64,000 bases of DNA, from the IMG/VR virus record IMGVR_UViG_3300044615_000294, positions 27,342 to 91,341 of that record. The stretch is one strand, 5' to 3'. Origin of the DNA: a virus. A program made the translations under genes and the position numbers. Below, one piece after another: positions 1-64,000 of this stretch; positions within the stretch are counted from its first letter, which is position 1; every line of letters starts with the position of its first letter. The notes beneath the pieces are model-generated. The model did no database searches. It was not told the DNA's origin and saw only the letters and a list, made by a program, of their open reading frames with translations.

Positions 1-2
1 TA

Positions 3-1088
3 ATGGAGAGACAGGAAATACAAGATGAAGCTTTAAAGGCTACTGAGGGTAAACAGAAATGCACTATTGTACTTGGTACAGGTGTAGGTAAAACTCTTGT
101 AGGCTTAAAGCATATGGAGAAACATTATTCCCCATTGCAAAGTATTCTGATTGTTGCTCCCAAACTGTCTATCATTAGCTCATGGAGATATGAGGCTGAG
201 AAATTTGGATTAAGTAACGTATTAGAAAATGCTACTTTCTCTACTTATCTTAGCTTAAATAAACATAACCCTAATGACTTTGATGCAGTTTATTTTGATG
301 AAGTGCATAGTTTATTAGATAGTCATAGACCATTTCTAAATAGTTTTACAGGGAGAGTGCTGGGTTTAACCGGCACTCCACCTAAACATAAAAACTCTGA
401 GAAAGGTAGAATAGTATCTGAATATTGTCCAGTTGTCTTTACATTTAAGGCAGATGATGCAATAGAATCAGGTATTATTAATGATTATCAGATAATTGTG
501 CATGAAGTTGATATAAGTACAGAAAAGAACTATAAAGTAGAGACAAAGAATAAATCATTTATGACTTCTGAAGCTCTAAATTATACTTATTGGGGTACAA
601 GGATTGATACATCAGCGGGGCAAACTCACATACTTAGAGTAATGAGAATGAAAGCTATGATGGAGTATCCAAGTAAAGAAAGATATGCTAGAGAACTATT
701 AAAGAGTATTAATAGTAAGTGTATTGTATTTGCTAATACTCAAGATCAAGCAGATAGAATGTGTACACATAGTTATCATAGTAATAACCCTGATTCTGAA
801 ACAAATTTGCAGGATTTTAAGGCTGGTAATATTACAAAGCTCTCATGTGTATTGCAATTAAATGAGGGTGTAAATATTCCAGGATTAAAACAGGGAATTA
901 TTATGCATGCATATGGGAATGAGCGTAAGGCTAGTCAGAGAATAGGAAGACTTTTGCGCTTAAACCCAAATGATAAAGCTATTGTGCACATACTATGTTA
1001 TATAGGAACTGTAGATGAAAAGTGGGTTAAAGAAGCTTTGGAAGATTTTGATCAAAGCAAGATTGTGTGGCGGAAGTATAATCTATAA
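3..1088 (+). CDS. Superfamily 2 (DEXH) helicase
   Basis: Walker A GTGVGKT, DEVH, LTGT, motif VI QRIGRLLR. Confidence 0.9.
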   Translation: MERQEIQDEALKATEGKQKCTIVLGTGVGKTLVGLKHMEKHYSPLQSILIVAPKLSIISSWRYEAEKFGLSNVLENATFSTYLSLNKHNPNDFDAVYFDEVHSLLDSHRPFLNSFTGRVLGLTGTPPKHKNSEKGRIVSEYCPVVFTFKADDAIESGIINDYQIIVHEVDISTEKNYKVETKNKSFMTSEALNYTYWGTRIDTSAGQTHILRVMRMKAMMEYPSKERYARELLKSINSKCIVFANTQDQADRMCTHSYHSNNPDSETNLQDFKAGNITKLSCVLQLNEGVNIPGLKQGIIMHAYGNERKASQRIGRLLRLNPNDKAIVHILCYIGTVDEKWVKEALEDFDQSKIVWRKYNL

Positions 1089-1103
1089 TTAGTATATTAT
1101 TAT

Positions 1104-1358
1104 ATGGAAGAAAGTGTAACACATAAGATTATTCTGCATAATGATGACAAGAACACATTTGCATATGTAATGGCTTGTCTTATAAGATTTTGTGAACACC
1201 ATCCTACACAGGCAGAGCAGTGTGCTTTGCTTGTGCATGAGATGGGAAAGTGTACAGTAAAGTATGGAGATTTTCTTACTATGTTGGAAATTTCACAAAG
1301 TCTGCGTAATTTAGATCTCAAAACAACAGTAGAGGAAAATGCGGGCAATATGTATTGA
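1104..1358 (+). CDS. clpS: ClpS-like N-degron adaptor
   Basis: ILHNDDKNTFAYV...QAEQCALLVHEMGKCTVK matches Bacteroidota-type ClpS. Confidence 0.85.
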   Translation: MEESVTHKIILHNDDKNTFAYVMACLIRFCEHHPTQAEQCALLVHEMGKCTVKYGDFLTMLEISQSLRNLDLKTTVEENAGNMY

Positions 1359-1614
1359 TGCTTCAAATAAACCAAGCAAGGTACCTGATAATGAGTGGGT
1401 TATAGAGGGTGAAGTATATACTATCACAAGAGTGGTAAGAATGGGATTACAGGATAACAAGTTTGGCGTACTTCTTAAAGAAGTTAAACTATCATCAAAC
1501 TCTTTTCCATATGAACTCTATGATGCAGAAAGATTCTTACCTATGGATTTATTATCACAGGCATTTGAAGAAACAAAAGAAACAGTTAAAGAAGCTGACT
1601 TAGAACTAATTTAA
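1339..1614 (+). CDS. Hypothetical protein
   Basis: 91-aa ORF overlapping the previous gene in a tightly packed operon. Confidence 0.7.
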   Translation: MRAICIDASNKPSKVPDNEWVIEGEVYTITRVVRMGLQDNKFGVLLKEVKLSSNSFPYELYDAERFLPMDLLSQAFEETKETVKEADLELI

Positions 1615-1619
1615 ATTTT

Positions 1620-2108
1620 ATGGGAGATGATGTGTTGGCACTTTATAAAGTTGCGAATAAAGATATTGTAGATATCATTGAGGAGTTTAATCTTACATCT
1701 ACTACAAGGGAAAGAGGGACAGTATATAAAAGATACTATCTATATGATGTTTTAACAAAGAGAAGACATCTTACAACTGGTATGACTGGTAAGTTTTTTG
1801 GAAAAGATCATTCATCTGTTATTCATGGAATTAAACAACATGAGTTTTGGTGGAAGGTAAAGGACAAAGGATATATTTCTCAAGTAAATACAATACATGA
1901 AGCATTAAAGAATGAAGTTATTCATGATGGCAAGTATGGTATTGAAATAAAACATCTTGGTGAAGAGGAAACCAAAGTTATCATTACTGGCAACTTTGAT
2001 TGGAGAGTATTGGAAAAACTTCCAAGTAGATTAACAAAAGAAGAATTAATTAAAATGTTTAAGGAACATGGGAAGAATGAAAGAAGCATTCATTCAAATA
2101 ATGAATGA
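1620..2108 (+). CDS. DnaA domain IV-like HTH protein
   Basis: TGKFFGKDHSSVIHGIK resembles the DnaA C-terminal IG..FG.RDHSTV.H signature; no AAA domain. Confidence 0.6.
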   Translation: MGDDVLALYKVANKDIVDIIEEFNLTSTTRERGTVYKRYYLYDVLTKRRHLTTGMTGKFFGKDHSSVIHGIKQHEFWWKVKDKGYISQVNTIHEALKNEVIHDGKYGIEIKHLGEEETKVIITGNFDWRVLEKLPSRLTKEELIKMFKEHGKNERSIHSNNE

Positions 2109-2289
2109 TAATAATGGTATACCAGAGGATATGACTCTGGCTGATTTCTTGAAAATGAAAGAATTAAATATCTATAATTGGCAAGAGTATGAAAGAGCGC
2201 AAGAAAGAACCAGATTACAATCTAATAAACAAACAGATCTGGGAGAGACTGCAAAAGATTCTGAAGGAAAGTCCCTCAGAAGAAAGTAA
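2068..2289 (+). CDS. Hypothetical protein
   Basis: 73-aa ORF in operon context. Confidence 0.6.
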   Translation: MGRMKEAFIQIMNDNNGIPEDMTLADFLKMKELNIYNWQEYERAQERTRLQSNKQTDLGETAKDSEGKSLRRK

Positions 2290-2310
2290 AACAATTAAAA
2301 AACCAAAAAA

Positions 2311-2757
2311 ATGAAAAGTTTATTATTAAGTTTATCTTTAGTGTTAGTTAGTGTTTGTTATTCACAAACAAAAGTTGTTACCAAGGAAAAAGAATATCTT
2401 GAATTACAAACACTAAAATATGAAATTTATTACGGCAGTACCAATACAAAGTATTATACATATACTTTTATGTCTGGATATGAATACCCAACTATACGGG
2501 AGGGTTATTACAGTTATGGTATTTTTACAAGATTGAGTGATTTAACTAAATTTTACACTGAGCTTTCTAACTTAGAAACTCAAGAAGATGGTTTATATAA
2601 GTTATCTCTAGTAGTATCAGGATTGGGTAATATTTATGCAGATAAATCATCTGAAAGAATTACATTGCATAGTGAAAATAAAATCTTGAAATACAAAACA
2701 TTCACAATGAGTGATATAAAAGAAGATTTAGAATTATTAAGTTCAATGCAAGAATAA
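2311..2757 (+). CDS. Hypothetical exported protein
   Basis: N-terminal signal peptide MKSLLLSLSLVLVSVCYSQ; A-rich leader. Confidence 0.7.
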   Translation: MKSLLLSLSLVLVSVCYSQTKVVTKEKEYLELQTLKYEIYYGSTNTKYYTYTFMSGYEYPTIREGYYSYGIFTRLSDLTKFYTELSNLETQEDGLYKLSLVVSGLGNIYADKSSERITLHSENKILKYKTFTMSDIKEDLELLSSMQE

Positions 2758-2759
2758 TT

Positions 2760-2954
2760 GTGAAACACTTTGTTAAATATCTTATGGTATGGATAAGCCA
2801 AAACTTGTCCATACCTTTTTGGATGGTAGGGCATATACATTTATCCGTGAATGTATATGCTGACATCCATGAGATATTAATGTCTTTAGGTATGAACATC
2901 ATAGTAGCTATAGGATTTACTATAGATTACTTAGAACAGAGAAAACAGAAATGA
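2760..2954 (+). CDS. Small membrane protein
   Basis: GTG start, two hydrophobic segments, ATGA overlap with next gene. Confidence 0.6.
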   Translation: MKHFVKYLMVWISQNLSIPFWMVGHIHLSVNVYADIHEILMSLGMNIIVAIGFTIDYLEQRKQK

Positions 2955-3313
2955 AAACAATTTTATTATTAGTAATGCTATTTAGTTTTGCTGATCCAAT
3001 CCCAACTGTTATTAAGGGTACGGTCAGCTATTATGGACAACATTGGACAGGTAGGAAAACAGCATCAGGAGAAACATTTTATGCAGATAGTTTAACATGT
3101 GCACACAAGACTTACAAGTTTGGAACTTTATTAAAGGTGACAAACCTAAAGAATGATTCAGTAATATTTGTAAAGGTTAATGATAGACTACCAAAGTCAT
3201 CACACTTTATTGCAGATTTAAGTTATGGATGTGCCAAGAAATTAAATTTTGTAAAGTCTGGAATAATATCTGTAACTTTAGAGATTGTTGATACAGTCAA
3301 AATAAACAAATGA
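2951..3313 (+). CDS. rlpA: RlpA-like double-psi beta-barrel protein (lytic transglycosylase family)
   Basis: SYYG..W.GRKTASGE, TCAHKTYKFGT.LKVTN, VKVNDR, DLS motifs; signal peptide. Confidence 0.85.
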   Translation: MKTILLLVMLFSFADPIPTVIKGTVSYYGQHWTGRKTASGETFYADSLTCAHKTYKFGTLLKVTNLKNDSVIFVKVNDRLPKSSHFIADLSYGCAKKLNFVKSGIISVTLEIVDTVKINK

Positions 3314-3546
3314 TTATGAGTGATATGACAATGTGCCATGGGTTTGATTGCCCGGTAAAAGAAAAATGTAAAAGATTCAGTTCTATACCTAATGAGCATT
3401 GGCAGGCATACTTCCTAAATCCACCATATACTATTACAGATAAGGTATTTGAATGTAATATGTTCTGGGGAGATACACAAGATGCTATTATGAAACAGCT
3501 AATGGGTATAGTTACTGGTAAAGATGGAGAAGAATTACCTGAATAA
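3310..3546 (+). CDS. Small Cys-containing hypothetical protein
   Basis: DMTMCHGFDCPVKEKCKRF pattern. Confidence 0.7.
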   Translation: MIMSDMTMCHGFDCPVKEKCKRFSSIPNEHWQAYFLNPPYTITDKVFECNMFWGDTQDAIMKQLMGIVTGKDGEELPE

Positions 3547-3550
3547 TATC

Positions 3551-3640
3551 AGGTTATAGGCTTATAAACTTAAAAAACTTGACAAATTTTAAGTCTATAA
3601 ACTTTTTATTTTGTCGCAAATATGGGAGATACTTGCGACA
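3551..3640. other. Two tandem intergenic inverted repeats
   Basis: TTATAGGCTTA(3554-3564)/TAAGTCTATAA(3590-3600) and TGTCGCAA(3612-3619)/TTGCGACA(3633-3640). Confidence 0.55.
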
Positions 3641-3674
3641 TAATTAATTGAGAAACCTTTAAACAACAAGACAT

Positions 3675-3923
3675 ATGAAAAAACAAACAGCAGTAGAGTG
3701 GTTAAGACGAGAAACTATACAATTACTTGCTCAAGCTATGCAAGGAACATTAAATATAGATACACTTAAAGGTGATGTTTATAGAATAGTAACTCAAGCC
3801 AAAGAAATGGAGAAAGAGCAAATTGTAAATGCTTATAACGATTGTGAATGGACTGGGGACCATGAAGATGGAGAACAATACTACAATGAAACCTTTAACA
3901 AATCAATTAATAATAAGGGGTAA
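3675..3923 (+). CDS. Hypothetical phage protein (KQTAVEWL type)
   Basis: MKKQTAVEWL...AKEMEKEQI...EQYYNETF, a small-protein pattern I recall from Bacteroidota phages. Confidence 0.75.
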   Translation: MKKQTAVEWLRRETIQLLAQAMQGTLNIDTLKGDVYRIVTQAKEMEKEQIVNAYNDCEWTGDHEDGEQYYNETFNKSINNKG

Positions 3924-3953
3924 AAGTTGCCCCATTAATAAAATAGAAATGAT

Positions 3954-4175
3954 ATGAAAGCAAAATTAACATTCAATCTACCGGAAGATCAAGCAGAATT
4001 TGATTTTGCTACACAAGGTAGTAATATGTACTCAGCATTATGGGATATATCTCAAGAGCTGAGAACACTATGGAAGTATGAAGAACTTAAGCAAGAAGAA
4101 TGGGATATGGTAGAAAGAATCCGGAATAAGTTTTTTGAGATACTAGATGATAACCAGATAAAATTAGATAAGTAA
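3954..4175 (+). CDS. Hypothetical phage protein
   Basis: MKAKLTFNLPEDQ N-terminus; operon context. Confidence 0.75.
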   Translation: MKAKLTFNLPEDQAEFDFATQGSNMYSALWDISQELRTLWKYEELKQEEWDMVERIRNKFFEILDDNQIKLDK

Positions 4176-4193
4176 CTAAATAAACCAACACAT

Positions 4194-4412
4194 ATGATTA
4201 TTTTAAGGAAAGGAGAGGACAAGCAGGGTTACAGAGTATTAATGGTAAAACTTACACCAATGTCAGAGACAAGATTCTCTGTACAGAAGAAAGTTAAATT
4301 CTTATGGTTCTTTACTAGATGGGAAGATGTGTTAGATAAACACGGAATGCCCAAGATATTTGATTCCAATAAGAATGCATCAGCTTTTATTAACTTTCAG
4401 AAACGTTGGTAG
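4194..4412 (+). CDS. Hypothetical protein
   Basis: 72-aa ORF with A-rich leader. Confidence 0.6.
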   Translation: MIILRKGEDKQGYRVLMVKLTPMSETRFSVQKKVKFLWFFTRWEDVLDKHGMPKIFDSNKNASAFINFQKRW

Positions 4413-5269
4413 AGAAAGTTACTAGAAAAACTATGAAGATTAGACCAAGCGGGAGGAGCACTGATTTCATTGCTCCTTCTTTTGGTCATGGCTGTTTGTA
4501 TAACTGTTCTTACTGTTATATGAAGAGACATAAGCCGGAAGGATTATCTATAGCAACAAATCCTATGGATATTCTGACAGCAATTAACAATCATGTTTGG
4601 TTTGCTGATGTTGAGAAGCCTAATCAAACAGGAGAATATATTACTTATGACATCTCATGCAATGAAGACTTTGCTTTACATGCTAAGTATCATGACTGGG
4701 AAAGAATATTTGAGTATTTTAGAGATCATCCACTTGCTATGGGTTCATTTGCTACTAAGTATGTGAATAAAGAATTTCTTAAGTTTAATCCACAAGGTAA
4801 GATTAGAATAAGGTTTAGTCTTATGCCTGAGCATTTAAGACAAATCTTAGAACCTAATACTTCAACTATACCAGAAAGAATTAAGGCTGTTAAAAAATTT
4901 CAAGATGCTGGTTACGATGTTCATTTAAATTTTAGTCCGGTTATAGTAGAAAAAGATTGGTTGTTTTACTATGGATTTTTATTTAAAGAAATTGCAATTG
5001 CTGCTAAAGATATATTTAAGTGGAATGAAGGTGTCAAAGCAGAAGTAATATTTCTTACACATAATGCAAAAAAACATGAGTATAATTTGGAACATAAAAT
5101 TCCTGGCGAGGACCTTATTTGGAAGCCAGAAATCCAAGAAACCAAAATATCCCAGTATGGAGGAGAGAACATTAGATATGTATCATCAGACAAATCCAGA
5201 TATATTGAAGAATTTAGAAAACTTCATGCTGATATTATACCCTGGAACACCATTAGGTATATTTTCTAA
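4406..5269 (+). CDS. splB: Spore photoproduct lyase-like radical SAM protein
   Basis: CxxxCxxC (GCLYNCSYCY), F-A-TK, RIRFSL, HLNFSPVI; TTG start (alternative ATG 4433). Confidence 0.8.
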   Translation: MVEKVTRKTMKIRPSGRSTDFIAPSFGHGCLYNCSYCYMKRHKPEGLSIATNPMDILTAINNHVWFADVEKPNQTGEYITYDISCNEDFALHAKYHDWERIFEYFRDHPLAMGSFATKYVNKEFLKFNPQGKIRIRFSLMPEHLRQILEPNTSTIPERIKAVKKFQDAGYDVHLNFSPVIVEKDWLFYYGFLFKEIAIAAKDIFKWNEGVKAEVIFLTHNAKKHEYNLEHKIPGEDLIWKPEIQETKISQYGGENIRYVSSDKSRYIEEFRKLHADIIPWNTIRYIF

Positions 5270-5279
5270 ACTAAAATTT

Positions 5280-5687
5280 ATGAGAGATACAAAAGAAATG
5301 CTAAAACTTGTGGCAGCAATTGCCGAAGAACATTATAATATTACTGATGGTGCAGATGGTAATCTGAACTACCTATGGTATATGTACCATAAAGGGTCTA
5401 AGAAGGATGAGTTCCGCCCTTTTGTATATATGGCCGAGTTAATGTTACTTAATAAGTATAATTATCTAAATGATGCTGAGATAAGAAACATCATAAGCAT
5501 GATGAAATCAGAAGATGGAGACAATCTTGCTATAGTAACATTAAGCATACAGAATCTAAGAGATTTAAGAATCAAAGAACACGGGATATATTCTAAAGAG
5601 AATGAAGTATACAAAGATTTAAAATATACATATGCTTTTGAAATTTTGAATCATACTGTGTTTATGCAAACAATGGCAGAAAAATAA
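5280..5687 (+). CDS. Hypothetical protein
   Basis: Start moved from 5064 to ATG 5280, just after the SPL stop; contains MMKSEDGDN motif. Confidence 0.7.
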   Translation: MRDTKEMLKLVAAIAEEHYNITDGADGNLNYLWYMYHKGSKKDEFRPFVYMAELMLLNKYNYLNDAEIRNIISMMKSEDGDNLAIVTLSIQNLRDLRIKEHGIYSKENEVYKDLKYTYAFEILNHTVFMQTMAEK

Positions 5688-5692
5688 ATAGA

Positions 5693-5869
5693 ATGGCAAA
5701 TTTAAAAAAAGAGTATGTCATCAGGGAGATGAGACTTAAGAACAAAAATATAGCTGACATGGTTCCAAGAGTAATTGAGGACTATGTTAAAACTAAATAT
5801 AAGTGTTCAACTTATTTGGCCAAACAAATTTCTAAAGAATTAACAAATGACGGAACAAGAACTAGTTGA
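5693..5869 (+). CDS. Small hypothetical protein (58 aa, not in ORF track)
   Basis: Manually translated MANLKKEYVIREMRLK...GTRTS*; fills the gap between flanking genes. Confidence 0.6.
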   Translation: MANLKKEYVIREMRLKNKNIADMVPRVIEDYVKTKYKCSTYLAKQISKELTNDGTRTS

Positions 5870-6110
5870 CTTTGGCTTTGATAAAGTAGAAGTCACAGAT
5901 AATGAAAGCCAGAACGGCTATGATTATTATTATTATATATTAGATTTATTACCAGGTCTAAGTTTAATTTCATCAGCAAGTGATGAAAGCCTAGATGGTG
6001 AATGGAAGGTATATAACTTTGATTGGGATACTAAATCAGAATTAGCTAAACCTGCTATAGAGCATCTGATCCAGGTTGCAGTCCATCAAGGGTATCAACG
6101 TCATCAGTAA
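5847..6110 (+). CDS. Hypothetical protein
   Basis: 87-aa ORF. Confidence 0.65.
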   Translation: MTEQELVDFGFDKVEVTDNESQNGYDYYYYILDLLPGLSLISSASDESLDGEWKVYNFDWDTKSELAKPAIEHLIQVAVHQGYQRHQ

Positions 6111-6366
6111 TTTTAGATAGCTGTGCTTTTTCTGCTAGGATGTTAAACATTATCATAGCAGCAGCAGACTTATAACAATCATCTATTTCAGTTTGAACTA
6201 TATCCATAGGAACGGGAGTTGTTAAAACTTCTCCTGTTCTTAAATGGATTCTAGTACCTGCATCAGTATTCCTTACATTAACAAATGAGGTTCTGGTAAT
6301 GTGAGTTATATTGAGATGCTCAATATACTCTCCATCTTTGTCTTTTAGTACTATTGGTAGGAACAT
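6055..6366 (-). CDS. Hypothetical protein
   Basis: Coupled to the upstream phosphoesterase by a stop/start overlap. Confidence 0.7.
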   Translation of the reverse strand: MFLPIVLKDKDGEYIEHLNITHITRTSFVNVRNTDAGTRIHLRTGEVLTTPVPMDIVQTEIDDCYKSAAAMIMFNILAEKAQLSKITDDVDTLDGLQPGSDAL

Positions 6367-7391
6367 TAGATAATTGTGTTGTCTTCTATTTTGTAATTAT
6401 TTACGGACACTAAATTATCAATTTTTGTTAGAATAGCAAACCCATGGTTCCATTCATTTATTTCCATGTAATCTGGTGCTAGTTCACATAGACATCCAAG
6501 ACTGTATGCTCTTATTGTACTAGACTCACCAGTTCCATAAACTCTTTGTGAGCTTTGAGAACTTTTATGAAAGTGATTTACAATACAATTGGTTTTAAGT
6601 CTCATTAAAGCAGTTCTTGCTGGTACTACACCACCTGCTCCAGGAATCTTATCACCATGCTCTATAAGGAAGTCACCAAAGATAACTTTGGTTCTGAATG
6701 GAAGATACTCTATTTTGTATTCAGCAACATGTAAGATTACATCTAACCTGAATTCATCCATGTCAAGTAACTCAGATGCTTTTATTCTAAGATATCTTTC
6801 AAACCTGTTCTCATGGTTACCTGGTATAAAGTAAATGGGAATGTCTGGGAATCTAGAGCGAATATATTCAAAGAACTGTTTACCGGCTTCTATTTCATTT
6901 TTAAAGTGAACCTTTCTAGGATCTTTCTCATGGAAAGAAAGCTGATAGAAGTCTAATAAGTCTCCATTGATTAAGATGCTGTCCACGCCTTCTGCTTCCA
7001 TTTTATCACAAGCAGTTTCTATAGCATCTTCATCATGGTATGGTATATGGAGATCACCAATAACACCAAGTTTTCTACATCCTGTAGGGAATGTAAATGT
7101 TCCTCTTTTTTCTGATAAGGATGTAGGTAGGGATACAAAATTTTGCATTACTTTTGTTTTAAGTTCTTTTTGAAACTCTTTATTGTTTAAATGTTTTCTG
7201 TGATAATTTCCCATTTGACCTCTATAGTATCTTACTCTACTGTATACATTTTCAAAGGCTATAAAGTAAGCTTCATTTTCAGAATAGATTTTTTTTGCTA
7301 GAGTTTTACTTGGTGATTTAGGAAATTTTTCAAGATATTCTAAAATAATTTTAGTTGTCTCTTTAGCATTGTTGGATAATTTGTTTTCCAT
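6366..7391 (-). CDS. Calcineurin-like metallophosphoesterase with N-terminal extension
   Basis: GDLH, GDLLD, GNHE, HGD, HFH motifs. Confidence 0.85.
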   Translation of the reverse strand: MENKLSNNAKETTKIILEYLEKFPKSPSKTLAKKIYSENEAYFIAFENVYSRVRYYRGQMGNYHRKHLNNKEFQKELKTKVMQNFVSLPTSLSEKRGTFTFPTGCRKLGVIGDLHIPYHDEDAIETACDKMEAEGVDSILINGDLLDFYQLSFHEKDPRKVHFKNEIEAGKQFFEYIRSRFPDIPIYFIPGNHENRFERYLRIKASELLDMDEFRLDVILHVAEYKIEYLPFRTKVIFGDFLIEHGDKIPGAGGVVPARTALMRLKTNCIVNHFHKSSQSSQRVYGTGESSTIRAYSLGCLCELAPDYMEINEWNHGFAILTKIDNLVSVNNYKIEDNTII

Positions 7392-7422
7392 AAGTACATT
7401 ATAATATACAAAAAATAATCAT

Positions 7423-7797
7423 ATGTTTAGTTTCAAACTTACAAAGAAGAATGGAAATTTAGTGCATATTAATGAAAGCACAAAGATTTCTTATCAATTA
7501 TTTCTTGATAAACTTCAAGAGGGTCAGGAAGTTGAGGTCTTTATGGGACTGACTTCAGACAATGGTAGCTTAGCACAACTAGCTAAGATACATGCATGCA
7601 TTAGAGAATTAGCCAAAGAATCAGGCTATACATTTGATGAGATGAAATTTATAGTTAAAAAGCATTCAGGCCTCTGTTATGATGGAGGTGGTGCAGAATA
7701 CTGTAAATCTTTTAAAGAATGTAGTAAAGATGAATTAGCAATGGCAATAGAATCTGCTATTGAAATTGGAAGAGATTTAAATATTAATCTTGCTTAA
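7423..7797 (+). CDS. NinB-like recombination protein (tentative)
   Basis: S.AQ...IHA.IRELA...G....MK ... KSF..CSKDEL...IE pattern. Confidence 0.45.
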   Translation: MFSFKLTKKNGNLVHINESTKISYQLFLDKLQEGQEVEVFMGLTSDNGSLAQLAKIHACIRELAKESGYTFDEMKFIVKKHSGLCYDGGGAEYCKSFKECSKDELAMAIESAIEIGRDLNINLA

Positions 7798-8095
7798 CAG
7801 CAGACTTAATTACGTCATCTATATCTTTTTCTTCAAATTGATTTGTTTTATCAGCTTGAGCTTCTATTTCAGCTAATAAAAGAAAAATAGTTTTAAATGC
7901 AAACTCTTGTTCTGTATGTGGATCATTATCTGAATTTTTATCTGTTACTTTTTTGATAAGTTCAGTAATTTTTTCATTATCAAGCTCTTGCTTAAAAATG
8001 TACATCAGAGTTTTCTTTAACATTAGATAAAACACTTTATTGATTTTGATTTCAATAATTGCATTATCTTTTATTTCTTTAACCTTTTCACCCAT
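7784..8095 (-). CDS. Hypothetical protein
   Basis: 103-aa ORF; TAAATTTG (-7-like box) upstream on the minus strand at 8112-8119. Confidence 0.65.
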   Translation of the reverse strand: MGEKVKEIKDNAIIEIKINKVFYLMLKKTLMYIFKQELDNEKITELIKKVTDKNSDNDPHTEQEFAFKTIFLLLAEIEAQADKTNQFEEKDIDDVIKSAVKQD

Positions 8096-8126
8096 AGTAT
8101 TAATCTTTTAACAAATTTAATAAAAA

Positions 8127-8840
8127 ATGAAGATAGAATTAGAAATTGATAGTTTTAAACAAAAAATATTTGAAAAACTACAACCAAGTGGTTGGGGTAC
8201 TGTGTTTAAATCTTATATATTTAGTAGTGATTTTGAAGAGTTACTTACTAGATTATATAAAATGTCAAGCAGTGGAGAAAGATTCACTCCAGGATTGAAA
8301 GATGTGTTTAGAGCATTTGAAGAATGTCCTTATGATGAATTAAAGCTAGTAGTTGTGGGTCAAGATCCATATCCTACATTAGGTGTGGCAGATGGTATTG
8401 CATTTAGTTGTAGTAAGACAAATGCATTGCAGCCTAGTCTACGGTATATGCTTGATGAGATTAATAGAACTATCTATAATGGTGAACAGCTATCTACAGA
8501 TGTTGATTTAACCAGATGGTCAAACCAGGGTATACTAATGCTTAATACATCTCTCACAACTGAAGTGGGTAAAATAGGAAAGCACTATCATGTATGGGAA
8601 GGATTTGTTGGATTTTTATTTGACCATCTTAATCATAATAAAAAAGAACTTACATATCTTTACCTGGGTAAAAAAGCACAAGAGTGGGCAGAATATGTTG
8701 GAGATAATAACCACAAAGTATTTGCAAGCCATCCAGCAAGTGCAGCTTACAACAAACAGAGAGAGTGGAATTCAGATAATGCATTCTTAAAGGTGCAACA
8801 TCTAGTTGCAGAAACAACAGGATATAATATTAATTGGTAG
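8127..8840 (+). CDS. ung: Uracil-DNA glycosylase (family 1)
   Basis: GQDPY, GIAFS, QPSL, QGILMLN, SHPAS motifs. Confidence 0.92.
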   Translation: MKIELEIDSFKQKIFEKLQPSGWGTVFKSYIFSSDFEELLTRLYKMSSSGERFTPGLKDVFRAFEECPYDELKLVVVGQDPYPTLGVADGIAFSCSKTNALQPSLRYMLDEINRTIYNGEQLSTDVDLTRWSNQGILMLNTSLTTEVGKIGKHYHVWEGFVGFLFDHLNHNKKELTYLYLGKKAQEWAEYVGDNNHKVFASHPASAAYNKQREWNSDNAFLKVQHLVAETTGYNINW

Positions 8841-8841
8841 T

Positions 8842-9429
8842 ATGGAAGATATATTTTTAAAATTTGTTAGGGAGAAAATAACACCCAATAGTTATTATGT
8901 TTTGCATTGTATAAAGAATAAGATGGTACCATCTTCATTTGTAAACAAGGAATTAGAAACTAAAAGATTAATATCTGAAAATTGGATAAATGATGACTTG
9001 TCATTAACAGATAAAAGTATTATCTTTACTACTGAAATTGAAGGCTTCTTTAAGAAGTCTAAAAAGAAAACATCTAGAAACTTACTGGGAGATAATTTTG
9101 AAGACAGCATTAAGAAGTATACTGAAATATTTCCTGCCGTCAAGTTATCTAGTGGTAAGTACGCAAGATCTAATCCTAAAAACTTAGAGAATGCATTTAG
9201 ATGGTTCTTTGAAACTTATGATTATGACTGGGAAATAGTTTTGTTAGCAACAAAGAAATATGTTTTGGAATACAGAGAGATTAGTTATCAATATATGAGA
9301 ACATCTCAATATTTTATTAGAAAGCAAAACACAGACAAAACTTGGGACTCAGATTTAGCTGATTATTGTGAAATGATTATAAACAAACCAGATGATGAGA
9401 TAATATTTATTAAAGAAAGACTATTTTGA
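8842..9429 (+). CDS. Putative replication initiator / helicase-loader-like protein
   Basis: Start moved to ATG 8842; lies just upstream of DnaB; function inferred mainly from position. Confidence 0.5.
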   Translation: MEDIFLKFVREKITPNSYYVLHCIKNKMVPSSFVNKELETKRLISENWINDDLSLTDKSIIFTTEIEGFFKKSKKKTSRNLLGDNFEDSIKKYTEIFPAVKLSSGKYARSNPKNLENAFRWFFETYDYDWEIVLLATKKYVLEYREISYQYMRTSQYFIRKQNTDKTWDSDLADYCEMIINKPDDEIIFIKERLF

Positions 9430-9614
9430 TACATATAAATTTAAAGAAGTTACTTATTGGGATTATTGGGAGTGTGTGTTTGTATCTAATAATTAACAAT
9501 TACATTATAGAAGTGAGCATTTTACAGTATGTAGCTATAGAAGCTATAATTACTTTGTCTCACTATTTATATGAAAGAATTCAACCTTCAATAGAAGGTA
9601 CTCCAGAAGATTAA
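9426..9614 (+). CDS. Small membrane protein
   Basis: Two hydrophobic segments; overlaps previous stop. Confidence 0.5.
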   Translation: MIHINLKKLLIGIIGSVCLYLIINNYIIEVSILQYVAIEAIITLSHYLYERIQPSIEGTPED

Positions 9615-9624
9615 TCTATAGAAT

Positions 9625-10599
9625 ATGTATAATAATGCGAGCCCTTTAAAGGCTGTGAGTGAAAGAGATGCTCTTAAAAAAGCTCTCTACAAAATGAAAG
9701 CTAGACACAATGGTGAATTAAAATCATTGAAGACAGCTTGGGTGAATTTTAATAATGCTTTTTGTGATGGTCTAGAATGGAGAACTATTACAGTTGTTGG
9801 TGCAAGACCAGGAACAGGTAAAACTTTATTTATGGAACAATTGGTTAATGATGTCATAAAGATTAATCCTGACCAAAAGTTCAGAATACTAAAGTTTCAG
9901 TTTGAGATGCTGGATGAGACAAATGGTATTAGAAAATTGTCTATGAATGTTGGTTCTGATTACAATACTCTGATGAGTAAGGAGAAGCCTGTGGACAAAG
10001 GTGTTTTTCAAAAGTGTGTGCAGTTTTATGAAAGTACTGCAAGTTATGACATAGTAGATGTGGTGTATGATCCATGTACAGTGGATGAGATGTGTGCTAC
10101 TATTCATGCTTATATGGAGAAGCATAAAAGTGAAGATGGATTTACAAACACTTTAGTTACTATAGATCACTCAGCTTTATTTAAAGTTGGTAAGGGGCAG
10201 AAGGATAAGTTTGAGATGCTCTATGGTTTAGGTGAAGCCCTTACAGAAATGAAGAAGAAGTTTCCTGTGGCATTCTTAGTTCTTAGTCAGTTAAACAGAA
10301 ATGTTGAAACTATAGAAAGGGCTAAAGATGGTACATATGGAAACTATATTCTAGATTCTGATTTATATGGTTCTGATGCTTTATTACAACATGCAGATGT
10401 AGTGCTTGGTATTAACCGTCCCTTTAATAGAAGGATTAAATTCTATGGACCTGAGAAGTATATTATCAATGACCCAGATTTGTTAGTATTTCACATACTA
10501 AAGTCTAGAAATGGCTACATGGGCATGAACTTCTTCAAGTTAGATAGAGATGTCATGAGGATTATGGAAGTTGATGCACCACCTACATCATCGCATTAA
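9625..10599 (+). CDS. dnaB: DnaB-like replicative helicase (RecA-like domain only)
   Basis: GARPGTGKT, FEM, IDH, LSQLNR, SD..GSDAL.Q.AD, KSRNG. Confidence 0.88.
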   Translation: MYNNASPLKAVSERDALKKALYKMKARHNGELKSLKTAWVNFNNAFCDGLEWRTITVVGARPGTGKTLFMEQLVNDVIKINPDQKFRILKFQFEMLDETNGIRKLSMNVGSDYNTLMSKEKPVDKGVFQKCVQFYESTASYDIVDVVYDPCTVDEMCATIHAYMEKHKSEDGFTNTLVTIDHSALFKVGKGQKDKFEMLYGLGEALTEMKKKFPVAFLVLSQLNRNVETIERAKDGTYGNYILDSDLYGSDALLQHADVVLGINRPFNRRIKFYGPEKYIINDPDLLVFHILKSRNGYMGMNFFKLDRDVMRIMEVDAPPTSSH

Positions 10600-10610
10600 A
10601 ATTAAAAATT

Positions 10611-11186
10611 ATGTATAACAGAAAAGACAAAGAAAGAGAGTTGATGGAACATCACTCTAAGTTTTTAGAAAAACTAACCGGTGGTTATCAGTTTACAGCT
10701 AAGACTGCATTCTATAGCAAGGGTAAGTTTGGAAGACAGATTCAGTTTTTTGAGAATGAATTAAACAAGGGAACTGATATCTATGTAGAATTAGTGGACA
10801 TTGAGAGGGATGCAAGAGGAGCTGAGATAAATATGGTTCCTATGTTTTGGGAGAGACCACTATTCAAGTATAGATACAATCCCTATTTTAAGGAAGAGTA
10901 TGAAGTTAAGACTTCTACAAATTCTAGAGGCGAGGAGTATTCTGCATATGTTATTCCAACTTCAGAACTTGTTTGTGTAAACAAAGGGTCTGAAGAAATT
11001 CCTTATAATAGCTATGAGACACAGAGAACTGAAGAGCCAAAAGAACAAAAGAAGCTAAGTGTCTTTCCAGATTTTGAGGAAGAGTTTGTTCCTAAGCTCA
11101 AGACTCAAGAAACTGATGAAGATGTATCTAGCATTCTTTTGCAAATTGCTGAAGGTTTTCAAAAACTAGCACAAAAATTTAAGTAA
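10611..11186 (+). CDS. Hypothetical replication-module protein
   Basis: 191-aa ORF between helicase and ATPase. Confidence 0.7.
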   Translation: MYNRKDKERELMEHHSKFLEKLTGGYQFTAKTAFYSKGKFGRQIQFFENELNKGTDIYVELVDIERDARGAEINMVPMFWERPLFKYRYNPYFKEEYEVKTSTNSRGEEYSAYVIPTSELVCVNKGSEEIPYNSYETQRTEEPKEQKKLSVFPDFEEEFVPKLKTQETDEDVSSILLQIAEGFQKLAQKFK

Positions 11187-11187
11187 A

Positions 11188-11907
11188 ATGGGTATAGTAC
11201 TTCCAACTAAAAAAGTAAAAGCTAACAGGGTTAATCCTAAAAGATTAATTGTGTATTCAAAGCCTAAAACAGGTAAGACAACTGCATTTGCAGGTCTTGA
11301 AGATAATTTAATTATTGACTTAGAAAATGGTGCAGACTATGTGGAAGCACTTAAAGTCAAAGCTAATAATCTTCAGGAGTTAAAAGAAGTTGGCAAAGCA
11401 ATCAAAGATGCTGGTTATCCATATCAATATATTACTATTGATACTGTGACAGCTTTGGAAGATATGGTTATGCCACTTGCAATTAACTTATATAAGCAAA
11501 CGCCAATGGGTAAGAATTATTCTGGAGACAGTATTCTTACATTGCCTAATGGTGCGGGTTACTTATATGTTAGGCAAGCATTCTTTCAAGTTTTAGATTT
11601 TATTGATACCTTAGCTCCCCATATTATTTTATCTGGTCACATTAAGGACAAGCAGGTAGATGATAAAGGAGAGATGGTTATGTCTGCAAACATAGATTTG
11701 ACGGGCAAGATAAAATCTCTAATTTGTGCTAACGCAGATGCAATTGGTTATATGTATAGAAAGGGTAATGAAACCATTCTTAGCTTTAAAACTAATGAAG
11801 AAGTGACTTGTGGCGCAAGGCCAGAGCACTTGCAGAATGAAGAAATAGTAATTTCTGAGATGAAAGATGGTAAGTTAAAGACTTACTGGAATAAAGTGTA
11901 TAAATAA
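11188..11907 (+). CDS. Sak4/AAA_24-like ATPase (single-strand annealing)
   Basis: YSKPKTGKTT, IIDLENG, ITIDTVT, ADAIGY. Confidence 0.75.
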   Translation: MGIVLPTKKVKANRVNPKRLIVYSKPKTGKTTAFAGLEDNLIIDLENGADYVEALKVKANNLQELKEVGKAIKDAGYPYQYITIDTVTALEDMVMPLAINLYKQTPMGKNYSGDSILTLPNGAGYLYVRQAFFQVLDFIDTLAPHIILSGHIKDKQVDDKGEMVMSANIDLTGKIKSLICANADAIGYMYRKGNETILSFKTNEEVTCGARPEHLQNEEIVISEMKDGKLKTYWNKVYK

Positions 11908-11921
11908 TAAAAACAAACAAA

Positions 11922-12614
11922 ATGGGTTTAAGTACAAAAGATCTAGTAAATGAGAATGGTGGTGGTGGAATGGCAAAAACTATTGCTCCAGGAAACCACA
12001 CATTAAAAATCAACAGTGTAGTGTTAGAAGACTTTCAATTTATTGATGGTGCAAAACACTTAGTACTAAATGTTGAAACAGAACCAATTGAAGGATTTGA
12101 AGGTTTTCTGATTGATAAAGATGATGAAAGCAAAGGAAAATATAAAGGTCAAATTGGTCGGGTAAAAGCTAGTCAATATGCATTTGCTGATGGACAAACA
12201 AAGTCTGGAATTAAAATTCAAAGAGATAGATCTTTGATGATGTTCTTGGCTAACTTGTCTAAGGCAACTGGAATAATGAAATGGTTTGAGGAGCAAGATA
12301 ACAAGTTTAATACAATTGAAGATTTTGTAAAGAACTTTAGTAACAATGCTCCACTTAAAGATAAGTATCTAGATTTTTGTGTTGCCGGTAAGGAATATGA
12401 AAACAAGTCTGGCTATACTGCATATGACATGTGGTTACCAAAAGCAGAAAACAATAAGTATGCTTATGGTGAAGAAGGTTCTGATAGAATTCTTAAGTAT
12501 GATGAAGCAAAGTATCTTAAGAAACTTGAGGTAAAGCCAGTAGATAACTTTGGTGATGATGATGATGACTTTCCAACACCAGGTAAAACATCTTCAGATT
12601 TTAGTTTAGATTAA
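11922..12614 (+). CDS. Putative single-stranded DNA-binding protein
   Basis: Follows Sak4-like gene; beta-rich; acidic tail DDDDDFP. Confidence 0.55.
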   Translation: MGLSTKDLVNENGGGGMAKTIAPGNHTLKINSVVLEDFQFIDGAKHLVLNVETEPIEGFEGFLIDKDDESKGKYKGQIGRVKASQYAFADGQTKSGIKIQRDRSLMMFLANLSKATGIMKWFEEQDNKFNTIEDFVKNFSNNAPLKDKYLDFCVAGKEYENKSGYTAYDMWLPKAENNKYAYGEEGSDRILKYDEAKYLKKLEVKPVDNFGDDDDDFPTPGKTSSDFSLD

Positions 12615-12624
12615 CAACTCCTAG

Positions 12625-12655
12625 ATAAAGGGGTTGTAATGGCCCCTTTATTTAC
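12625..12655 (+). terminator. Rho-independent terminator
   Basis: ATAAAGGGG-ttgtaatgg-CCCCTTTAT followed by T-rich tract. Confidence 0.7.
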
Positions 12656-12670
12656 TTAAATTGGGTTGCT

Positions 12671-13654
12671 ATGATTTCTACAAAGAATTTAATATATGAT
12701 TTAGCTGATGTCCCAAGAGAATGGGCATTTGAACATTATCTTAACCTAACAGAAAAGCTTACAGGACAAGATATTAAAATGAAATCAATATTTAATCCAC
12801 GGGAGAAGACACCTTCTATGTGTATTTATATTGACAGAAATAATATCTATAGGTTCAAAGATTTTTCTTCAGGTAATGGTGGTGATTCTATTGCTCTTGT
12901 CCAAAGTCTATTTAATTTACCCACTAGAGGTTCCGCAAGTTATAAGATTATAGAAGACTATAACCAGTATGTTTTAAACAATGGTCATAATCCTATAAAG
13001 TCTTATAAGCAACACAGTAAGTTTAAAGTTACTGATTATGAAATGCGGCACTGGAATACTCTTGATCAGAAGTATTGGATGGGATATCACATTGGTTCTA
13101 GATTATTGTCTAGATATAATGTGGTTCCACTAGAATATTATGTGATGACAAAGACAGATGAAAATGATGTTGTGTCAAATATAACTATTAAGGGTAACTA
13201 TATCTATGGTTATTTTAGAGAGGACGGGAATCTTTATAAGATTTATCAGCCAAAAGTAAAAGACAGTAAATTTATCAAGGTAAGAGATTATATACAAGGT
13301 ACTGAGCAATTAGTATTTGATAAACCCTATTTGATTATTACATCTTCACTTAAAGATTTAATGGCATATCAAAAACTAAAGATTAGTAATTCAGAAGCAA
13401 TTGCACCAGATAGTGAGAATACTATGATACCAGAGAATATAATGAGTAGCATTAGTTCTAAGTATCAGAAAGTATGTGTGTTGTTTGATAATGATGAGGC
13501 TGGTATAAAAGCTGCGGAGAAGTACAAATCTAGATATGGTTTTGAGTATGTTGTTCTAGAGATGGAGAAGGATTTATCAGATGCTATTAAAGTACATGGT
13601 ATAGATAAAGTTAGAGACAATCTATTACCGTTATTAAAACAAGCATTATTATGA
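12671..13654 (+). CDS. dnaG: DnaG-type DNA primase
   Basis: EKTPSM..FKDFSSG.GGD (degenerate ZBD), TOPRIM LFDNDEAG, KDLSD. Confidence 0.85.
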   Translation: MISTKNLIYDLADVPREWAFEHYLNLTEKLTGQDIKMKSIFNPREKTPSMCIYIDRNNIYRFKDFSSGNGGDSIALVQSLFNLPTRGSASYKIIEDYNQYVLNNGHNPIKSYKQHSKFKVTDYEMRHWNTLDQKYWMGYHIGSRLLSRYNVVPLEYYVMTKTDENDVVSNITIKGNYIYGYFREDGNLYKIYQPKVKDSKFIKVRDYIQGTEQLVFDKPYLIITSSLKDLMAYQKLKISNSEAIAPDSENTMIPENIMSSISSKYQKVCVLFDNDEAGIKAAEKYKSRYGFEYVVLEMEKDLSDAIKVHGIDKVRDNLLPLLKQALL

Positions 13655-14079
13655 GTAAATGGTCATACCAAGGACAAGACTTTGAAAGCTCCATGATTCC
13701 AGAAGGAGCAGAAGGTTTTGTGTATGAGATGCAGGCTATAATAAATGGAAAGCTTGTAAGGTATGTTGGAAAGAAGAACTTTTATTCTACGACAAAGAAG
13801 AGAATGGGTAAGAGAGCTGTAGCACAATTACAGGATAAGAGAACTAAGAAATATACCATACAAAAGAAGCTATCATATATAGATTATTATAGTAGCAATG
13901 CAGAATTAAAGGCTGCACATAAAGCCGGAATAGAAATTAGAAGATATATCATTAAGATATGTTTCTCTAAGACTGAACTTACTTATTATGAGACTAAGTA
14001 TCAGTTTATAAGAGAAGTACTTGAGAGTGATGAGTTTCTAAATGGAAATATTCTAGGCAGGTTTTACAAATTCAAATAA
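13651..14079 (+). CDS. GIY-YIG-like nuclease
   Basis: GFVY...YVGKK, YYSS, E...Q...VL, FLNGNI. Confidence 0.65.
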   Translation: MSKWSYQGQDFESSMIPEGAEGFVYEMQAIINGKLVRYVGKKNFYSTTKKRMGKRAVAQLQDKRTKKYTIQKKLSYIDYYSSNAELKAAHKAGIEIRRYIIKICFSKTELTYYETKYQFIREVLESDEFLNGNILGRFYKFK

Positions 14080-14081
14080 TT

Positions 14082-14483
14082 ATGACAGAAGAACAATTAA
14101 TGGAAGTCTTGATCCAATTGGCGGATCAGGGGGTTACTGGTATTAAGGTACATTATGATGGTAGTGGAGATAGTGGAGCTATTGAAGGTATAGTATATAC
14201 AGATATAGAAGATGCAAACTTTTCTGATATTGATCTTGTAAGTGCATGGGATCAAGACAAGAATCTTGCAGAATTAAACTCTAGTGCATATGCAACTATT
14301 CAGAATTTTGCTCATGAAACAATACTTGATAATATTGAAGATTGGTGGAATAATGAAGGTGGTTATGGGGAGTTGTTAATTAAAGTTCCTTCAGGTGAGT
14401 ATCTTGTAAATAACAATATCAGAAGCATGAAAGTTGAAGAGTATAATCATCATGGTAACTTATTTAAAAAAACAGAAGAATAA
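14082..14483 (+). CDS. DUF6878-like protein
   Basis: VHYDGSGDSGAIE and WWNNEGGYG motifs (family recalled, not searched). Confidence 0.6.
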   Translation: MTEEQLMEVLIQLADQGVTGIKVHYDGSGDSGAIEGIVYTDIEDANFSDIDLVSAWDQDKNLAELNSSAYATIQNFAHETILDNIEDWWNNEGGYGELLIKVPSGEYLVNNNIRSMKVEEYNHHGNLFKKTEE

Positions 14484-14824
14484 TGTCACATCCTTGGCAA
14501 CATGCAAGATCTTCAGCTAGAAAGTTTGGAGGTTTTCCAATTGATTACATAAAAATTCATGAGTGGTTTGATGAAACTAAGGCTTGGATAGGACATAGTA
14601 AGCATAGAATGTTCCGTCACCATAGTGAGGGAATATTTGAATGTGAGAAAAAGTTTGGGCCAAGTTTTGAAAATTCAGAGGGTAAAACAGTATATACAAG
14701 ATATGTTGGAGAACAACATGTAAAAGAGGATTGCAATGGTTATATACCAAGTGCAAAAGAGTGGGTGGATAATATAAATACACCTACAGAATGGATGATA
14801 AAAACTTTAAAAATTGAAGACTAA
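14483..14824 (+). CDS. DUF6915-like His-rich protein
   Basis: HPWQHARSSARKFGG, IHEWFD, HRMFRHHSEGIF, EQHVKED (family recalled, not searched). Confidence 0.65.
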   Translation: MSHPWQHARSSARKFGGFPIDYIKIHEWFDETKAWIGHSKHRMFRHHSEGIFECEKKFGPSFENSEGKTVYTRYVGEQHVKEDCNGYIPSAKEWVDNINTPTEWMIKTLKIED

Positions 14825-15155
14825 TGGAAGATGTAAAGACAATTGAATTAAAAAATGAGAAAATCAGAATTGTTTTCACAAATGAAGAAAATCCTGATGA
14901 ATCACAATTAGTGATGACATTTACTGTAACAAAAGATGGAGAAAAAAAGATAACCTCAGTAGGATTAGACACTTCTCTTATTAATAGAGAAGTATCATTT
15001 ATGGGTGAAATGTATATGAAAACTATTGATCTTTTATATACTGTGAAAGAAATATTTGATTTAGGTCAAACATATGAGGGACTACATGTATTAACTAGAG
15101 CAGAATATAAAGAATATGTAACAAAAGTATTGGGACATAAAATTGAAGACTAATG
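14810..15155 (+). repeat. 17-bp direct repeat AAAATTGAAGACTAATG flanking one gene
   Basis: Identical copies at 14810-14826 and 15139-15155. Confidence 0.9.
14824..15153 (+). CDS. Hypothetical protein (repeat-flanked cassette)
   Basis: TAATG overlaps at both ends. Confidence 0.7.
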   Translation: MEDVKTIELKNEKIRIVFTNEENPDESQLVMTFTVTKDGEKKITSVGLDTSLINREVSFMGEMYMKTIDLLYTVKEIFDLGQTYEGLHVLTRAEYKEYVTKVLGHKIED

Positions 15156-15581
15156 ATTTTAAGTAGAGATGAAGTTAAAAATTTAGTAAATATGATGAAG
15201 TCATCAGATAAAGAGAATCACTATCTGGTGTATAAAGTTTTAGAAGATTTAGATTTAGAAACAAATCTTGGAGAAGTACTAGTTATTTTTAGATATGGTA
15301 ACTATAGGTTAGATGAGTGGGAAGAGGATTGTCCAAAGGTTTATGATTTTATAATAAATAAACTACATGATTACAATGGTGGATGGGATTCAAAACCTAC
15401 TACAAGTGATATCTTATCATTACTGACCAAGAATAATGCTTCTAAAGATTCTATAGAATTGTTTCTAGAGTACTTTATGATGAATCTTGGTAGAATGTTG
15501 GACAATATGGGATATCCAACAGACAAGTTTGAATTAACAGTTAAATTAAAAGACAATGGACAAACAGCAAAGTCTAAGTAA
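15153..15581 (+). CDS. Hypothetical helical protein
   Basis: Contains MMKSSDKEN motif. Confidence 0.7.
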   Translation: MILSRDEVKNLVNMMKSSDKENHYLVYKVLEDLDLETNLGEVLVIFRYGNYRLDEWEEDCPKVYDFIINKLHDYNGGWDSKPTTSDILSLLTKNNASKDSIELFLEYFMMNLGRMLDNMGYPTDKFELTVKLKDNGQTAKSK

Positions 15582-16734
15582 AATTAGTAAAGAGCTAATG
15601 TTGAGAGAGCCCTATTATGGGTTCTTTCTTATTATGCTCAACAAAATGTGGAGAAAAGATCTTCCTACGGCAGGTGTGAGTAAGAATGGTATCAACTATC
15701 AGTTGGCTATCAATGAGGAGTTTTGGACAAGTCTTAGTGAGAAGCATCAAATGGGATTGCTTAAGCATGAGTTATTGCATATTGCTTTTGGACATTTAGT
15801 GAGTTTTGGTTCTTTTAGAAACAAGAAACTTGCTAATGTTGCAATGGACATGGAGATCAATCAGTATATTGATCCAGAATATTTGCCAGATGGAGGTATA
15901 GATATAAATAACTATGAAGATCTTGATCTTGATATTAAAGCAGGTTGTAGATATTATTATGATAAACTACAACAGCTTAAAGATGAGAAAGACAAGAACG
16001 GTACATGTGGAAATGAGGAGATGGATAAGTTGCTAGACAACATAGACAATGGAGATGTTCCTGATCATAGTACATGGGAAGAGTTTGATGATCTTAGTGA
16101 AGCTGAGAAAAAACTAATTGAGAAGCAAATTCAAAAAGTTTTAGCAGATGCTAAAGAACAAACTATTAAGAAGCGGGGGAATGTTCCAGGTGAGATAGAA
16201 GGTGTTATAATTATTGAAGAAATAGTTAAACCTAAATTTGACTGGAGAAGTTATGTCAGAAGATTTTCTGGTACAAGTACTAAAGTATTTACCAAGAAGA
16301 TTAGAAGAAAAGAGAATAGAAGGTATGATGAAAATCCTGGCCTTAAAATTAAAATGAAACAGCATATGTTGTTGGCCATTGATACTTCAGGTTCTGTAAG
16401 TGATGCAGAGTTAAATGAATTTATGAATGAGATACACCATATCTATAAAGCTGGAGTAGATATTACAATAGTTCAATGTGACACAAGTATTAATTCTATA
16501 GAAGAATACAAAGGTAAGAATGAACTAAATGTAAAAGGTAGAGGTGGGACTGAGTTTGATCCAGTTCTAGATTATTATAATGCTAACCAAAAGAAATATA
16601 CAAGCCTGGTGTATTTTACTGACGGAGAGTGTTATACATCTGTAAAGCCAAAAGGACGTATCCTGTGGGTTTTGTCAGAGAGATCAAGTATGAATGAAAG
16701 TTTACCAGGTCATGTAATTAAATTAGAACTATAA
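15556..16734 (+). CDS. Metallopeptidase-vWA protein (DUF2201-like)
   Basis: HELLH zincin motif, NVAMDMEINQ, MIDAS DTSGS, GRGGTEF, YFTDGE. Confidence 0.85.
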   Translation: MDKQQSLSKISKELMLREPYYGFFLIMLNKMWRKDLPTAGVSKNGINYQLAINEEFWTSLSEKHQMGLLKHELLHIAFGHLVSFGSFRNKKLANVAMDMEINQYIDPEYLPDGGIDINNYEDLDLDIKAGCRYYYDKLQQLKDEKDKNGTCGNEEMDKLLDNIDNGDVPDHSTWEEFDDLSEAEKKLIEKQIQKVLADAKEQTIKKRGNVPGEIEGVIIIEEIVKPKFDWRSYVRRFSGTSTKVFTKKIRRKENRRYDENPGLKIKMKQHMLLAIDTSGSVSDAELNEFMNEIHHIYKAGVDITIVQCDTSINSIEEYKGKNELNVKGRGGTEFDPVLDYYNANQKKYTSLVYFTDGECYTSVKPKGRILWVLSERSSMNESLPGHVIKLEL

Positions 16735-16745
16735 AAAGAAAAACT

Positions 16746-17915
16746 ATGAGCACAGTACAATTAAACGTAGAAGAGTTAAAAGGATTTATCCGCCATATGG
16801 TTGCAAACAACCAGTATATCCAAAGCCAAGGAAAAGTTCCAGTGGCAATTAATATTGAAGGTGATGCCGGTCTTGGTAAGACTTCAGCTATCATGCAGTT
16901 AGGTAAAGAACTTGACATGGATGTAGTAAAGCTTAATTTATCTCAGATAGAAGAATTAGGTGACTTAGTTGGTTTTCCTGTTAAAGAATTCTTGGTAAGA
17001 AATCAAGAAGGTAAAGAGCGTTGGATAAATGAAGCTCAGATTCAAGGAGCTCTTAATGCTAAGTTTACTGTTGTAGATAAGAGAATGGCTCATGCTGCTC
17101 CAGAGTGGATTCAAGGTAAAGGTGAAGGTGGTTTCTTGGTATTGGATGACTATACTCGTGCAGACCATAGATTTATGCAAGCCACTATGGAGATCTTAGA
17201 TAGACAAGAATATGTTTCTTGGAAGCTACCTAAGAACTGGCACGTAATCTTAACCACTAATCCAGACAATGGTGACTATAATGTTACTTCTTTGGATGTT
17301 GCTCAGAAGACCAGATTTATTTCTGTAGAGATGAAGTATGATGTTAATGTGTGGGGTAAATGGGCTGAGACAGCAGGAATAGATGGTAGATGTATTAACT
17401 TTATGTTGATGCACCCAGAGCTTGTAACTCAAAGAGTTAATCCAAGAGCTATTACTACGTTCTTTAATGCTATCAGTTCTATTCCAAAGTTTGAAGATAA
17501 TCTTCCACTAATCCAAATGATTGGTGAAGGTTCTGTTGGTGCTGACTTTAGTTCTATGTTTACTATGTTTATTAACAATAAACTAGATAAGATTATCTCT
17601 CCGGATGATATTCTTAACAAGGATGAAGCATATGTAATGGGAGCTTTGACAAGTGCAGTTGGTAAAGATGATGATTTCAGGGCAGATATTTCAAGTGTAA
17701 TTGCAACCAGATTGGTTAATTATTCACTTGTTATGGCTGAGAAAGGTTCTGTTGCTGCACCTATTATTGACAGATTAGCTAAGCTTACTACAGACTGTGA
17801 AGCATTTACAAATGACTTGAGATATTATATGATCAAAGAGATTGTAAATGGAAACAAGGTGAAGTTTGCTAAACTCATGCAGAATACTAATGTGGTGAAG
17901 ATGGCTATCAGCTAA
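16746..17915 (+). CDS. MoxR-like AAA+ ATPase
   Basis: GDAGLGKT, LVLDDYTR, TTNP, Q.TRF, NPRA; adjacent to the vWA gene. Confidence 0.8.
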   Translation: MSTVQLNVEELKGFIRHMVANNQYIQSQGKVPVAINIEGDAGLGKTSAIMQLGKELDMDVVKLNLSQIEELGDLVGFPVKEFLVRNQEGKERWINEAQIQGALNAKFTVVDKRMAHAAPEWIQGKGEGGFLVLDDYTRADHRFMQATMEILDRQEYVSWKLPKNWHVILTTNPDNGDYNVTSLDVAQKTRFISVEMKYDVNVWGKWAETAGIDGRCINFMLMHPELVTQRVNPRAITTFFNAISSIPKFEDNLPLIQMIGEGSVGADFSSMFTMFINNKLDKIISPDDILNKDEAYVMGALTSAVGKDDDFRADISSVIATRLVNYSLVMAEKGSVAAPIIDRLAKLTTDCEAFTNDLRYYMIKEIVNGNKVKFAKLMQNTNVVKMAIS

Positions 17916-17974
17916 AACAGTGATAGAACATTTACCCCTTTAATCAAACATCAAACAAATTAATAACTAAGATG

Positions 17975-18002
17975 GGGGAAGGTAATGCTTCCCCTATTCT
18001 TT
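17975..18002 (+). terminator. Putative terminator hairpin
   Basis: GGGGAAG-gtaatg-CTTCCCC followed by TATTCTTT. Confidence 0.6.
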
Positions 18003-18013
18003 ATAAAACAAGT

Positions 18014-19264
18014 ATGGAAAAATACGTTCATATAGAATTACATGGTGAGAATCACCATAGTCATATTAGTGGATTCAATGTAAAAGTTATAGAAGCATTA
18101 GGAACAGATGTTCCGGATTTTGTAAATTCAAAAGGATATGTTCCTAAACAAGGAGACATGATATATTTATTACCTGGCGTAAATATTCCCCGGGTAAAAC
18201 TAAAAGATTTAGCTTTAAATCTTGGTATTAGAGTTGTCAGAGATCCAGAGAAAGCCAATATTATATTCAGTGGTAAGAGCAGTATGGGCAAGATGACAGG
18301 TTCTAGTTGGTATTATATTGCAGATGCAGAACTTATTCTTAATCGTGTTAAAGAAATTTGTGATGACGGGTATTATATTGAGAAATTAGAAACAGCTATT
18401 GAAGGATCAGGTGCTACTAAAATTTGTTCAGATTGGTCAGACATGAGAAATTGTTTAGCAAGTAATCATAGTCACTATGACAGTGGTTATATCTATGCTG
18501 TTGAAGAAGACCATGCAGATACATATAATGCAATGCAAGGTAAACCAATTTATAATGAGACAGAGTTAATTACTAATATCAATGGTGATGACTCTACTAT
18601 AATAGATGAAGAAGTTTTTCAGCAATTGAAAAATATGTTTGAGAGCTCAGACAGTGACAATCATATTTTAGCTATGGAGATTATGGCAAACTCTCATTAT
18701 GAGAAGAGTGTTCTTTATCTGCAAATGCTATTGAGCAATTATTGTTATCAGATCAGTAACTCTCATACTAAGAGTCATGTGAACTTTAAATCAATGCTTA
18801 GTTATTTTAATTGGATTCCAAGAAATATTGGTAACAGAAATGCAGAGAAGATTGTTGAGATCATTGATGAGAAAGGTTTACTTACTGTAGATATGATAAA
18901 GAGATTGTATAAAGAATATACTCATTCTATTCATGGGAATATTAATTATAGTGATGTATTTGAGGCTAAAGAGATTACTATCAAACAAGAGTATCTTGAT
19001 AAGCTTAATCTATCTTCTCTAAATTTAATTAATCCTGAGCCTGAAGAAAATCTTGAGGTCACAGATCCGGTGGATGAAATAGTTACAGATGAACTTATAG
19101 AAGCTGCATTAACTAATATTAACCGCAATGAACTCAAGTCAGAGTTAATAACTCTTGAAGAAGAAATATTAGCTGAAAAAGATTTGGCCACTTTTAAAGA
19201 AGAAGAATCAAATAACAATCAAATAGAAGAAACAAATGACGGGAATGACCTTGACTGGTTCTGA
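18014..19264 (+). CDS. Hypothetical protein with acidic C-terminus
   Basis: Start moved to ATG 18014 past the hairpin; possible BRCT-like segment; MFESSDSDN motif. Confidence 0.7.
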   Translation: MEKYVHIELHGENHHSHISGFNVKVIEALGTDVPDFVNSKGYVPKQGDMIYLLPGVNIPRVKLKDLALNLGIRVVRDPEKANIIFSGKSSMGKMTGSSWYYIADAELILNRVKEICDDGYYIEKLETAIEGSGATKICSDWSDMRNCLASNHSHYDSGYIYAVEEDHADTYNAMQGKPIYNETELITNINGDDSTIIDEEVFQQLKNMFESSDSDNHILAMEIMANSHYEKSVLYLQMLLSNYCYQISNSHTKSHVNFKSMLSYFNWIPRNIGNRNAEKIVEIIDEKGLLTVDMIKRLYKEYTHSIHGNINYSDVFEAKEITIKQEYLDKLNLSSLNLINPEPEENLEVTDPVDEIVTDELIEAALTNINRNELKSELITLEEEILAEKDLATFKEEESNNNQIEETNDGNDLDWF

Positions 19265-20255
19265 GGAACTAGAGAAGTTTTATAAAGAGAAGTTTTATTT
19301 CAGCTATAGTAGTCTGAGTAAACTTCTTTATTCTCCCGTGGCATTCTATAATCATTATGTGCTCAAGAAGAAAGAAGACATTGTGGGACCCCATCTGGTA
19401 GCAGGTAGGGTTCTGCACTGTCTCTTATTTGAAGAGGATAAGTATGATGATTATTTTACAAGCCTTCCGGGAAAACTACCAACTGATAGTCAGAAAAAAA
19501 TTATTGATAATATTTTCAAGATACACTTGTCAGTAGAAAATAATACATTATCTTTGGAAGACTATTCAGCAGATATACTCACAGAGCTACTCACAGCTAA
19601 TCTTTATCAGACACTCAAGACAGACCAACAGAGACTTGATAAAATACTCACAGAAGAAAACAAAAATTACTTTAAGTTCTTAAAAGAAAGTCAAGACAAA
19701 CTAGTAGTTGATGAACCTACTCTAAGTGGCTGTAGAGAAGGTGTTATGGTTCTAAAATCCAATCCGGAAATTAGACAGCTACTACAACTTGACAGGACAG
19801 AGGAAGATACTCATCTAGAAGTTTACAGTGAGTTGCTTGTAAATATAGATGTAGATTATCTACCTTATGGTTTTAAGGGAATTATAGATAATCTTGTGAT
19901 AGATAAAGAATCTAAGACAGTCTTTATTAATGACCTTAAGACAACGGGTAAATCTCTTTTAGAATTCCCGGACTCTGTGCAGTATTACAAGTATTGGTTA
20001 CAAGCCGTGGTATATGAGAAACTTGTGTTTCATAAATTTCTAAAAGACTTACCTGATCTGGATGAGTGGAAATTGTATTTTACATTTATTGTAATAGACA
20101 AGTACAACCAAGCTTATCCATTCCAAGTCTCAGGAGAGACAATGGCCATATGGCAACAAGACTTTGATGACATAATGGATATGGCAAAGTATCATTATGA
20201 AAGCAAAGACTTTACACTGCCATATGATTTAATTATGGGTAATGTAAAATTGTAG
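19236..20255 (+). CDS. PD-(D/E)XK exonuclease (RecB/Cas4-like)
   Basis: FSYSSL, G..LHC, KGIIDNL, INDLKTT, YWLQAVVY. Confidence 0.8.
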   Translation: MTGMTLTGSEELEKFYKEKFYFSYSSLSKLLYSPVAFYNHYVLKKKEDIVGPHLVAGRVLHCLLFEEDKYDDYFTSLPGKLPTDSQKKIIDNIFKIHLSVENNTLSLEDYSADILTELLTANLYQTLKTDQQRLDKILTEENKNYFKFLKESQDKLVVDEPTLSGCREGVMVLKSNPEIRQLLQLDRTEEDTHLEVYSELLVNIDVDYLPYGFKGIIDNLVIDKESKTVFINDLKTTGKSLLEFPDSVQYYKYWLQAVVYEKLVFHKFLKDLPDLDEWKLYFTFIVIDKYNQAYPFQVSGETMAIWQQDFDDIMDMAKYHYESKDFTLPYDLIMGNVKL

Positions 20256-20260
20256 AAATT

Positions 20261-20827
20261 ATGGTAATTAATGCACTGTATAGTAAATACTTTCAAAAGT
20301 CCAAGATATTCTTATATCCGCTCTTGGGCATTAAAAGGGGGACAAGTGTAACTCCAGATGAGACTTATCTCAGTTGGAATGAAAAATATTCTCCCGAGGA
20401 TATGAAGTTGGTGTGTGTTTATAAAACAAGAACAGATTCAGAGTATATAAACTTTGAAGCTAATGTTTTACTTAAGCACAACAGATTATATGATTATGTG
20501 AAAGTTAATGAGTCAAGCAGTGTATTTATATTTGATTTTTCAGATCTTAAAAATGATTGGGATTATTTCTCTAGCGGAAAATATAGTAAGCTAGACAATA
20601 AGATCAAAAACAAAATCTTAGATTTCTTTGAGAAGAACAGCGGTAATTATGTTTATGTCCACAGCTTTTTGTATCCAAATAAATGGTATCAAAGATATGC
20701 TGAGTTATTAAATGTAAGTAAAGATCTGCTAGAAGAAGTTGGTGAGTTGTGTGATATACCAGATTTAGATAAAGAAAATTTACTAATTATGGTTGCAGAT
20801 TTGGAAAATATAAGAATTCTAGAGTAA
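20261..20827 (+). CDS. Hypothetical protein
   Basis: 188-aa ORF; KSKIFLYPLL and GKYSKL motifs. Confidence 0.7.
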   Translation: MVINALYSKYFQKSKIFLYPLLGIKRGTSVTPDETYLSWNEKYSPEDMKLVCVYKTRTDSEYINFEANVLLKHNRLYDYVKVNESSSVFIFDFSDLKNDWDYFSSGKYSKLDNKIKNKILDFFEKNSGNYVYVHSFLYPNKWYQRYAELLNVSKDLLEEVGELCDIPDLDKENLLIMVADLENIRILE

Positions 20828-20832
20828 ATTTG
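20800..20832 (+). promoter_or_regulatory. Bacteroidota sigma70-type promoter
   Basis: TTTG (20800-20803), 21-nt spacer, TAAATTTG (20825-20832) matches the -33/-7 consensus; gene starts at 20855. Confidence 0.6.
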
Positions 20833-20854
20833 TAATAATTAAAAAACCAAAAAA

Positions 20855-21217
20855 ATGAGTGAAAAATCAATGATGCTAGTTCAATCAAGCTGGCAAGAAA
20901 ACCAAACCTTTAGACTTATCCCTATCACGGATAATTGTCCTTATGTAGAATGTATCTTTGATCCAGGTACAAAAGTATTTGTTATTATCTCTAAAACTAC
21001 AAAGCAGAGTTTACACATGCTTCCTAAGTTAGATGATTACGGACAAGTAATTACTGGTTCAAAAGGAACTAAACAAGACAGACATAAGATTGAAGTATTT
21101 CAGGAGTTCTATATTGAGAATGCTGAAGCTATCACAGAGATAGTAGAGCATTTTGCAATTAACGCCAAGAAATTTAACTACAAGTCTTTCATGGCTGAAG
21201 AAACAAAATCTAAGTAA
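20855..21217 (+). CDS. Hypothetical protein
   Basis: 120-aa ORF with A-rich leader. Confidence 0.75.
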   Translation: MSEKSMMLVQSSWQENQTFRLIPITDNCPYVECIFDPGTKVFVIISKTTKQSLHMLPKLDDYGQVITGSKGTKQDRHKIEVFQEFYIENAEAITEIVEHFAINAKKFNYKSFMAEETKSK

Positions 21218-21228
21218 TTTAGGTCACG

Positions 21229-21258
21229 ATGGGGTGGCTTAGGTTGCCCCATTTTTTT
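21229..21258 (+). terminator. Rho-independent terminator
   Basis: ATGGGGTGGC-ttag-GTTGCCCCAT followed by T run. Confidence 0.8.
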
Positions 21259-21289
21259 ATACACGGGGAAACAGCTTAACTGAATTATT

Positions 21290-23188
21290 ATGAGGCAACA
21301 CTATGTAATGGACTATGAAACTTTATGCTCTTGTTTCATAGCAGTCTTTGAAGGAGTAAAATCTGAAGAGCCAATAATCTTTACTATTCACGAAAGCAAA
21401 AATGAGATTCTAGAACTGGTAACTTTTCTAGAAAGGAACATTGCATATGATGAATGGCATGTAAGTTTTAATGGTATTGGATTTGATAGCCAAATAACTG
21501 AACACATCTTAAGAAATAAAGAGCAGCTTCTTGAGCAATCTGGTGATACTATTGCTAGATTCATCTATAGAAAAGCACAAGATGTAATTAATAGAAGTAA
21601 CAATGGTGAGTTCCAGGAGTATTCTCCCAGGGACCTAAGCATCAGACAACTTGATGTATTTAAACTAAACCATTGGGACAACAATGCAAAAAGATCTAGC
21701 TTAAAGTGGATACAGTATACTATGGACTGGCACAACATTATTGATATGCCCATTCATCATACTACTGAAGTTACTACAGAACAAATACCTGAGATAATCA
21801 GATACTGTATTAATGATGTTAAGTCTACTAAGCAGATCATGTTTCTGTGTAAAGATCAAATAGATCTGCGGAGACAACTAACAGATGAGTATGGAATAGA
21901 TCTATACTCAGCATCTGAACCAAGAATATCTAAAGAGTTGTTTTTATTGTTCCTTAGTAAGCAAACTGGAATCAAGAAATATGAGCTCAGACAGATGAGA
22001 ACTAATAGGTTAAAGATCACAGTCCGTGATATTATACTACCTTATATAGAATTTAAGACAGCTACTTTTCAAAATCTTTTGAAGAAGTTTCAGGATGTGG
22101 TTATATATCCAGGTGAAACTAAAGGTGGTTTTAAATATTCTGTAAGGTATAAAGGTGTACAGACAGACTTTGGTCTTGGTGGTGTTCATGGTGCACGCTC
22201 TACTAAAGTATATGAGGCTAATCAGGAGATGATAATAATGACGTCTGACGTTACTAGTTTCTATCCCAATCTAGCTATTAGAAATAAGTGGGCTCCTGCA
22301 CATTTACCTAAAGAAGAATTTTGTAATCTGTATGAATGGTTCTTTGAGGAAAGGAAAAAGATTCCTAAGAAAGACCCGAAGAATTATGTGTACAAGATTA
22401 TCTTGAACTCTACCTATGGTTTATCTAATGATGAGAACAGTTTCTTGTATGACCCAGAGTTTACTATGAGAATCACTATTAATGGTCAGCTTAGTCTTAC
22501 TATGTTGTATGAGATGATCTGTGAAGAGATTCCTAATGCACTTCCACTTATGCAAAACACAGATGGTTTGGAGACAATGATCCCTAAACATTATGAAGAT
22601 AAGTATATGGAAATCTGCAGAAGGTGGGAGAAGCTAACCAATCTACAGCTGGAGCATGATAAGTATTCTAAGATTATCCTAGGTGATGTGAATAATTACA
22701 TTGCTATTACAGAAGATGCTAAATCTAAATGTAAGGGTAGGTTTGAGTTTGCTAATCTTGCTATGCATAAGAACAAGAGTTTTCTTGTTATTCCTAAAGC
22801 AATACATGCTTATTTTGTAGATGGTATCAAGCCTGAAGACTTTATTAAATCTAACACAAATATATTTGACTTCTGTGGTGGTGTAAAAATCAAGGGAGAC
22901 TGGAATTTTTATGAGCACAAGGTGGTTAGTGGAGAGTATTTAATTGAAAAAGTACAACATACTATCAGATATTTTATATCTAACACAGGTAGTAAGGTGA
23001 TTAAGAAGAACAATACTGACAACAGAGAAATACAAATTGAGGCTGGCAAATGGTTACAGACTCTGATGATAGACTATAAGGATAAACCTTTTAGTGAATA
23101 TGATATTAATTATGATTATTATTTGGACAAGATCAATAAGGAGATCCGTGATCTTGAACCTATTGTAACACAACTTAGTTTATTTTAA
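21290..23188 (+). CDS. Family B DNA polymerase
   Basis: Exo DYE, FN..GFD, YC.NDV; pol DVTSFYPN, KIILNSTYG, NTDG; C-terminal QLSLF. Confidence 0.92.
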   Translation: MRQHYVMDYETLCSCFIAVFEGVKSEEPIIFTIHESKNEILELVTFLERNIAYDEWHVSFNGIGFDSQITEHILRNKEQLLEQSGDTIARFIYRKAQDVINRSNNGEFQEYSPRDLSIRQLDVFKLNHWDNNAKRSSLKWIQYTMDWHNIIDMPIHHTTEVTTEQIPEIIRYCINDVKSTKQIMFLCKDQIDLRRQLTDEYGIDLYSASEPRISKELFLLFLSKQTGIKKYELRQMRTNRLKITVRDIILPYIEFKTATFQNLLKKFQDVVIYPGETKGGFKYSVRYKGVQTDFGLGGVHGARSTKVYEANQEMIIMTSDVTSFYPNLAIRNKWAPAHLPKEEFCNLYEWFFEERKKIPKKDPKNYVYKIILNSTYGLSNDENSFLYDPEFTMRITINGQLSLTMLYEMICEEIPNALPLMQNTDGLETMIPKHYEDKYMEICRRWEKLTNLQLEHDKYSKIILGDVNNYIAITEDAKSKCKGRFEFANLAMHKNKSFLVIPKAIHAYFVDGIKPEDFIKSNTNIFDFCGGVKIKGDWNFYEHKVVSGEYLIEKVQHTIRYFISNTGSKVIKKNNTDNREIQIEAGKWLQTLMIDYKDKPFSEYDINYDYYLDKINKEIRDLEPIVTQLSLF

Positions 23189-23190
23189 TT

Positions 23191-24426
23191 ATGCCAAAGA
23201 AAATTGCTGAATGTACAAAGGCGCACTTAGTTAGTGTGCCTTTACCAAACCATGGTGCTACTTATACTGTAATTAGTCACCAATCTGTAATGGATTATGT
23301 ATATACTGAGCTTGCTGCTGCAGGCTTTGGAGTTGTTAGTGAAGAGTACAGATGTACTGCTGATGGACAAATTGCTCATGGGATTTACAAGTTGAATTTC
23401 AACAATGACCCTGAGCTATCAATGATGTTTGCATGGACAAACAGTTATAACAAACAAGTAAGATTTAAGTGTGGTGTGGGTGGTTATATCAACCTAACAG
23501 GTACTACTATGGTATGTGGGGATATGGGAAGCTGGGCCAGAAAACATACTGGTACTGCGGATGAAGAGACAGTTAAAACCATACAAGAGCAAATAGCTAA
23601 TGCACACATGTATTATAATCAGCTATGTTCTGACAAAGAATCTATGAAAGGTATTACTCTAAACAAGAGAAAACAAGCTCAGCTACTAGGTATCCTATTT
23701 GCGGAGTATCAGATTCTTACTACAGAGCAGGCTAGTATTGTAAGACAACAAATGGATAGACCAAGTCATGTTTATGCTGATAGTAATAGCTTATGGGCAT
23801 TCTATAACTATGTGACTATTGCATTACAGCATTCACATCCTAAGACTTGGATGGAAGACCAACGTGTCTTGCATTATTTTATTTCTACCGTAAATAATTT
23901 TCAGCAGTGCAGTGCACCTGCACAGGTAGTTCCTGTAGTTGCACCTCAAGAGGAAGAAGTTATTGAAGCTACAGAAGCTTTTACTGACCCTAATCAGATA
24001 ACAATCTTTGATGTTATAGCTGAAGAAGAGGCAAAAGAAGCTGAGGCAACTCAAATAACTTATACTGACCCTGCTGGTAATACTTTTGAATCAATAGATT
24101 TTCACAATGAAGTTGTTAATAACTACACTGAAGATCCAGAAGATGAAGAAGATTTAAATGATTGGATGAATCTACCACTAGAATCAGATGATGCAGATAA
24201 TGCACCTATGTATATTCCAGATGAGAATCAAGAGTATACAGGTGAGAATGCTTCTCATATGAGTTTGGAAGTTTCTCCTGAAGAAAGAGATAAAGCAGAA
24301 CTGGATATTATAAATGCTGAAGAAGCTAAAGAATATCAAGAAGATGCAGTAAGAGCTGCTAACTTTGATGATTTAATTTTTAACATTAATGATGAAGAAG
24401 ATGATGATACATCTGACTTCTTCTAA
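23191..24426 (+). CDS. DUF932-like protein with long acidic tail
   Basis: TY.VISH, NSYNKQ, RKHTG, SLWAFYNYVT; about 165 aa D/E-rich C-terminus. Confidence 0.6.
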   Translation: MPKKIAECTKAHLVSVPLPNHGATYTVISHQSVMDYVYTELAAAGFGVVSEEYRCTADGQIAHGIYKLNFNNDPELSMMFAWTNSYNKQVRFKCGVGGYINLTGTTMVCGDMGSWARKHTGTADEETVKTIQEQIANAHMYYNQLCSDKESMKGITLNKRKQAQLLGILFAEYQILTTEQASIVRQQMDRPSHVYADSNSLWAFYNYVTIALQHSHPKTWMEDQRVLHYFISTVNNFQQCSAPAQVVPVVAPQEEEVIEATEAFTDPNQITIFDVIAEEEAKEAEATQITYTDPAGNTFESIDFHNEVVNNYTEDPEDEEDLNDWMNLPLESDDADNAPMYIPDENQEYTGENASHMSLEVSPEERDKAELDIINAEEAKEYQEDAVRAANFDDLIFNINDEEDDDTSDFF

Positions 24427-24464
24427 AGATACCTGTATGGGTAAATAAACAACAACGAAAAGAT

Positions 24465-24501
24465 GGGGGAATGGCTTAGGCTGTTCCCCTATTTTTTTTT
24501 T
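24465..24501 (+). terminator. Rho-independent terminator
   Basis: GGGGAATGGC-ttag-GCTGTTCCCC followed by long T run. Confidence 0.8.
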
Positions 24502-24512
24502 AATTTTACAAC

Positions 24513-24923
24513 ATGAAAGAACAATTAAAAGCAGTGGCAGAGTTCCACAAAGCATTCAAACAAAAAGATGGTAAGTGGCCACAACCACTTGAGCAGAGTG
24601 AGTATGTATTAAGACATGCTCTAATGAAAGAGGAAAATGATGAATACCTAGAAGCCTGTGAGAAGAACTCTCTTGTAGAAATAGCAGATGCTCTTGGGGA
24701 TCAGTTATATATTCTCTGCGGTACTATTCTAAAACATGGTATGCAAGATGTAATAATAGATGTATTTAATGAGATACAAGCTAGTAACATGAGTAAATTA
24801 GGTGATGATGGTAAGCCTGTGCTTAGAGAAGATGGAAAAATACTTAAGGGTCCTGGTTATTTCAGACCAAATCTTAGTAAATTTATAAACCAATCATATG
24901 AAAAAAAAGAAAATGAAAATTGA
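24513..24923 (+). CDS. MazG-like / all-alpha NTP pyrophosphohydrolase
   Basis: EE..EY, EIADALGDQLY, EIQASNMSKL, REDGKILKGP. Confidence 0.85.
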   Translation: MKEQLKAVAEFHKAFKQKDGKWPQPLEQSEYVLRHALMKEENDEYLEACEKNSLVEIADALGDQLYILCGTILKHGMQDVIIDVFNEIQASNMSKLGDDGKPVLREDGKILKGPGYFRPNLSKFINQSYEKKENEN

Positions 24924-25089
24924 ATTTAATGGTCAGGAGCTATATATCAACTTTGTATCAGAAGATAGTAGCTATGTTCTTGTAAGCAAAGACAAAGAAG
25001 GTACACTTGGTAAGTTTAAACTTGATACAAGTGAACTTGTAGGAGTTGATGTAAGTAAACTTAAAAAAGTTAAAAAGGGGAAGAGATAA
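24898..25089 (+). CDS. Small hypothetical protein
   Basis: 63-aa ORF (alternative start 24913). Confidence 0.55.
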   Translation: MKKKKMKIEFNGQELYINFVSEDSSYVLVSKDKEGTLGKFKLDTSELVGVDVSKLKKVKKGKR

Positions 25090-25107
25090 TCTTCCCCTTA
25101 TTTTTTT
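25072..25107. terminator. Bidirectional terminator between convergent gene blocks
   Basis: AAGGGGAAGA-gataa-TCTTCCCCTT flanked by an A run and a T run. Confidence 0.8.
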
Positions 25108-28100
25108 ACTTTAAATTTTCAAACATTTGGTATTTCTTAATAGCCCAAATAGCACCTTCATCAAAGTTTTCTTGACCTTCAATACCAAGATCTATTACAT
25201 TTTTACCTTTAAGACCATACATTGAACCAAGGTGATTCCAAAGCTTGTATTGTCCTTGTCTTTGCCACTTATATGGTCCAACATCTTGGCTATATCTTGC
25301 TTCTCCCTCATTACCCGCTCCAATATTATAAAGATCTTGACCTATCTTAGTGTACAATACAACTGTATTATCTAATGCTATTGTCGTTGTTTTAAAATAT
25401 TTTGTTCCTTGCTCTGGAAGATAGACAGGTATAAAAGATTCATTTTCCATTTTAGTCATTATCAAAAGATAAAGTAAATGATTCTCAAGTTGACCTTGTG
25501 TTGTAGTTGCTCTTGCTTTTAATTTTTTCCACTTATCTTCATCATCTGGATCATAACCAAAATACCATGAACCAATAATCATTGCTAATAAGAAGTATCC
25601 AACATTTTCAATAATTACTTTTTTGGCTGCAGCTTTTTCATCTTCAGTCATTATTGCGGTATCTTTACCTACTGATCTAATGAGTCTTAATGCATTTTGC
25701 ATAGTATTCATGTAATAACCTTTATCTAAAGTATTAGTGTCCCAGTTATATACATACCCACCTAGATTACCTTTATCAGTATCTATTTGGTATTTATCAA
25801 GAAACATTCCTGTAGCAAATCTTTTATAAAAAGTAAATGCGCGGTACCCTAAATATTTTTCAGCTTGTGGTGTATCAAATACATCCATTAAACCTGTTGT
25901 CTTTTTCTGTGCAGATTGTAATAAGAATTTCATATTTAAAAATCCTTCCATGTTACCCACAGTGATTTTATCTCCAGGCTCAAGTTTTGATATATCAGTT
26001 ATACCACTTCTTTTTTTAACTTGTTCAGCTGTTATATTATATCTTTTAGCAATGCTTTCAAAAGTATCTCCTCTCTTATACTCATGCTCTACTTTTTTAT
26101 AGTCATACATTGGATCAATACCATCTTTTAATTTTAAAATTCCTCTATCATCTGTTTCCCATGCATCAGCATAAGCTATATCTTCAGAAGAACCAGCTTG
26201 TGGAATGTATTTGTTATACATCATGCCCCAGAACATCTCTAGAGCAGCCTCAAGTTCCATTGTTCTTCTAAAGTCATAAGCATATGTTAAATCTGCTAAG
26301 TCTTTTAGTTTTGATCTTGATGATGATTTACCAAAGTTTTTACCAAACATTGCTGTAGGATCCATCCTTTCTACTAACTGTATGTCAGCTGATTTAATTC
26401 CTTGCTCATATACATCTTTAAATACCCAGAACATTGCAGATTGTTTGGCTTTTGCATACCCCTTTGCTAATGACATTGGTGTAACATTTTTACCACCTGC
26501 TGCATATATAGCATTTTGATAAAGCATCCCCCAACGGTTTTTAATAGCTGACTGTGGATCAAATGCAATAAATGCTCTTGAAGATCTTCTAAATAATCCT
26601 TGAATAATTTTAGTTAACCATGCATTTTCTTCATCAAATGTTCCAGTAGTTTTACCATAAAAGATTTTTTTAACTTGATGTTTTACTGCACCTAATCTTC
26701 TATTATCATCTTTAGATAAGAACTTCCTTTTACGTGTTCTTTGAAATTCTTGTTGATCAATATTTGTTAAATCTTTAATACCATTTTGAGAAAGGACACT
26801 TTCCAAAGCTTTAGCAATTGGTTCATTTTCCAATAATACTTTTTGTTCTTCTAAGGATAAAAGATAATCATACATCCCCCGTAATACATCTTTAGAAACA
26901 CGTTTTTGATCTAAATTGTATAAGCCTCTAATTCTAACTTTATTAACTGGTCTTCCATCTAAGTCTGTTGGAACCAAATTAAAATTAACATCATGATTAA
27001 ATCCAAACTCTGCATCATCTACATCTTTACCAAACCATGTTTTCCATAAACCTTTAAATCCACCAACTCTATCTATCAAATTTTCTTTAGCTTCTCCAGA
27101 CGCAACATATTCTAAATTACCTCTTTTTCTAAACCTTGGCATTTCTAAGTACAATCTACTTGAAACAGGTTTATTTTTTTGAATTTGAATCATAGATTCA
27201 GTTATAGCATTTAATAAATCAAATTCTGGCCCACCAGCATTTTTCATTTCTTCATATTCTTCATTTTGATATTTTTTATCAAATGCTGAATTTGGATCAC
27301 CAATATTATACTCTCTAGGTAAATAGTTACCTTTATTATCTACAATAGTACCTACATAATTATCCCAACTTTCACCTCTTGGTATTGTTAAAAATTCACT
27401 TTTTATTCTACTCTTAGTATATTTACCAGCTGGTCTTCCTATAATTTTTCTTTCTGTCTTAGTTAAAGGGTCAATGATTTCTGTTACAACATAATGATCA
27501 GGATTGTTTGGAATCTTCATTGTCCAGGCTGCAATTCTAAAGTTTTTAATTACATTCCTATTTAAGTCCACATCATATACTTCCTTTTGATAATGATTTC
27601 TACCATACCATTTTGCAAACTCTGGATTTTCTAAAGCTTTAACTAAATTTTCTCCATTTATCCATTTATCTGCATTATCTGTAGTCATTTCAGGAAGTTC
27701 CATATCTCTTATAGCATAATTAAATGCTTCAAGATAATAGTCTGTTGGAATTTTACTTTCAAGTTCTCTTAATTCTGCAAATCTTGATTTAAGTGCTGCT
27801 AATTCTGCAGGAGTTAAACCCATCTCATTTTTAATAGAAAGGATTTCTGCATAATCTTTTCTTTCTTCTGGAGTTAATTGAGTTCCAGCAGCGGCTTTTG
27901 CAATATAAGAGTCATATCTAGATGTTTGATCTTTTGTTAATCCAGTTTTTCTATCAAACTGTTCTTCCAATCTTACTATTTCATCTTCTATTTTCTTTAA
28001 AAGATTAATTTGTTCAGGAGAAAGGTTTAATCCATTAGGTTGCCCGTTAGCATCTGATGTAGAGGTAGATAAATTAAATCTAGTTTTATAAAGTTCAGCT

Positions 28101-31100
28101 AAGTCTAATGCTATTTGAGATTTTTTATCAGCAACCTTTGCAGTTATTTTTCTGATCTCCTCTAATATTCTTTTTCTTTCAGCATAAAACTTAGATGTAT
28201 ACGCTGTTTTAAAATTAGACCTTAAGAATTTATCAATCTGCTTTTGATATTCATTTTTAGTTTCCCCTTCTTTAGGTTCAGCTTCCGGGTCTATACCTTT
28301 GGCTATCAATCTATTATGAAAATTATCTAGATCTTTTTGTACTCTATCTGAATCTATATCATAGTCATACATGTTTCTTGACAGCTCTCTGTGTTTTTTT
28401 CTTAGCAAAACTCTTTGAAGTTCTTCACCTTCTTTTGGCTCACCTTGTAAATTGTATATATCAAATAATCTGTTGTACTCTAATCTTGCTTGTTCTTCTG
28501 AATCATTAAAGTCATATAAGTCTTCTAAGTCTAAAAAGTTTACATTCTTTAATGTATTCATTTTAGATAAAGCATTTTGCCTTTCTACATATGAATCAAA
28601 AGCAATTTTAGGAGAAATTGTTATTTCTTGTCCTGTAAAAGGATCTGTTACTACAGCTCCTGTATTCCAAATTTTTTGAATGTCATAGAATTCTTTTGTA
28701 TATCTTCTATGCATATACTTTTCTTCAAAGTCTTGAATAGCTTGATAAGCATCTTTCATAGCCTGCTTATCATTTTTAGCCCTAGCTTCTTGAAAATTAT
28801 TTTGAAGTTTAGCTAAATCATATCTATAGTTTTTAAACTTATTCTTAAATGTCCAAACTTCTTTTTCTTGAAAGTCTCCATTGTTATCCACATAACCAAC
28901 TTTATCTAAAAACAATAGCATGTCACCAAGCTGATTTGTTTTATATGGTTGATAACCAACAGCATTTAATAATGGTAGTAACTTATATGTTATTTCATCT
29001 GCCTGATCTTGTGCAGCTTGTTGAGCTTCAAATATTTTAGTCTTTACAAATCTTGTAAATGAACCAGCAATTGGATCATCCATGTTTGCATACGGAGTAA
29101 TAAATGCTGTGTAGAATGATAAATCTCCTCTCTCCCCTCTTAAGTATTCTTCAATTTGTTTTTTACCTAAGCGTTTAAACATATACTCATTTACTGCTTT
29201 AACAACTAGCTTAGCTCTTCTAGGAGTTATATCAGTTAACTTAAGGTCTTTCAATGTATAGGTCTCTCTATCTTCAGTGTTAATTACATTTTCTATAAAG
29301 TTATTTACATCTTCTTCAGAGTAACCTTCTGCTTTTAAAATTATACCAACTCTTTCTTTTAAACTTTTTTCAATAGAATCTTGCATTAACTCTGTTTCAT
29401 CTGCAAAGAAGTCAGAGATAAACTTAAATTCTATTTCCGCTATTTTTTTATTAGCATTTTCAACTGAGTTTTGTATTGAGTTAAGAGTCTTATAAAACAA
29501 AGTTTCCTTATCAAGAGGTAAATCTTTTAACTTATCAAGCAGAACCTGTTGATTTTGTAAAGATGTTTTATAATAAATAACTCTTGAAATATTTTCATTA
29601 GTTTGACTTTCTACTTTTGTCAAGTCATCAAGAATTTTTTCAATGCTTTCAACAAATGTTTCTATTTCATTTAATGAGTTTGTAAGTGCTAATGCTCTAA
29701 GTCTTGTTTCAGATTCTATATCTTCTACAGCTCTAATAACATTTTCTGGATCTATATCTTCTGCTTTTACATTTACTGTTTGATACTTAGAAAGTTCTTC
29801 ACGGATGTAATTTAAAATTTTTGTTCCGCCACTTTTAACTAATAGGTCCTTTACTTTAAATGGAACTTGCTTCAAACTATTAAGCTGACGCATGTTATTA
29901 TCATAGATTCTATTAATCTCTTCTTGTAATCTTTCAACTGGAATACCTTTAAGCTCATTAATCCTTCTAGCTACTTCACTTTCTAGTTTTTTAAACTCAG
30001 GATTATTAACATTAAAAATTTCAAAAGATTCAATCTGAAACTCCTCATTAGCAAGCATATTGGCTAATTGATCTAAAGTAGTACTTTGACTTAGTTTATT
30101 TAAATTAATCTTTGCTGCCACCTTTGGACTAAATGCTTTTCTAATAACTTTCTTAATAGCAAACATTAGTTTATCTAAGAACTTTTTAAAAGCTGAAGAT
30201 GGAGCTGTCCCCTTTCTTTCAATAGAGGTAACTAATGCTTCCCTCATAAATGCTTTTGATCCCTTTTGAAGTTTGGGATATAGTCTTTCTATATATGCTA
30301 TAACATCCATACCTTCTGGAGTCATACTTAATTCAGCATATAGATTATTAAATAGCTCAGGGTTTTCTTGTTCAATACCTTTTATTAAAGGATGTGCAAA
30401 TTCGTGTAGTACATTATCTACTGATAGATTACCTTCTACAAAATATACTTTATTGCCAAAGAAGAATGCTGGTTCTCCATCATATTCTGTTGCAGTATTT
30501 TTTAATAATATTTCTGCAGCTTCAGGAGTTACTAACTCCCATTCTACATTCATGGCATCTGATAATTTATCAGCAAGCGTAGTAGCAATTTCTATTGCTC
30601 TTTCACTTTCAGCATTATATGTATCTGCAGAAGCTTCTTCAGCTGTCATTCTTGTTACAATAGCAGCTTGTCTTCTAAACTCTGCTTCTGTAATGTTTGG
30701 ATCCACACCTAATGTTTCTTCAGAGTTTCTGCCAAATAAATAATCATCTGTATAATCTACACCTGCTCTTTTAGCATCTTCCTCTTGTATCTTTCTAGCC
30801 TCCTCTTCATATAATTCTTGTTCAGGAGTTTTCTCTTTAAACTCTGGTTTTATATAAGCCCCTGTCTTAATTATATTTTCTAAATCTGACACAGGTTTAT
30901 TTGATTGAGTAGCATCTACAATTCTAGACTGCGCTCTTTCTATTTTACCTTCAATGTCTAATTTACCTTTAACCTTTCTAAGACCCCAAGTATTTAAATC
31001 TGCTTGACCAATTTGTTCTAGATTGTATAACATGTATACTGTCGAAATATTATTGGCTTTGTTATAGTTATTTTTTGTAGAGACAGCTTTCATCAAACTA

Positions 31101-31333
31101 ATCTTTTGACTGTAGCTTATCTCTTTAGGGAAACTTTTACCAATTTCTTCTTTAACTTTAGAAATTGGAACTAAACCTAATGCTTCTTTAACATTTTTAT
31201 TTTTAATGAAATCATTATAGCTAGGTGTTTCACTATTAAAAAATTCCTGAATAAGATTAGAGACTTTTGTTTCTCCAAAATCTTTTACCATTTTTTGTAC
31301 ATCAGGATCACCAAAGTTTAAACAGAATGACAT
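25106..31333 (-). CDS. Giant virion (probably ejected) protein with zincin motif and LysM domain
   Basis: 2075 aa; HEFAH at 30392-30406; LysM HEYKRGDTFESIAKRY...LEPGDKITV at 25958-26086; hydrophobic helix near C-terminus. Confidence 0.75.
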   Translation of the reverse strand: MSFCLNFGDPDVQKMVKDFGETKVSNLIQEFFNSETPSYNDFIKNKNVKEALGLVPISKVKEEIGKSFPKEISYSQKISLMKAVSTKNNYNKANNISTVYMLYNLEQIGQADLNTWGLRKVKGKLDIEGKIERAQSRIVDATQSNKPVSDLENIIKTGAYIKPEFKEKTPEQELYEEEARKIQEEDAKRAGVDYTDDYLFGRNSEETLGVDPNITEAEFRRQAAIVTRMTAEEASADTYNAESERAIEIATTLADKLSDAMNVEWELVTPEAAEILLKNTATEYDGEPAFFFGNKVYFVEGNLSVDNVLHEFAHPLIKGIEQENPELFNNLYAELSMTPEGMDVIAYIERLYPKLQKGSKAFMREALVTSIERKGTAPSSAFKKFLDKLMFAIKKVIRKAFSPKVAAKINLNKLSQSTTLDQLANMLANEEFQIESFEIFNVNNPEFKKLESEVARRINELKGIPVERLQEEINRIYDNNMRQLNSLKQVPFKVKDLLVKSGGTKILNYIREELSKYQTVNVKAEDIDPENVIRAVEDIESETRLRALALTNSLNEIETFVESIEKILDDLTKVESQTNENISRVIYYKTSLQNQQVLLDKLKDLPLDKETLFYKTLNSIQNSVENANKKIAEIEFKFISDFFADETELMQDSIEKSLKERVGIILKAEGYSEEDVNNFIENVINTEDRETYTLKDLKLTDITPRRAKLVVKAVNEYMFKRLGKKQIEEYLRGERGDLSFYTAFITPYANMDDPIAGSFTRFVKTKIFEAQQAAQDQADEITYKLLPLLNAVGYQPYKTNQLGDMLLFLDKVGYVDNNGDFQEKEVWTFKNKFKNYRYDLAKLQNNFQEARAKNDKQAMKDAYQAIQDFEEKYMHRRYTKEFYDIQKIWNTGAVVTDPFTGQEITISPKIAFDSYVERQNALSKMNTLKNVNFLDLEDLYDFNDSEEQARLEYNRLFDIYNLQGEPKEGEELQRVLLRKKHRELSRNMYDYDIDSDRVQKDLDNFHNRLIAKGIDPEAEPKEGETKNEYQKQIDKFLRSNFKTAYTSKFYAERKRILEEIRKITAKVADKKSQIALDLAELYKTRFNLSTSTSDANGQPNGLNLSPEQINLLKKIEDEIVRLEEQFDRKTGLTKDQTSRYDSYIAKAAAGTQLTPEERKDYAEILSIKNEMGLTPAELAALKSRFAELRELESKIPTDYYLEAFNYAIRDMELPEMTTDNADKWINGENLVKALENPEFAKWYGRNHYQKEVYDVDLNRNVIKNFRIAAWTMKIPNNPDHYVVTEIIDPLTKTERKIIGRPAGKYTKSRIKSEFLTIPRGESWDNYVGTIVDNKGNYLPREYNIGDPNSAFDKKYQNEEYEEMKNAGGPEFDLLNAITESMIQIQKNKPVSSRLYLEMPRFRKRGNLEYVASGEAKENLIDRVGGFKGLWKTWFGKDVDDAEFGFNHDVNFNLVPTDLDGRPVNKVRIRGLYNLDQKRVSKDVLRGMYDYLLSLEEQKVLLENEPIAKALESVLSQNGIKDLTNIDQQEFQRTRKRKFLSKDDNRRLGAVKHQVKKIFYGKTTGTFDEENAWLTKIIQGLFRRSSRAFIAFDPQSAIKNRWGMLYQNAIYAAGGKNVTPMSLAKGYAKAKQSAMFWVFKDVYEQGIKSADIQLVERMDPTAMFGKNFGKSSSRSKLKDLADLTYAYDFRRTMELEAALEMFWGMMYNKYIPQAGSSEDIAYADAWETDDRGILKLKDGIDPMYDYKKVEHEYKRGDTFESIAKRYNITAEQVKKRSGITDISKLEPGDKITVGNMEGFLNMKFLLQSAQKKTTGLMDVFDTPQAEKYLGYRAFTFYKRFATGMFLDKYQIDTDKGNLGGYVYNWDTNTLDKGYYMNTMQNALRLIRSVGKDTAIMTEDEKAAAKKVIIENVGYFLLAMIIGSWYFGYDPDDEDKWKKLKARATTTQGQLENHLLYLLIMTKMENESFIPVYLPEQGTKYFKTTTIALDNTVVLYTKIGQDLYNIGAGNEGEARYSQDVGPYKWQRQGQYKLWNHLGSMYGLKGKNVIDLGIEGQENFDEGAIWAIKKYQMFENLK

Positions 31334-31338
31334 AATCT

Positions 31339-34300
31339 TTATCTTTTACATTTCATATAATAATCTAGAGCATCCATTATATCTAGATCTGGATTTTTAA
31401 CTTCTTCATTTGCAAACCAATCTTTAAACTCTTTTGAATTTAATACAATGGTTTTATTTTGATTTTCCAAAGTTAAATTATTTTCTTCTTCTTCTTGACT
31501 AAATAAATCTAATTGTTCTCCTGGTCCAGGTTTTTGAGTACCTCTAAGCTCTTCTCTAACTTCCATAAGTAATTTTGGAAACTCTTTACCCCATTTAGTT
31601 TTATCTTGAGTATGTGTAAGAGTAGCATTACCTGTAGCAAGTAATTTAGCAAGGGCATCTGGATTTTGTTCAAAAGAAAGTGTAAGTATATTTTTCATTA
31701 CTCCTGATGAATCTCTATCCCAAGTTGCAGTTGATAAATCTTTAATTTTAGCTCCTAAACTTTTTGCTTGAGCTCCAGTTGCAGTTTTTAATTTTTCAAG
31801 TATCTCTAAATTTTCTTTACTTGCAGGAGCACCTAATAAAACAGCATTTGTAAAAAATATTTTCATAGCTTGGAAAGCACCTTCAGGAGTTCTGAATGTT
31901 TGACCATTAAGCGTTACAGCTCTGTCAGCAAAATTACTTAACTCAGCATTTTCTCCTGTACCAGCATAAATATTGATTTTAATATCAGATCCTGGTAAAT
32001 TAGTACTAGGTTGAGTAGTAATTAGTTTATCAAAATTCTCATTAAATACTATATTAGAAGGTATTGGTCCTGCATTAATAAACATATCTGCCATTTCTTG
32101 ACCTGTATAACCATTAAGATTAGTTCCAGAGTAATCAGATACTAAAAATTCTTTAGTTGGATTTTCTTTAGCATACTCATACAACTTTTTAACACCCTCT
32201 ATAATTTCTTGAGGAGTTTTACTTTTCTTTTTTCCAGGACTAGTTACAGTAGTTATACCCCATGCTTTTCCTGAATCAGACAATCTATTATCCATTTTTT
32301 CACCTTGCTTAACACCAGCAATTCTGTATGCAACTAATGCTGCTCCTCCTGTACCTTTAGAAGGATTTCCATTAATACCAAGTGGATTAGAACCAAATAC
32401 AAATATTTGATTAGGCTGTAAACTTGTTACTTTTCCTGAATAAGTTTTTCTTTCAGTAGGTTGAGTAGTAGGTGCAGTAGCTTTTCTCCAAGTACCGATA
32501 GGTTGACCATCAATTTTTATCTCAGAATAATTATATCCTTTAGCTTCAAGATTTTGATACAATCTTTTTTCACCAGTATTATAACTACTTGAATCTATGT
32601 AAGCTTTATTATCTGTAAGAATAGTAGCTCCAGCTTCTATGGCTTTAATTGCTTCTCTGATAGTTTTATCTTGTTCTCTTTTAACAACGGTTGCATCACC
32701 TCTTAGTCCAGGAACAGATACAAAGATTACATCTGTACCACTATATTTACCAGTATTTGCTAAAGTACCAGCTTGTTCTCTATAGATCTGTGTAGTACTA
32801 CGTTTACCATCTTTACCAACTATACCTTCTCCAAAACCAATAAACTGTGTAGCTATGCTCGCTTTTGTTACAGCTTTAGCATCTTTAACTCCCGCTTGAG
32901 GAATAACTGTAAATCTGTCTTTCTTTTCAAATGTTGGAGTAGTAGATACAAATGCAGCTGATACAAAGTTTTTAAAGATTCTATTTCTAGGATTCATACT
33001 TATATTAAATACTCTATCCATGTATCTTTGTTTATCTTCAAAGTTTTGGTTGTTAAAGTCTACTGCTGCATTATTCATAATTGCAACATAGTCTTCAAAT
33101 GGTAAGATTTCATTAAAACCAAATCTACTATACCCTACTCCATTCTGATATACTGCAACAAGTGGTAGTGCACGGAACATGTCACTGATGTACTTATTTT
33201 GTATTGGATCAGCTACTTTAGATACATTAGGATCAGCTAGATCTTTAATGTTTTGATAGTATTGTTCTGCCACATTTCCTTTACTTAATAATCTAGAATT
33301 ATTTAAAGTAAGAATTTTCTGACCATCTTTAACTTCTGGAATAGATAGTTGTGATAATAAACTATATTTATCTTTTAACTCAGGATGTTGATTTATAATA
33401 TCAAAAATATCTTCTGCAAATGAGTATCCTGTATTTTGGAAGAACACATCTTTTGTAAAGTATTTAGCTAAAATATCTGAAGGAATGTTTAACAAATCTT
33501 TTTCAGATTGTACATACCCCACCATATAATTTTGGAACACAGAATTAACCATGTTATTTTTTATATCAGATATGAATGTTTCAGTATCACCAAATCTTTT
33601 TACTATTTGAAAACTATTAGTCTTTATAAGACTTATAATGATATCACTTATGTCTTTTGAATTTCTTAATGGAAACACTGGCTGTACTAAATCCTGAACA
33701 ATTTGATTGTCAAAAAATGTAGATAAGATAGATTCTTTTCTTAAAGCTTTTACTACTTTACCTTCTACTCTTGAGTCATTTTCAATTTCATCAAGAAGTA
33801 CATTTCTATTAATTACTTGCTGTAAAGTTTTAGATATTGCAGTATCCGGATTAGATAATCTCATTAACTCTTGGTATCCTGAGAACTGTTTTTCTAATTC
33901 TAATACATGAAGTAATGTAGCAATTTGATGATCTCTAAATTTAGGGTCATTTGGATTATCAAGAATTTTATTTAAATCTTCAATATTAAATTGCCCATCT
34001 TCATTTAAGATGTTACCTTTTTCTATAAGAGCGTCTAATGCTTTTTGTTCTTCTCTAACTAACTTTGGTGCTTCTTTTGAATCAACAATAAATTTTGATA
34101 ACACTCTAGCTGCTGCAACTTCTTTATCAGGAATTTTTATTTCTAGACCACTTTGACTAATTTTAGTTCTAGGTATACCGCTGTTGTCAGTAATAAGATC
34201 TGAGTAAGAACTTTTTAAAAGTCTTTGTTCTTTTGCATACTCCCTTACTAATGGTTGTGACAAAAACTTAATTGCATATTCTCTTGTAACTCCTGACTTA

Positions 34301-37300
34301 AATAACATAGCCATTAACCCAATCATTTCTTCATTACCTTGGATAAAGAATATCCATGCATTTTTCTCAACATCCACAGAACCATTCATTAATTGTGAAT
34401 ATAGTTCTGATATTAAATCTCCATCTACTGTAGTAATATCTGAAAGTGATATTCTACCATCTTTAGTTTTATTATGAGGTAATAATATTCTTGATTCTCT
34501 TCCTTTTTGTTTTTTATAGGTGTATGTTTTAGGCATTGCTGCACCTAAAGTATTTAGTACCGGGTGTAAAGCATTGTAGATAGCTACAATACCCAATACC
34601 CTCTTACCAATCATATTTGCTTCATGCTTGTGTAAGTTGTATAATGGCTCTAATACTCTAGTGGGGCTAATAGCTTTTTCACCTTTTGTGTTTAGTCTTC
34701 TATCTTCACCATGATAGTTTTTAAATCTATCATAGTCTGTTACCTTGTCTTCTAATTTATCTGCCAATTCATCTTTCAAAAGATATGTAGCATTTGGTCT
34801 AACAAGAGATGCATAGTTCTCTGGTAAACTAAGTATGTTAGATAGGCTAGTAATTAGTTTATTCTCTAAAGCTGCCTTTTGAGTACTCAGTAATCTAGCA
34901 GTCATTTGCTTTCCTTCTTCTGTATCTTTATTTTGATCAATAAGATTTTGAAGTCTCTCATTAGACATTGCTGATTCTATAAACTTTCCAGATTTATCCA
35001 ATGATGGCATAAATGTAGTAAGTTTATCAACGTCAAAGTCAGCTCCTGACTTAGCAACTATTTCTGATGGTGGTATAATAATTGGACCAGCAGCCTCATC
35101 TAAGAACTCATATACTTCCATATATTCCATAGAGTTAAGGCCTTGCACAGGAATCCTAACAGCAATCATGGTAATTGCTTTTCTATTAGCTCCATCATTT
35201 GCATTTAACCATTCATCATCTTTAATAGCCTGGTTTAGCCTTTCTCTTGTACCAATTTTTTCCCCTTTGTAATCTAAGTTTAAAAGATTAACAAAGTCTC
35301 CCTGAAGAGCAATAGCAACTTTCATTGCTGAAGTTCTATCTTTATCATAGTTATAGAAAGGTAAGTTATTAGTTCCCATGAACTTTCTTACTTGTTCTAC
35401 ATCAGCTTTATCAAATTGAATTTGATTATCCCAGATACCATTAGTCATTGCACTAGATACCTGTACTAATGCTTCACCTTTGATTTTTTGTCTTACTAAT
35501 CTTTTTTCAATTAATGAAACAATAATTTTTTCAATCTCATCTGCTCTTAAATGGAAAGATAAATCTGTTTTCAAAGAGTTATCTGGATTCATATTGATAA
35601 ACTCAATATGGTGTTCTGGGATATTCTTTCTACCCAACTCTCTTTGTACAAGCTCTAAGAAGTTTTTAAAATTTCCAATGTATTTACCATCTTCAAACTT
35701 ATAACCAATCTCATTAAGTAGTTCCATTTTTAAGAACTCACCATATGCATCTACTGCATCTTCATAATCTTTAACTAAAACTTGATTTTTAACTGTAAGT
35801 TCACCATTTCTATATAAGTTAGATAGGATAAGTTTTCTTAACTGAGTAGCAAATACTGTTTTGTTTTTATAAGATACAGGAACTTTAGTAACATCTTTAA
35901 GATACTCAAGGTATACTGTGTTTGGAGTAAACTTAATATCTGTCTTTAATGATTTTTGTTCATCATCATTATAAATTTTATCAGCTACTGCTTTTCCTTT
36001 TTCATTAACCTCAGATGTAACACTACCAACTTTAGAACCAGTCTGGAAAGTAACATACTGAATGTTTTCCTTAATCATTTGCTTATGTAAAGATTCTAAA
36101 TCAGAATTCTTTATCATTGATGGAATAAGAGGAGCTAAGGCAAACTTATGCATTGCCATTACTGGTAGTGATGTATTAGCCAAGTGTCCAAAATTTTGCA
36201 CTTTATATACCGGGAATGCTTCAATAATATCAGAATACTTAACAGGTTCTTTTCTTATTACCTTTACATATAATTGTTCTTGTAAATCACTCCACTGGTT
36301 AGATGCAATTTTAAGATTTCTATAAGCATCAAATGTAATCCATCCTTGACCATCTCCTTCCTCCATTTTTCCATAAGGCTTAAGATCCTGAGCCACACGC
36401 ATTTCTACTTCCTCAGATAGTTTATCAGCTGGAACTTTTCCTTTAAGTCTCTCTGTATAATCTTTTCTTAATTCTCTTTCAATTATAGGAGAATAAACAG
36501 ATTCTCTCACAATATCTTGAATAATGGCAGAATTAAATTTACCTGTGTAAGCAAGAGTTTCTAATCCTTCTGCTTGTGCATAAGATAATTTACCATTCAA
36601 TCCAGTTAAATAATTTCTTATTGACTGATCTGTTCTAATCTTTAATCCACCAGAAGTTCCACCAGAGTTTCTCTTGTGCATCTCTTCTTTTTCATGATTG
36701 TATTGTACAATATCACCATAGAATAAAGTAGCAGTTTCAAAATTTTGTACCCAAGAATTTACTGCATAAGCAGAAATTAAAACTTCTTCAGCTTTCTCTT
36801 CACCAAGATTAAATACAGCTAGTTTATCTAAAAGATCTGGGCTCAAATATTTAGCTTCATTGTAATAGTTTTGTAAATCTTTAACTTGATCAGTAAAATA
36901 TGTAGTAACTTCATCTAAGATCTTTTTATATAGATCTGGATTAGTTTTAATGTAATCTTCAAATCTTACATTAGGATTTGTTACTGCAGCTAATATTTCT
37001 TCTTTAGTATCTTTTGTTAATACATTATCAAATGCAGTAAAGTTTTCACCGGCCATAGTACCATCTGCAAGTTCTCTATTGTATCCAGCATATGTCTTAA
37101 ATAAATCTCTATTTGTTTTAAATTTATTTATTCTTTCTAACTCACCAGCAATGTATGGGATCATGTGATTTTTAACAAGATACTCATATGCATTACCTGT
37201 TGCAAATTTATCTGTGTCTACCCATAATCTTGTATCTTCACCTTTACCAACACCACCTAAAATACCACCTTCTCCATCTATTCTAGCTCCAAAAGATGAT

Positions 37301-40300
37301 GACTTAGATGCATGTCTCATAAACTCTATCATACCACCTTTAAGCATACTGTGTAGTTCTTGTAAGAACTTACCTCTAGCATCTAATGAGGTTGTATTTG
37401 TTCCATCCTCAATTGCTTCTACCTGAGTACCTGAGTTTATAAATAGCTGTAAAGATTTTCCTGTTCTTTTAGCCCAGTTGTATACACCATCTTCTGTATC
37501 ATTTTTATCAAACAAAGTATTGATAATACCAAGTCTAGTAGTAAATGAATTAATTAATGGATTTAAATAACTCATATATTCAAACTCACTACCTGGTGTC
37601 CACGCCTCTGATAAATTTTGCATTTTATTCAGAGCATATGTTATATAACTTATAGTGTGATCATCTATATGTTCAAATACAAGATTTTTTTCTGCATTTA
37701 ATACTGCAAAGTTTGCAGAGTCAAAACCATACTTAGCTTGTAAACCAAGAATTCTATCTATAGCATTCTTTTGTCTTACTACTTTTTCAGAAATAGTACC
37801 TGCACTAAATCCAGAACTTAACTTACCAATTGGATCTAACAAAAATTCATTTATTTCATCTGCTGTTTTTTGTGTTGTCTTTGGATTCTTCATTGCTTGA
37901 TCTATATCATACATATTTCTATAAATATATATTAGACCATACATTTGTTTAGCTCTCTGATTTAGATTCAGTTCATTTTTAATAATTGATAAATCATCTA
38001 AATATAAACCTATTGCTCTTGCAAATTCATAAGCTCTATTAGAATCTAATTTTCCATCTTTACCAAATTCTTCTACAACATCTGCAACTTTTAAGAATGC
38101 AACATTTTCTGCAGTTCTTCCAATGAATTTATTTTCAAGATCACTTTTAAACTTAGATTGAAACTTACGCATTAAGCTCATTGTTTCAATTGAAGCTTTA
38201 GTAACTTCAGCAATGTTATTATCAAATACTGTAGTTTGTAAATAAGTTACTCTTGTTTTTTGAAAGTCTTGCCAGAATGAGGTTAGAGTATTTACTTCAA
38301 ATCTATTTCTCTCATTAATAACAATCTTACCATCTTGAATTGTGTATCCCGGAAGCTTTCTTAGTAACTGTTTGAATTCTGGATAAATTGTTTGTGCAGC
38401 AGTTCTAATATTTTCAAGCATTTTAGATGGATTCTTTTCTCCATTAATAGCCCGAATAGTATTATTCCATGTAGTTGCAAAATCTGCAAGCTCTGGGTAC
38501 CCTAATTCATTAAGTACTACTTTACCGTTTTGCATTTTATGTAAACTGGATAATAAAACAAGAGTCTCTGAACTTGCTAAATCCAATAAAGACTTAGTTT
38601 GAGTATCATCTTTTATACCTAAACTTTCACCTTCAGGAGTATTTGTTTTTGGATTGCTGTTTCCTGTTTGAGATTGTGTAGTTGTATCATCTGCCTCTTC
38701 ATCTACCGCTTCTTTAAACTTTTTGTTTAGGATTTTATAATCACTATTCTCATTATGATATGCAATTACTCCTGACTTTTTATCACCCCAGTTTTTAAGT
38801 GCAGTTTCAAATATTCTTATTTTATTTTCAAGCTTTTCAATTTCTAATGCCTTAGTAGGATCATCTTGTATTTTTTCTAATTCTTCTTTAGCCGTATCTA
38901 ATTTATTTTGAAAATCTACTTTAGCTTCAGCATATATTTTTTCTTTAGCGTTTTCATTTGTAAAGATTCTTATAGTTGCCTCTTTAGTACCAGCTTCTTC
39001 AGAGTATTGATCTGCTCTTAATGAGAAGAAAGAGTCAATACTTTGTGATACAAGATTACTATCCTGTTTATCTAAAGCATCAATTGAAGTTTCAGATATA
39101 TCTTCTATACCTCTATTAAGTTCCTGAAAGTTGAATGTATTAACAAGCGGAGAATATTTATTTAAAAACTTCTGGCTATTCTTTTTATTCTTACTTGCTA
39201 AGTATAACTCATTAAAGAGTTTATCTTTAGTACTTTTAGATTTAAATAGATTATTTAAGAAGTTTAAAATCTTTCTAAATATACTATTTCTTTTAGGTGA
39301 GTTAGCTTTAACACCTTGTTCTTTTGCATAAGTTCTAAATTCTTCTGCAAGATATTCCTCAAGTTGTCTATATGTAGCTTCACTAAATTTAACTTTGGTA
39401 CCATCTAATAGTGTAAAGCTTCCTTTTTGTTTTGCAACTTCATCATATAGTGCCTTTCTTTCAGTTGGATTTAAGAATAACTGAGTAAATCCGTGCCATG
39501 CTTCATGGTATACATCTACTATACTACTTCTCTGACTAATTTGAATTTCACCATATTTATTATTTAACACAGATCCGTATGCAATAAACTTTGCATAAAC
39601 ATCTGAGTTAACTATGTTCACCATTGTCTTGAAGTCAATGAATTTAGAAAGTGGAGAATTGTTCCACCAAGTCTCTGCATTCTTTATATCTTCTGGAGTT
39701 ATATTTTCTAAACCTAAATTTTTACCGGATCTGTACATTTTATCATCATCAAACAAACTACCAAGACCTCCTTTTTCTGGTTCTGGTGTATTTTCAGGCG
39801 CAATAATATTATCTCTTTCTTCTTTTGGTGTTTTAACAACTGGTTCTGTAGCTGTCTCTATTTCAGTATCTTCCACAGAAAGTTCAGAAGGAATGCTAAA
39901 CTTAATATATGTGTTATAAAATCCAGGATCTGTGCTTTCAGATATTTTAATGTTTGCACCATCTAATGTTTCTAATAATGGAATATAGGGTGCATTATAT
40001 TCATCACTAAGTTCTCCTGTTTCTAAATTATAATCTCTATAAGCGTTTCTTGATAAAACATCTACATTATAAGTCATTTTAGCGGGATAAGGTTTACCCT
40101 TTCTACTATCACCTTTTGCATATCTTAAAACATCATATACTAAATCATATTTGTTATTTAGTTCATCATTTAATAAGGTATATGTAGCACCTGTTCCATC
40201 ACTATATGTTTTTTCAGTATACTGAAAAGTAAGTGCGTCTGTTCCAGCATTATAAAGTAATGTGTGTCTTCTTGCTGTCATTGCAGCTTTATCAGAAAGA

Positions 40301-41655
40301 AATTGATTTACAAAATCATACTTTTGTTTATTAGATAGTTTAGGATTTGTAAGGACTGACGTTATCTTTTGTATTAAAACTTCAGATAAATCTGGTTTAT
40401 CTAAAGGGTATATTTTACCATTTAATGTAATTTCCGCAGATATATTAGATCCTTTTTCAATTACTGGTGTAATAGTTTTAAATGTTGCATTGTTTACAAA
40501 AGGAAGAGACCTTAAGTTTTTTAATGATATTTTCTTTTGTGCTAAGCTTTCTGGAACACCCGCACTTAATTCAACAACATTTAGAGGGTTAATCTTTTGT
40601 TTATTTATGACAGCTTGTTTTACTTCATACAATTGTTTTAATTCTTCTTGTTGAAGTTTCTTAGCTTCTTCTACAGTAATCTCTAATTTTTCTGCTACCA
40701 TTTCTGGTGTTTGAATTTGATTACCATAACCATATTGATTTAAAGCATCATATTCTCCAGCAGCATTTTTATTTACGTTTCTTAAAAACTGATATACTAT
40801 CTTACCACCTTCTTCTTTAGTAGTAAATTCCCCCTCTTCTGTAAAGTGATAGTAGTTTCCTTCTTCATCTGATAATACTAAAGCAATTCTGTTTTGTGTT
40901 TCAACACCCTCTGGTCTATTTACATTAGTTATTGATTTAGTTCTAACTACATCTTGAGCAGTAGTGTTATCAATATCTGCTTGGTTTGTATCATAAAGAT
41001 CTAATAATCTAACAGGAGTCAGCTTTAATACTTTACCGTCAACCACTAATGTACCATCAGTTACTACAGCTTGCTCAGCACTAATTTTACCTTGTATTTT
41101 TTCTATAGTACTATAGATTCTATTTTTATTAGCATCCGGCTTTTCACTTAATAATTTTAATTTATTATTTGGGTTAAGTTGTATAAGTTGCTGGAAGGTA
41201 GTACTAAGCCAACCAAATGGTCTAAATCTAAAAGGATCTTTTATCTCTTTAGGATTTTCAATTTCAGTAGGTAAGCTTGAGATAAATTGGTTTGCTACAA
41301 GTAATTCCAGTTTGTCTTTATCAGACATCTCTGGTTTAAAATAGTTTAGTACATTCTTGAAACCATCCTTTTCATTTTTAAAATCTACAGCTAATGATTT
41401 TAATGCATCCACAGAAAAATCTAAAGCATCAAACTGTGATTTTACACCAACAGCTCTCATAATACCAGGTGCTTGCTGTAAAAATTTCATTGCTGTTGCA
41501 ACATCTTTTTTCTCAGCAATTTGTGTAAATAAATTTTTCATGTAGTTATTAGCATTAAAAGGCTCATTAGCCTCTAATGAATTCAACATGTTTTTATATA
41601 CATCTTTATATAAGTTCTCTACTTGAGTTGGTGATAATGCGCAAACTATTTTCAT
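31339..41655 (-). CDS. Virion-packaged DNA-dependent RNA polymerase (crAss-like) with zincin, macro-like and NADAR domains
   Basis: 3438 aa; RIPVQG and GADFDVDK (35026-35040) catalytic motifs, DGQGW; HEAWH at 39493-39507; NADAR-like segment ~31542-31977. Confidence 0.85.
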   Translation of the reverse strand: MKIVCALSPTQVENLYKDVYKNMLNSLEANEPFNANNYMKNLFTQIAEKKDVATAMKFLQQAPGIMRAVGVKSQFDALDFSVDALKSLAVDFKNEKDGFKNVLNYFKPEMSDKDKLELLVANQFISSLPTEIENPKEIKDPFRFRPFGWLSTTFQQLIQLNPNNKLKLLSEKPDANKNRIYSTIEKIQGKISAEQAVVTDGTLVVDGKVLKLTPVRLLDLYDTNQADIDNTTAQDVVRTKSITNVNRPEGVETQNRIALVLSDEEGNYYHFTEEGEFTTKEEGGKIVYQFLRNVNKNAAGEYDALNQYGYGNQIQTPEMVAEKLEITVEEAKKLQQEELKQLYEVKQAVINKQKINPLNVVELSAGVPESLAQKKISLKNLRSLPFVNNATFKTITPVIEKGSNISAEITLNGKIYPLDKPDLSEVLIQKITSVLTNPKLSNKQKYDFVNQFLSDKAAMTARRHTLLYNAGTDALTFQYTEKTYSDGTGATYTLLNDELNNKYDLVYDVLRYAKGDSRKGKPYPAKMTYNVDVLSRNAYRDYNLETGELSDEYNAPYIPLLETLDGANIKISESTDPGFYNTYIKFSIPSELSVEDTEIETATEPVVKTPKEERDNIIAPENTPEPEKGGLGSLFDDDKMYRSGKNLGLENITPEDIKNAETWWNNSPLSKFIDFKTMVNIVNSDVYAKFIAYGSVLNNKYGEIQISQRSSIVDVYHEAWHGFTQLFLNPTERKALYDEVAKQKGSFTLLDGTKVKFSEATYRQLEEYLAEEFRTYAKEQGVKANSPKRNSIFRKILNFLNNLFKSKSTKDKLFNELYLASKNKKNSQKFLNKYSPLVNTFNFQELNRGIEDISETSIDALDKQDSNLVSQSIDSFFSLRADQYSEEAGTKEATIRIFTNENAKEKIYAEAKVDFQNKLDTAKEELEKIQDDPTKALEIEKLENKIRIFETALKNWGDKKSGVIAYHNENSDYKILNKKFKEAVDEEADDTTTQSQTGNSNPKTNTPEGESLGIKDDTQTKSLLDLASSETLVLLSSLHKMQNGKVVLNELGYPELADFATTWNNTIRAINGEKNPSKMLENIRTAAQTIYPEFKQLLRKLPGYTIQDGKIVINERNRFEVNTLTSFWQDFQKTRVTYLQTTVFDNNIAEVTKASIETMSLMRKFQSKFKSDLENKFIGRTAENVAFLKVADVVEEFGKDGKLDSNRAYEFARAIGLYLDDLSIIKNELNLNQRAKQMYGLIYIYRNMYDIDQAMKNPKTTQKTADEINEFLLDPIGKLSSGFSAGTISEKVVRQKNAIDRILGLQAKYGFDSANFAVLNAEKNLVFEHIDDHTISYITYALNKMQNLSEAWTPGSEFEYMSYLNPLINSFTTRLGIINTLFDKNDTEDGVYNWAKRTGKSLQLFINSGTQVEAIEDGTNTTSLDARGKFLQELHSMLKGGMIEFMRHASKSSSFGARIDGEGGILGGVGKGEDTRLWVDTDKFATGNAYEYLVKNHMIPYIAGELERINKFKTNRDLFKTYAGYNRELADGTMAGENFTAFDNVLTKDTKEEILAAVTNPNVRFEDYIKTNPDLYKKILDEVTTYFTDQVKDLQNYYNEAKYLSPDLLDKLAVFNLGEEKAEEVLISAYAVNSWVQNFETATLFYGDIVQYNHEKEEMHKRNSGGTSGGLKIRTDQSIRNYLTGLNGKLSYAQAEGLETLAYTGKFNSAIIQDIVRESVYSPIIERELRKDYTERLKGKVPADKLSEEVEMRVAQDLKPYGKMEEGDGQGWITFDAYRNLKIASNQWSDLQEQLYVKVIRKEPVKYSDIIEAFPVYKVQNFGHLANTSLPVMAMHKFALAPLIPSMIKNSDLESLHKQMIKENIQYVTFQTGSKVGSVTSEVNEKGKAVADKIYNDDEQKSLKTDIKFTPNTVYLEYLKDVTKVPVSYKNKTVFATQLRKLILSNLYRNGELTVKNQVLVKDYEDAVDAYGEFLKMELLNEIGYKFEDGKYIGNFKNFLELVQRELGRKNIPEHHIEFINMNPDNSLKTDLSFHLRADEIEKIIVSLIEKRLVRQKIKGEALVQVSSAMTNGIWDNQIQFDKADVEQVRKFMGTNNLPFYNYDKDRTSAMKVAIALQGDFVNLLNLDYKGEKIGTRERLNQAIKDDEWLNANDGANRKAITMIAVRIPVQGLNSMEYMEVYEFLDEAAGPIIIPPSEIVAKSGADFDVDKLTTFMPSLDKSGKFIESAMSNERLQNLIDQNKDTEEGKQMTARLLSTQKAALENKLITSLSNILSLPENYASLVRPNATYLLKDELADKLEDKVTDYDRFKNYHGEDRRLNTKGEKAISPTRVLEPLYNLHKHEANMIGKRVLGIVAIYNALHPVLNTLGAAMPKTYTYKKQKGRESRILLPHNKTKDGRISLSDITTVDGDLISELYSQLMNGSVDVEKNAWIFFIQGNEEMIGLMAMLFKSGVTREYAIKFLSQPLVREYAKEQRLLKSSYSDLITDNSGIPRTKISQSGLEIKIPDKEVAAARVLSKFIVDSKEAPKLVREEQKALDALIEKGNILNEDGQFNIEDLNKILDNPNDPKFRDHQIATLLHVLELEKQFSGYQELMRLSNPDTAISKTLQQVINRNVLLDEIENDSRVEGKVVKALRKESILSTFFDNQIVQDLVQPVFPLRNSKDISDIIISLIKTNSFQIVKRFGDTETFISDIKNNMVNSVFQNYMVGYVQSEKDLLNIPSDILAKYFTKDVFFQNTGYSFAEDIFDIINQHPELKDKYSLLSQLSIPEVKDGQKILTLNNSRLLSKGNVAEQYYQNIKDLADPNVSKVADPIQNKYISDMFRALPLVAVYQNGVGYSRFGFNEILPFEDYVAIMNNAAVDFNNQNFEDKQRYMDRVFNISMNPRNRIFKNFVSAAFVSTTPTFEKKDRFTVIPQAGVKDAKAVTKASIATQFIGFGEGIVGKDGKRSTTQIYREQAGTLANTGKYSGTDVIFVSVPGLRGDATVVKREQDKTIREAIKAIEAGATILTDNKAYIDSSSYNTGEKRLYQNLEAKGYNYSEIKIDGQPIGTWRKATAPTTQPTERKTYSGKVTSLQPNQIFVFGSNPLGINGNPSKGTGGAALVAYRIAGVKQGEKMDNRLSDSGKAWGITTVTSPGKKKSKTPQEIIEGVKKLYEYAKENPTKEFLVSDYSGTNLNGYTGQEMADMFINAGPIPSNIVFNENFDKLITTQPSTNLPGSDIKINIYAGTGENAELSNFADRAVTLNGQTFRTPEGAFQAMKIFFTNAVLLGAPASKENLEILEKLKTATGAQAKSLGAKIKDLSTATWDRDSSGVMKNILTLSFEQNPDALAKLLATGNATLTHTQDKTKWGKEFPKLLMEVREELRGTQKPGPGEQLDLFSQEEEENNLTLENQNKTIVLNSKEFKDWFANEEVKNPDLDIMDALDYYMKCKR
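32007..32470. repeat. 14-bp in-frame direct repeat TAGGTTGAGTAGTA (encodes TTQP)
   Basis: Copies at 32007-32020 and 32457-32470, 450 bp apart. Confidence 0.85.
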
Positions 41656-41659
41656 CTTC

Positions 41660-44600
41660 TTAACAATCTAAGTCATCTAATAAATTATCTCTTGTATCTT
41701 CTTTTTTAGCTTGATCTTCTAAATCTTGTTGTCTAGAAGCAGCATCTTTGCCATATAATAAATCTGAAACAGTATCTGTAGATTCTTGAGTAACTCCTTC
41801 ACTCTCATCAACTACAGGACCATCTGTTTCTTCTCCACTAAACAATGTAGCTGCTGGTTTAAATTTCTTTTTAAATTCTTCTACACTCATTTCCATTTTA
41901 GTTCTTTTACCTTCTGGTTTAACAGTTATTCTATCTCCGGAAATTTGTGATATAACTGCTGTTTGATTAGCACTTAAAAACTTCCTTCCATTAGCTGTAA
42001 AGATATCACTTTCTGAGTAAACTTGATCACCTTCATTGTAAGTAATTATTTCCCCCTCTTCAGTTTCATCCTGTACTTTTAGAGATTCTTTTCTTGCTTC
42101 TATTAAATTATTTAATTCTGCAATCTGTTCTGCTGAATATTTTAAACTATTCATTGCAAGATCAACCATAAGAAGTTGTAACTCATCAAAGTCTGCTTTT
42201 TCAATTTTAGATTTTAAAGCATTAAACTCTTTTAAATTATTTGTTTCTCCACCTTCTTCCCCTTCTGGGTTTTCATCTTCATAATCTGTGTTTTCTACAT
42301 CATCTAGATTAGGATCAGTGATTATATCCTCAACAGTATTAGATGGTACTGTACCATTAAACTTAGGTGCTGTCTCAGGTATCTCAGCATTAAGCTTATC
42401 ATACATTTCTTGAGTTGGCTCTAAAGGAAATATAGTTTTACCTTTCTTTAATAGAGTTGGAGCACTAGGTCTTTTTGCAGTAAGAATTTTACCAGTTGTT
42501 ATATCTGAAGTAGTTTCAATAGGTATGATAGCTATCTCAGCATCTATACCAAACATATTTTTCAATAGTCTAGCATATACCATTTGTTGATAAGTATTCT
42601 CAATTTGTTTTGCGTAGTTCTTATTTTCAGAATTATTATAACCATTCCATTTGGCTGCCTCTCCTGTTTTAATATCAACAATTGTAAAATTACCTTCTCT
42701 ATCAACAAGAAGTAAGTCAATTTCTCCGGCTACATTTGCATCTTCATCATATACTATAAGACCATTTGCAACAACAATAAAATCACCTGTATCTATATAG
42801 TCTTGTATAGATTGATAAATACCATTTCTTCCATATAAACTATCAAATGCTTCTTGTGAAATTTTATTTAGATCTGGTTGAACTTTTTCACCACTAAAAT
42901 ATTTTTTAGTTAAGTCATCAATTACATTACCTCTATCTCTACCCCACTGGTAAGTAGCTTGTTCTGTAATAAAATTAATTGTTGCATCTCTTAAACCTTC
43001 TAAATCATCTTCTGGAGCTTTTGTTGTTTCAGGTAGTTTAACAAGTTCTTCATTAATCCATTTTTGTTGATTTGGAGTAATTTTATTTGGATTACCATTA
43101 TAAGCAGATCTTTCATTCCACTCTTCAAGTATATTGTTTAACTGTTCTTTAGAAGTTATTTTTTTAAGTCTAATTGCCTCAGTTAAAGCATTAAAGAATG
43201 CGAAGTTTAATCCCATAGTTGTACCACCAGAGATAGAAGAGTTTCTTATATTTTCCTCTGCCTTTCCTAATAACTCATTATAAGTTACTTCTTCTACATC
43301 AGCTTTAGTATCTGTAGAACTTTCCTTACTAGCTCTTTCAGAATCTAATCTTTGTTTTTGTTCTGGAGAAAGTCTATCCCACAGCTTAGGATTTTGTATT
43401 TTAGTATAATCTTCTGTTTCAATTAACTCTACAGTATCCCCTTCTTTTTCATATATTTCAGTTAACTCTTCAATATTTTTAGCTTTCAGTCTATCAAATG
43501 GACTCCAATTTCCTTTTTCATTTTTAATTTCCCATGTAGCAGAACCATCAAGAGAAGTTGTTACTCTAAGTTCACTAGTGTCTCCAGATGAATTAGTTAT
43601 TTTTACAGTTTCTCTTTTAACTGATATACGGCCATTATAATCATTTCTAGATGTAGCATCTGTAGAAGCAGGGGCCCTATTTGATCTAAAGTCATTTACA
43701 AACTTCTCTATAGCTTCATAAGATTTCTCATTAAATCCTGGAAGATTACTTGCTTTTAAAACATCAATAAAATCTTTAACAGATTGTCCTTCACCTATTG
43801 TTAAATTATAAGCAGCTAAAAGAACATCTTTTTTATCATATTCATATTTTTTACCCAAGAACTTTTGAATAACATTTGTTACCCTTCTAAGAATCTTCTG
43901 ACCAATTTTATATCCGGTTGGTAATGCTTCTATTCTTTCTTGTTCTTTCTGTAATTGATCAATTAATGCAAGAGCATTTTGCATTTCAGGTGTAAGAGAT
44001 TTACTAACTCTGCTCTTAACATAAGCTTCTAATATTGAATACTTTTCTTGTAGCTCTTTTAATCTTACCTCATCATTTATAGATTTGTTTTTAGTATTCT
44101 CTATAGCATTGATTTCAAAATTATATTGTTGTAGTACAGATTGAATTTGTTTATCAGTAGCATTCTCTGCTGATATTTTTTTACCATTAGTTAAAGTAAT
44201 CAATGGTGCAGCGGCAGTACCACCAGTTGTTGCAGCTTTTAACTTTTGTTCTTTTATGTACTCGTTAATAAGATCTAAAGCTTGCGGTTCACTTTTAATA
44301 AAGTTTACAAACTTATTTTCTAACTCATCATTAGTAAGGTTGTCTGGAAATAAATATTCATTATTTGGATCATCCCTATAGTCTTCAAATGCTGCTTTAA
44401 GTTGTTCTCTAAGTTCTTCAGGCATGTTTGCAATAGGAGTATCTGGAGTAAGTTCATCTATAGAAACTATACCACCTTCTACAATAACATTAGATGTTGC
44501 TGCTATTGATCCTTCTGCTGCCTCTGCTCTAAGTTGATCATACTTATCCTTAATTGCTTTAACTTCTACTGGATCTGGTTCTTCTCTATATGCAAAAAGT

Positions 44601-47600
44601 TTCCCGTCAGTAAGTTTAGCACCTATGTTTCCAGCTATTTGTCCTTGATTATTATTAAACTTAATGTTCCCATCACGATCTTTATAGAAAATAAGTTTCT
44701 CTTGAATACCATCTGGATTTATATAAGTAGCTTCTAAGTACTGATCAATCCCAATTTTGTCTTTAACAGAGTTAAGTGTAAATTCTTTATTTTCAATTAC
44801 ACCAAGTTCTTTTCTTACATTATACTTTTGAAGCTCATTAATTTCTTGTTGCTCCAATGCATTTAACATCTTTAAGTTTTCTGCAAGTTTTTGTTCTGGA
44901 GATTTTCTTTTTTCTTCTTGATTATTAAGATAATCCAATAACTTAAATTGCCCTACTGCTTGATTATATAATATACTACCTTTAGGAACTACTCTTTTAT
45001 TAATTGCATCATAAAACTCTGTAGGAAGTTCACCGTTTAATTTCCAGTTTGCAAACTCTTCAAGATCAACATATATACCTTCAGAAGCCAAAGAATTTAA
45101 TAAGTTGTTATACTGAATTCTTTTTGTTTGCTCTAGTATATTTTTTCTAAGCATGTCTTCTCTGTTGCTCCAGAGATCAGACATCCAAGCAAAATTATTT
45201 TCTACATGTTCTTCAAAACCTGCAGGGTCATTTAATATATTAATAGCTTCTGCAGTTTTCTGCGCTTCTTTACCTAATCTATAATAGTCTACAAGCATCT
45301 CAAATGCTTGATCCATATTACCCTCTAATAAAGTTTCATTGCTTTGATTAGCTAGAGACTTCATATACTTTTTGAATGAGCCTTCTAGATTAGCTAACAT
45401 CTTCTCATTAGTAAAATCCATAGTAGATTCTACATCAGTATTAAGATCTTCTATTTCTTTTTCTAAATCAGAAATGTTTCTTTCTATTCTTTCAATTTCT
45501 ACTTCTCTAAACCGAGTATCTTTTGTGTACTGATCATAGTACTCAGGAGATGAAATATTATTTTTTCTTTCATTTAACTCATCAATCTTATTGTTAAGTT
45601 CAATGATTCTACCCTTTTTATTTTTTAACTCTTGTCTTTCTTGAGTTCTTGCTTCATTTTTTTCAAACTGTTGAAGTCTAGTTTCAAGTCTTTGCTTTTC
45701 TCTTGTAAGTCTTACCTTCTCAGCGTTTCTTGGCTTAGCTTTTAACTTAGCATCAATGTCAGAAATTTGTGATTCTATAAACTGTACTTCATCATCTTCT
45801 TGAGACCTTGCAGTCTTATAGAAATGATTCATGAATGTGTTATAGTTTTCTCTAAACTCTTCCAAAGCTTTTAAAGATTCTTTTCTTCCAGCCAGTTGTT
45901 TTTTAGAACCTGGATCTGTTGAACCTTCTAGAGCTTCAATTTCTGTTTTAAGCATTCCTATTTCCCCATCTAAATCATTTTCATCAAATAGGGGTTGTAC
46001 TCTTAATGGATCTACTTTACCTATTAGTTCATTAGATGTCATATATCTATAGACTTTTTGCATTCTGTCTAAAGTACCTTTATAGTTATCATTATAGAAT
46101 ATAACATTCCTTACTGCCTCATCCCAAGCTGTTGAGAATAATGCTGCTTTTTGATATTCTACTGAACCTTTCTTATAGTCATTTAGATCTACTGGGTTAG
46201 GATACATTTCCTTAACCTCATCATAGTTCTTAACAATGTTTTTTGTTTTATCTATTATGCGATCTATTTTCTCTGTGTGCCCTTCTGCTTGCTCTAAGGT
46301 TATTCCTTGATATTCAGCATACTCTTCTGTTGTAAGAGTTTTGATATTCTCTAAATGGTCTAACCAAATGTCTGTAGCACCTAGCTCAATCATTTGAGAT
46401 ATTTGTTTTACAGTAGCTTCTTCAATAGCATCTTGTTTTGCTTTTGTATCTGGATCAGCAATTTGATCAGCAAGTTTAGATTGTACACCAAGATTATATA
46501 ATCTTGCGTTGTACATGTTTAAAGGGTCATTAGCAAAACTATCACTAACCTGTTTTGCCATTTGCTCATTATATTCAGCAAGCTTTTTTCTAGCAGCATC
46601 ATACTTGGCTTTATTTCTAAATCTACCAGCTTGTTCTTGAATAAATGGTAATGCTTTATTTAATGGGGTCGCTAATGTACCCATTGCAAAACCTGAAAGA
46701 AATGTCTCAAAACCTCTTCCACTAAGTTGTTTTTTACCTTCCATATCTAAAACAAATTCTCCTCTTGCATTTGTTTCATATACTTGTGCTTGAAAGCCTT
46801 CACCTAAATGCTCCCAAAAAGATTTATCTTCTTTGTTTTTTTTATTTAAGAATGCTTCTGTATAGTAATAAGATGAAACAGGTTCTGAGTAAAATGCTTC
46901 AGTATAATAATCCTTAGAGGTTTTTGAAATCACATCTTGTAATGATTCTTGTACACCCTCCATTATATTTGCCTTGGTGTAACCAATTACTTTTCCAGCA
47001 GTTTTTTGAAAGCCTTGTTTCTTTATTGCTTGTACAGTTCCTTTCCAACCTTTCCAACCTCTTTTAATTGTTGAAAGTTTAGGAGTAAGAACTTCTTTAC
47101 CTGTCTTAAGTGTTTTCTTTGTAAACTCTCTCACAGTTCTACCCGCCATATTTTTTTTAACATCAGTAATTTTCTTATTTAATATTCTGTTCAATCCTTT
47201 TTTAGGAGACATGATATTATCAAAAGCAACTTTGTTTGATGCATATATTAAAATTCCATTAGCAAGCAAAGCACCTTCTGATGCTTCTTTTGCTTTTCTG
47301 CGCATTTCATCTTGAATTTCTTCTGGTGGATCTTGCCCACCATGAGTTTCTCTATACTCATCATATAACTGATCAAAGGTATCTTTTCTAACAAAACCAG
47401 CTTCTAGTCTTGCTTCTGAAAGAGCCATATTAACATTTCTAACATCTCTATATAAACCTCCTACAGTTTTAAATGTAGCTGCACTTGCTTTTTCTAATCC
47501 AGTTAGATTTTTAGAATTTTTTGCAATATCTATTATAGCTTCAGTTGTATTACTCAATGGATTAAAAAAATCTAAAACTTTTCCACCTGTCGTCTTTCCA

Positions 47601-48355
47601 ACCTTTTCTGCATTTCTTGCAACATTACCTATTGATCTATCAACTTTTAATGACTGCCAATAATTTCTTGCATCAGTAATATTATCTAATTTTTTTAATG
47701 TTGACCCCAACTGATTAGTTCTTTGTAAAATGCTTTCAGTAGCTAAAATACCTTTACCAACTTTTGGTGCACGACCAACATATTTAATACCTCTTGTTAA
47801 ATTTTTACCAGCATTAAAGATAGTATACTCACTACTCAAACCTAATGTTAAAGCTTCTTCAGCTACAGCTTCTAACATTATACCTGCAGTATATCCAAAG
47901 TTTGTTAATAGGTTAGTACCAAATCCAGTTAATCCCCCTTTGGTAGATGATGCAATTGCTGATGCTTCAGCATATGCAGCAGCTTCTTCCGGGTCATCAC
48001 TAAAATCACCCTTCATCATTCTTGCTAAACTATTTGGTCCAGAAGCAAAGCCTCTTGCAAATAGCGGGGCAAAACCATGCACAATAGATCTTTGAAATTC
48101 AGCAGCAGTTCCTGTACCTTCATTAAAGATTTTTTCATTGCTTTTAAATGGTGAAAATCCTATTCTTTCAAATGTCTCAGGACCATAAGCGTAATACCTT
48201 TTAAAATATGAATCACCTTTACTTCCAGCATTATAAGCATATGGAGTTAATTGGTCATTAGGATTATATAAACGCATTTCATTATCAAGTATTTTACCTG
48301 ATGATTTATCTGCTATCTGCTCAAATTTTTTATTAAAATCTTCAATACCCGGCAT
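41660..48355 (-). CDS. Giant virion (probably ejected) protein with PD-(D/E)XK nuclease domain
   Basis: 2231 aa; coiled coils; AGEIDLL...IVDIKTG...QQMVY at ~42570-42730. Confidence 0.75.
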   Translation of the reverse strand: MPGIEDFNKKFEQIADKSSGKILDNEMRLYNPNDQLTPYAYNAGSKGDSYFKRYYAYGPETFERIGFSPFKSNEKIFNEGTGTAAEFQRSIVHGFAPLFARGFASGPNSLARMMKGDFSDDPEEAAAYAEASAIASSTKGGLTGFGTNLLTNFGYTAGIMLEAVAEEALTLGLSSEYTIFNAGKNLTRGIKYVGRAPKVGKGILATESILQRTNQLGSTLKKLDNITDARNYWQSLKVDRSIGNVARNAEKVGKTTGGKVLDFFNPLSNTTEAIIDIAKNSKNLTGLEKASAATFKTVGGLYRDVRNVNMALSEARLEAGFVRKDTFDQLYDEYRETHGGQDPPEEIQDEMRRKAKEASEGALLANGILIYASNKVAFDNIMSPKKGLNRILNKKITDVKKNMAGRTVREFTKKTLKTGKEVLTPKLSTIKRGWKGWKGTVQAIKKQGFQKTAGKVIGYTKANIMEGVQESLQDVISKTSKDYYTEAFYSEPVSSYYYTEAFLNKKNKEDKSFWEHLGEGFQAQVYETNARGEFVLDMEGKKQLSGRGFETFLSGFAMGTLATPLNKALPFIQEQAGRFRNKAKYDAARKKLAEYNEQMAKQVSDSFANDPLNMYNARLYNLGVQSKLADQIADPDTKAKQDAIEEATVKQISQMIELGATDIWLDHLENIKTLTTEEYAEYQGITLEQAEGHTEKIDRIIDKTKNIVKNYDEVKEMYPNPVDLNDYKKGSVEYQKAALFSTAWDEAVRNVIFYNDNYKGTLDRMQKVYRYMTSNELIGKVDPLRVQPLFDENDLDGEIGMLKTEIEALEGSTDPGSKKQLAGRKESLKALEEFRENYNTFMNHFYKTARSQEDDEVQFIESQISDIDAKLKAKPRNAEKVRLTREKQRLETRLQQFEKNEARTQERQELKNKKGRIIELNNKIDELNERKNNISSPEYYDQYTKDTRFREVEIERIERNISDLEKEIEDLNTDVESTMDFTNEKMLANLEGSFKKYMKSLANQSNETLLEGNMDQAFEMLVDYYRLGKEAQKTAEAINILNDPAGFEEHVENNFAWMSDLWSNREDMLRKNILEQTKRIQYNNLLNSLASEGIYVDLEEFANWKLNGELPTEFYDAINKRVVPKGSILYNQAVGQFKLLDYLNNQEEKRKSPEQKLAENLKMLNALEQQEINELQKYNVRKELGVIENKEFTLNSVKDKIGIDQYLEATYINPDGIQEKLIFYKDRDGNIKFNNNQGQIAGNIGAKLTDGKLFAYREEPDPVEVKAIKDKYDQLRAEAAEGSIAATSNVIVEGGIVSIDELTPDTPIANMPEELREQLKAAFEDYRDDPNNEYLFPDNLTNDELENKFVNFIKSEPQALDLINEYIKEQKLKAATTGGTAAAPLITLTNGKKISAENATDKQIQSVLQQYNFEINAIENTKNKSINDEVRLKELQEKYSILEAYVKSRVSKSLTPEMQNALALIDQLQKEQERIEALPTGYKIGQKILRRVTNVIQKFLGKKYEYDKKDVLLAAYNLTIGEGQSVKDFIDVLKASNLPGFNEKSYEAIEKFVNDFRSNRAPASTDATSRNDYNGRISVKRETVKITNSSGDTSELRVTTSLDGSATWEIKNEKGNWSPFDRLKAKNIEELTEIYEKEGDTVELIETEDYTKIQNPKLWDRLSPEQKQRLDSERASKESSTDTKADVEEVTYNELLGKAEENIRNSSISGGTTMGLNFAFFNALTEAIRLKKITSKEQLNNILEEWNERSAYNGNPNKITPNQQKWINEELVKLPETTKAPEDDLEGLRDATINFITEQATYQWGRDRGNVIDDLTKKYFSGEKVQPDLNKISQEAFDSLYGRNGIYQSIQDYIDTGDFIVVANGLIVYDEDANVAGEIDLLLVDREGNFTIVDIKTGEAAKWNGYNNSENKNYAKQIENTYQQMVYARLLKNMFGIDAEIAIIPIETTSDITTGKILTAKRPSAPTLLKKGKTIFPLEPTQEMYDKLNAEIPETAPKFNGTVPSNTVEDIITDPNLDDVENTDYEDENPEGEEGGETNNLKEFNALKSKIEKADFDELQLLMVDLAMNSLKYSAEQIAELNNLIEARKESLKVQDETEEGEIITYNEGDQVYSESDIFTANGRKFLSANQTAVISQISGDRITVKPEGKRTKMEMSVEEFKKKFKPAATLFSGEETDGPVVDESEGVTQESTDTVSDLLYGKDAASRQQDLEDQAKKEDTRDNLLDDLDC
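43306..43667. repeat. Near-perfect 14-bp in-frame direct repeat TAG(T/C)ATCTGTAGAA (encodes STD-T/A)
   Basis: Copies at 43306-43319 and 43654-43667, 348 bp apart. Confidence 0.7.
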
Positions 48356-48365
48356 GCTATATTAA

Positions 48366-50645
48366 TTAGTCATTTAACATTATATTGACATCTTCACTTA
48401 ACCCATTAATGGCATCATTTAATGCTTTATCTATATTATCCCCAAACTTGGTAATAGAATTTTTTTGTTGTCTTAAAATTTTAAGACGTCCAGGATTTTC
48501 TTCATCAAATCCATACCAGGTTGCAGTAGTTTTATAATCTCCACTTCTATCACCACTTCTTTCAATTGTGTATGACGTTAAATTAGAAGGATGTCTCCAA
48601 GTATAGTTTCCTCTATAATCAATGTGTGCTTGTAAAGGTGTTCTTTGTGCAAGCATTAGTTCATTATTAAAGTCTCCTTGATCACCAATTATTGTTGCAC
48701 CATTTTTTAAAATTAGTTCTTTATCTGTATCATCAATAACACCAGTTTTAACTTGTTCTTTTAAAAACTTTTCTGGAAAATCTAAACGCATAGCTGATTT
48801 ATCAAAACTGCCTGCAGCATATTTATATGCTTCTATATCAAACTCAGTATCTTTATGGCTTTTTATCCACTCTAAAAAGTTATTAACTAATTTGATTCCT
48901 TTTTCACTTGACTCTCCAACATCTTCATCTGAACCAAGAGAAGCTTCATAACCTACTTGACCAGGGCCTTCAAAGCTAATTAATCTATCTGCACCATTAA
49001 CTTTATTTTTTATATCATTACCATCCCAATCATTTATAAAAGATTTCCAAATAACAATAGCATCACTATTTTTTCCAGCAGATAGTTTAATTTTTTTACT
49101 TAAAGCATTAGACCCAATACCTGTTCCACCAGCACCCACGCTTTGCAAAAATGGAATATTATTATACCCCAATCCTAATGTATTTCTATCATCCTTATCT
49201 GTATAAATATTTTCTACAGCTTTTTCAAATTCATCTGCAAAAACCTTCCCCATTGTATTTCCAGAATAAGCTACTGAAAAAGTTGGATTACTACCCATTA
49301 AATTTCCAGTTTGTGGATTTGATTGTTCATCCCAAGTTTTACTATGTTGAATTACTGGTAAGTTTGTTAAATTATTTCTTTTTCTATAATCTTCTAATTC
49401 TTCAAAACTCATTTCTTTTGGGTCTGCAAATTGATAAGGAAAATCCATATCATAATCTGTTGCATTCTGTTTGCTATGAACAAAAAAATCTAATTCATCA
49501 AAATCTGTATTTGTTGGAACTTCATTTTTAAAACCTAATTCTCCAAGTGCTTCCCTTCTTTTCCTTTCATTATAGTCATATTTACTTAATGACTCTTTAT
49601 AATTAGTATAAGGTATATAATCTGGGTCAAAGTTTCCTGCTTCATCAAATGACTTATCTAATTGAAATCTTAAATTTTGTGTGTTATATTTAACAAACTT
49701 ATTATTCTCATCAAATACTGGTATTCCAAATTCTCTTAATACATCATCTCTATCTTTTAAACTGTTATACATTGAATTAACAATTTTTTCTTTAGTCTTT
49801 ATTCTAAAGTCTTTTACATCTTGCATATTCATACTATAGATCTGGGCAGATGCCATCAAAGGACCTAGACTTTGTTTGCTAATAGCATTACTAACTGGAC
49901 TTAATGAATAATTATTTTTTGCATAGTCTGCAATTCTATTTAAAACTTGACTTGTATAGTTTTCTTTTTGTGTAGCTTCTAAATTCCAATCTTGCGGAAC
50001 TGTAGATAACATATCTTCTGCTGATCCATATTTTGGTGGTGAAATAACATTTCCATTAGCATCATACTTAACCTGTCTATTTATATTAGTTCTTGAAATA
50101 AAAAAATCTGCTCCTTTTTCACTAACAGCTTTTTTATAATTCTTTACACTATTATAAACATTCTTATCATGTATTGTTCCTTTAAAATAATCTGGGTCAT
50201 ATTTTTTAACCCATTCATCTACAGCAGAATTATTTGAAAAAGGATCATCACTTTTTGGTTTTGGACTTAAAATATTATAAACTTCATCTTTACTTATTGT
50301 ACCTGCATTTTCTAGTGATTCTAACATATCTAAAGCTACAGTAAAAGCAGGTTGCACATATGATTGATATCCTTGATCTACTGCAAGTTTAACACCTTTT
50401 GAAACATCTTGTTTATCTAAAACAGATTCTGTTCTATCTACAGATTTTCTTGGATGATCAACATCCCATTGAGTTAAGCTACCACTTAATTGACCTTTAT
50501 ATGGATTAGTTAATCTAGATATTGTATCTGAAACAACTTTGTTTGGAGCTTTTTCTACTATATATTTTTTACCATTAGGTCCAATTACAGTATCCCCCTT
50601 TTGAATTGTTGGATCATCAAAACTTTTATATTTAGAATTAGGCAT
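48366..50645 (-). CDS. Hypothetical virion-block protein
   Basis: 759 aa, Cys-free, upstream of the giant genes. Confidence 0.7.
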   Translation of the reverse strand: MPNSKYKSFDDPTIQKGDTVIGPNGKKYIVEKAPNKVVSDTISRLTNPYKGQLSGSLTQWDVDHPRKSVDRTESVLDKQDVSKGVKLAVDQGYQSYVQPAFTVALDMLESLENAGTISKDEVYNILSPKPKSDDPFSNNSAVDEWVKKYDPDYFKGTIHDKNVYNSVKNYKKAVSEKGADFFISRTNINRQVKYDANGNVISPPKYGSAEDMLSTVPQDWNLEATQKENYTSQVLNRIADYAKNNYSLSPVSNAISKQSLGPLMASAQIYSMNMQDVKDFRIKTKEKIVNSMYNSLKDRDDVLREFGIPVFDENNKFVKYNTQNLRFQLDKSFDEAGNFDPDYIPYTNYKESLSKYDYNERKRREALGELGFKNEVPTNTDFDELDFFVHSKQNATDYDMDFPYQFADPKEMSFEELEDYRKRNNLTNLPVIQHSKTWDEQSNPQTGNLMGSNPTFSVAYSGNTMGKVFADEFEKAVENIYTDKDDRNTLGLGYNNIPFLQSVGAGGTGIGSNALSKKIKLSAGKNSDAIVIWKSFINDWDGNDIKNKVNGADRLISFEGPGQVGYEASLGSDEDVGESSEKGIKLVNNFLEWIKSHKDTEFDIEAYKYAAGSFDKSAMRLDFPEKFLKEQVKTGVIDDTDKELILKNGATIIGDQGDFNNELMLAQRTPLQAHIDYRGNYTWRHPSNLTSYTIERSGDRSGDYKTTATWYGFDEENPGRLKILRQQKNSITKFGDNIDKALNDAINGLSEDVNIMLND

Positions 50646-50678
50646 TGTGTTATAAGTTAAATTAAATTATTTACCTGT

Positions 50679-52181
50679 TTATATCGGTTTTATACGTGTA
50701 CCATTATCCAAGGTAATTTTACCGGTTTTTTTATCTTGTTTATAATTAGTATTATTGTTAGTATTATTATTAGTATTATTGTTTGATTTATTCCCACCAG
50801 TATTCTTATTATTTCCGCTACCTTTAAATGGATCTAATGCATTATTATTTCCACCGGAATTATTGTTTCCACCAGAATTATTTTTATTACCACTAGACTT
50901 AACTGGTTTTAAATTTCCATCATAATCATACTTATCATAATAAGCTTGCTTATTAATTTCTGCCATTCTATTTGCATGTCTTACTTCTATTATAGCAAAT
51001 GGATCTGGTTCAATATCTCTGACCATTTCTCTTTTAGAAAGATCAGTTGCTGCTCTCATAACATCATCTGAAAATAAATCATTAGACATACTGTTGTCAA
51101 CAATATATCTTAAGGTATTAATATCCTTATATGGGTTATGCCATCCTGTAGAAGTATTACCGCTACTTGAATATGCATTATTAAATCTTTCTACTTGCTC
51201 AGATAAACTTGCTAAGACCTCATCATTAATTTGCTTATTACTTTCATATTGACGCAACTGATTTTCTAATAAAGGATTTGAACCTTTTGTAGCTATTTGA
51301 TTTTTTATATCTTTAATTTTAGCATCATATACTTTAGAAATATTTTGAGAATCAGCATGTCTGTCTTCTGTGGTCTTTTTCATTTTACCATAAGCATCTT
51401 CAAGATACTTCATCTCAGCTTGTTTTTCTCCTCCAAACTTTTCAGCATTAGTAGCTGCAAATTGTTTTCTATTTAAATAAGCTTTAGTATCATAAACAGC
51501 TTTAACCATAGGATCTGCAGACAACTGAGATTGTAGTAATTTACTTAATGGTTCAGTTAGTATGTCTCCATTCTTTTGTCTTATAATATATTTACCATCT
51601 GTATCACTTATATCCATAGAGATACCTGAGTCTTTAAATATTTCAGCAGACTTTTTTTGAACATTTACATATGGTGTGTATACTGGATTTTCAAAAGACA
51701 TTGCTTCTTCAGGAGTAGCTTCCATAAACTCCTTTCTTTTATATTGAAGTGCCTGAATACCTTCATCCCAATATTGTTCTTTTTGTTTTAGATCGGTACT
51801 TTTATTCAAACCTTCTGCCGAACCAAGAGTATTATTAAAGTTCTTAGTCCAAGCCATATCTTTCATTAAAGAAGTGTCTTCATAAAATGGTCTAAATACT
51901 TGCATTGCTTGTTGAACATTTTGCTCTAGAGATAGATCTAATCCTGCAATTCTTTTTAAATCAAAATCTATTTGCTTGATAGTATTATCTCTTTTTTCAA
52001 TGTTATCTTTTCTTGTTAAATCTGCATAGTAATACTGACCATAAAACTTATTTAATGATTTGTAATTACTATCATACTGAGATTGTTTTAACTGTAAAAG
52101 ATTAGCAACAACATTAAGACCATTATCATGCGGCTGCAGTGATGGTATTATTGATTGTACACCCTGTAAGTAAGTTCCCAT
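50679..52181 (-). CDS. Putative virion cargo protein
   Basis: 500 aa helical, Cys-free; N-rich C-terminal tail. Confidence 0.7.
   Translation of the reverse strand: MGTYLQGVQSIIPSLQPHDNGLNVVANLLQLKQSQYDSNYKSLNKFYGQYYYADLTRKDNIEKRDNTIKQIDFDLKRIAGLDLSLEQNVQQAMQVFRPFYEDTSLMKDMAWTKNFNNTLGSAEGLNKSTDLKQKEQYWDEGIQALQYKRKEFMEATPEEAMSFENPVYTPYVNVQKKSAEIFKDSGISMDISDTDGKYIIRQKNGDILTEPLSKLLQSQLSADPMVKAVYDTKAYLNRKQFAATNAEKFGGEKQAEMKYLEDAYGKMKKTTEDRHADSQNISKVYDAKIKDIKNQIATKGSNPLLENQLRQYESNKQINDEVLASLSEQVERFNNAYSSSGNTSTGWHNPYKDINTLRYIVDNSMSNDLFSDDVMRAATDLSKREMVRDIEPDPFAIIEVRHANRMAEINKQAYYDKYDYDGNLKPVKSSGNKNNSGGNNNSGGNNNALDPFKGSGNNKNTGGNKSNNNTNNNTNNNTNYKQDKKTGKITLDNGTRIKPI
50742..50890 (-). repeat. Low-complexity coding repeats (NNNT x3, NNSGG x2)
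   Basis: Tandem attatt(a/g)ttagt-type units. Confidence 0.7.
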
Positions 52182-52187
52182 ATATTG

Positions 52188-52232
52188 TAAATATATTAAA
52201 ATTTTATAAGTTTAATAAACTTAAGAAGTTTA
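52188..52232 (-). promoter_or_regulatory. Putative phage late promoter/operator (copy 1)
   Basis: TAAACTTcttAAGTTTA-N16-TTAATATATTTA; aligns without gaps to the copy at 58869-58913. Confidence 0.55.
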
Positions 52233-54941
52233 TCAATACTCAAATGGATATGTATTAGTACCATAAACATAACCGCCATTAGCCATATAAATCACTCCAC
52301 CAAACTTAGCTTCATCTCCTGACTTAGTATTTTTATTCTGTAGTCCAACGGCTCTAAGTGCTTGATCTCTTGTGTACCCAGCTGCTTCATAATCTGCAAC
52401 TTGTTGTTGAATAGTTTTATCTGGTGCTTCTGGAGTAATTTGTTTGTTATTAGTATTAACAATATACTCTTCACCTTTAGGACCCATCATCCATTTCATT
52501 CCTTGTGCAGCATTTGTTGCAGCAAGTTGTCTTGCATTACCTCGCATAATTGCATTTTTGTTACCTACATTAGCCCAGTAGTTTGCATTGTCTTGAGCTA
52601 CATTTGAATCAAATGTTGCTTTTCTTGTATTATACAAATCTGCTTGTTGCATTCCTGTTGTCAACTGTTTATCTTGCCATCCTGTATTTGTTGCATTAAT
52701 AGAACTTGCTTGCCCAGCATTAAATTGATTTGCTCTTGCAGCAGATCCCATAATGTTTTGTTGAGCAGCTTGATTACCAGCAAACATTGCAGCCATTGCT
52801 CCTCCAGGATTATTTTGTAACATTGGAGCCATGTTCTTTTGCATTCCCTGATTCATACCAGATGCTAACATAGCTTCATTTAAATAATCAACACCAAAGA
52901 TCTGTTGTCTTACACCAGGAGATTTACCCATGATAGGTGGAGTATTAACTGGTCTAGAAGCTAAAGCAATACCTAGATTAAGTTCATCTTCTGGTAAATT
53001 TTGAATTGGTGTAGGCTCTGGATTTTTAACATACTCTTGACAATTAGTTCCACATTCTACAATTACATCTTCTCCTGTTACAGGATCTGGACAGTAGCAT
53101 TCTTTTTCTGGTGGAATTATTGGTGGAGGACATGGTGAACATTCACCTGTTGCAGGATCTTTAGTACTTACTACAGGTTGTCCATTAGCATCAAGAATTG
53201 GTTTTCCATCTTTATCTAAACATTGTGGACAGTCTTCACCAGGAGGTGTATCTTCTAATTCAAAGAATTCTGTTACATCACTTTCAGATTTAGTTTCACA
53301 TTCTTTTAATTTTGAAACTACAGATGGAACAATCCAATTTTTTGCTAGAATATCTTCAGCAGTATAACCTCTTAAATCTCCATTTTTCATTCTTTCACAA
53401 ATGCCTTTTATGTAAGCTTTTTCTTTAGCTTCATCCCGAACATAAGGTGTTTTTCTTTTGTCATAAGTTAAATTTTTATTTTGTTCATCTGATGTACCTC
53501 TTGCTCCAATCTTTTTTCCATTTACATCAAAAATTTCAACATCTTCATCAAACTTCTTAACTTTGTGAATATTATTCTCATATTTTTTTGCATCAATTTC
53601 TTTTTGCAATTGTTCTTTACTTTTCTTTTGTCCACCACCTGGATACTTATCTATGTATCCTCCACCACTCATTATTACCGGCATACCTAACATGCCACCA
53701 GCAATTATTCCATATTTACCCATAGGTGGTTCTTGCATCTGTTGTTGTTGCTGAGCTGCCATCATTTGCATCATTCTAGGATCCATTTGTTGTGGTGGCA
53801 TTCCTTGTCCTTGAGGACCAACCATAGGCATCTGTTGTTGCTGTTGCTGTTGTTGTCTTTGAGCTGCTACCATTTGTTGGTATTTCTCCAAACCTTGTAA
53901 TGCAAATCTCTTTGCTTGTTGTTCTGGAATTCTCAAACTAACAAATACATCTTGTATATCTTCTAGATTTACACCACCTTTAATTAAAGCTACAACAATA
54001 TCATCTGCAGGAACATCATTCTCCAACTGCATTCTTACTCTTTCTTTAATTTTGTTTAGAGTAACTTCTTCGCCGTCTCTTGCTTTTCTTAAATAGATAC
54101 CACCATATCCCATTGCCGGTTGTTCTTGTGCCATTGGTTGACCTTGAGATAATTCTTCTGGCATAGCAACTGGAGAACCATCAGGCATTGTTGGAGCTTC
54201 ACCTTGCATCATTTGTTCTTGTGGCATAGGTTGTTGCCCTTCTTGAGGCATTTGTTGTTCCATACCTTCTTGTGGTTGTTCAGCATTTGGTAATATATCT
54301 TGTTCAGATATACCTGCTTCTTCCATATAGTATTTTGCAACTGTAGGAATTCCTTGAGGAAAACCTTTTTTAGATTCCTGAGCTAATGCTAATGCACCTA
54401 ATTTATAGATGCTCTTTTTAATCATTAACTGTGCAGTCTTTACTTCTATCTTATCTGAGTCTTTATCTTGTAGAACTTCTCTATACTTATTTATGTTTAG
54501 ATATTGTTTAGATAAATCTGCCGGGGTATAACCACCTTTCTTAGCTTTCTTACCAAACATCTCTAAAATGTTTGGATCAGATAATCTCATAGAAGCTGTG
54601 TCACTAAAAATAAAACTATCATCAGGAAGATTTAAAGGAACACCATTCTGACTATGTCTTGGTCCTTTAATCTCATAGAATAATGGATAACCACTTGGAT
54701 CAAATGTTAATACAGTTTCTCCACCTTCAGCTTCTAGATTAGCTTCCTCTCTTGGAACTTTAGTTATTGTTTTTCTAGCAACTGCTTTTGGCTCACTAAG
54801 TTTTAAGTTTCCTCCACCAAATGCTGTAATATCATTTGCCAAGGATCCATCAATTTGATATCCTGTTTTAGCTTTTGGAAGATCAGTAACTCTTACTTTA
54901 TATATCTCCGGCTGCTCAACTATCTTTACTTTATACTGCAT
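52233..54941 (-). CDS. Gln/Pro-rich putative cargo polyprotein with GG motifs and Cys-rich segment
   Basis: 902 aa; EAEGGE...GPRHSQNGV domain; polyQ; MGYGG, AKFGG, MANGG. Confidence 0.7.
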   Translation of the reverse strand: MQYKVKIVEQPEIYKVRVTDLPKAKTGYQIDGSLANDITAFGGGNLKLSEPKAVARKTITKVPREEANLEAEGGETVLTFDPSGYPLFYEIKGPRHSQNGVPLNLPDDSFIFSDTASMRLSDPNILEMFGKKAKKGGYTPADLSKQYLNINKYREVLQDKDSDKIEVKTAQLMIKKSIYKLGALALAQESKKGFPQGIPTVAKYYMEEAGISEQDILPNAEQPQEGMEQQMPQEGQQPMPQEQMMQGEAPTMPDGSPVAMPEELSQGQPMAQEQPAMGYGGIYLRKARDGEEVTLNKIKERVRMQLENDVPADDIVVALIKGGVNLEDIQDVFVSLRIPEQQAKRFALQGLEKYQQMVAAQRQQQQQQQQMPMVGPQGQGMPPQQMDPRMMQMMAAQQQQQMQEPPMGKYGIIAGGMLGMPVIMSGGGYIDKYPGGGQKKSKEQLQKEIDAKKYENNIHKVKKFDEDVEIFDVNGKKIGARGTSDEQNKNLTYDKRKTPYVRDEAKEKAYIKGICERMKNGDLRGYTAEDILAKNWIVPSVVSKLKECETKSESDVTEFFELEDTPPGEDCPQCLDKDGKPILDANGQPVVSTKDPATGECSPCPPPIIPPEKECYCPDPVTGEDVIVECGTNCQEYVKNPEPTPIQNLPEDELNLGIALASRPVNTPPIMGKSPGVRQQIFGVDYLNEAMLASGMNQGMQKNMAPMLQNNPGGAMAAMFAGNQAAQQNIMGSAARANQFNAGQASSINATNTGWQDKQLTTGMQQADLYNTRKATFDSNVAQDNANYWANVGNKNAIMRGNARQLAATNAAQGMKWMMGPKGEEYIVNTNNKQITPEAPDKTIQQQVADYEAAGYTRDQALRAVGLQNKNTKSGDEAKFGGVIYMANGGYVYGTNTYPFEY

Positions 54942-54946
54942 GTTAG

Positions 54947-57900
54947 TTATTTTATATATTCTACTTTACCACCTGCGGCAACAATCTCTTGAATCTGCTT
55001 AGCTGTTAATGTGTAAACACTTCCTTTTTTATATCTAGAACCTAATTGTCCACCTTTCTTAGTAATTACTTCATTACCTTCAAAACCGATACCTTGAATA
55101 TTTCTTCCAGAGTTTGAAGCAAGCCAACCTCTATCACCCATATTACTTCCAACTACTTCAGCAGAACCAAATCCACCTTGACCAGTATTTGGTGAAGCAG
55201 CATCAGATGATCTATTTTGTTTACGGTATTGATCAAAGTTTTTCTCATTCTTAATTGCATTACCAATTGTACTAGCAATTCCAGTTAAACTACCTTTACC
55301 AGCAAATAGATCTGCACCAAGTTGTTTGGGATTCCAGCTAAATGCTGATTCCTCAACTACTTTACCAATATAATTTGGATCACTAAATTCTGGTTGATCT
55401 ACAGTAATACCATCTTTACCCATAGGGATATAACCACCATAAGCCATATACTCTGGCATATAATCCATCTCCCCACCATACTCTTGTCTTATTACACCAA
55501 ACTGATTACGTGGTGCTTGTTTATTAAAGACATTTTGTTGTGCATCTGCAAATGGATTACCCATCAATCTTGTATTAGATTGAGACATTGCTTCTGGTGT
55601 TGTTGGACCTGAACCAAGTTCAGTAATACCTTGTGTTGCTCCAACTCTAGGACCTTGACCATTTGCCATTGGATCATTTGCAGATGACGCAAAGGCAGCT
55701 TGTGCTGCTTGTTCTTGTGTCATTGGACCAGCTGCAGAACCTAAAGGTTGTGCAACAGGTTGAGATGATGTCATTCCAACAGGACCAAGATTGCTTTGTG
55801 GGGCATTTGAAGCACTTGTATTAGGAACTATATTATTTGGATCCCAAACACTTTTTGGTGATTGAAATGTAACTGGGTTTTGACTTACTGCTTGTGAAGC
55901 ATCTGGTCTATTTAAATATCCTGGAAACGAACTAGAACTTGATGTAGTATTAGGAACACCTTCCTCTTGTTGCTCATCTTCATTTCCATGTCTTCTTTGG
56001 TATCTTCTGTCTTGTCTGTTCCTTTTTCTATCATCAGTAAAATCTCCGGAAACTAATCTACCCTTACTATCTATACCTCTTGCTTCATTACCATCAACAT
56101 TAGTAATAGTCATGCCAGAAACATTTCTACCACTTTTTGGTACAGTTTCATTTATAGCAGAAGGTGTAGTTCCTGGTTGTGTTGCAGTACTTCCCGGTTG
56201 TGTAGCATTAGCTGCTGGTTGACCAGGTGTTCCTGCAGGTTGCCCTGGAGTTCCAGGAGCTCCCATTGCATAGTACTCTCTAACTCTTTTAGTATCAAAT
56301 GGATTATACCATTTACCTCTATCTTTATAAGCAACCTCTCTAATACCTGTTGTTCCTTCAGGTGTTTGCCAATTAACAGGAGAAGAAACTGAACCATAAT
56401 TAAAATCTCTATTGAAACCAAAAAGACCTGGTCTTGATGGAGGAGCAATAAAATTATAACTTCCAGGAGCTTGTTGAGTATTAGTTCCTTGCGTTGTATT
56501 AGTAGTGGTTGTAGTAGGCTGTGTAGTAGTAGGTTGGGCAGTAGTGGTAGTAGGTTGAGTAGCAGTAGGTTGAGTGGTTGTAGATTTATTTAATAAATTT
56601 TGAGTAGCATTCTGTTTCCAACCATCTGCCGCAAATGGATTCATAATATTTGGATCAAGACTTAACTTTTCTCTTTGCTTATTATATCTTGGTTGGAATC
56701 CTGTATTAAATCTATTTTGTGACCATTGTTCAAAACCATCTAGTGCTTTAGGTAAGTATCCCCCTTCTTCATAGATATCATCTCCACCATATATGAATTT
56801 GTATAGATCTGGATTGTCTGAATCTATAAAACCACCTGATTGGAAACCGGGAACTGTTAAACCTAAACTTTTCATTACCTGGTCATTATAATCCCTTAAC
56901 GCAACCTGTGGGTTAAATGCATTCAAAGCTGGATTATATACTTGTTCCGCATAGTCAGGAGCAGCACCCATAGATGAATACTCATTGCCTTCTTTATCCA
57001 TTGATAAATTTGAGTTTTGATTCCTAGCACCTAACTGTTCTTGTTGTTCTGGAGTATAATCTTCAAACTTATTTATATTATTAGCTTTTCTATAATCTTC
57101 GTCTAATAAATAAGAGTAAGGACTTGACGGAAAGTAATCTTGGAAATATGCTGACCCTCTATAAATATTTTTTAAGTCCTCTCCTTGTTTATTCAATATT
57201 AGGTCATTATCCGCATCCTCATAAGGAAGTCCTGTTTTTGGATTTATTCCTTTTAAATTTGAGTAATTATATTGGAGTCCCATTTGGTCTGTAAATGGAG
57301 CCCAAGGTTTATTTGTATCTGGATAATAATATGGAGCGGCAGCTTTGTCAAAATTCAATAGCTCAGGTGTCCAAGTTTCTTTAAAATTGCGTGCATTAGA
57401 ACCCATCCATGCTATATTTGACATAGGCCCTGAATTAGCTTGTAATGGTTGTACTCCAGCATTACTTAACATTTCAGTTTTAGCTTGACCCTTTTTTAAA
57501 TTCTGATAGCTTCCTGGAATTTGATCAGCATATGGATTTACAAAAGGATTAGTTAAAAGTTCAGATGGATCTTGAGATAACATAGTAGATGGAGAGAATA
57601 CCATTCTACCATTAGCATCTACACAGTAACCTTTATTAGCATCATATGTTGCTCCTGGAGGACAGCTTAATTCTTTCTTCTTTCCTGTTGTATTATTTTG
57701 TGTAGCAGTTGATCCTGGTGTATTTGAAGCAACTTCATTTAATGCTTGGTTGTTTACAGTCTTAATAACTTTGTCCCGCATTCTTGCAGGAGTAGAAACC
57801 ATTGAGTATCCAGTATTAAATGGAGAACCTATATTACCACCTCTTTGTGGTAAGAACTTTACTAAGTCTCCAAGTACAGATACATCCCAATCTGCTGTTG

Positions 57901-58852
57901 CTTTTCTTAATCCACCTAAAGCACCAAACTCATAATTAACATCAACACCAGGTATTCCATATGGTGTTCCAAATAAAGCTTTGTTAGCTCTTCTTATTCT
58001 TCTATTACCACCCATTCCTTTTAATTTTTTTATTCCTCCAAATTGAAATTGATTATCTGTACCAGTTGTGGTATCTGTTAATTCATGCCCTAGGGATTCT
58101 CCGTATATATGTAAGTGCTCTAATGGATCATGTGGATCTTGTTGACTCATAACCCCTCCTAGTTGCATATAGTTATTGTAAGCTTCTTCTGCTTGTTTTT
58201 TATACATTGCTTCATTACCTACTTGCTGTACTGATTTAGCAAACATCTTTCCTTTCTGAGTATACTTACCCATAGGATCATTAATACTTCCAGTTGGCGG
58301 TAAATAAAATTCACTGTTTTGAACTTCATCACCTTCTGCAGCTTTTTTTAATTTTCTTATGTGAGATCTAATAAATGATCTTTTGCTAATTGCACCACCT
58401 TTCTTATATGCATTATCATATGGTTCAGCATCCATACCAACATAATATGGCTTTGTTACTTTTGGAAAGATACTGTCACTAGGAAATTGCCCACCATCTT
58501 GTGCTTCTTCTATTTCATCTTCTTGATCTTCTTCTACATATGGAGCTCCTCTATCATATGGTGCTCTTGGATCTACACTTGCAGTCTCTTGCGCTTTATA
58601 TTGTTTATATAATTCATATGTTGTATTTGCAACCTTCTCTCTTTTAACATTATATTTTTCTAAGGCAGAAATAATTTGTTCTGGAAATGATCCAGACTCA
58701 ATTTCATTTTTTATAAAACTTAATATCTCTTTATCAGAATACTGTGGTTCTTGTTCTTCAGTTTTCTTTTCAGTATACTTATTAAGTTTACTAATGAATC
58801 CTGGTTGTTCACCTTCATTTGGTTTGCGGATCCTAACTTTTTTTGTTGCCAT
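54947..58852 (-). CDS. Low-complexity putative cargo polyprotein with many GG motifs
   Basis: 1301 aa; AQDGG, YKKGG, MQLGG, FQFGG, FQSGG, YEEGG, QEYGG, MAYGG, TKKGG; TTQP and PGQPA repeats. Confidence 0.7.
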   Translation of the reverse strand: MATKKVRIRKPNEGEQPGFISKLNKYTEKKTEEQEPQYSDKEILSFIKNEIESGSFPEQIISALEKYNVKREKVANTTYELYKQYKAQETASVDPRAPYDRGAPYVEEDQEDEIEEAQDGGQFPSDSIFPKVTKPYYVGMDAEPYDNAYKKGGAISKRSFIRSHIRKLKKAAEGDEVQNSEFYLPPTGSINDPMGKYTQKGKMFAKSVQQVGNEAMYKKQAEEAYNNYMQLGGVMSQQDPHDPLEHLHIYGESLGHELTDTTTGTDNQFQFGGIKKLKGMGGNRRIRRANKALFGTPYGIPGVDVNYEFGALGGLRKATADWDVSVLGDLVKFLPQRGGNIGSPFNTGYSMVSTPARMRDKVIKTVNNQALNEVASNTPGSTATQNNTTGKKKELSCPPGATYDANKGYCVDANGRMVFSPSTMLSQDPSELLTNPFVNPYADQIPGSYQNLKKGQAKTEMLSNAGVQPLQANSGPMSNIAWMGSNARNFKETWTPELLNFDKAAAPYYYPDTNKPWAPFTDQMGLQYNYSNLKGINPKTGLPYEDADNDLILNKQGEDLKNIYRGSAYFQDYFPSSPYSYLLDEDYRKANNINKFEDYTPEQQEQLGARNQNSNLSMDKEGNEYSSMGAAPDYAEQVYNPALNAFNPQVALRDYNDQVMKSLGLTVPGFQSGGFIDSDNPDLYKFIYGGDDIYEEGGYLPKALDGFEQWSQNRFNTGFQPRYNKQREKLSLDPNIMNPFAADGWKQNATQNLLNKSTTTQPTATQPTTTTAQPTTTQPTTTTTNTTQGTNTQQAPGSYNFIAPPSRPGLFGFNRDFNYGSVSSPVNWQTPEGTTGIREVAYKDRGKWYNPFDTKRVREYYAMGAPGTPGQPAGTPGQPAANATQPGSTATQPGTTPSAINETVPKSGRNVSGMTITNVDGNEARGIDSKGRLVSGDFTDDRKRNRQDRRYQRRHGNEDEQQEEGVPNTTSSSSSFPGYLNRPDASQAVSQNPVTFQSPKSVWDPNNIVPNTSASNAPQSNLGPVGMTSSQPVAQPLGSAAGPMTQEQAAQAAFASSANDPMANGQGPRVGATQGITELGSGPTTPEAMSQSNTRLMGNPFADAQQNVFNKQAPRNQFGVIRQEYGGEMDYMPEYMAYGGYIPMGKDGITVDQPEFSDPNYIGKVVEESAFSWNPKQLGADLFAGKGSLTGIASTIGNAIKNEKNFDQYRKQNRSSDAASPNTGQGGFGSAEVVGSNMGDRGWLASNSGRNIQGIGFEGNEVITKKGGQLGSRYKKGSVYTLTAKQIQEIVAAGGKVEYIK
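56160..56582 (-). repeat. Coding repeats (GTPGQPA / ATQPG and TTQP linkers)
   Basis: Repeated gtaggttg units at 56490-56582; ccagg/cctgg units at 56160-56265. Confidence 0.65.
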
Positions 58853-58868
58853 ATTACGCGTTATATAT

Positions 58869-58913
58869 TAAATATACTAAAAATAAATCTATTAGTTAAA
58901 CCTATTAAGTTTA
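58869..58913 (-). promoter_or_regulatory. Putative phage late promoter/operator (copy 2)
   Basis: TAAACTTaatAGGTTTA-N16-TTAGTATATTTA upstream of the 1301-aa gene. Confidence 0.55.
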
Positions 58914-61900
58914 ATCAATTTCCTCTATTATGTATCCTTGTTTAATAAGTTTATCAATTTCTTTTTTGGTAAGTTCAGATACTATACCACCTTTTGCATA
59001 ACCCATTTGATTATACTTACCAGCATTTCTATAATCTTGCATAAAATCCTCAATGGGTAAAACTTTTGTTTTTGTACCCAATTGTTGTTGAAGTTCTGCT
59101 ACTTTACTTTTTGGTACAAAAATAGAAGGTATTTCTTCAAAATTAATTTTACCAGAAATACCAACTTCATCTGATATATCTGTTCTTGGAATAGTAAATC
59201 TTTCAGCATTTCCTTTTGTAGGATTTATTCCAAACATAACAGGATAATTATCTTGAACTAAAGCTTTTTCAGCATCAGATAAATTTTGCCATTCTGTTAA
59301 TCTTTTATTTTTTAAATCATCATAAAAAGAAATATCTGGACTATAAGGTGACTCAACAAATGATTCTCTACCACCTCTTTCAAACCATTTTGCTAAATCA
59401 TCTTCTACATTAATTTTGTTTTTTCCAGATAAACCAATTGCATAATCTAATGCACCCTGATGCCCTCTTGCCATTGCAGTTGAGATATTTGCATTATTTA
59501 TACCTGCAACTCCTGCACCTAACTCACCTGTTAATGGAATTTTACCTTCTTTAATTAATTCACCAACAGGCAATAATCCTTCATTTTTAATTATACCAGG
59601 TAAAGAGGCAGATGTAGTTCCATGATAATATATAGGTATTCTAGGACTTTCTTGAAGTACAGGATATTTATTTGCCATGTTTTCTAAAAGATCAACACCC
59701 TCATCATATGTTATTGATGATCCCTTAGTTTTAAATGTTTTATAATCAGGTAAAAGTTCATCTGATATAACATATGGCGCATCTTTTGGAACACTCTCTA
59801 AAACTTTAGCTCTTAAATCAACATTATTTATTACAGGAGCTAACTCATCTGTTTTTGTTAAACTTCCAGCAACGTTATCTACAGAAGAAACTACATTAGG
59901 TTCTCTTGTGATAAATTTACCTAAATTAGATATGGCTTCTGGAGCCATAGTGATTCCTCTACCAATACCTTTTACTAAGTTAACGCCAAGTTCTGGTATT
60001 GCTTCTAAGCCAGCATATGTCAGTGGATTGAATGCCATTGCTTCTGTATCAGATACATTAGCCATTTTTTCTCCTGCAAAAACATTGGGTTGTTCTTTGT
60101 AATCTGATCCAGTTGATAATCCAGTATTCTTAGTTAAGTTAGCTATTGCTGCTCCTGGTATATCTATTGGAGCTAAAATTTCAAGAGCACTTAACTTAGA
60201 GTCTCTCATTTCTTTTTGCTCTTTTTTAGTAAGTCCTGGAATATTATATTGAAATGGTTGTCCTGGTAAAAGTGTATTACCAAGTTCTTGTACACCAGCT
60301 AATGATCTTGACCAATAACTAGGTTGTAGTTTAGAACCATATTTAGATTCTGCAACAGCATCTTTTTCTCCTGGTGTTAGTTCATCTACCCACTCACCTC
60401 TTCTTTTAGGATTCCAACCTTCTTTCTTACCAAGTTTATTTACAGCATAATTATTTGTTTTATAATTATACTCACTCATAAAGTTCTGAAGAACATCTTC
60501 TGGAAAATTCTCCATAGTAACTCCTGCAGCTTTATTTAATCCCTTATTCTTTTTTAGATATTGTCTTTTCTTTTCATCTAAGAAAATATCCATTGGATTT
60601 TTATCACGGTATTCTGCTCTGAGTTTACCAATATCTGAACCTTCTCTTCCCGTTGATACTTCAGGCTTATTTACAATTTGAGAATATACATCAGGATTTT
60701 CAGCTAAAAAGTTTGGATCAATTGGTGTATATGTAGATTCTGGAGCTTTTTCATATGAAGTTACAGTTTCATACTCTTTGTCTTTATTCTTATTTTTCCT
60801 TTTTCTTTTTTCTCCACCATTATCCCATCTAGTTAGTGAAGGTACAGAGATATCTTCTACTACATAACCTCCTTTAACATATTTTTGTATTTCATCTTCT
60901 GTAAGATCTAATTCAAAACCATATTTAGCAACTTGAACATCTTCATTGGAATTATTCTTGGCAACATTGTTCATGAAGTGTATAATGCTATCATCATCAT
61001 ATAACCTAAACATTCTGTTCCACATGTTATCCCAATTTCTTTCAGAAGACTTCATAATCTCTCTATACTTATTAAGATCTTTCTTTGTGAATTTTTTTCT
61101 TTTTGTAGAATCAAATACTCCAGCTTCTTGTAACTGTTGTCTAAGTTGAACTAAGTCAGCTCTATTTTCTTGAGGTTCCATATCATGTTGAAGATCAGAT
61201 TCAACACCTGTAACACCTGCTTGTTCTTTATTTATTCTATTAATGAACTCTTCTCTTTCCTTTGGTTTAAGAGGATTAGCTCCTGAGTCTACTCCTACAT
61301 GACCCCACTCATGTGCTGCTATCTGATCAAAACCAGGCCAGTCTCCGGGATCTGTTACATTGTAAGATATAAATTCATTTCCAGTATCTTCATTAGCACT
61401 TACCCAACTAGGACCTTCATCAATATATCTAAAGTCATTTATGTTCATGACAGAACTAATTCTATCTTTTATTTCTTCAGGTGTATATCCTTGTTTCTTT
61501 AAAAGTCTTTTATAGTTTTTAGACTGAGCATATAGCTTATTAAATTCTTGAGCTTTTCTATTTGATTCTGATACATCAAACTTCTGCTGAGAATATTGTT
61601 GATATGCGGGATCTATTTGATAGTTTCCATCTTTGTCCATATAAACAGCTGCTCTTTGACTTGGTCTTGTTTCAAATAGATTAGGAATACATTCTATACC
61701 ATTCCATTCATAACCTATAGGACATGGTTGTTGTGATCCACCAAACTGAGCCATTTTTAAATCATCCTGTAAGGCTGGAGTATATACCATATCATTTAAT
61801 AGATTTACTATGGATTTAGTTCCTTTAGTAACTCCTTTTAAATCTTCAATGTCCGGATCTAATTTACCACCAGAATCTTTTACAGCTTTAAAATAATCTT

Positions 61901-63344
61901 GTAAATCTTTTTCAGTAATAGTTTGATCTGGTCTAAATCCAGCTAATCTTCTAAGTGTCATTACTCTTGCATGGATCTCATTTGGATCTACTATGTCTTC
62001 GTAATTCTTCTTTAGATTTTTATCCCATTCTGGATTTCCTGTATTAATAGCTTTCGGCTCTACAATGTTTTGTTCCACAAGATATCCTTGTGGCTTTTCT
62101 AATGCGCTAGTAAACTTATCTCCAGCTTGAATATCATGTACTCTCTCATGATACTTTGTTGCTTGTATCTGAGCTTCTGGTAGAAACTTATTCAACATTA
62201 TTTGTCTAGTATCTACATCATAGTATCCTGCTTCATTTGGACCTAAGTTTTCATCAAAGATATATGGTACTGATGCTCTAGATCTTTCTAAAGCTTCTGG
62301 ACGAATTTTATCTAAAAGCTTTTGTCCTTCAGGCGTAGGCATTACTCTATTCTGAAACCAATTCTCATAAAATGTACTCGGGTCTTCTATTTTTACACAG
62401 CCTTGAACTGGATCATTATAGAAGCCTTCTGGGCATCCTGATTCTCCACCATCTTTTTGTTTAGGAAAAATTGATGGATTACCAGCTTCTATATATCCTT
62501 CATAGTTTCTAGCTTCACCTTCTGTTGTTGTTGGATTATTATATAAATCTTCTTCAGCTCTTGCATATGCTTCTTCTTCAGATATATCTGGATTTTCTTT
62601 TAGAATTCTATTTAGTTCTGTTTGAAATTCTGATCCTCTTCTATCATAATAGGAAGCCATTGATTCATCAGAAGCCACATATGGATTTGGTCTTAAACCA
62701 ACTGTACCATATGTACTCATTCCTCCAGCTTGATTTTGTAAATGATGCATTAACTCATGCTCATACCACCAAGGGTTATTTACATTTGTAATTGGATCAT
62801 TTGGATTTTGTTTAATAACTCCTAGTCCAGCATCATAACCTGTTTCTTCAGATGAATTTACTACTTCTGGATATACAAAGTTTTTTAATGCATCTGCATA
62901 TCTTGCAGGTAATTGATTGTAAGTTTCTCCCCCTGGTTGATAAGTATACTTGGCTTTAGGATTATAAATACCTCTTGCTCTTTTACCCTTCTTTCTTTTT
63001 TTAAATAATTTGTTTACAGCAAATAATTTATTAGTTGCAGTAATATTACTATTTTGAAATTGCCCTCCTCTTTTAGCTAATGGTGTTTCTGTAACCATAT
63101 TTCCAGGAAACTGATAATCTGCACCTGGAAACATTATTTGTGAGTTACCTAAATTATCAGTACCCATCAATGGTCCTTTTCTTAATGGTGTTCCATCTTT
63201 TTCTTTCATAGTAATATTACCTGAAGGAATAATATTGAATGGATTGTTTACATCAGGAGATGTGCTTCTATAACCATCTGTTGAAAATATTTTTTCATTT
63301 GGACCACCGGGCAAACCCTTAAGCTTTTTTAAAGACCTTTTCAT
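58911..63344 (-). CDS. Polyvalent protein: three zincin-like metallopeptidase domains plus ADP-ribosyltransferase-like domain
   Basis: HELMH (62745-62759), HERVH (62136-62150), HEWGH (61299-61313), each with a downstream Glu; YHGT (59616-59627)...IST...DEV. Confidence 0.75.
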   Translation of the reverse strand: MKRSLKKLKGLPGGPNEKIFSTDGYRSTSPDVNNPFNIIPSGNITMKEKDGTPLRKGPLMGTDNLGNSQIMFPGADYQFPGNMVTETPLAKRGGQFQNSNITATNKLFAVNKLFKKRKKGKRARGIYNPKAKYTYQPGGETYNQLPARYADALKNFVYPEVVNSSEETGYDAGLGVIKQNPNDPITNVNNPWWYEHELMHHLQNQAGGMSTYGTVGLRPNPYVASDESMASYYDRRGSEFQTELNRILKENPDISEEEAYARAEEDLYNNPTTTEGEARNYEGYIEAGNPSIFPKQKDGGESGCPEGFYNDPVQGCVKIEDPSTFYENWFQNRVMPTPEGQKLLDKIRPEALERSRASVPYIFDENLGPNEAGYYDVDTRQIMLNKFLPEAQIQATKYHERVHDIQAGDKFTSALEKPQGYLVEQNIVEPKAINTGNPEWDKNLKKNYEDIVDPNEIHARVMTLRRLAGFRPDQTITEKDLQDYFKAVKDSGGKLDPDIEDLKGVTKGTKSIVNLLNDMVYTPALQDDLKMAQFGGSQQPCPIGYEWNGIECIPNLFETRPSQRAAVYMDKDGNYQIDPAYQQYSQQKFDVSESNRKAQEFNKLYAQSKNYKRLLKKQGYTPEEIKDRISSVMNINDFRYIDEGPSWVSANEDTGNEFISYNVTDPGDWPGFDQIAAHEWGHVGVDSGANPLKPKEREEFINRINKEQAGVTGVESDLQHDMEPQENRADLVQLRQQLQEAGVFDSTKRKKFTKKDLNKYREIMKSSERNWDNMWNRMFRLYDDDSIIHFMNNVAKNNSNEDVQVAKYGFELDLTEDEIQKYVKGGYVVEDISVPSLTRWDNGGEKRKRKNKNKDKEYETVTSYEKAPESTYTPIDPNFLAENPDVYSQIVNKPEVSTGREGSDIGKLRAEYRDKNPMDIFLDEKKRQYLKKNKGLNKAAGVTMENFPEDVLQNFMSEYNYKTNNYAVNKLGKKEGWNPKRRGEWVDELTPGEKDAVAESKYGSKLQPSYWSRSLAGVQELGNTLLPGQPFQYNIPGLTKKEQKEMRDSKLSALEILAPIDIPGAAIANLTKNTGLSTGSDYKEQPNVFAGEKMANVSDTEAMAFNPLTYAGLEAIPELGVNLVKGIGRGITMAPEAISNLGKFITREPNVVSSVDNVAGSLTKTDELAPVINNVDLRAKVLESVPKDAPYVISDELLPDYKTFKTKGSSITYDEGVDLLENMANKYPVLQESPRIPIYYHGTTSASLPGIIKNEGLLPVGELIKEGKIPLTGELGAGVAGINNANISTAMARGHQGALDYAIGLSGKNKINVEDDLAKWFERGGRESFVESPYSPDISFYDDLKNKRLTEWQNLSDAEKALVQDNYPVMFGINPTKGNAERFTIPRTDISDEVGISGKINFEEIPSIFVPKSKVAELQQQLGTKTKVLPIEDFMQDYRNAGKYNQMGYAKGGIVSELTKKEIDKLIKQGYIIEEID

Positions 63345-64000
63345 TATCTAAAAGAATATTGATTTTTGGTATTAAATAGTTTTAGAATCATGTTTGTATT
63401 TCTACTGTCTTGTTTGCTAAGATTTATGAAATTAACCATGTGTCTAAACTTCTTTCTTTGCATTTGAGCTTTATCATAGTTTACTGCATTTGGGTTAATT
63501 GATTTTTTATACCCGTTAGATTCAGTAATCCATAATAACTCTTGTGGATAGTTACCAAGTAATACAGTAGTATTTGGTATAAGTTGTCCAGTAGGAGGAT
63601 ATCCAGAACCTAAAGGAAACTCTCCTCTATCTTTTGTAATATCCCAAAACTGATTTACTCTATACTTTTGTTCTTCTTTTGAAAATAATATATCAAATGA
63701 AGATAAGTTAGATTGATTAAGCCTTGGATAATCAAGTGAAAGAGTAATATTATTCTTAGGGAATATATTAAGATTTAAATACCCTGAGATTTGTTCTGAG
63801 TTATAAATTACTGCCTGATCAAAATTGTAATCTAATACATGGAATTGATCCATACAGTTTATAGTATCTCTTCTATAACACTCAAGGATATACTCAATTG
63901 ATTTTAATGTGGTAACTGTTTGACCAGTAGTAACTGGAAACTCTACTTCAAAAGGATATTGATCTCCATAGAAATTACAATAATCATTACATGAATAATA
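63344..64000 (-). CDS. 3' part of probable tail stabilization/muzzle-type protein (truncated by window edge)
   Basis: Frame is open to 64000 (YCNFYGDQYPFEVEFP...); motif and position resemble crAss-like tail proteins as I recall them. Confidence 0.55.
   Translation of the reverse strand, partial: YYSCNDYCNFYGDQYPFEVEFPVTTGQTVTTLKSIEYILECYRRDTINCMDQFHVLDYNFDQAVIYNSEQISGYLNLNIFPKNNITLSLDYPRLNQSNLSSFDILFSKEEQKYRVNQFWDITKDRGEFPLGSGYPPTGQLIPNTTVLLGNYPQELLWITESNGYKKSINPNAVNYDKAQMQRKKFRHMVNFINLSKQDSRNTNMILKLFNTKNQYSFR

What the first reader, a model, noticed from the sequence alone, without database searches (positions are those of the whole stretch)
31322..41665. Only four cysteines in 7,744 aa of giant proteins, all at facing termini: possible head-to-tail covalent chain
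Seen by reading the translations: the 2231-aa protein has one Cys, its last residue (41663-41665). The 3438-aa RNAP has two, Cys5 (41641-41643) and the third-last residue (31348-31350). The 2075-aa protein has one, Cys4 (31322-31324). The outer ends (N-terminus of the first, C-terminus of the last) have none. This is the pattern needed to link A-B-C linearly in gene order. Inference: disulfide (or metal) bridges join the ejection proteins into one thread for stoichiometric packaging and ordered passage through the tail, released on reduction in the cytoplasm.
Basis: partly seen in the sequence, partly recalled or inferred. Interest (0 to 1): 0.82.

Follow-up and report, generated by a model that had tools for sequence, protein, structure and literature searches.

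The report
Terminal cysteines chain crAss cargo proteins
Three giant proteins of this crAss-like phage, with its injected RNA polymerase in the middle, have no cysteine except one at each end that faces the next protein. Relatives keep this rule wherever the genes are separate and drop it where they are fused, which points to untested end-to-end disulfide links joining them into one thread of about 0.9 MDa.

Summary
A (2231 aa) has one Cys, its last residue. B (3438 aa, virion RNA polymerase) has Cys5 and Cys3436. C (2075 aa) has Cys4. Neighbouring genes carry about 1% Cys, so about 78 would be expected in these 7,744 residues.

The pattern is strongly conserved. In 350 homologues (about 925,000 residues) only 17 Cys are internal and none lies at an outer end. 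It also holds in 14 named Crassvirales and 72 non-redundant IMG/VR loci.

Gene rearrangements behave as a chain would predict. Fused A+B or B+C proteins lack Cys at the fused end, and five of seven A+B fusions have none near the estimated joint. Extra split-off links of 242-762 aa carry Cys at both ends. In crAss001-type phages A lies on the opposite strand and still keeps its Cys.

A control-tested model docks A's C-terminal tail on B's N-terminus (0.68 against best control 0.27), with both Cys in the interface. Cyanophage A4 gives a solved precedent, a gp27 Cys1715 to gp26 Cys5 disulfide, but it shows no detectable homology.

The best reading is a head-to-tail disulfide chain. The bond itself, the threading through the tail and the release by reduction are all untested. 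Two apparent splits without Cys exist. This scan has reached the same reading on other crAss genomes. No paper in the held library describes it for Crassvirales.

The parts
41660..48355 (-). Protein A, 2231 aa, first link of the chain. Its sole Cys is the last residue. It has a PD-(D/E)XK-like motif near residues 1877-1896.
   Evidence: All 117 Cys of 120 homologues (268,400 residues) lie within 13 residues of the C-end.
41663..41665 (-). Codon TGT for A Cys2231, the C-terminal residue.
   Evidence: This column is invariant in alignments A1 and A3.
41663..41809 (-). A C-terminal tail, residues 2183-2231, ending ...LLDDLDC. It is the predicted docking segment.
   Evidence: One search lists interface residues 2183-2200 and 2209-2231. 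Coordinates.
31339..41655 (-). Protein B, 3438 aa, the virion RNA polymerase and middle link. Its only Cys are Cys5 and Cys3436.
   Evidence: tblastn hits phi14:2 g066 and crAss001 gp50.
41641..41643 (-). Codon TGC for B Cys5.
   Evidence: Invariant in alignment A2.
41359..41652 (-). B N-terminal domain, residues 2-99 (MKIVCALS...). It is the predicted receptor for A's tail.
   Evidence: One search lists interface residues 2-18, 20-24, 42-68 and 93-99. Coordinates.
35026..35040 (-). DFDVD motif of B, residues 2206-2210. This is the DFDxD catalytic signature of crAss virion RNA polymerases.
   Evidence: D2206, D2208 and D2210 are invariant. The motif is described in the preprint 10.1101/2020.03.07.982082 (abstract; read).
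31342..31452 (-). Conserved 37-residue C-terminal tail of B, ending ...ALDYYMKCKR. It is kept whatever effector cassette lies before it.
31348..31350 (-). Codon TGT for B Cys3436, third from the end.
   Evidence: 118 of 120 homologues have a Cys within 13 residues of the C-end.
25106..31333 (-). Protein C, 2075 aa, last link. Its sole Cys is Cys4. It carries HEFAH at residue 310 and a LysM domain at 1753-1792.
31322..31324 (-). Codon TGT for C Cys4.
   Evidence: 104 of 110 homologues have a Cys at residues 3-6; the rest are N-truncated gene calls.
48366..52181 (-). Two upstream cargo-like ORFs (759 aa and 500 aa) with no Cys. By position they resemble crAss001 cargo proteins gp45 and gp46 (homology not tested). 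They are not part of the chain.
   Evidence: The ORFs in the equivalent positions have no Cys in 9 of the 14 named crassviruses and 1 or 2 in the other five.

Best explanation
A, B (the virion RNA polymerase) and C are cargo proteins that are packed into the capsid and injected. They have been purged of cysteine, as is known for ejected proteins of other podophages.

The exception is one cysteine within 1-6 residues of each end that abuts the next protein. In the virion, A's C-terminal tail docks on B's N-terminal domain, and B's conserved C-terminal tail docks on C's N-terminus. Each joint is locked by an inter-protein disulfide: A Cys2231 to B Cys5, and B Cys3436 to C Cys4.

The product is one unbranched chain of 7,744 residues, about 0.9 MDa. 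It is the post-translational equivalent of the fused polyproteins that other crassviruses encode. Because the links sit at the very ends and no other thiol exists, the chain stays linear. It could then be packaged 1:1:1 and pass through the tail as one thread.

What is shown: the pattern, its conservation, and its behaviour on gene fusion and fission. What is supported by a model and by a solved analogue: docking of the A tail on the B head. What is inferred: the disulfide itself, threading through the tail, and separation by reduction in the cytoplasm.
For: 1. Pattern and statistics. Four Cys where about 78 are expected, all at the facing ends.

2. Conservation in 350 homologues down to 23-29% identity.
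- A family: 117 Cys, all at the C-end, none internal in 268,400 residues.
- B family: 114 at the N-end, 118 at the C-end, 7 internal in 424,866 residues.
- C family: 104 at the N-end, 10 internal, none at the C-end in 231,502 residues.
- The peptide around the Cys diverges while the Cys stays.

3. Cultured crassviruses show the same pattern.
- phi14:2: g067 has Cys -1, g066 has Cys3 and -2, g065 has Cys3.
- crAss001: gp47 has -3, gp50 has 5 and -9, gp49 has 5.

4. The pattern does not depend on gene adjacency. In crAss001, cr85_1 and cr128_1, gene A is on the opposite strand and keeps its C-end Cys. This excludes an explanation at the level of the gene junction.

5. Fusion and fission behave as predicted.
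- Suoliviridae A+B fusions have no N-end Cys, and five of seven have none near the estimated joint. They keep the C-end Cys, which faces Cys3-5 of C.
- Intestiviridae have A with Cys -2 facing a B+C fusion with Cys3, and no Cys at the far end.
- Some IMG/VR lineages have extra stand-alone links of 242-762 aa with Cys at both ends. These are homologous to the C-terminal 120 residues of longer B proteins that have no Cys at that joint.
- In all 72 non-redundant IMG/VR loci, no chain whose first protein is complete at its N-end starts with an N-end Cys, and every chain whose last protein is complete ends without a C-end Cys.

6. Docking model. The score was 0.68 against a best control of 0.27. 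That mark was reached by 58 of 80 solved complexes and 2 of 110 mismatched pairs. The runs share at least 54% of contacts and the partner's pLDDT is at least 68. The interface includes B residues 2-18 and A residues 2228-2231, so both Cys are in it.

7. Precedent. Cryo-EM of cyanophage A4 shows the gp27 C-terminal helix in a cleft of gp26, with a Cys1715-Cys5 disulfide (PMC12002296). In A-4L these are the sole Cys of the two proteins.

8. crAss001 virions do contain inter-subunit disulfides, in the tail and at the portal vertex (PMC10172136).
Against: - No biochemical or structural observation of the bond exists for any crassvirus.
- Virions assemble in a reducing cytoplasm, so when the bonds would form is unclear.
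- Two apparent splits lack Cys. In L072, A is split into 1613 + 789 aa with a clean ATGA overlap. In cr108_1, gp54 and gp53 are separated by 290 nt.
- Two A+B fusions have a single Cys near the estimated joint: cr4_1 Cys2180 and cr118_1 Cys2041.
- Intestiviridae B+C fusions carry 5-14 internal Cys, so the purge is not absolute.
- The docking tool reports no S-S distance. Its calibration counts hold only roughly because I supplied my own alignments.
- Two B homologues lack a C-end Cys (P0103, P0110).
Confidence: 0.65

Rival explanations
1. The facing termini do pair, but through a bridging metal ion (zinc or iron) or only non-covalently. In the non-covalent case the cysteines would act as a redox or metal switch, for example keeping the polymerase silent in the virion, rather than as a disulfide tether.
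For: The docking model supports contact between the ends but not a particular chemistry. A's tail is very acidic (...LLDDLDC) and could help bind a cation. The cytoplasm where virions assemble is reducing.
Against: Each side supplies only one Cys. No second Cys or His is conserved near it, so a normal four-ligand site cannot be built. The solved analogue in phage A4 is a disulfide. crAss001 virions contain many disulfides.
Confidence: 0.12
2. The terminal cysteines bond to other partners. Candidates are homodimers (A-A, C-C), head-to-tail closure or polymerisation of B, or attachment to portal, ring or capsid proteins. They would not bond to the neighbour in the A-B-C order.
For: Sequence alone cannot assign partners. 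Other virion proteins of the window do have Cys. crAss001 tail proteins use disulfides.
Against: Every fusion removes exactly the two Cys that would face each other, and every fission adds exactly two. The first protein never has an N-end Cys and the last never has a C-end Cys, across 14 named phages and 72 loci. The A tail docks on the B head well above the controls.
Confidence: 0.1
3. There is no protein-level function. The pattern would come from chance, from relaxed selection at disordered termini of Cys-purged proteins, or from nucleotide signals at tightly packed gene junctions.
For: Cys purging of ejected proteins is known and needs no chain (PMC11445570; T7 gp15 and gp16 have none). 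The genes are 4-5 nt apart.
Against: Placement P is 5e-11, and the enrichment over background at the four ends has P of 1e-4. The pattern is conserved to about 23% identity while the surrounding residues change. It is kept when gene A is on the other strand. Outer ends never have Cys.
Confidence: 0.02

Closest known systems
Cyanopodophage A4 (Anabaena phage A-4L) pre-ejectosome, gp27-gp26 disulfide (PNAS 2025, PMC12002296)
   Same: The two are adjacent ejection proteins. The upstream one (1717 aa) has its only Cys three residues from the C-end, and the downstream one (1114 aa) has its only Cys at residue 5. Cryo-EM shows the C-terminal helix of gp27 inserted in gp26 and locked by Cys1715-Cys5. 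The geometry matches the A-B joint here: Cys -1 facing Cys5, with A's tail docking on the B head in the model.
   Different: No detectable homology: blastp E is above 0.1 and hhalign probability is 0.2%. A4 has one link between two proteins of a five-fold pre-ejectosome. Here there are two links (up to four in relatives), and the chain includes an RNA polymerase. The rule holds across a whole phage order and trades places with gene fusion. Neither the paper as read nor any other in the held library mentions that.
RNA-polymerase cargo block of cultured crassviruses: phi14:2 g067-g066-g065 and crAss001 gp47-gp50-gp49
   Same: B is homologous to g066 and gp50 (about 23% identity) and carries the DFDxD motif. 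The proteins are virion-packaged in those phages. They show the same terminal-Cys pattern.
   Different: Its B is about 1,000-1,250 aa longer and carries C-terminal effector cassettes. The structural papers as searched do not mention these cysteines.
Cysteine-free ejection proteins of Schitoviridae (N4 gp50-52, DEV gp71-73) and T7 (gp15, gp16)
   Same: These are giant injected proteins, including a virion RNA polymerase, with Cys frequency near zero. The published explanation is passage through the periplasm (PMC11445570; T7 checked).
   Different: Those proteins have no conserved terminal cysteines and no pairing. Here one Cys is positively kept at each facing end.
Fused RNAP polyproteins of other crassviruses (Suoliviridae A+B, Intestiviridae B+C)
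   Same: The same modules in the same order, joined covalently. The phi14:2 preprint notes such fusions and guesses that they are cleaved.
   Different: The link there is a peptide bond made by the ribosome. Here it would be a reversible bond made after translation.

Membership tests
Crassvirales virion RNA polymerase cargo block | The middle protein is homologous to phi14:2 gp66 / crAss001 gp50 and has the DFDxD catalytic motif. | tested here: met
   tblastn hits g066 (E 3e-19) and gp50 (E 3e-9) at about 23% identity. DFDVD lies at residues 2206-2210 and is invariant in 37 homologues.
Crassvirales virion RNA polymerase cargo block | Giant flanking proteins on both sides, downstream of tail and cargo genes. 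| tested here: met
   The ORF order on the minus strand is 1477, 1301, 902, 500, 759, A, B, C. It has the same layout as phi14:2 g071-g065.
Crassvirales virion RNA polymerase cargo block | The proteins are present in the virion and are injected. | not testable with these tools
   Shown by mass spectrometry only for phi14:2 and crAss001.
Disulfide-linked ejection protein pair (A4 gp27-gp26 type) | The sole Cys of the upstream protein is at its C-end and the sole Cys of the downstream protein is at about residue 5. | tested here: met
   A Cys2231 faces B Cys5, and B Cys3436 faces C Cys4. A-4L has -3 facing 5.
Disulfide-linked ejection protein pair (A4 gp27-gp26 type) | The C-terminal segment of the upstream protein docks into the N-terminal domain of the downstream one. 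| tested here: inconclusive
   The model supports it: score 0.68 against a best control of 0.27. That mark was reached by 58 of 80 solved complexes and 2 of 110 mismatched pairs. Contacts agree in at least 54% and partner pLDDT is at least 68. This is a model, not a measurement, and only the A-B joint was tested.
Disulfide-linked ejection protein pair (A4 gp27-gp26 type) | An S-S bond is observed in the virion. | not testable with these tools
   This needs non-reducing gels, cross-link mass spectrometry or cryo-EM.
Disulfide-linked ejection protein pair (A4 gp27-gp26 type) | Sequence homology to A4 gp27 and gp26. | tested here: not met
   blastp E is above 0.1. hhalign probability is 0.2% for the A family against gp27 and for the B family against gp26. 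The resemblance is analogy, not membership.
Cysteine-free ejection proteins (N4/DEV/T7 type) | Cys frequency near zero over the whole protein. | tested here: not met
   Internal Cys frequency is 0 to 0.004%, as in that class. One or two terminal Cys are strictly kept, which that class lacks.
Split intein / protein trans-splicing | An N-intein fragment at the end of the upstream protein and a C-intein fragment of about 35 aa before the Cys of the downstream protein. | tested here: not met
   The downstream Cys is at residue 3-6, leaving no room for a C-intein. Pfam finds no intein domain.
Bacterial lipoprotein (lipobox Cys) | A signal peptide of about 15-25 residues before the Cys. | tested here: not met
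   The Cys is at residue 3-6 with no preceding hydrophobic segment.

The most novel reading that the evidence does not exclude
Crassvirales may use a 'terminal-cysteine code'. Their cargo proteins would be joined after translation into one linear, redox-cleavable polyprotein of about 0.9 MDa, with more links in some lineages. This chain would be packed at fixed stoichiometry, threaded through the tail in a set order, and taken apart by the host's thiol reductases instead of by a protease. A disulfide at the extreme ends can stand in for a peptide bond, so gene fission and fusion in this block would be nearly neutral. That would explain why the block is cut differently in every family.
Probability: 0.45. 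Interest if true: 0.85.

Novelty: new variant of a known kind. Interest (0 to 1): 0.75.

Why it matters
Crassviruses are the most abundant viruses of the human gut. How they pack and inject about a megadalton of protein, including the polymerase that starts infection, is an open question. The crAss001 structural atlas could not resolve these proteins.

A rule this simple turns the question into gel, mass-spectrometry and point-mutant experiments on phages that are already in culture (phi14:2, crAss001). It would explain the puzzling variety of split and fused gene layouts in this block. It would extend a single structural observation in a cyanophage into a general way of building injectable protein chains. 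It also gives annotators a practical test for true gene ends and for which proteins belong to the injected set.

Tried and rejected
- Megablast of the region against the phage collection found nothing.
- PHROGs named only the C-terminal modules of B.
- One Pfam call exceeded the size limit and was split.
- A nucleotide-level cause at the gene junctions was rejected, because gene A is on the other strand in three Steigviridae and keeps its Cys.
- The synonymous-codon test was uninformative: TGT 246 against TGC 17 in these AT-rich genomes.
- Intein, lipobox and metal-site readings were rejected on spacing and on the lack of further conserved ligands.
- Homology to A4 gp27 and gp26 was sought and not found.
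- BLAST could not place the B|C joint inside the Intestiviridae fusions at E 1e-3, so loss of Cys at that internal joint is not shown.
The two B homologues without a C-end Cys (P0103, P0110) and the few truncated A and C calls therefore could not be traced to their contigs.
- The B-C joint could not be modelled, because only one complex job is allowed.
- Literature searches found no description of these cysteines in crassviruses.
Full report
**Observation.** The region holds three tightly packed minus-strand ORFs. A is 41660..48355 (2231 aa), B is 31339..41655 (3438 aa) and C is 25106..31333 (2075 aa). They are separated by 4 and 5 nt and lie in different frames.

A has one Cys, its last residue (TGT, 41663-41665). 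B has Cys5 (TGC, 41641-41643) and Cys3436, third from the end (TGT, 31348-31350). C has Cys4 (TGT, 31322-31324). A's N-end and C's C-end have none.

The plus-strand ORFs of the same window hold 70 Cys in 6,893 residues, or 1.02%, so about 78 Cys would be expected in 7,744 residues. P(4 or fewer) is 8e-29. Given four Cys, placing all of them within 6 residues of the four facing ends has P = 5e-11. Relaxed constraint at termini would not give four Cys in 24 residues either (P = 1e-4). The two ORFs just upstream (759 and 500 aa) have no Cys.

**What the proteins are.**
- B is a distant relative (about 23% identity) of the virion RNA polymerases of crAss-like phages: phi14:2 g066 and crAss001 gp50. 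It carries their DFDxD signature as DFDVD at residues 2206-2210. It also has an invariant HEAWH at residue 717.
- B's C-terminal part holds a NADAR domain (residues 3236-3359) and a second module (phrog_2072, residues 3075-3214).
- A has a weak PD-(D/E)XK match around residues 1870-1934, with an invariant GEID...D-x-K pattern.
- C has HEFAH at residue 310 and a LysM domain at residues 1753-1792.
- In phi14:2 and crAss001 the three equivalent proteins are found in virions by mass spectrometry. In crAss001 they are thought to be stored in the capsid and to leave partly unfolded through the tail (PMC10172136).

**Conservation.** Searches with B, A and C returned 120, 120 and 110 homologues, down to 42%, 29% and 23% identity.

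| Family | Residues | Cys at N-end | Cys at C-end | Internal Cys |
|---|---|---|---|---|
| A | 268,400 | 0 | 117 (all within 6 of the end) | 0 |
| B | 424,866 | 114 | 118 | 7 |
| C | 231,502 | 104 | 0 | 10 |

The members that lack the expected Cys are mostly gene calls cut at that end. The residues around the Cys change freely between subclades. B ends in ...YYMKCKR...RTSTDCQ...TSTECS...ILNKLC or ...NNIKCNL, and only the Cys stays. In the window's own subclade, a conserved 37-residue tail carrying the Cys is kept whatever effector cassette lies in front of it.

**Named crassviruses.** The same pattern holds in all 14 named Crassvirales that I fetched.
- phi14:2: g067 (1797 aa) has Cys -1. g066 (2180 aa) has Cys3 and -2. 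g065 (1421 aa) has Cys3.
- crAss001: gp47 has -3. gp50 has 5 and -9, plus one internal Cys. gp49 has 5.

In crAss001, cr85_1 and cr128_1, gene A lies on the opposite strand, away from B's start, and still keeps its sole C-end Cys. An explanation based on gene junctions (start, stop or coupling signals) therefore fails.

**Natural experiments.**
- *Suoliviridae.* These encode A and B as one protein of 4,460-4,950 aa. It has no N-end Cys and keeps the C-end Cys (-2 to -11). That Cys faces Cys3-5 of C in the five Suoliviridae records where C is annotated; in cr10_1 C is not annotated. By BLAST placement of the joint, five of seven A+B fusions have no Cys near it (the seven are the six Suoliviridae and the interrupted cr108_1). 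Two have a single Cys close to the estimate.
- *Intestiviridae.* These keep A separate (Cys -2) and fuse B to C. The fusion starts MSC... and has no Cys at its far end. In cr110_1 the annotated start is probably 14 codons too early, since an internal MSC lies at residues 15-17.
- *IMG/VR loci.* Among 79 loci found with the B profile (72 non-redundant), every A, B and next protein that is complete at the relevant end obeys the rule, apart from one B whose start could not be placed (L031).
- *Extra links.* Some lineages have extra stand-alone links of 242-307, 655 or 762 aa, each with a Cys at both ends. An example is B (4, -1), then a 252-aa link (3, -1), then a 1104-aa protein (3). These links are homologous (E 1e-8 to 1e-26) to the last 120 residues of longer B proteins that have only Cys5 and Cys -1.

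A break in the chain therefore comes with two new cysteines, and a fusion comes with none. In every locus the chain starts without an N-end Cys where that end is complete, and ends without a C-end Cys where its last protein is complete.

**Exceptions.**
- In L072, A is split into 1613 + 789 aa with an ATGA overlap and no Cys at the new ends.
- In cr108_1 the fused A+B gene is interrupted by 290 nt, with no Cys at the interruption.
- Intestiviridae fusions carry 5-14 internal Cys.

- The score was 0.68 (runs 0.68, 0.68, 0.74) against a best control of 0.27.
- That mark was reached by 58 of 80 solved complexes and 2 of 110 mismatched pairs. These counts hold only roughly, because I supplied my own alignments.
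- The runs share at least 54% of their contacts, and the partner's pLDDT is at least 68.
- The confident interface is B 2-18, 20-24, 42-68 and 93-99 with A 2183-2200 and 2209-2231. Both Cys5 and Cys2231 are in it.
- The tool gives no S-S distance.
- No similar complex is detectable by sequence, so recall from a solved structure seems unlikely, though it cannot be excluded.

**What is known.** Suppression of Cys in ejected proteins is published for N4-like phages and is ascribed to passage through the periplasm (PMC11445570). T7 gp15 and gp16 also have none. That accounts for the purge but not for the retained terminal Cys.

A lead from earlier notes of this scan took me to PMC12002296, which I read. 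In the cyanopodophage A4 virion, the C-terminal helix of gp27 inserts into gp26 and is fixed by a Cys1715-Cys5 disulfide. I confirmed on the A-4L record that these are the only Cys of the two proteins (1717 aa with Cys at -3; 1114 aa with Cys5). They show no detectable homology to A, B or C.

crAss001 virions contain many inter-subunit disulfides in the tail and at the portal vertex, so such bonds do exist in crassvirus particles. Seven literature searches found no mention of these cysteines in crassvirus cargo proteins.

**Reading.** The most likely explanation (0.65) is a head-to-tail chain, A-S-S-B-S-S-C. The links sit at the extreme ends and no other thiol exists, so the product is linear and cannot scramble. 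It is the reversible counterpart of the fused polyproteins of other families.

Packaging at fixed ratio, ordered threading through the tail and release by reduction are plausible consequences, but none was tested. Three rivals remain:
- a metal or non-covalent joint, possibly with a redox role (0.12);
- other bonding partners (0.10);
- no protein-level function (0.02).

**Verdict.** This scan has reached the same reading on other crAss genomes. I scored this window on what I tested here. It is a new variant of a known kind: one solved disulfide in an unrelated cyanophage, here extended to a multi-link chain obeyed across a phage order. It can be tested directly on cultured phages.

Noticed in passing
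window 31579-32433 (-), B residues 3075-3359; relatives P0003-P0120: The C-terminal part of the polymerase carries swappable effector-like modules. They sit between the conserved core and the conserved Cys tail. Here they are a NADAR domain and a phrog_2072 module. In relatives they include AlkB-like PF13532, ART-PolyVal PF18760, PF25176, kinase or zeta-toxin-like domains and a PIF1-type helicase. They look like injected counter-defence cargo riding on the polymerase.
   Followed up: partly
window 39493-39507 (-), B residues 717-721; window 30392-30406 (-), C residues 310-314: There are two HExxH motifs. HEAWH in B is invariant in 37 homologues. HEFAH in C lies in the same protein as a LysM domain (window 25958-26077). 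Zincin-type peptidase roles, either in cell-wall passage or in processing, are possible.
   Followed up: no
window 42554-42748 (-), A residues 1870-1934: Weak PD-(D/E)XK nuclease match (E 9e-4, below the Pfam cut-off) with an invariant GEID...D-x-K pattern across the A family. A may be an injected nuclease.
   Followed up: no
window 52233-54941 (-), 902-aa ORF: All 10 Cys of this protein lie between residues 515 and 634, several in close pairs (571/574, 601/604, 615/617, 630/634). This looks like a metal-binding cluster in an otherwise Cys-free virion protein. The neighbouring 1301-aa and 1477-aa ORFs have Cys only in close pairs (397/410; 304/316 and 541/552).
   Followed up: no
L072:2791-9998 (+): Protein A is split into 1613 + 789 aa with an ATGA stop/start overlap and no Cys at the new ends. 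This is the clearest exception to the rule. It could be a recent split, a non-covalent joint or an assembly error.
   Followed up: partly
L005:12921-24511 (+), cr108_1 gp54 and gp53: The fused A+B gene is interrupted by 290 nt. The downstream piece starts at a non-Met codon, and neither new end has a Cys. An intron or a sequencing fault seems more likely than a true split.
   Followed up: no
L073:8617-15266 (+); L024:19920-20678 (+); L060:19436-20359 (+); L038:21945-23912 (+): Some relatives have extra small chain links of 242-762 aa with a Cys at each end. This gives chains of four or five proteins.
   Followed up: yes
L095:729-1319 (+), T7 gene 14: T7 gp14 has a single Cys at residue 2, while gp15 and gp16 have none in 2,065 residues. 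No partner Cys is evident.
   Followed up: no
L010 and L013 (cr4_1, cr115_1): The cargo genes of these two Suoliviridae contain 4-80 in-frame stops each under table 11, consistent with stop-codon recoding. The terminal-Cys rule still holds.
   Followed up: no

Follow-up and report, generated by a model that had tools for sequence, protein, structure and literature searches.

Three adjacent genes for probable cargo proteins in the virion block

Three adjacent genes, P0001, P0002 and P0003, lie on one strand of the 64,000-nucleotide window (the whole stretch of viral DNA that was analysed; Table 1), on a contig that also carries genes for TerL, portal and MCP. They are flanked by a muzzle-like gene and by the giant genes of the vRNAP block, the site at which cargo genes lie in crAss-like virion blocks. 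Judged from its sequence, the gene on the upstream side is probably a homolog of the muzzle protein. P0001–P0003 are probably cargo (ejection) proteins, predicted to be packed in the virion and injected, of a distant, uncultured crAss-like phage. Searches of public collections returned little: tblastn with P0001, P0003 and a 2231-aa protein of the same phage found no match among GenBank phages, no PHROGs family matches P0001, P0002, P0003 or the neighbouring 500-aa and 759-aa proteins, and Foldseek matched neither the P0001 nor the P0003 model to the PDB at E<=0.001.

P0001 is composed, in order, of an N-domain, a basic linker, three zincin cassettes, an LT module, a conserved cassette, an ART-like region and a further LT module. 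The initial annotation had recognised three zincins here. All three carry HExxH and are paralogs, although the second alone passes a Pfam threshold, with DUF6782 (27.0 bits, exactly at the cut-off; the sole Pfam match). Their fold weakly resembles the site-specific IrrE/ImmA-type and Wss1/selecase zincins. Among 153 family members, 107 carry one to three HExxH zincin cassettes and 46 carry none. The ART-containing region is a lead: Atlas feature scores of 0.83-0.85 point to the PARP, DarT and Arr clusters, although Pfam yields no match.

P0001 thus unites several enzymatic or effector domains in one mosaic polypeptide, as do its relatives, and all three proteins are phage-encoded in a virion gene neighbourhood. 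They resemble the polyvalent proteins (Iyer, Burroughs, Anand, de Souza and Aravind 2017; PMC5512222), which are large and multidomain, adjoin virion genes, are mosaics of zincin-like peptidase, ART, peptidoglycan hydrolase and effector domains, and are predicted to enter the particle and the host together with the DNA. The 2017 study puts forward no motif for junctions or cleavage (its text contains neither 'linker' nor 'glycine' nor 'crAss'), whereas here a Φ-[KQ]-x-G-G peptide and the LT module bound the cassettes.

Table 1. Features of the three cargo genes and their upstream neighbour (positions in the window; residues in the respective protein).
Feature	Residues	Positions	Strand	Basis or remark
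3′ end of ~1820-aa gene upstream, cut by contig end		63344..64000	-	weak BLAST match to crAss001 gp44, E 0.001
P0001, mosaic cargo ('polyvalent') protein	1477 aa	58911..63344	-	ORF list, model, relatives
P0001 beta-rich conserved N-domain, ending PLAKRGG	19-90	63075..63290	-	pLDDT 71-85; common to family members
P0001 junction motif LAKRGG	89-94	63063..63080	-	motif scan, model
P0001 junction motif TYQPGG	134-139	62928..62945	-	homology with 26 relatives ends here
P0001 zincin cassette 1, HELMH at 196	141-295	62460..62924	-	model, HExxH; cassette missing from L004 and L005 relatives
P0001 junction motif KQKDGG	295-300	62445..62462	-	end point of 22 homology blocks; model
P0001 zincin cassette 2, HERVH at 399, CPxG..GxC hairpin at start	301-520	61785..62444	-	model, HExxH, Pfam DUF6782
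P0001 junction motif MAQFGG	531-536	61737..61754	-	relatives, model
P0001 zincin cassette 3, HEWGH at 678	537-800	60945..61736	-	low-confidence model, HExxH
P0001 internal LT module LTEDEIQKYVKGGYVVE	814-830	60855..60905	-	module pattern
P0001 junction motif RWDNGG	839-844	60813..60830	-	in 705-aa relative, C-terminal LT module joined directly to site
P0001 widely shared cassette	845-1150	59895..60812	-	family comparison; no Pfam match
P0001 ART-like region, YHGT...	1190-1447	59004..59777	-	Atlas feature scores; lead
P0001 junction motif GYAKGG	1448-1453	58986..59003	-	motif scan, relatives
P0001 C-terminal LT module LTKKEIDKLIKQGYIIE	1458-1474	58923..58973	-	module pattern
P0002, cargo protein, largely low-complexity	1301 aa	54947..58852	-	ORF list, ortholog comparison
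P0002 motif YKKGG; G152, G153 invariant	149-153	58394..58408	-	ortholog alignment
P0002 tandem cluster FQSGG...KFIYGG...YEEGG	670-698	56759..56845	-	kept in BLAST-undetectable fused relatives
P0002 tandem pair QEYGG...YMAYGG, invariant	1123-1140	55433..55486	-	ortholog alignment
P0002 motif TKKGG	1264-1268	55049..55063	-	counterpart of (V/I)xKYGG right before joint in fused relatives
P0002 C-terminal LT module LTAKQIQEIVAAGGKVE	1282-1298	54959..55009	-	module pattern
P0003, cargo protein	902 aa	52233..54941	-	ORF list, ortholog comparison
P0003 conserved N-domain	55-220	54282..54779	-	present in 1472 clusters; structural comparison
P0003 motif MGYGG, start of cassette missing in L007 ortholog	277-281	54099..54113	-	ortholog comparison
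P0003 hydrophobic Gly-rich segment	409-437	53631..53717	-	resembles gp45's predicted transmembrane helix
P0003 C-terminal tandem pair AKFGG...MANGG, invariant	878-890	52272..52310	-	ortholog comparison

A Gly-Gly motif enriched in the linkers of P0001–P0003

About 20 copies of a Gly-Gly motif had been noticed in the three reading frames. All listed instances and the ORF coordinates proved correct, and several other Gly-Gly peptides were reclassified: YVKGG (825) and VAAGG (1294) are part of the LT module, KDSGG (492) and P0003 AKKGG (136) fall within confidently folded domains, and GLPGG-P (13) is an N-terminal conserved motif followed by Pro. Bare Gly-Gly is weakly enriched, with 11, 15 and 14 copies in the 1477-, 1301- and 902-aa proteins versus 9.3, 12.8 and 7.3 expected from Gly content. 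It is the form [YFMW]xxGG for which the proposed enrichment over the remaining proteome and the Gly background holds: 16 copies in P0001–P0003 (4.35 per 1000 aa) compare with 4 across the remaining 36 ORFs (0.24 per 1000 aa), an 18-fold higher density than in the rest of the window proteome. Composition-preserving shuffles average 3.3 copies and none of 5000 reaches 16 (~5-fold, P<2e-4). Across ~300 diverse family proteins the motif stands 4-5x above shuffles, and it is not enriched in the same phage's 2231-, 3438- and 2075-aa cargo proteins.

The extended form of the motif reads Φ-[K/Q]-x-G-G followed by x-[I/V/L]. Counting back from the second Gly, hydrophobic residues are most frequent at P5 and Lys/Gln at P4, residue preferences exist on either side of Gly-Gly, and Pro is accepted right after it. 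Sites often occur in tandem, 8-19 residues apart. The LT module (LTxxEIxxxxxxG[YFG]xΦE), a second and distinct module of ~20 residues, often begins within the next 4-5 residues and is C-terminal in 60 members of the P0001 family. We rejected a reading of the LT module as a double-glycine bacteriocin leader (LSxxELxxIxGG): the spacing is different, and just one Gly is conserved.

In the AlphaFold model of P0001 residues 1-860, the Gly-Gly pairs at 93, 138, 299, 535 and 843 all have pLDDT below 50, whereas the flanking domains reach 70-93, in line with the earlier suggestion that the motifs fall at domain boundaries. The motif is also kept in homologs: in P0002, Gly-Gly islands are invariant in an ortholog of 27% identity and can be recognised even in fused relatives that BLAST fails to align.

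Homology ends, and cassettes are exchanged, at the second Gly

We compared ~300 relatives from two protein families and found homology breakpoints at the second Gly in 6- to 16-fold excess over chance. In the P0001 family 10.9% of homology blocks terminate there (0.7% by chance), and in the less redundant P0003 family 6.8% do so (1.1% by chance). Between close relatives, entire cassettes are gained or lost at Gly-Gly sites, and the exact cassette joints can be seen at such sites in relatives of 357, 705, 1045 and 1134 aa; the proposed modular addition and removal of effector domains at the motif is borne out. Cassettes of the relatives also include VanY, SLT, SET, YkuD, LysM and ART-PolyVal domains. 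In other phages, the P0002-like and P0003-like parts form a single fused gene, with Gly-Gly motifs immediately preceding the P0003-like start. Relatives of 2700-2900 aa, which we had considered as fusions with the other two genes, are merely longer cassette strings.

The motif, then, is enriched in and specific to P0001–P0003, lies in linkers, is kept amid diverged surroundings and marks the points of cassette insertion, deletion and duplication. Because contextual enrichment and linker position coincide with homology ending at the second Gly, with cassette gain and loss and with the fused gene, we conclude that selection maintains it as a junction tag in mosaic, polyvalent-type cargo proteins; the pattern is real and widespread. 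Our literature search found no published description of it, in agreement with the initial annotation.

Two explanations would deny the peptide such a role. The Gly-Gly codons could act at the level of DNA, as internal ribosome-binding sites (GGAGG) or recombination microhomology, to which the frequent cassette exchange would lend itself. The motif Gly codons follow ordinary gene usage, however, mostly GGT GGT or GGT GGA with GGAGG rare, and no nucleotide string is common to the junctions; on codon usage we rejected this idea, which is largely refuted and retains very little probability. The motif could also be a structural by-product, a domain cap and beta-turn inherited with the trailing linkers of shuffled or duplicated cassettes and free of any signalling or processing role. 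Paralogous zincin cassettes could indeed bring their linkers along, Gly-Gly is a natural chain breaker, and some copies lie in folded domains. Yet the domains that precede the motif are unrelated (here the N-domain, the zincins and the LT module; in relatives, other enzymes), and the motif survives in disordered sequence, does not occur in the linkers of the phage's three giant cargo proteins and keeps its excess over shuffles across the families. We consider a mere by-product improbable.

Comparison with crAss001 cargo protein 1

The genes studied here, like that of crAss001 cargo protein 1 (gp45), follow the muzzle gene and precede the vRNAP block, and the products on both sides are rich in Gly and contain a hydrophobic Gly-rich segment. 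Unlike gp45, they number three and bear enzyme cassettes that gp45 lacks, and sequence homology is undetectable. BLAST and hhalign (4- and 19-sequence profiles) gave no link between P0003 and gp45, an HMM of 147 family segments did not match gp45 in six-frame crAss001, and PF25725 (crAss_CARG1), which detects gp45 at E 2.6e-69, finds nothing at E<=10 in the contig or two relatives. In a structural comparison of the P0003 N-domain with 48,161 chains, the first match was the portal-bound fragment of gp45 (7qog_M), at a weak Z of 5.0 (rmsd 5.1 Å, 99 residues aligned; next Z 4.7).

The portal-bound domain of gp45 spans residues 425-552 (Bayfield et al. 2023, PMC10172136), and its deposited chain (7QOG, chain M) has 126 modelled residues, the last being 552. 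We counted 21 Gly-Gly in gp45 (13 expected) and observed that A[FY]GG copies flank both resolved segments; one of them, AFGG, lies where the portal-bound domain begins, in ordered structure contiguous with that domain. Gels of crAss001 virions show bands of ~150, 270 and >300 kDa (PMC6235969), which match the sizes expected of uncut giant cargo; the 2018 supplements assign no band to gp45.

An uncut junction or a cleavage site

The initial annotation took the three genes for polyproteins cut at, or packaged through, a di-glycine signal. That the motif delimits exchangeable modules at a cargo position has stood, although cutting has found no support so far; the other option, packaging through such a signal, agrees with the data no less well than cutting does. 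On balance, an uncut hinge or a docking handle seems to us more likely than a protease site. Cargo chains would be strings of exchangeable, independently folding cassettes, each closing with a disordered linker that bears a selected short linear motif, an uncut Gly-Gly hinge with a hydrophobic handle. The hinge would keep the modules autonomous and so permit module-by-module unfolding in ejection, and/or the motif would dock the chain on a putative repeated portal, tail or procapsid site for packaging. We infer that the junction is not scissile inside the virion, a judgement that could fall either way.

In the alternative, Φ-x-x-G-G would be the P5-P1 stretch of a protease site, cut after the second Gly to release effector modules, either in the head once the cargo is packaged or in the host once it has been ejected. 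Candidates for the enzyme would be one of the zincin cassettes that these proteins carry, a phage protease that has escaped recognition, or an enzyme of the host. We regard such processing as possible but doubtful. It would account for the N-side residue preferences, for the place of the motif in the disordered linker that closes each cassette, where a cleavage tag would be expected, for breakpoints placed exactly past the second Gly, and for Gly-Gly motifs in the relative's single gene where a gene boundary stands here. A plain hinge, moreover, needs neither a hydrophobic -3 nor a Lys/Gln -2 residue. Relatives mix enzymes that appear to act in the periplasm (VanY, SLT, YkuD, LysM) with others that appear to act in the cytoplasm (SET, ART), and their release from one chain would explain this more easily. 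Precedents exist: zincin-mediated processing was predicted for polyvalent proteins (PMC5512222), and crAss-like vRNAP blocks have been described as 'polyprotein likely cleaved'. With zincin peptidase cassettes in the very proteins that bear the motif, the junctions may, tentatively, be true cleavage sites of a cargo-borne zincin, perhaps triggered by DNA or ejection.

Several observations favor the uncut junction over cutting. The information on either side of Gly-Gly and the acceptance of Pro right after it sit poorly with a scissile bond, cutting at tandem sites spaced by 8-16 residues would leave tiny peptides, and one copy, at P0003 residue 136, lies within a domain whose fold is modelled with confidence. 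The 46 family members devoid of HExxH would lack the candidate zincin. The gp45 copy that opens an ordered, contiguous portal-bound domain and the full-length bands of crAss001 cargo point the same way, although this evidence comes from a very distant protein whose homology is not demonstrable by sequence.

Nor did a protease emerge where the initial annotation had suggested looking, among CE-clan and prohead enzymes. In the contig, one complete relative and one 97%-complete relative, C5 and C48 (PF00770, PF02902) gave nothing at E<=1; the two prohead-type families searched, S78 (PF04586) and S49 (PF01343), had no match in the same set. Pfam Prok-JAB was likewise absent, as was C39 (PF03412), apart from a single sub-threshold match of 11 bits in one relative.

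Known systems differ from this one. Adenovirus protease (adenain) and ASFV pS273R act at Gly-Gly with an upstream hydrophobic residue, a combination that recurs, as here, in virion core proteins. The adenain site (M/L/I)-X-G-G|X, however, places that residue at P4 and not, as here, at P5, and both are eukaryotic-virus systems with a C5/C48 protease, of which none is detectable here. Packaged, injected effectors of T4 and phiKZ, such as the ART Alt, carry short head-targeting signals (the T4 capsid-targeting sequences) that are removed by a prohead protease, gp21 in T4 and gp175 in phiKZ, at sites ending in Glu (L/I-x-E, S/A/G-x-E); the sites here end in Gly-Gly. Double-glycine leaders of the C39 system are N-terminal stretches of 15-30 residues ending in GG, whereas these sites are internal and multiple.

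Consequences of a junction code

Crassviruses carry megadaltons of cargo protein, and a conserved junction code, present in thousands of cargo proteins, helps to predict where modules begin and end and to mine new injected effectors. The motif is a concrete target for mutation (GG to AA) and for re-analysis of the crAss001 mass-spectrometry and cryo-EM data, and it allows the long-standing prediction of polyvalent protein processing to be tested directly. Should the joints be cut, a tailed phage would possess a polyprotein strategy; should a cargo-borne zincin do the cutting, this large crAss-like group would inject polyproteins that split into periplasm-acting and cytoplasm-acting effectors, through a processing code of plug-in modules that is not known from tailed phages. 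If the joints are uncut, the motif is probably the cargo's docking or threading signal.

A single-glycine variant of the motif had also been proposed. The form KAxxG occurs 6 times versus 1.7 in shuffles (P=0.009), which lends it modest support.

A di-glycine motif is enriched in three predicted cargo proteins

The initial annotation had listed instances of a short peptide ending in Gly-Gly (the junction motif), all of which were found in the three predicted cargo proteins of 1477, 1301 and 902 amino acids; its observation is confirmed and extended. Bare Gly-Gly pairs are about as frequent as glycine content predicts. Enrichment over the rest of the proteome is borne out for [YFMW]-x-x-G-G with its context: the three proteins hold 16 copies versus 4 in the window's other 36 ORFs (4.35 versus 0.24 per 1000 residues), and composition-preserving shuffles gave a mean of 3.3, with none of 5000 trials reaching 16. 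The motif stands 4-5x above shuffles in each of the two protein families, and the phage's giant cargo proteins of 2231, 3438 and 2075 aa show no enrichment. A logo from ~300 relatives, built after similar sites were taken out, reads [Y/F/M]-[K/Q]-[K/D/E or Y]-G-G-[E/S/Y/F]-[I/V/L]. With its context, the junction motif is clearly non-random. Glycine codons at the motif show ordinary usage, which places the signal in the protein, not the DNA. No description of the motif turned up in the papers searched.

Another motif, which is weaker, (L/Φ)-(P/K/R)-K-A-x-x-G (for example LPKAKTG, LKKAAEG, LPKALDG and LRKARDG), has 6 copies versus 1.7 in shuffles (P=0.009). Copies of this type at residues 168-175 of the 1301-aa protein (P0002) and 22-27 of the 902-aa protein (P0003) are largely invariant across distant orthologs.

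Gly-Gly sites at domain and cassette boundaries

The AlphaFold model, which covers the first 860 residues of the 1477-aa protein, shows confident domains spanning 19-90, 141-295 (zincin 1) and 307-520 (zincin 2), zincin 3 being less confident. Gly-Gly sites 93, 138, 299, 535 and 843 all fall within the segments of pLDDT<50 that separate these domains, in keeping with the earlier proposal that the motifs mark domain boundaries. Some Gly-Gly sites are not joints: 492 in this protein and 136 in the 902-aa protein lie inside folded domains, and 825 in the 1477-aa protein and 1294 in the 1301-aa protein are part of a separate ~20-residue element, LTxxEIxxxxxxG[YFG]xΦE (the LT module).

The 1477-aa protein has >150 mosaic relatives, from 350 to 2900 aa long, among whose domains are VanY, SLT, phage lysozyme, YkuD, LysM, SET, ART-PolyVal and DUF6782. 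Local homology with the query breaks off at 139-141, 299-302, 536-537 and 843-844, that is, at the Gly-Gly sites. When family members were compared all against all, the second glycine coincided exactly with 10.9% of internal homology-block ends (0.7% expected); in the less redundant 902-aa family the figure is 6.8% (1.1% expected). Joints between cassettes in close relatives are clean and at Gly-Gly. A 1045-aa relative joins ...YTYDEGG straight to zincin 3, and a 705-aa relative joins it to zincin 2 and ...TRMDDGG straight to a C-terminal LT module; a 357-aa relative consists of the N-domain, zincin 1 and LT modules, and nothing else. Block ends and cassette joints together uphold the claim that the motif delimits exchangeable modules.

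The window has three copies of the LT module, all of them in these proteins, and 103 of 153 family members carry it (C-terminal in 60); it usually starts 4-5 residues past a Gly-Gly motif. A small cysteine hairpin, CPxG[YF]...GxC, directly follows Gly-Gly and opens zincin cassettes 2 and 3 (GGESGCPEGFYNDPVQGC and GGSQQPCPIGYEWNGIEC); it also occurs in the 1301-aa protein (SCPPGATYDANKGYC). Many relatives carry after a Gly-Gly site a small cassette, ALLTKK...W.AADGG / NDLTTCHKCGG / ..., of zinc-ribbon-like appearance, which is absent from the window.

Gene fusion and a possible link to crAss001 gp45

In a 27%-identical ortholog of the 1301-aa protein, the Gly-Gly islands at 152, 313, 338, 673, 1126, 1139 and 1267 are invariant, and the rest mostly differs. 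The N-domain of the 902-aa protein is present in 1472 clusters (50% identity); of the 150 best, at least 13 have it 600-1000 residues inside a longer protein. The four longer proteins inspected match the 1301-aa protein at their N-terminus (MKKRVRIYK...) and at an F-x-x-GG-F...YKFIYGG island. Both parts thus share one chain: in those phages they form a single fused gene of 1400-2000 aa, with Gly-Gly motifs immediately ahead of the 902-like part. The C-terminus of the 902-aa protein is a conserved aromatic tail, ...GGYVYGTNTYPFEY, in which YPF.Y does not vary among four orthologs; the tail recalls an outer-membrane beta-signal.

When residues 55-220 of the 902-aa protein, its folded N-domain, are compared with 48,161 PDB representatives, the top match is the portal-bound fragment of gp45, cargo protein 1 of Bacteroides phage crAss001 (7qog_M). 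The match is weak (Z 5.0, rmsd 5.1 Å, 99 residues aligned, 18% identity; next row Z 4.7), and no link by sequence was found with BLAST, with hhalign, with an HMM of the family or with Pfam PF25725, which models the portal-binding domain. The 1301- and 902-aa proteins together may be the counterpart of cargo protein 1, which we treat as a lead. gp45 itself carries A[F/Y]GG copies (21 Gly-Gly versus 13 expected), and its two segments resolved by cryo-EM, 214-245 and 425-552 (PMC10172136), lie between them.

Cut or uncut joints

The initial annotation was half right: the motifs hold as delimiters of exchangeable modules, and polyprotein processing by a protease of the CE-clan or prohead type is unsupported. 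Searches with Pfam models of adenain, Ulp1, C39, prokaryotic JAB, HK97-type and S49 proteases matched nothing in the contig or in two relatives, one complete with terminal repeats (113,498 bp) and one 97% complete. The zincin cassettes, which bear a weak fold resemblance to IrrE/ImmA-type, selecase and Wss1 zincins, are the sole peptidase-like parts found. HExxH is missing from 46 of 153 family members, many sites stand in tandem 8-19 residues apart, and proline is allowed directly after Gly-Gly. These results favour a hinge or docking handle that is left uncut, to which we give an even chance, and count against a protease site. The uncut reading also draws on residue preferences on both sides of the motif, on crAss001 virion gel bands of ~150, 270 and >300 kDa (PMC6235969), which fit giant cargo left uncut, and on the gp45 AFGG at 425-428, which seems intact because the portal-bound segment begins at or before it. 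Together, several results argue against cutting, at least within the virion.

That the joint is a protease site is possible, if doubtful. The motif invariably closes the upstream cassette, and enzymes predicted to act in the periplasm and in the cytoplasm are combined in one chain. Zincin-mediated processing of polyvalent proteins is a published prediction (PMC5512222), and in some crAss-like phages the fused proteins of the vRNAP block were called "likely cleaved" by the authors of the vRNAP study. The small remaining share of probability falls to the motif being a structural by-product.

Genomic setting

The large terminase and portal genes and a truncated major capsid gene lie at the start of the source contig (IMG/VR, 91,341 bp, estimated completeness 77%; the window is its bases 27342-91341), on the minus strand. 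Portal and capsid genes flank a 415-aa ORF without a PHROG match; it is a candidate partner of the junction motif because a scaffold or prohead protease is usually encoded at this place. The matches to crAss001 gp44 (weak), gp47 (2231-aa protein, E 7e-9) and gp50 (3438-aa protein, E 5e-14), with the gene series, mark the window end as one end of a crAss-like virion block, the one with the cargo and the virion RNA polymerase. tblastn of the 1477-, 902- and 2231-aa proteins against 50,697 GenBank phage records gave no match; the lineage is distant from all cultured phages. The 3438-aa vRNAP-block protein carries a C-terminal NADAR domain (residues 3236-3359; Pfam E 8e-11).

Positions of features in the window, unless stated otherwise
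Feature	Position	Strand	Remark
Gene series 1, 3' end of ~1820-aa gene		-	Full length in relatives; weak match to crAss001 muzzle protein gp44, E 0.001
Gene series 2, 1477-, 1301- and 902-aa genes	58911-63344, 54947-58852, 52233-54941	-
Gene series 3, 500-, 759-, 2231-, 3438- and 2075-aa genes		-
3438-aa gene	31339-41655	-
Cys hairpins	62391-62432, 61680-61721, 57613-57663	-	Approximate
(L/Φ)-(P/K/R)-K-A-x-x-G copies	54872-54880, 58331-58342, 56732-56752	-	Approximate
902-aa protein, folded N-domain	54282-54779	-
902-aa protein, aromatic tail	52233-52271	-
Counterpart of fused relatives	52233-58852	-	Relatives' proteins P0207, P0219, P0224, P0228, P0232, P0234, P0243, P0247, others
ALLTKK...NDLTTCHKCGG cassette			Relatives' proteins P0133, P0136, P0141, P0147; relative's locus L007:10001-13405
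415-aa ORF	L002:1134-2381	-	Contig bases 1134-2381, outside window
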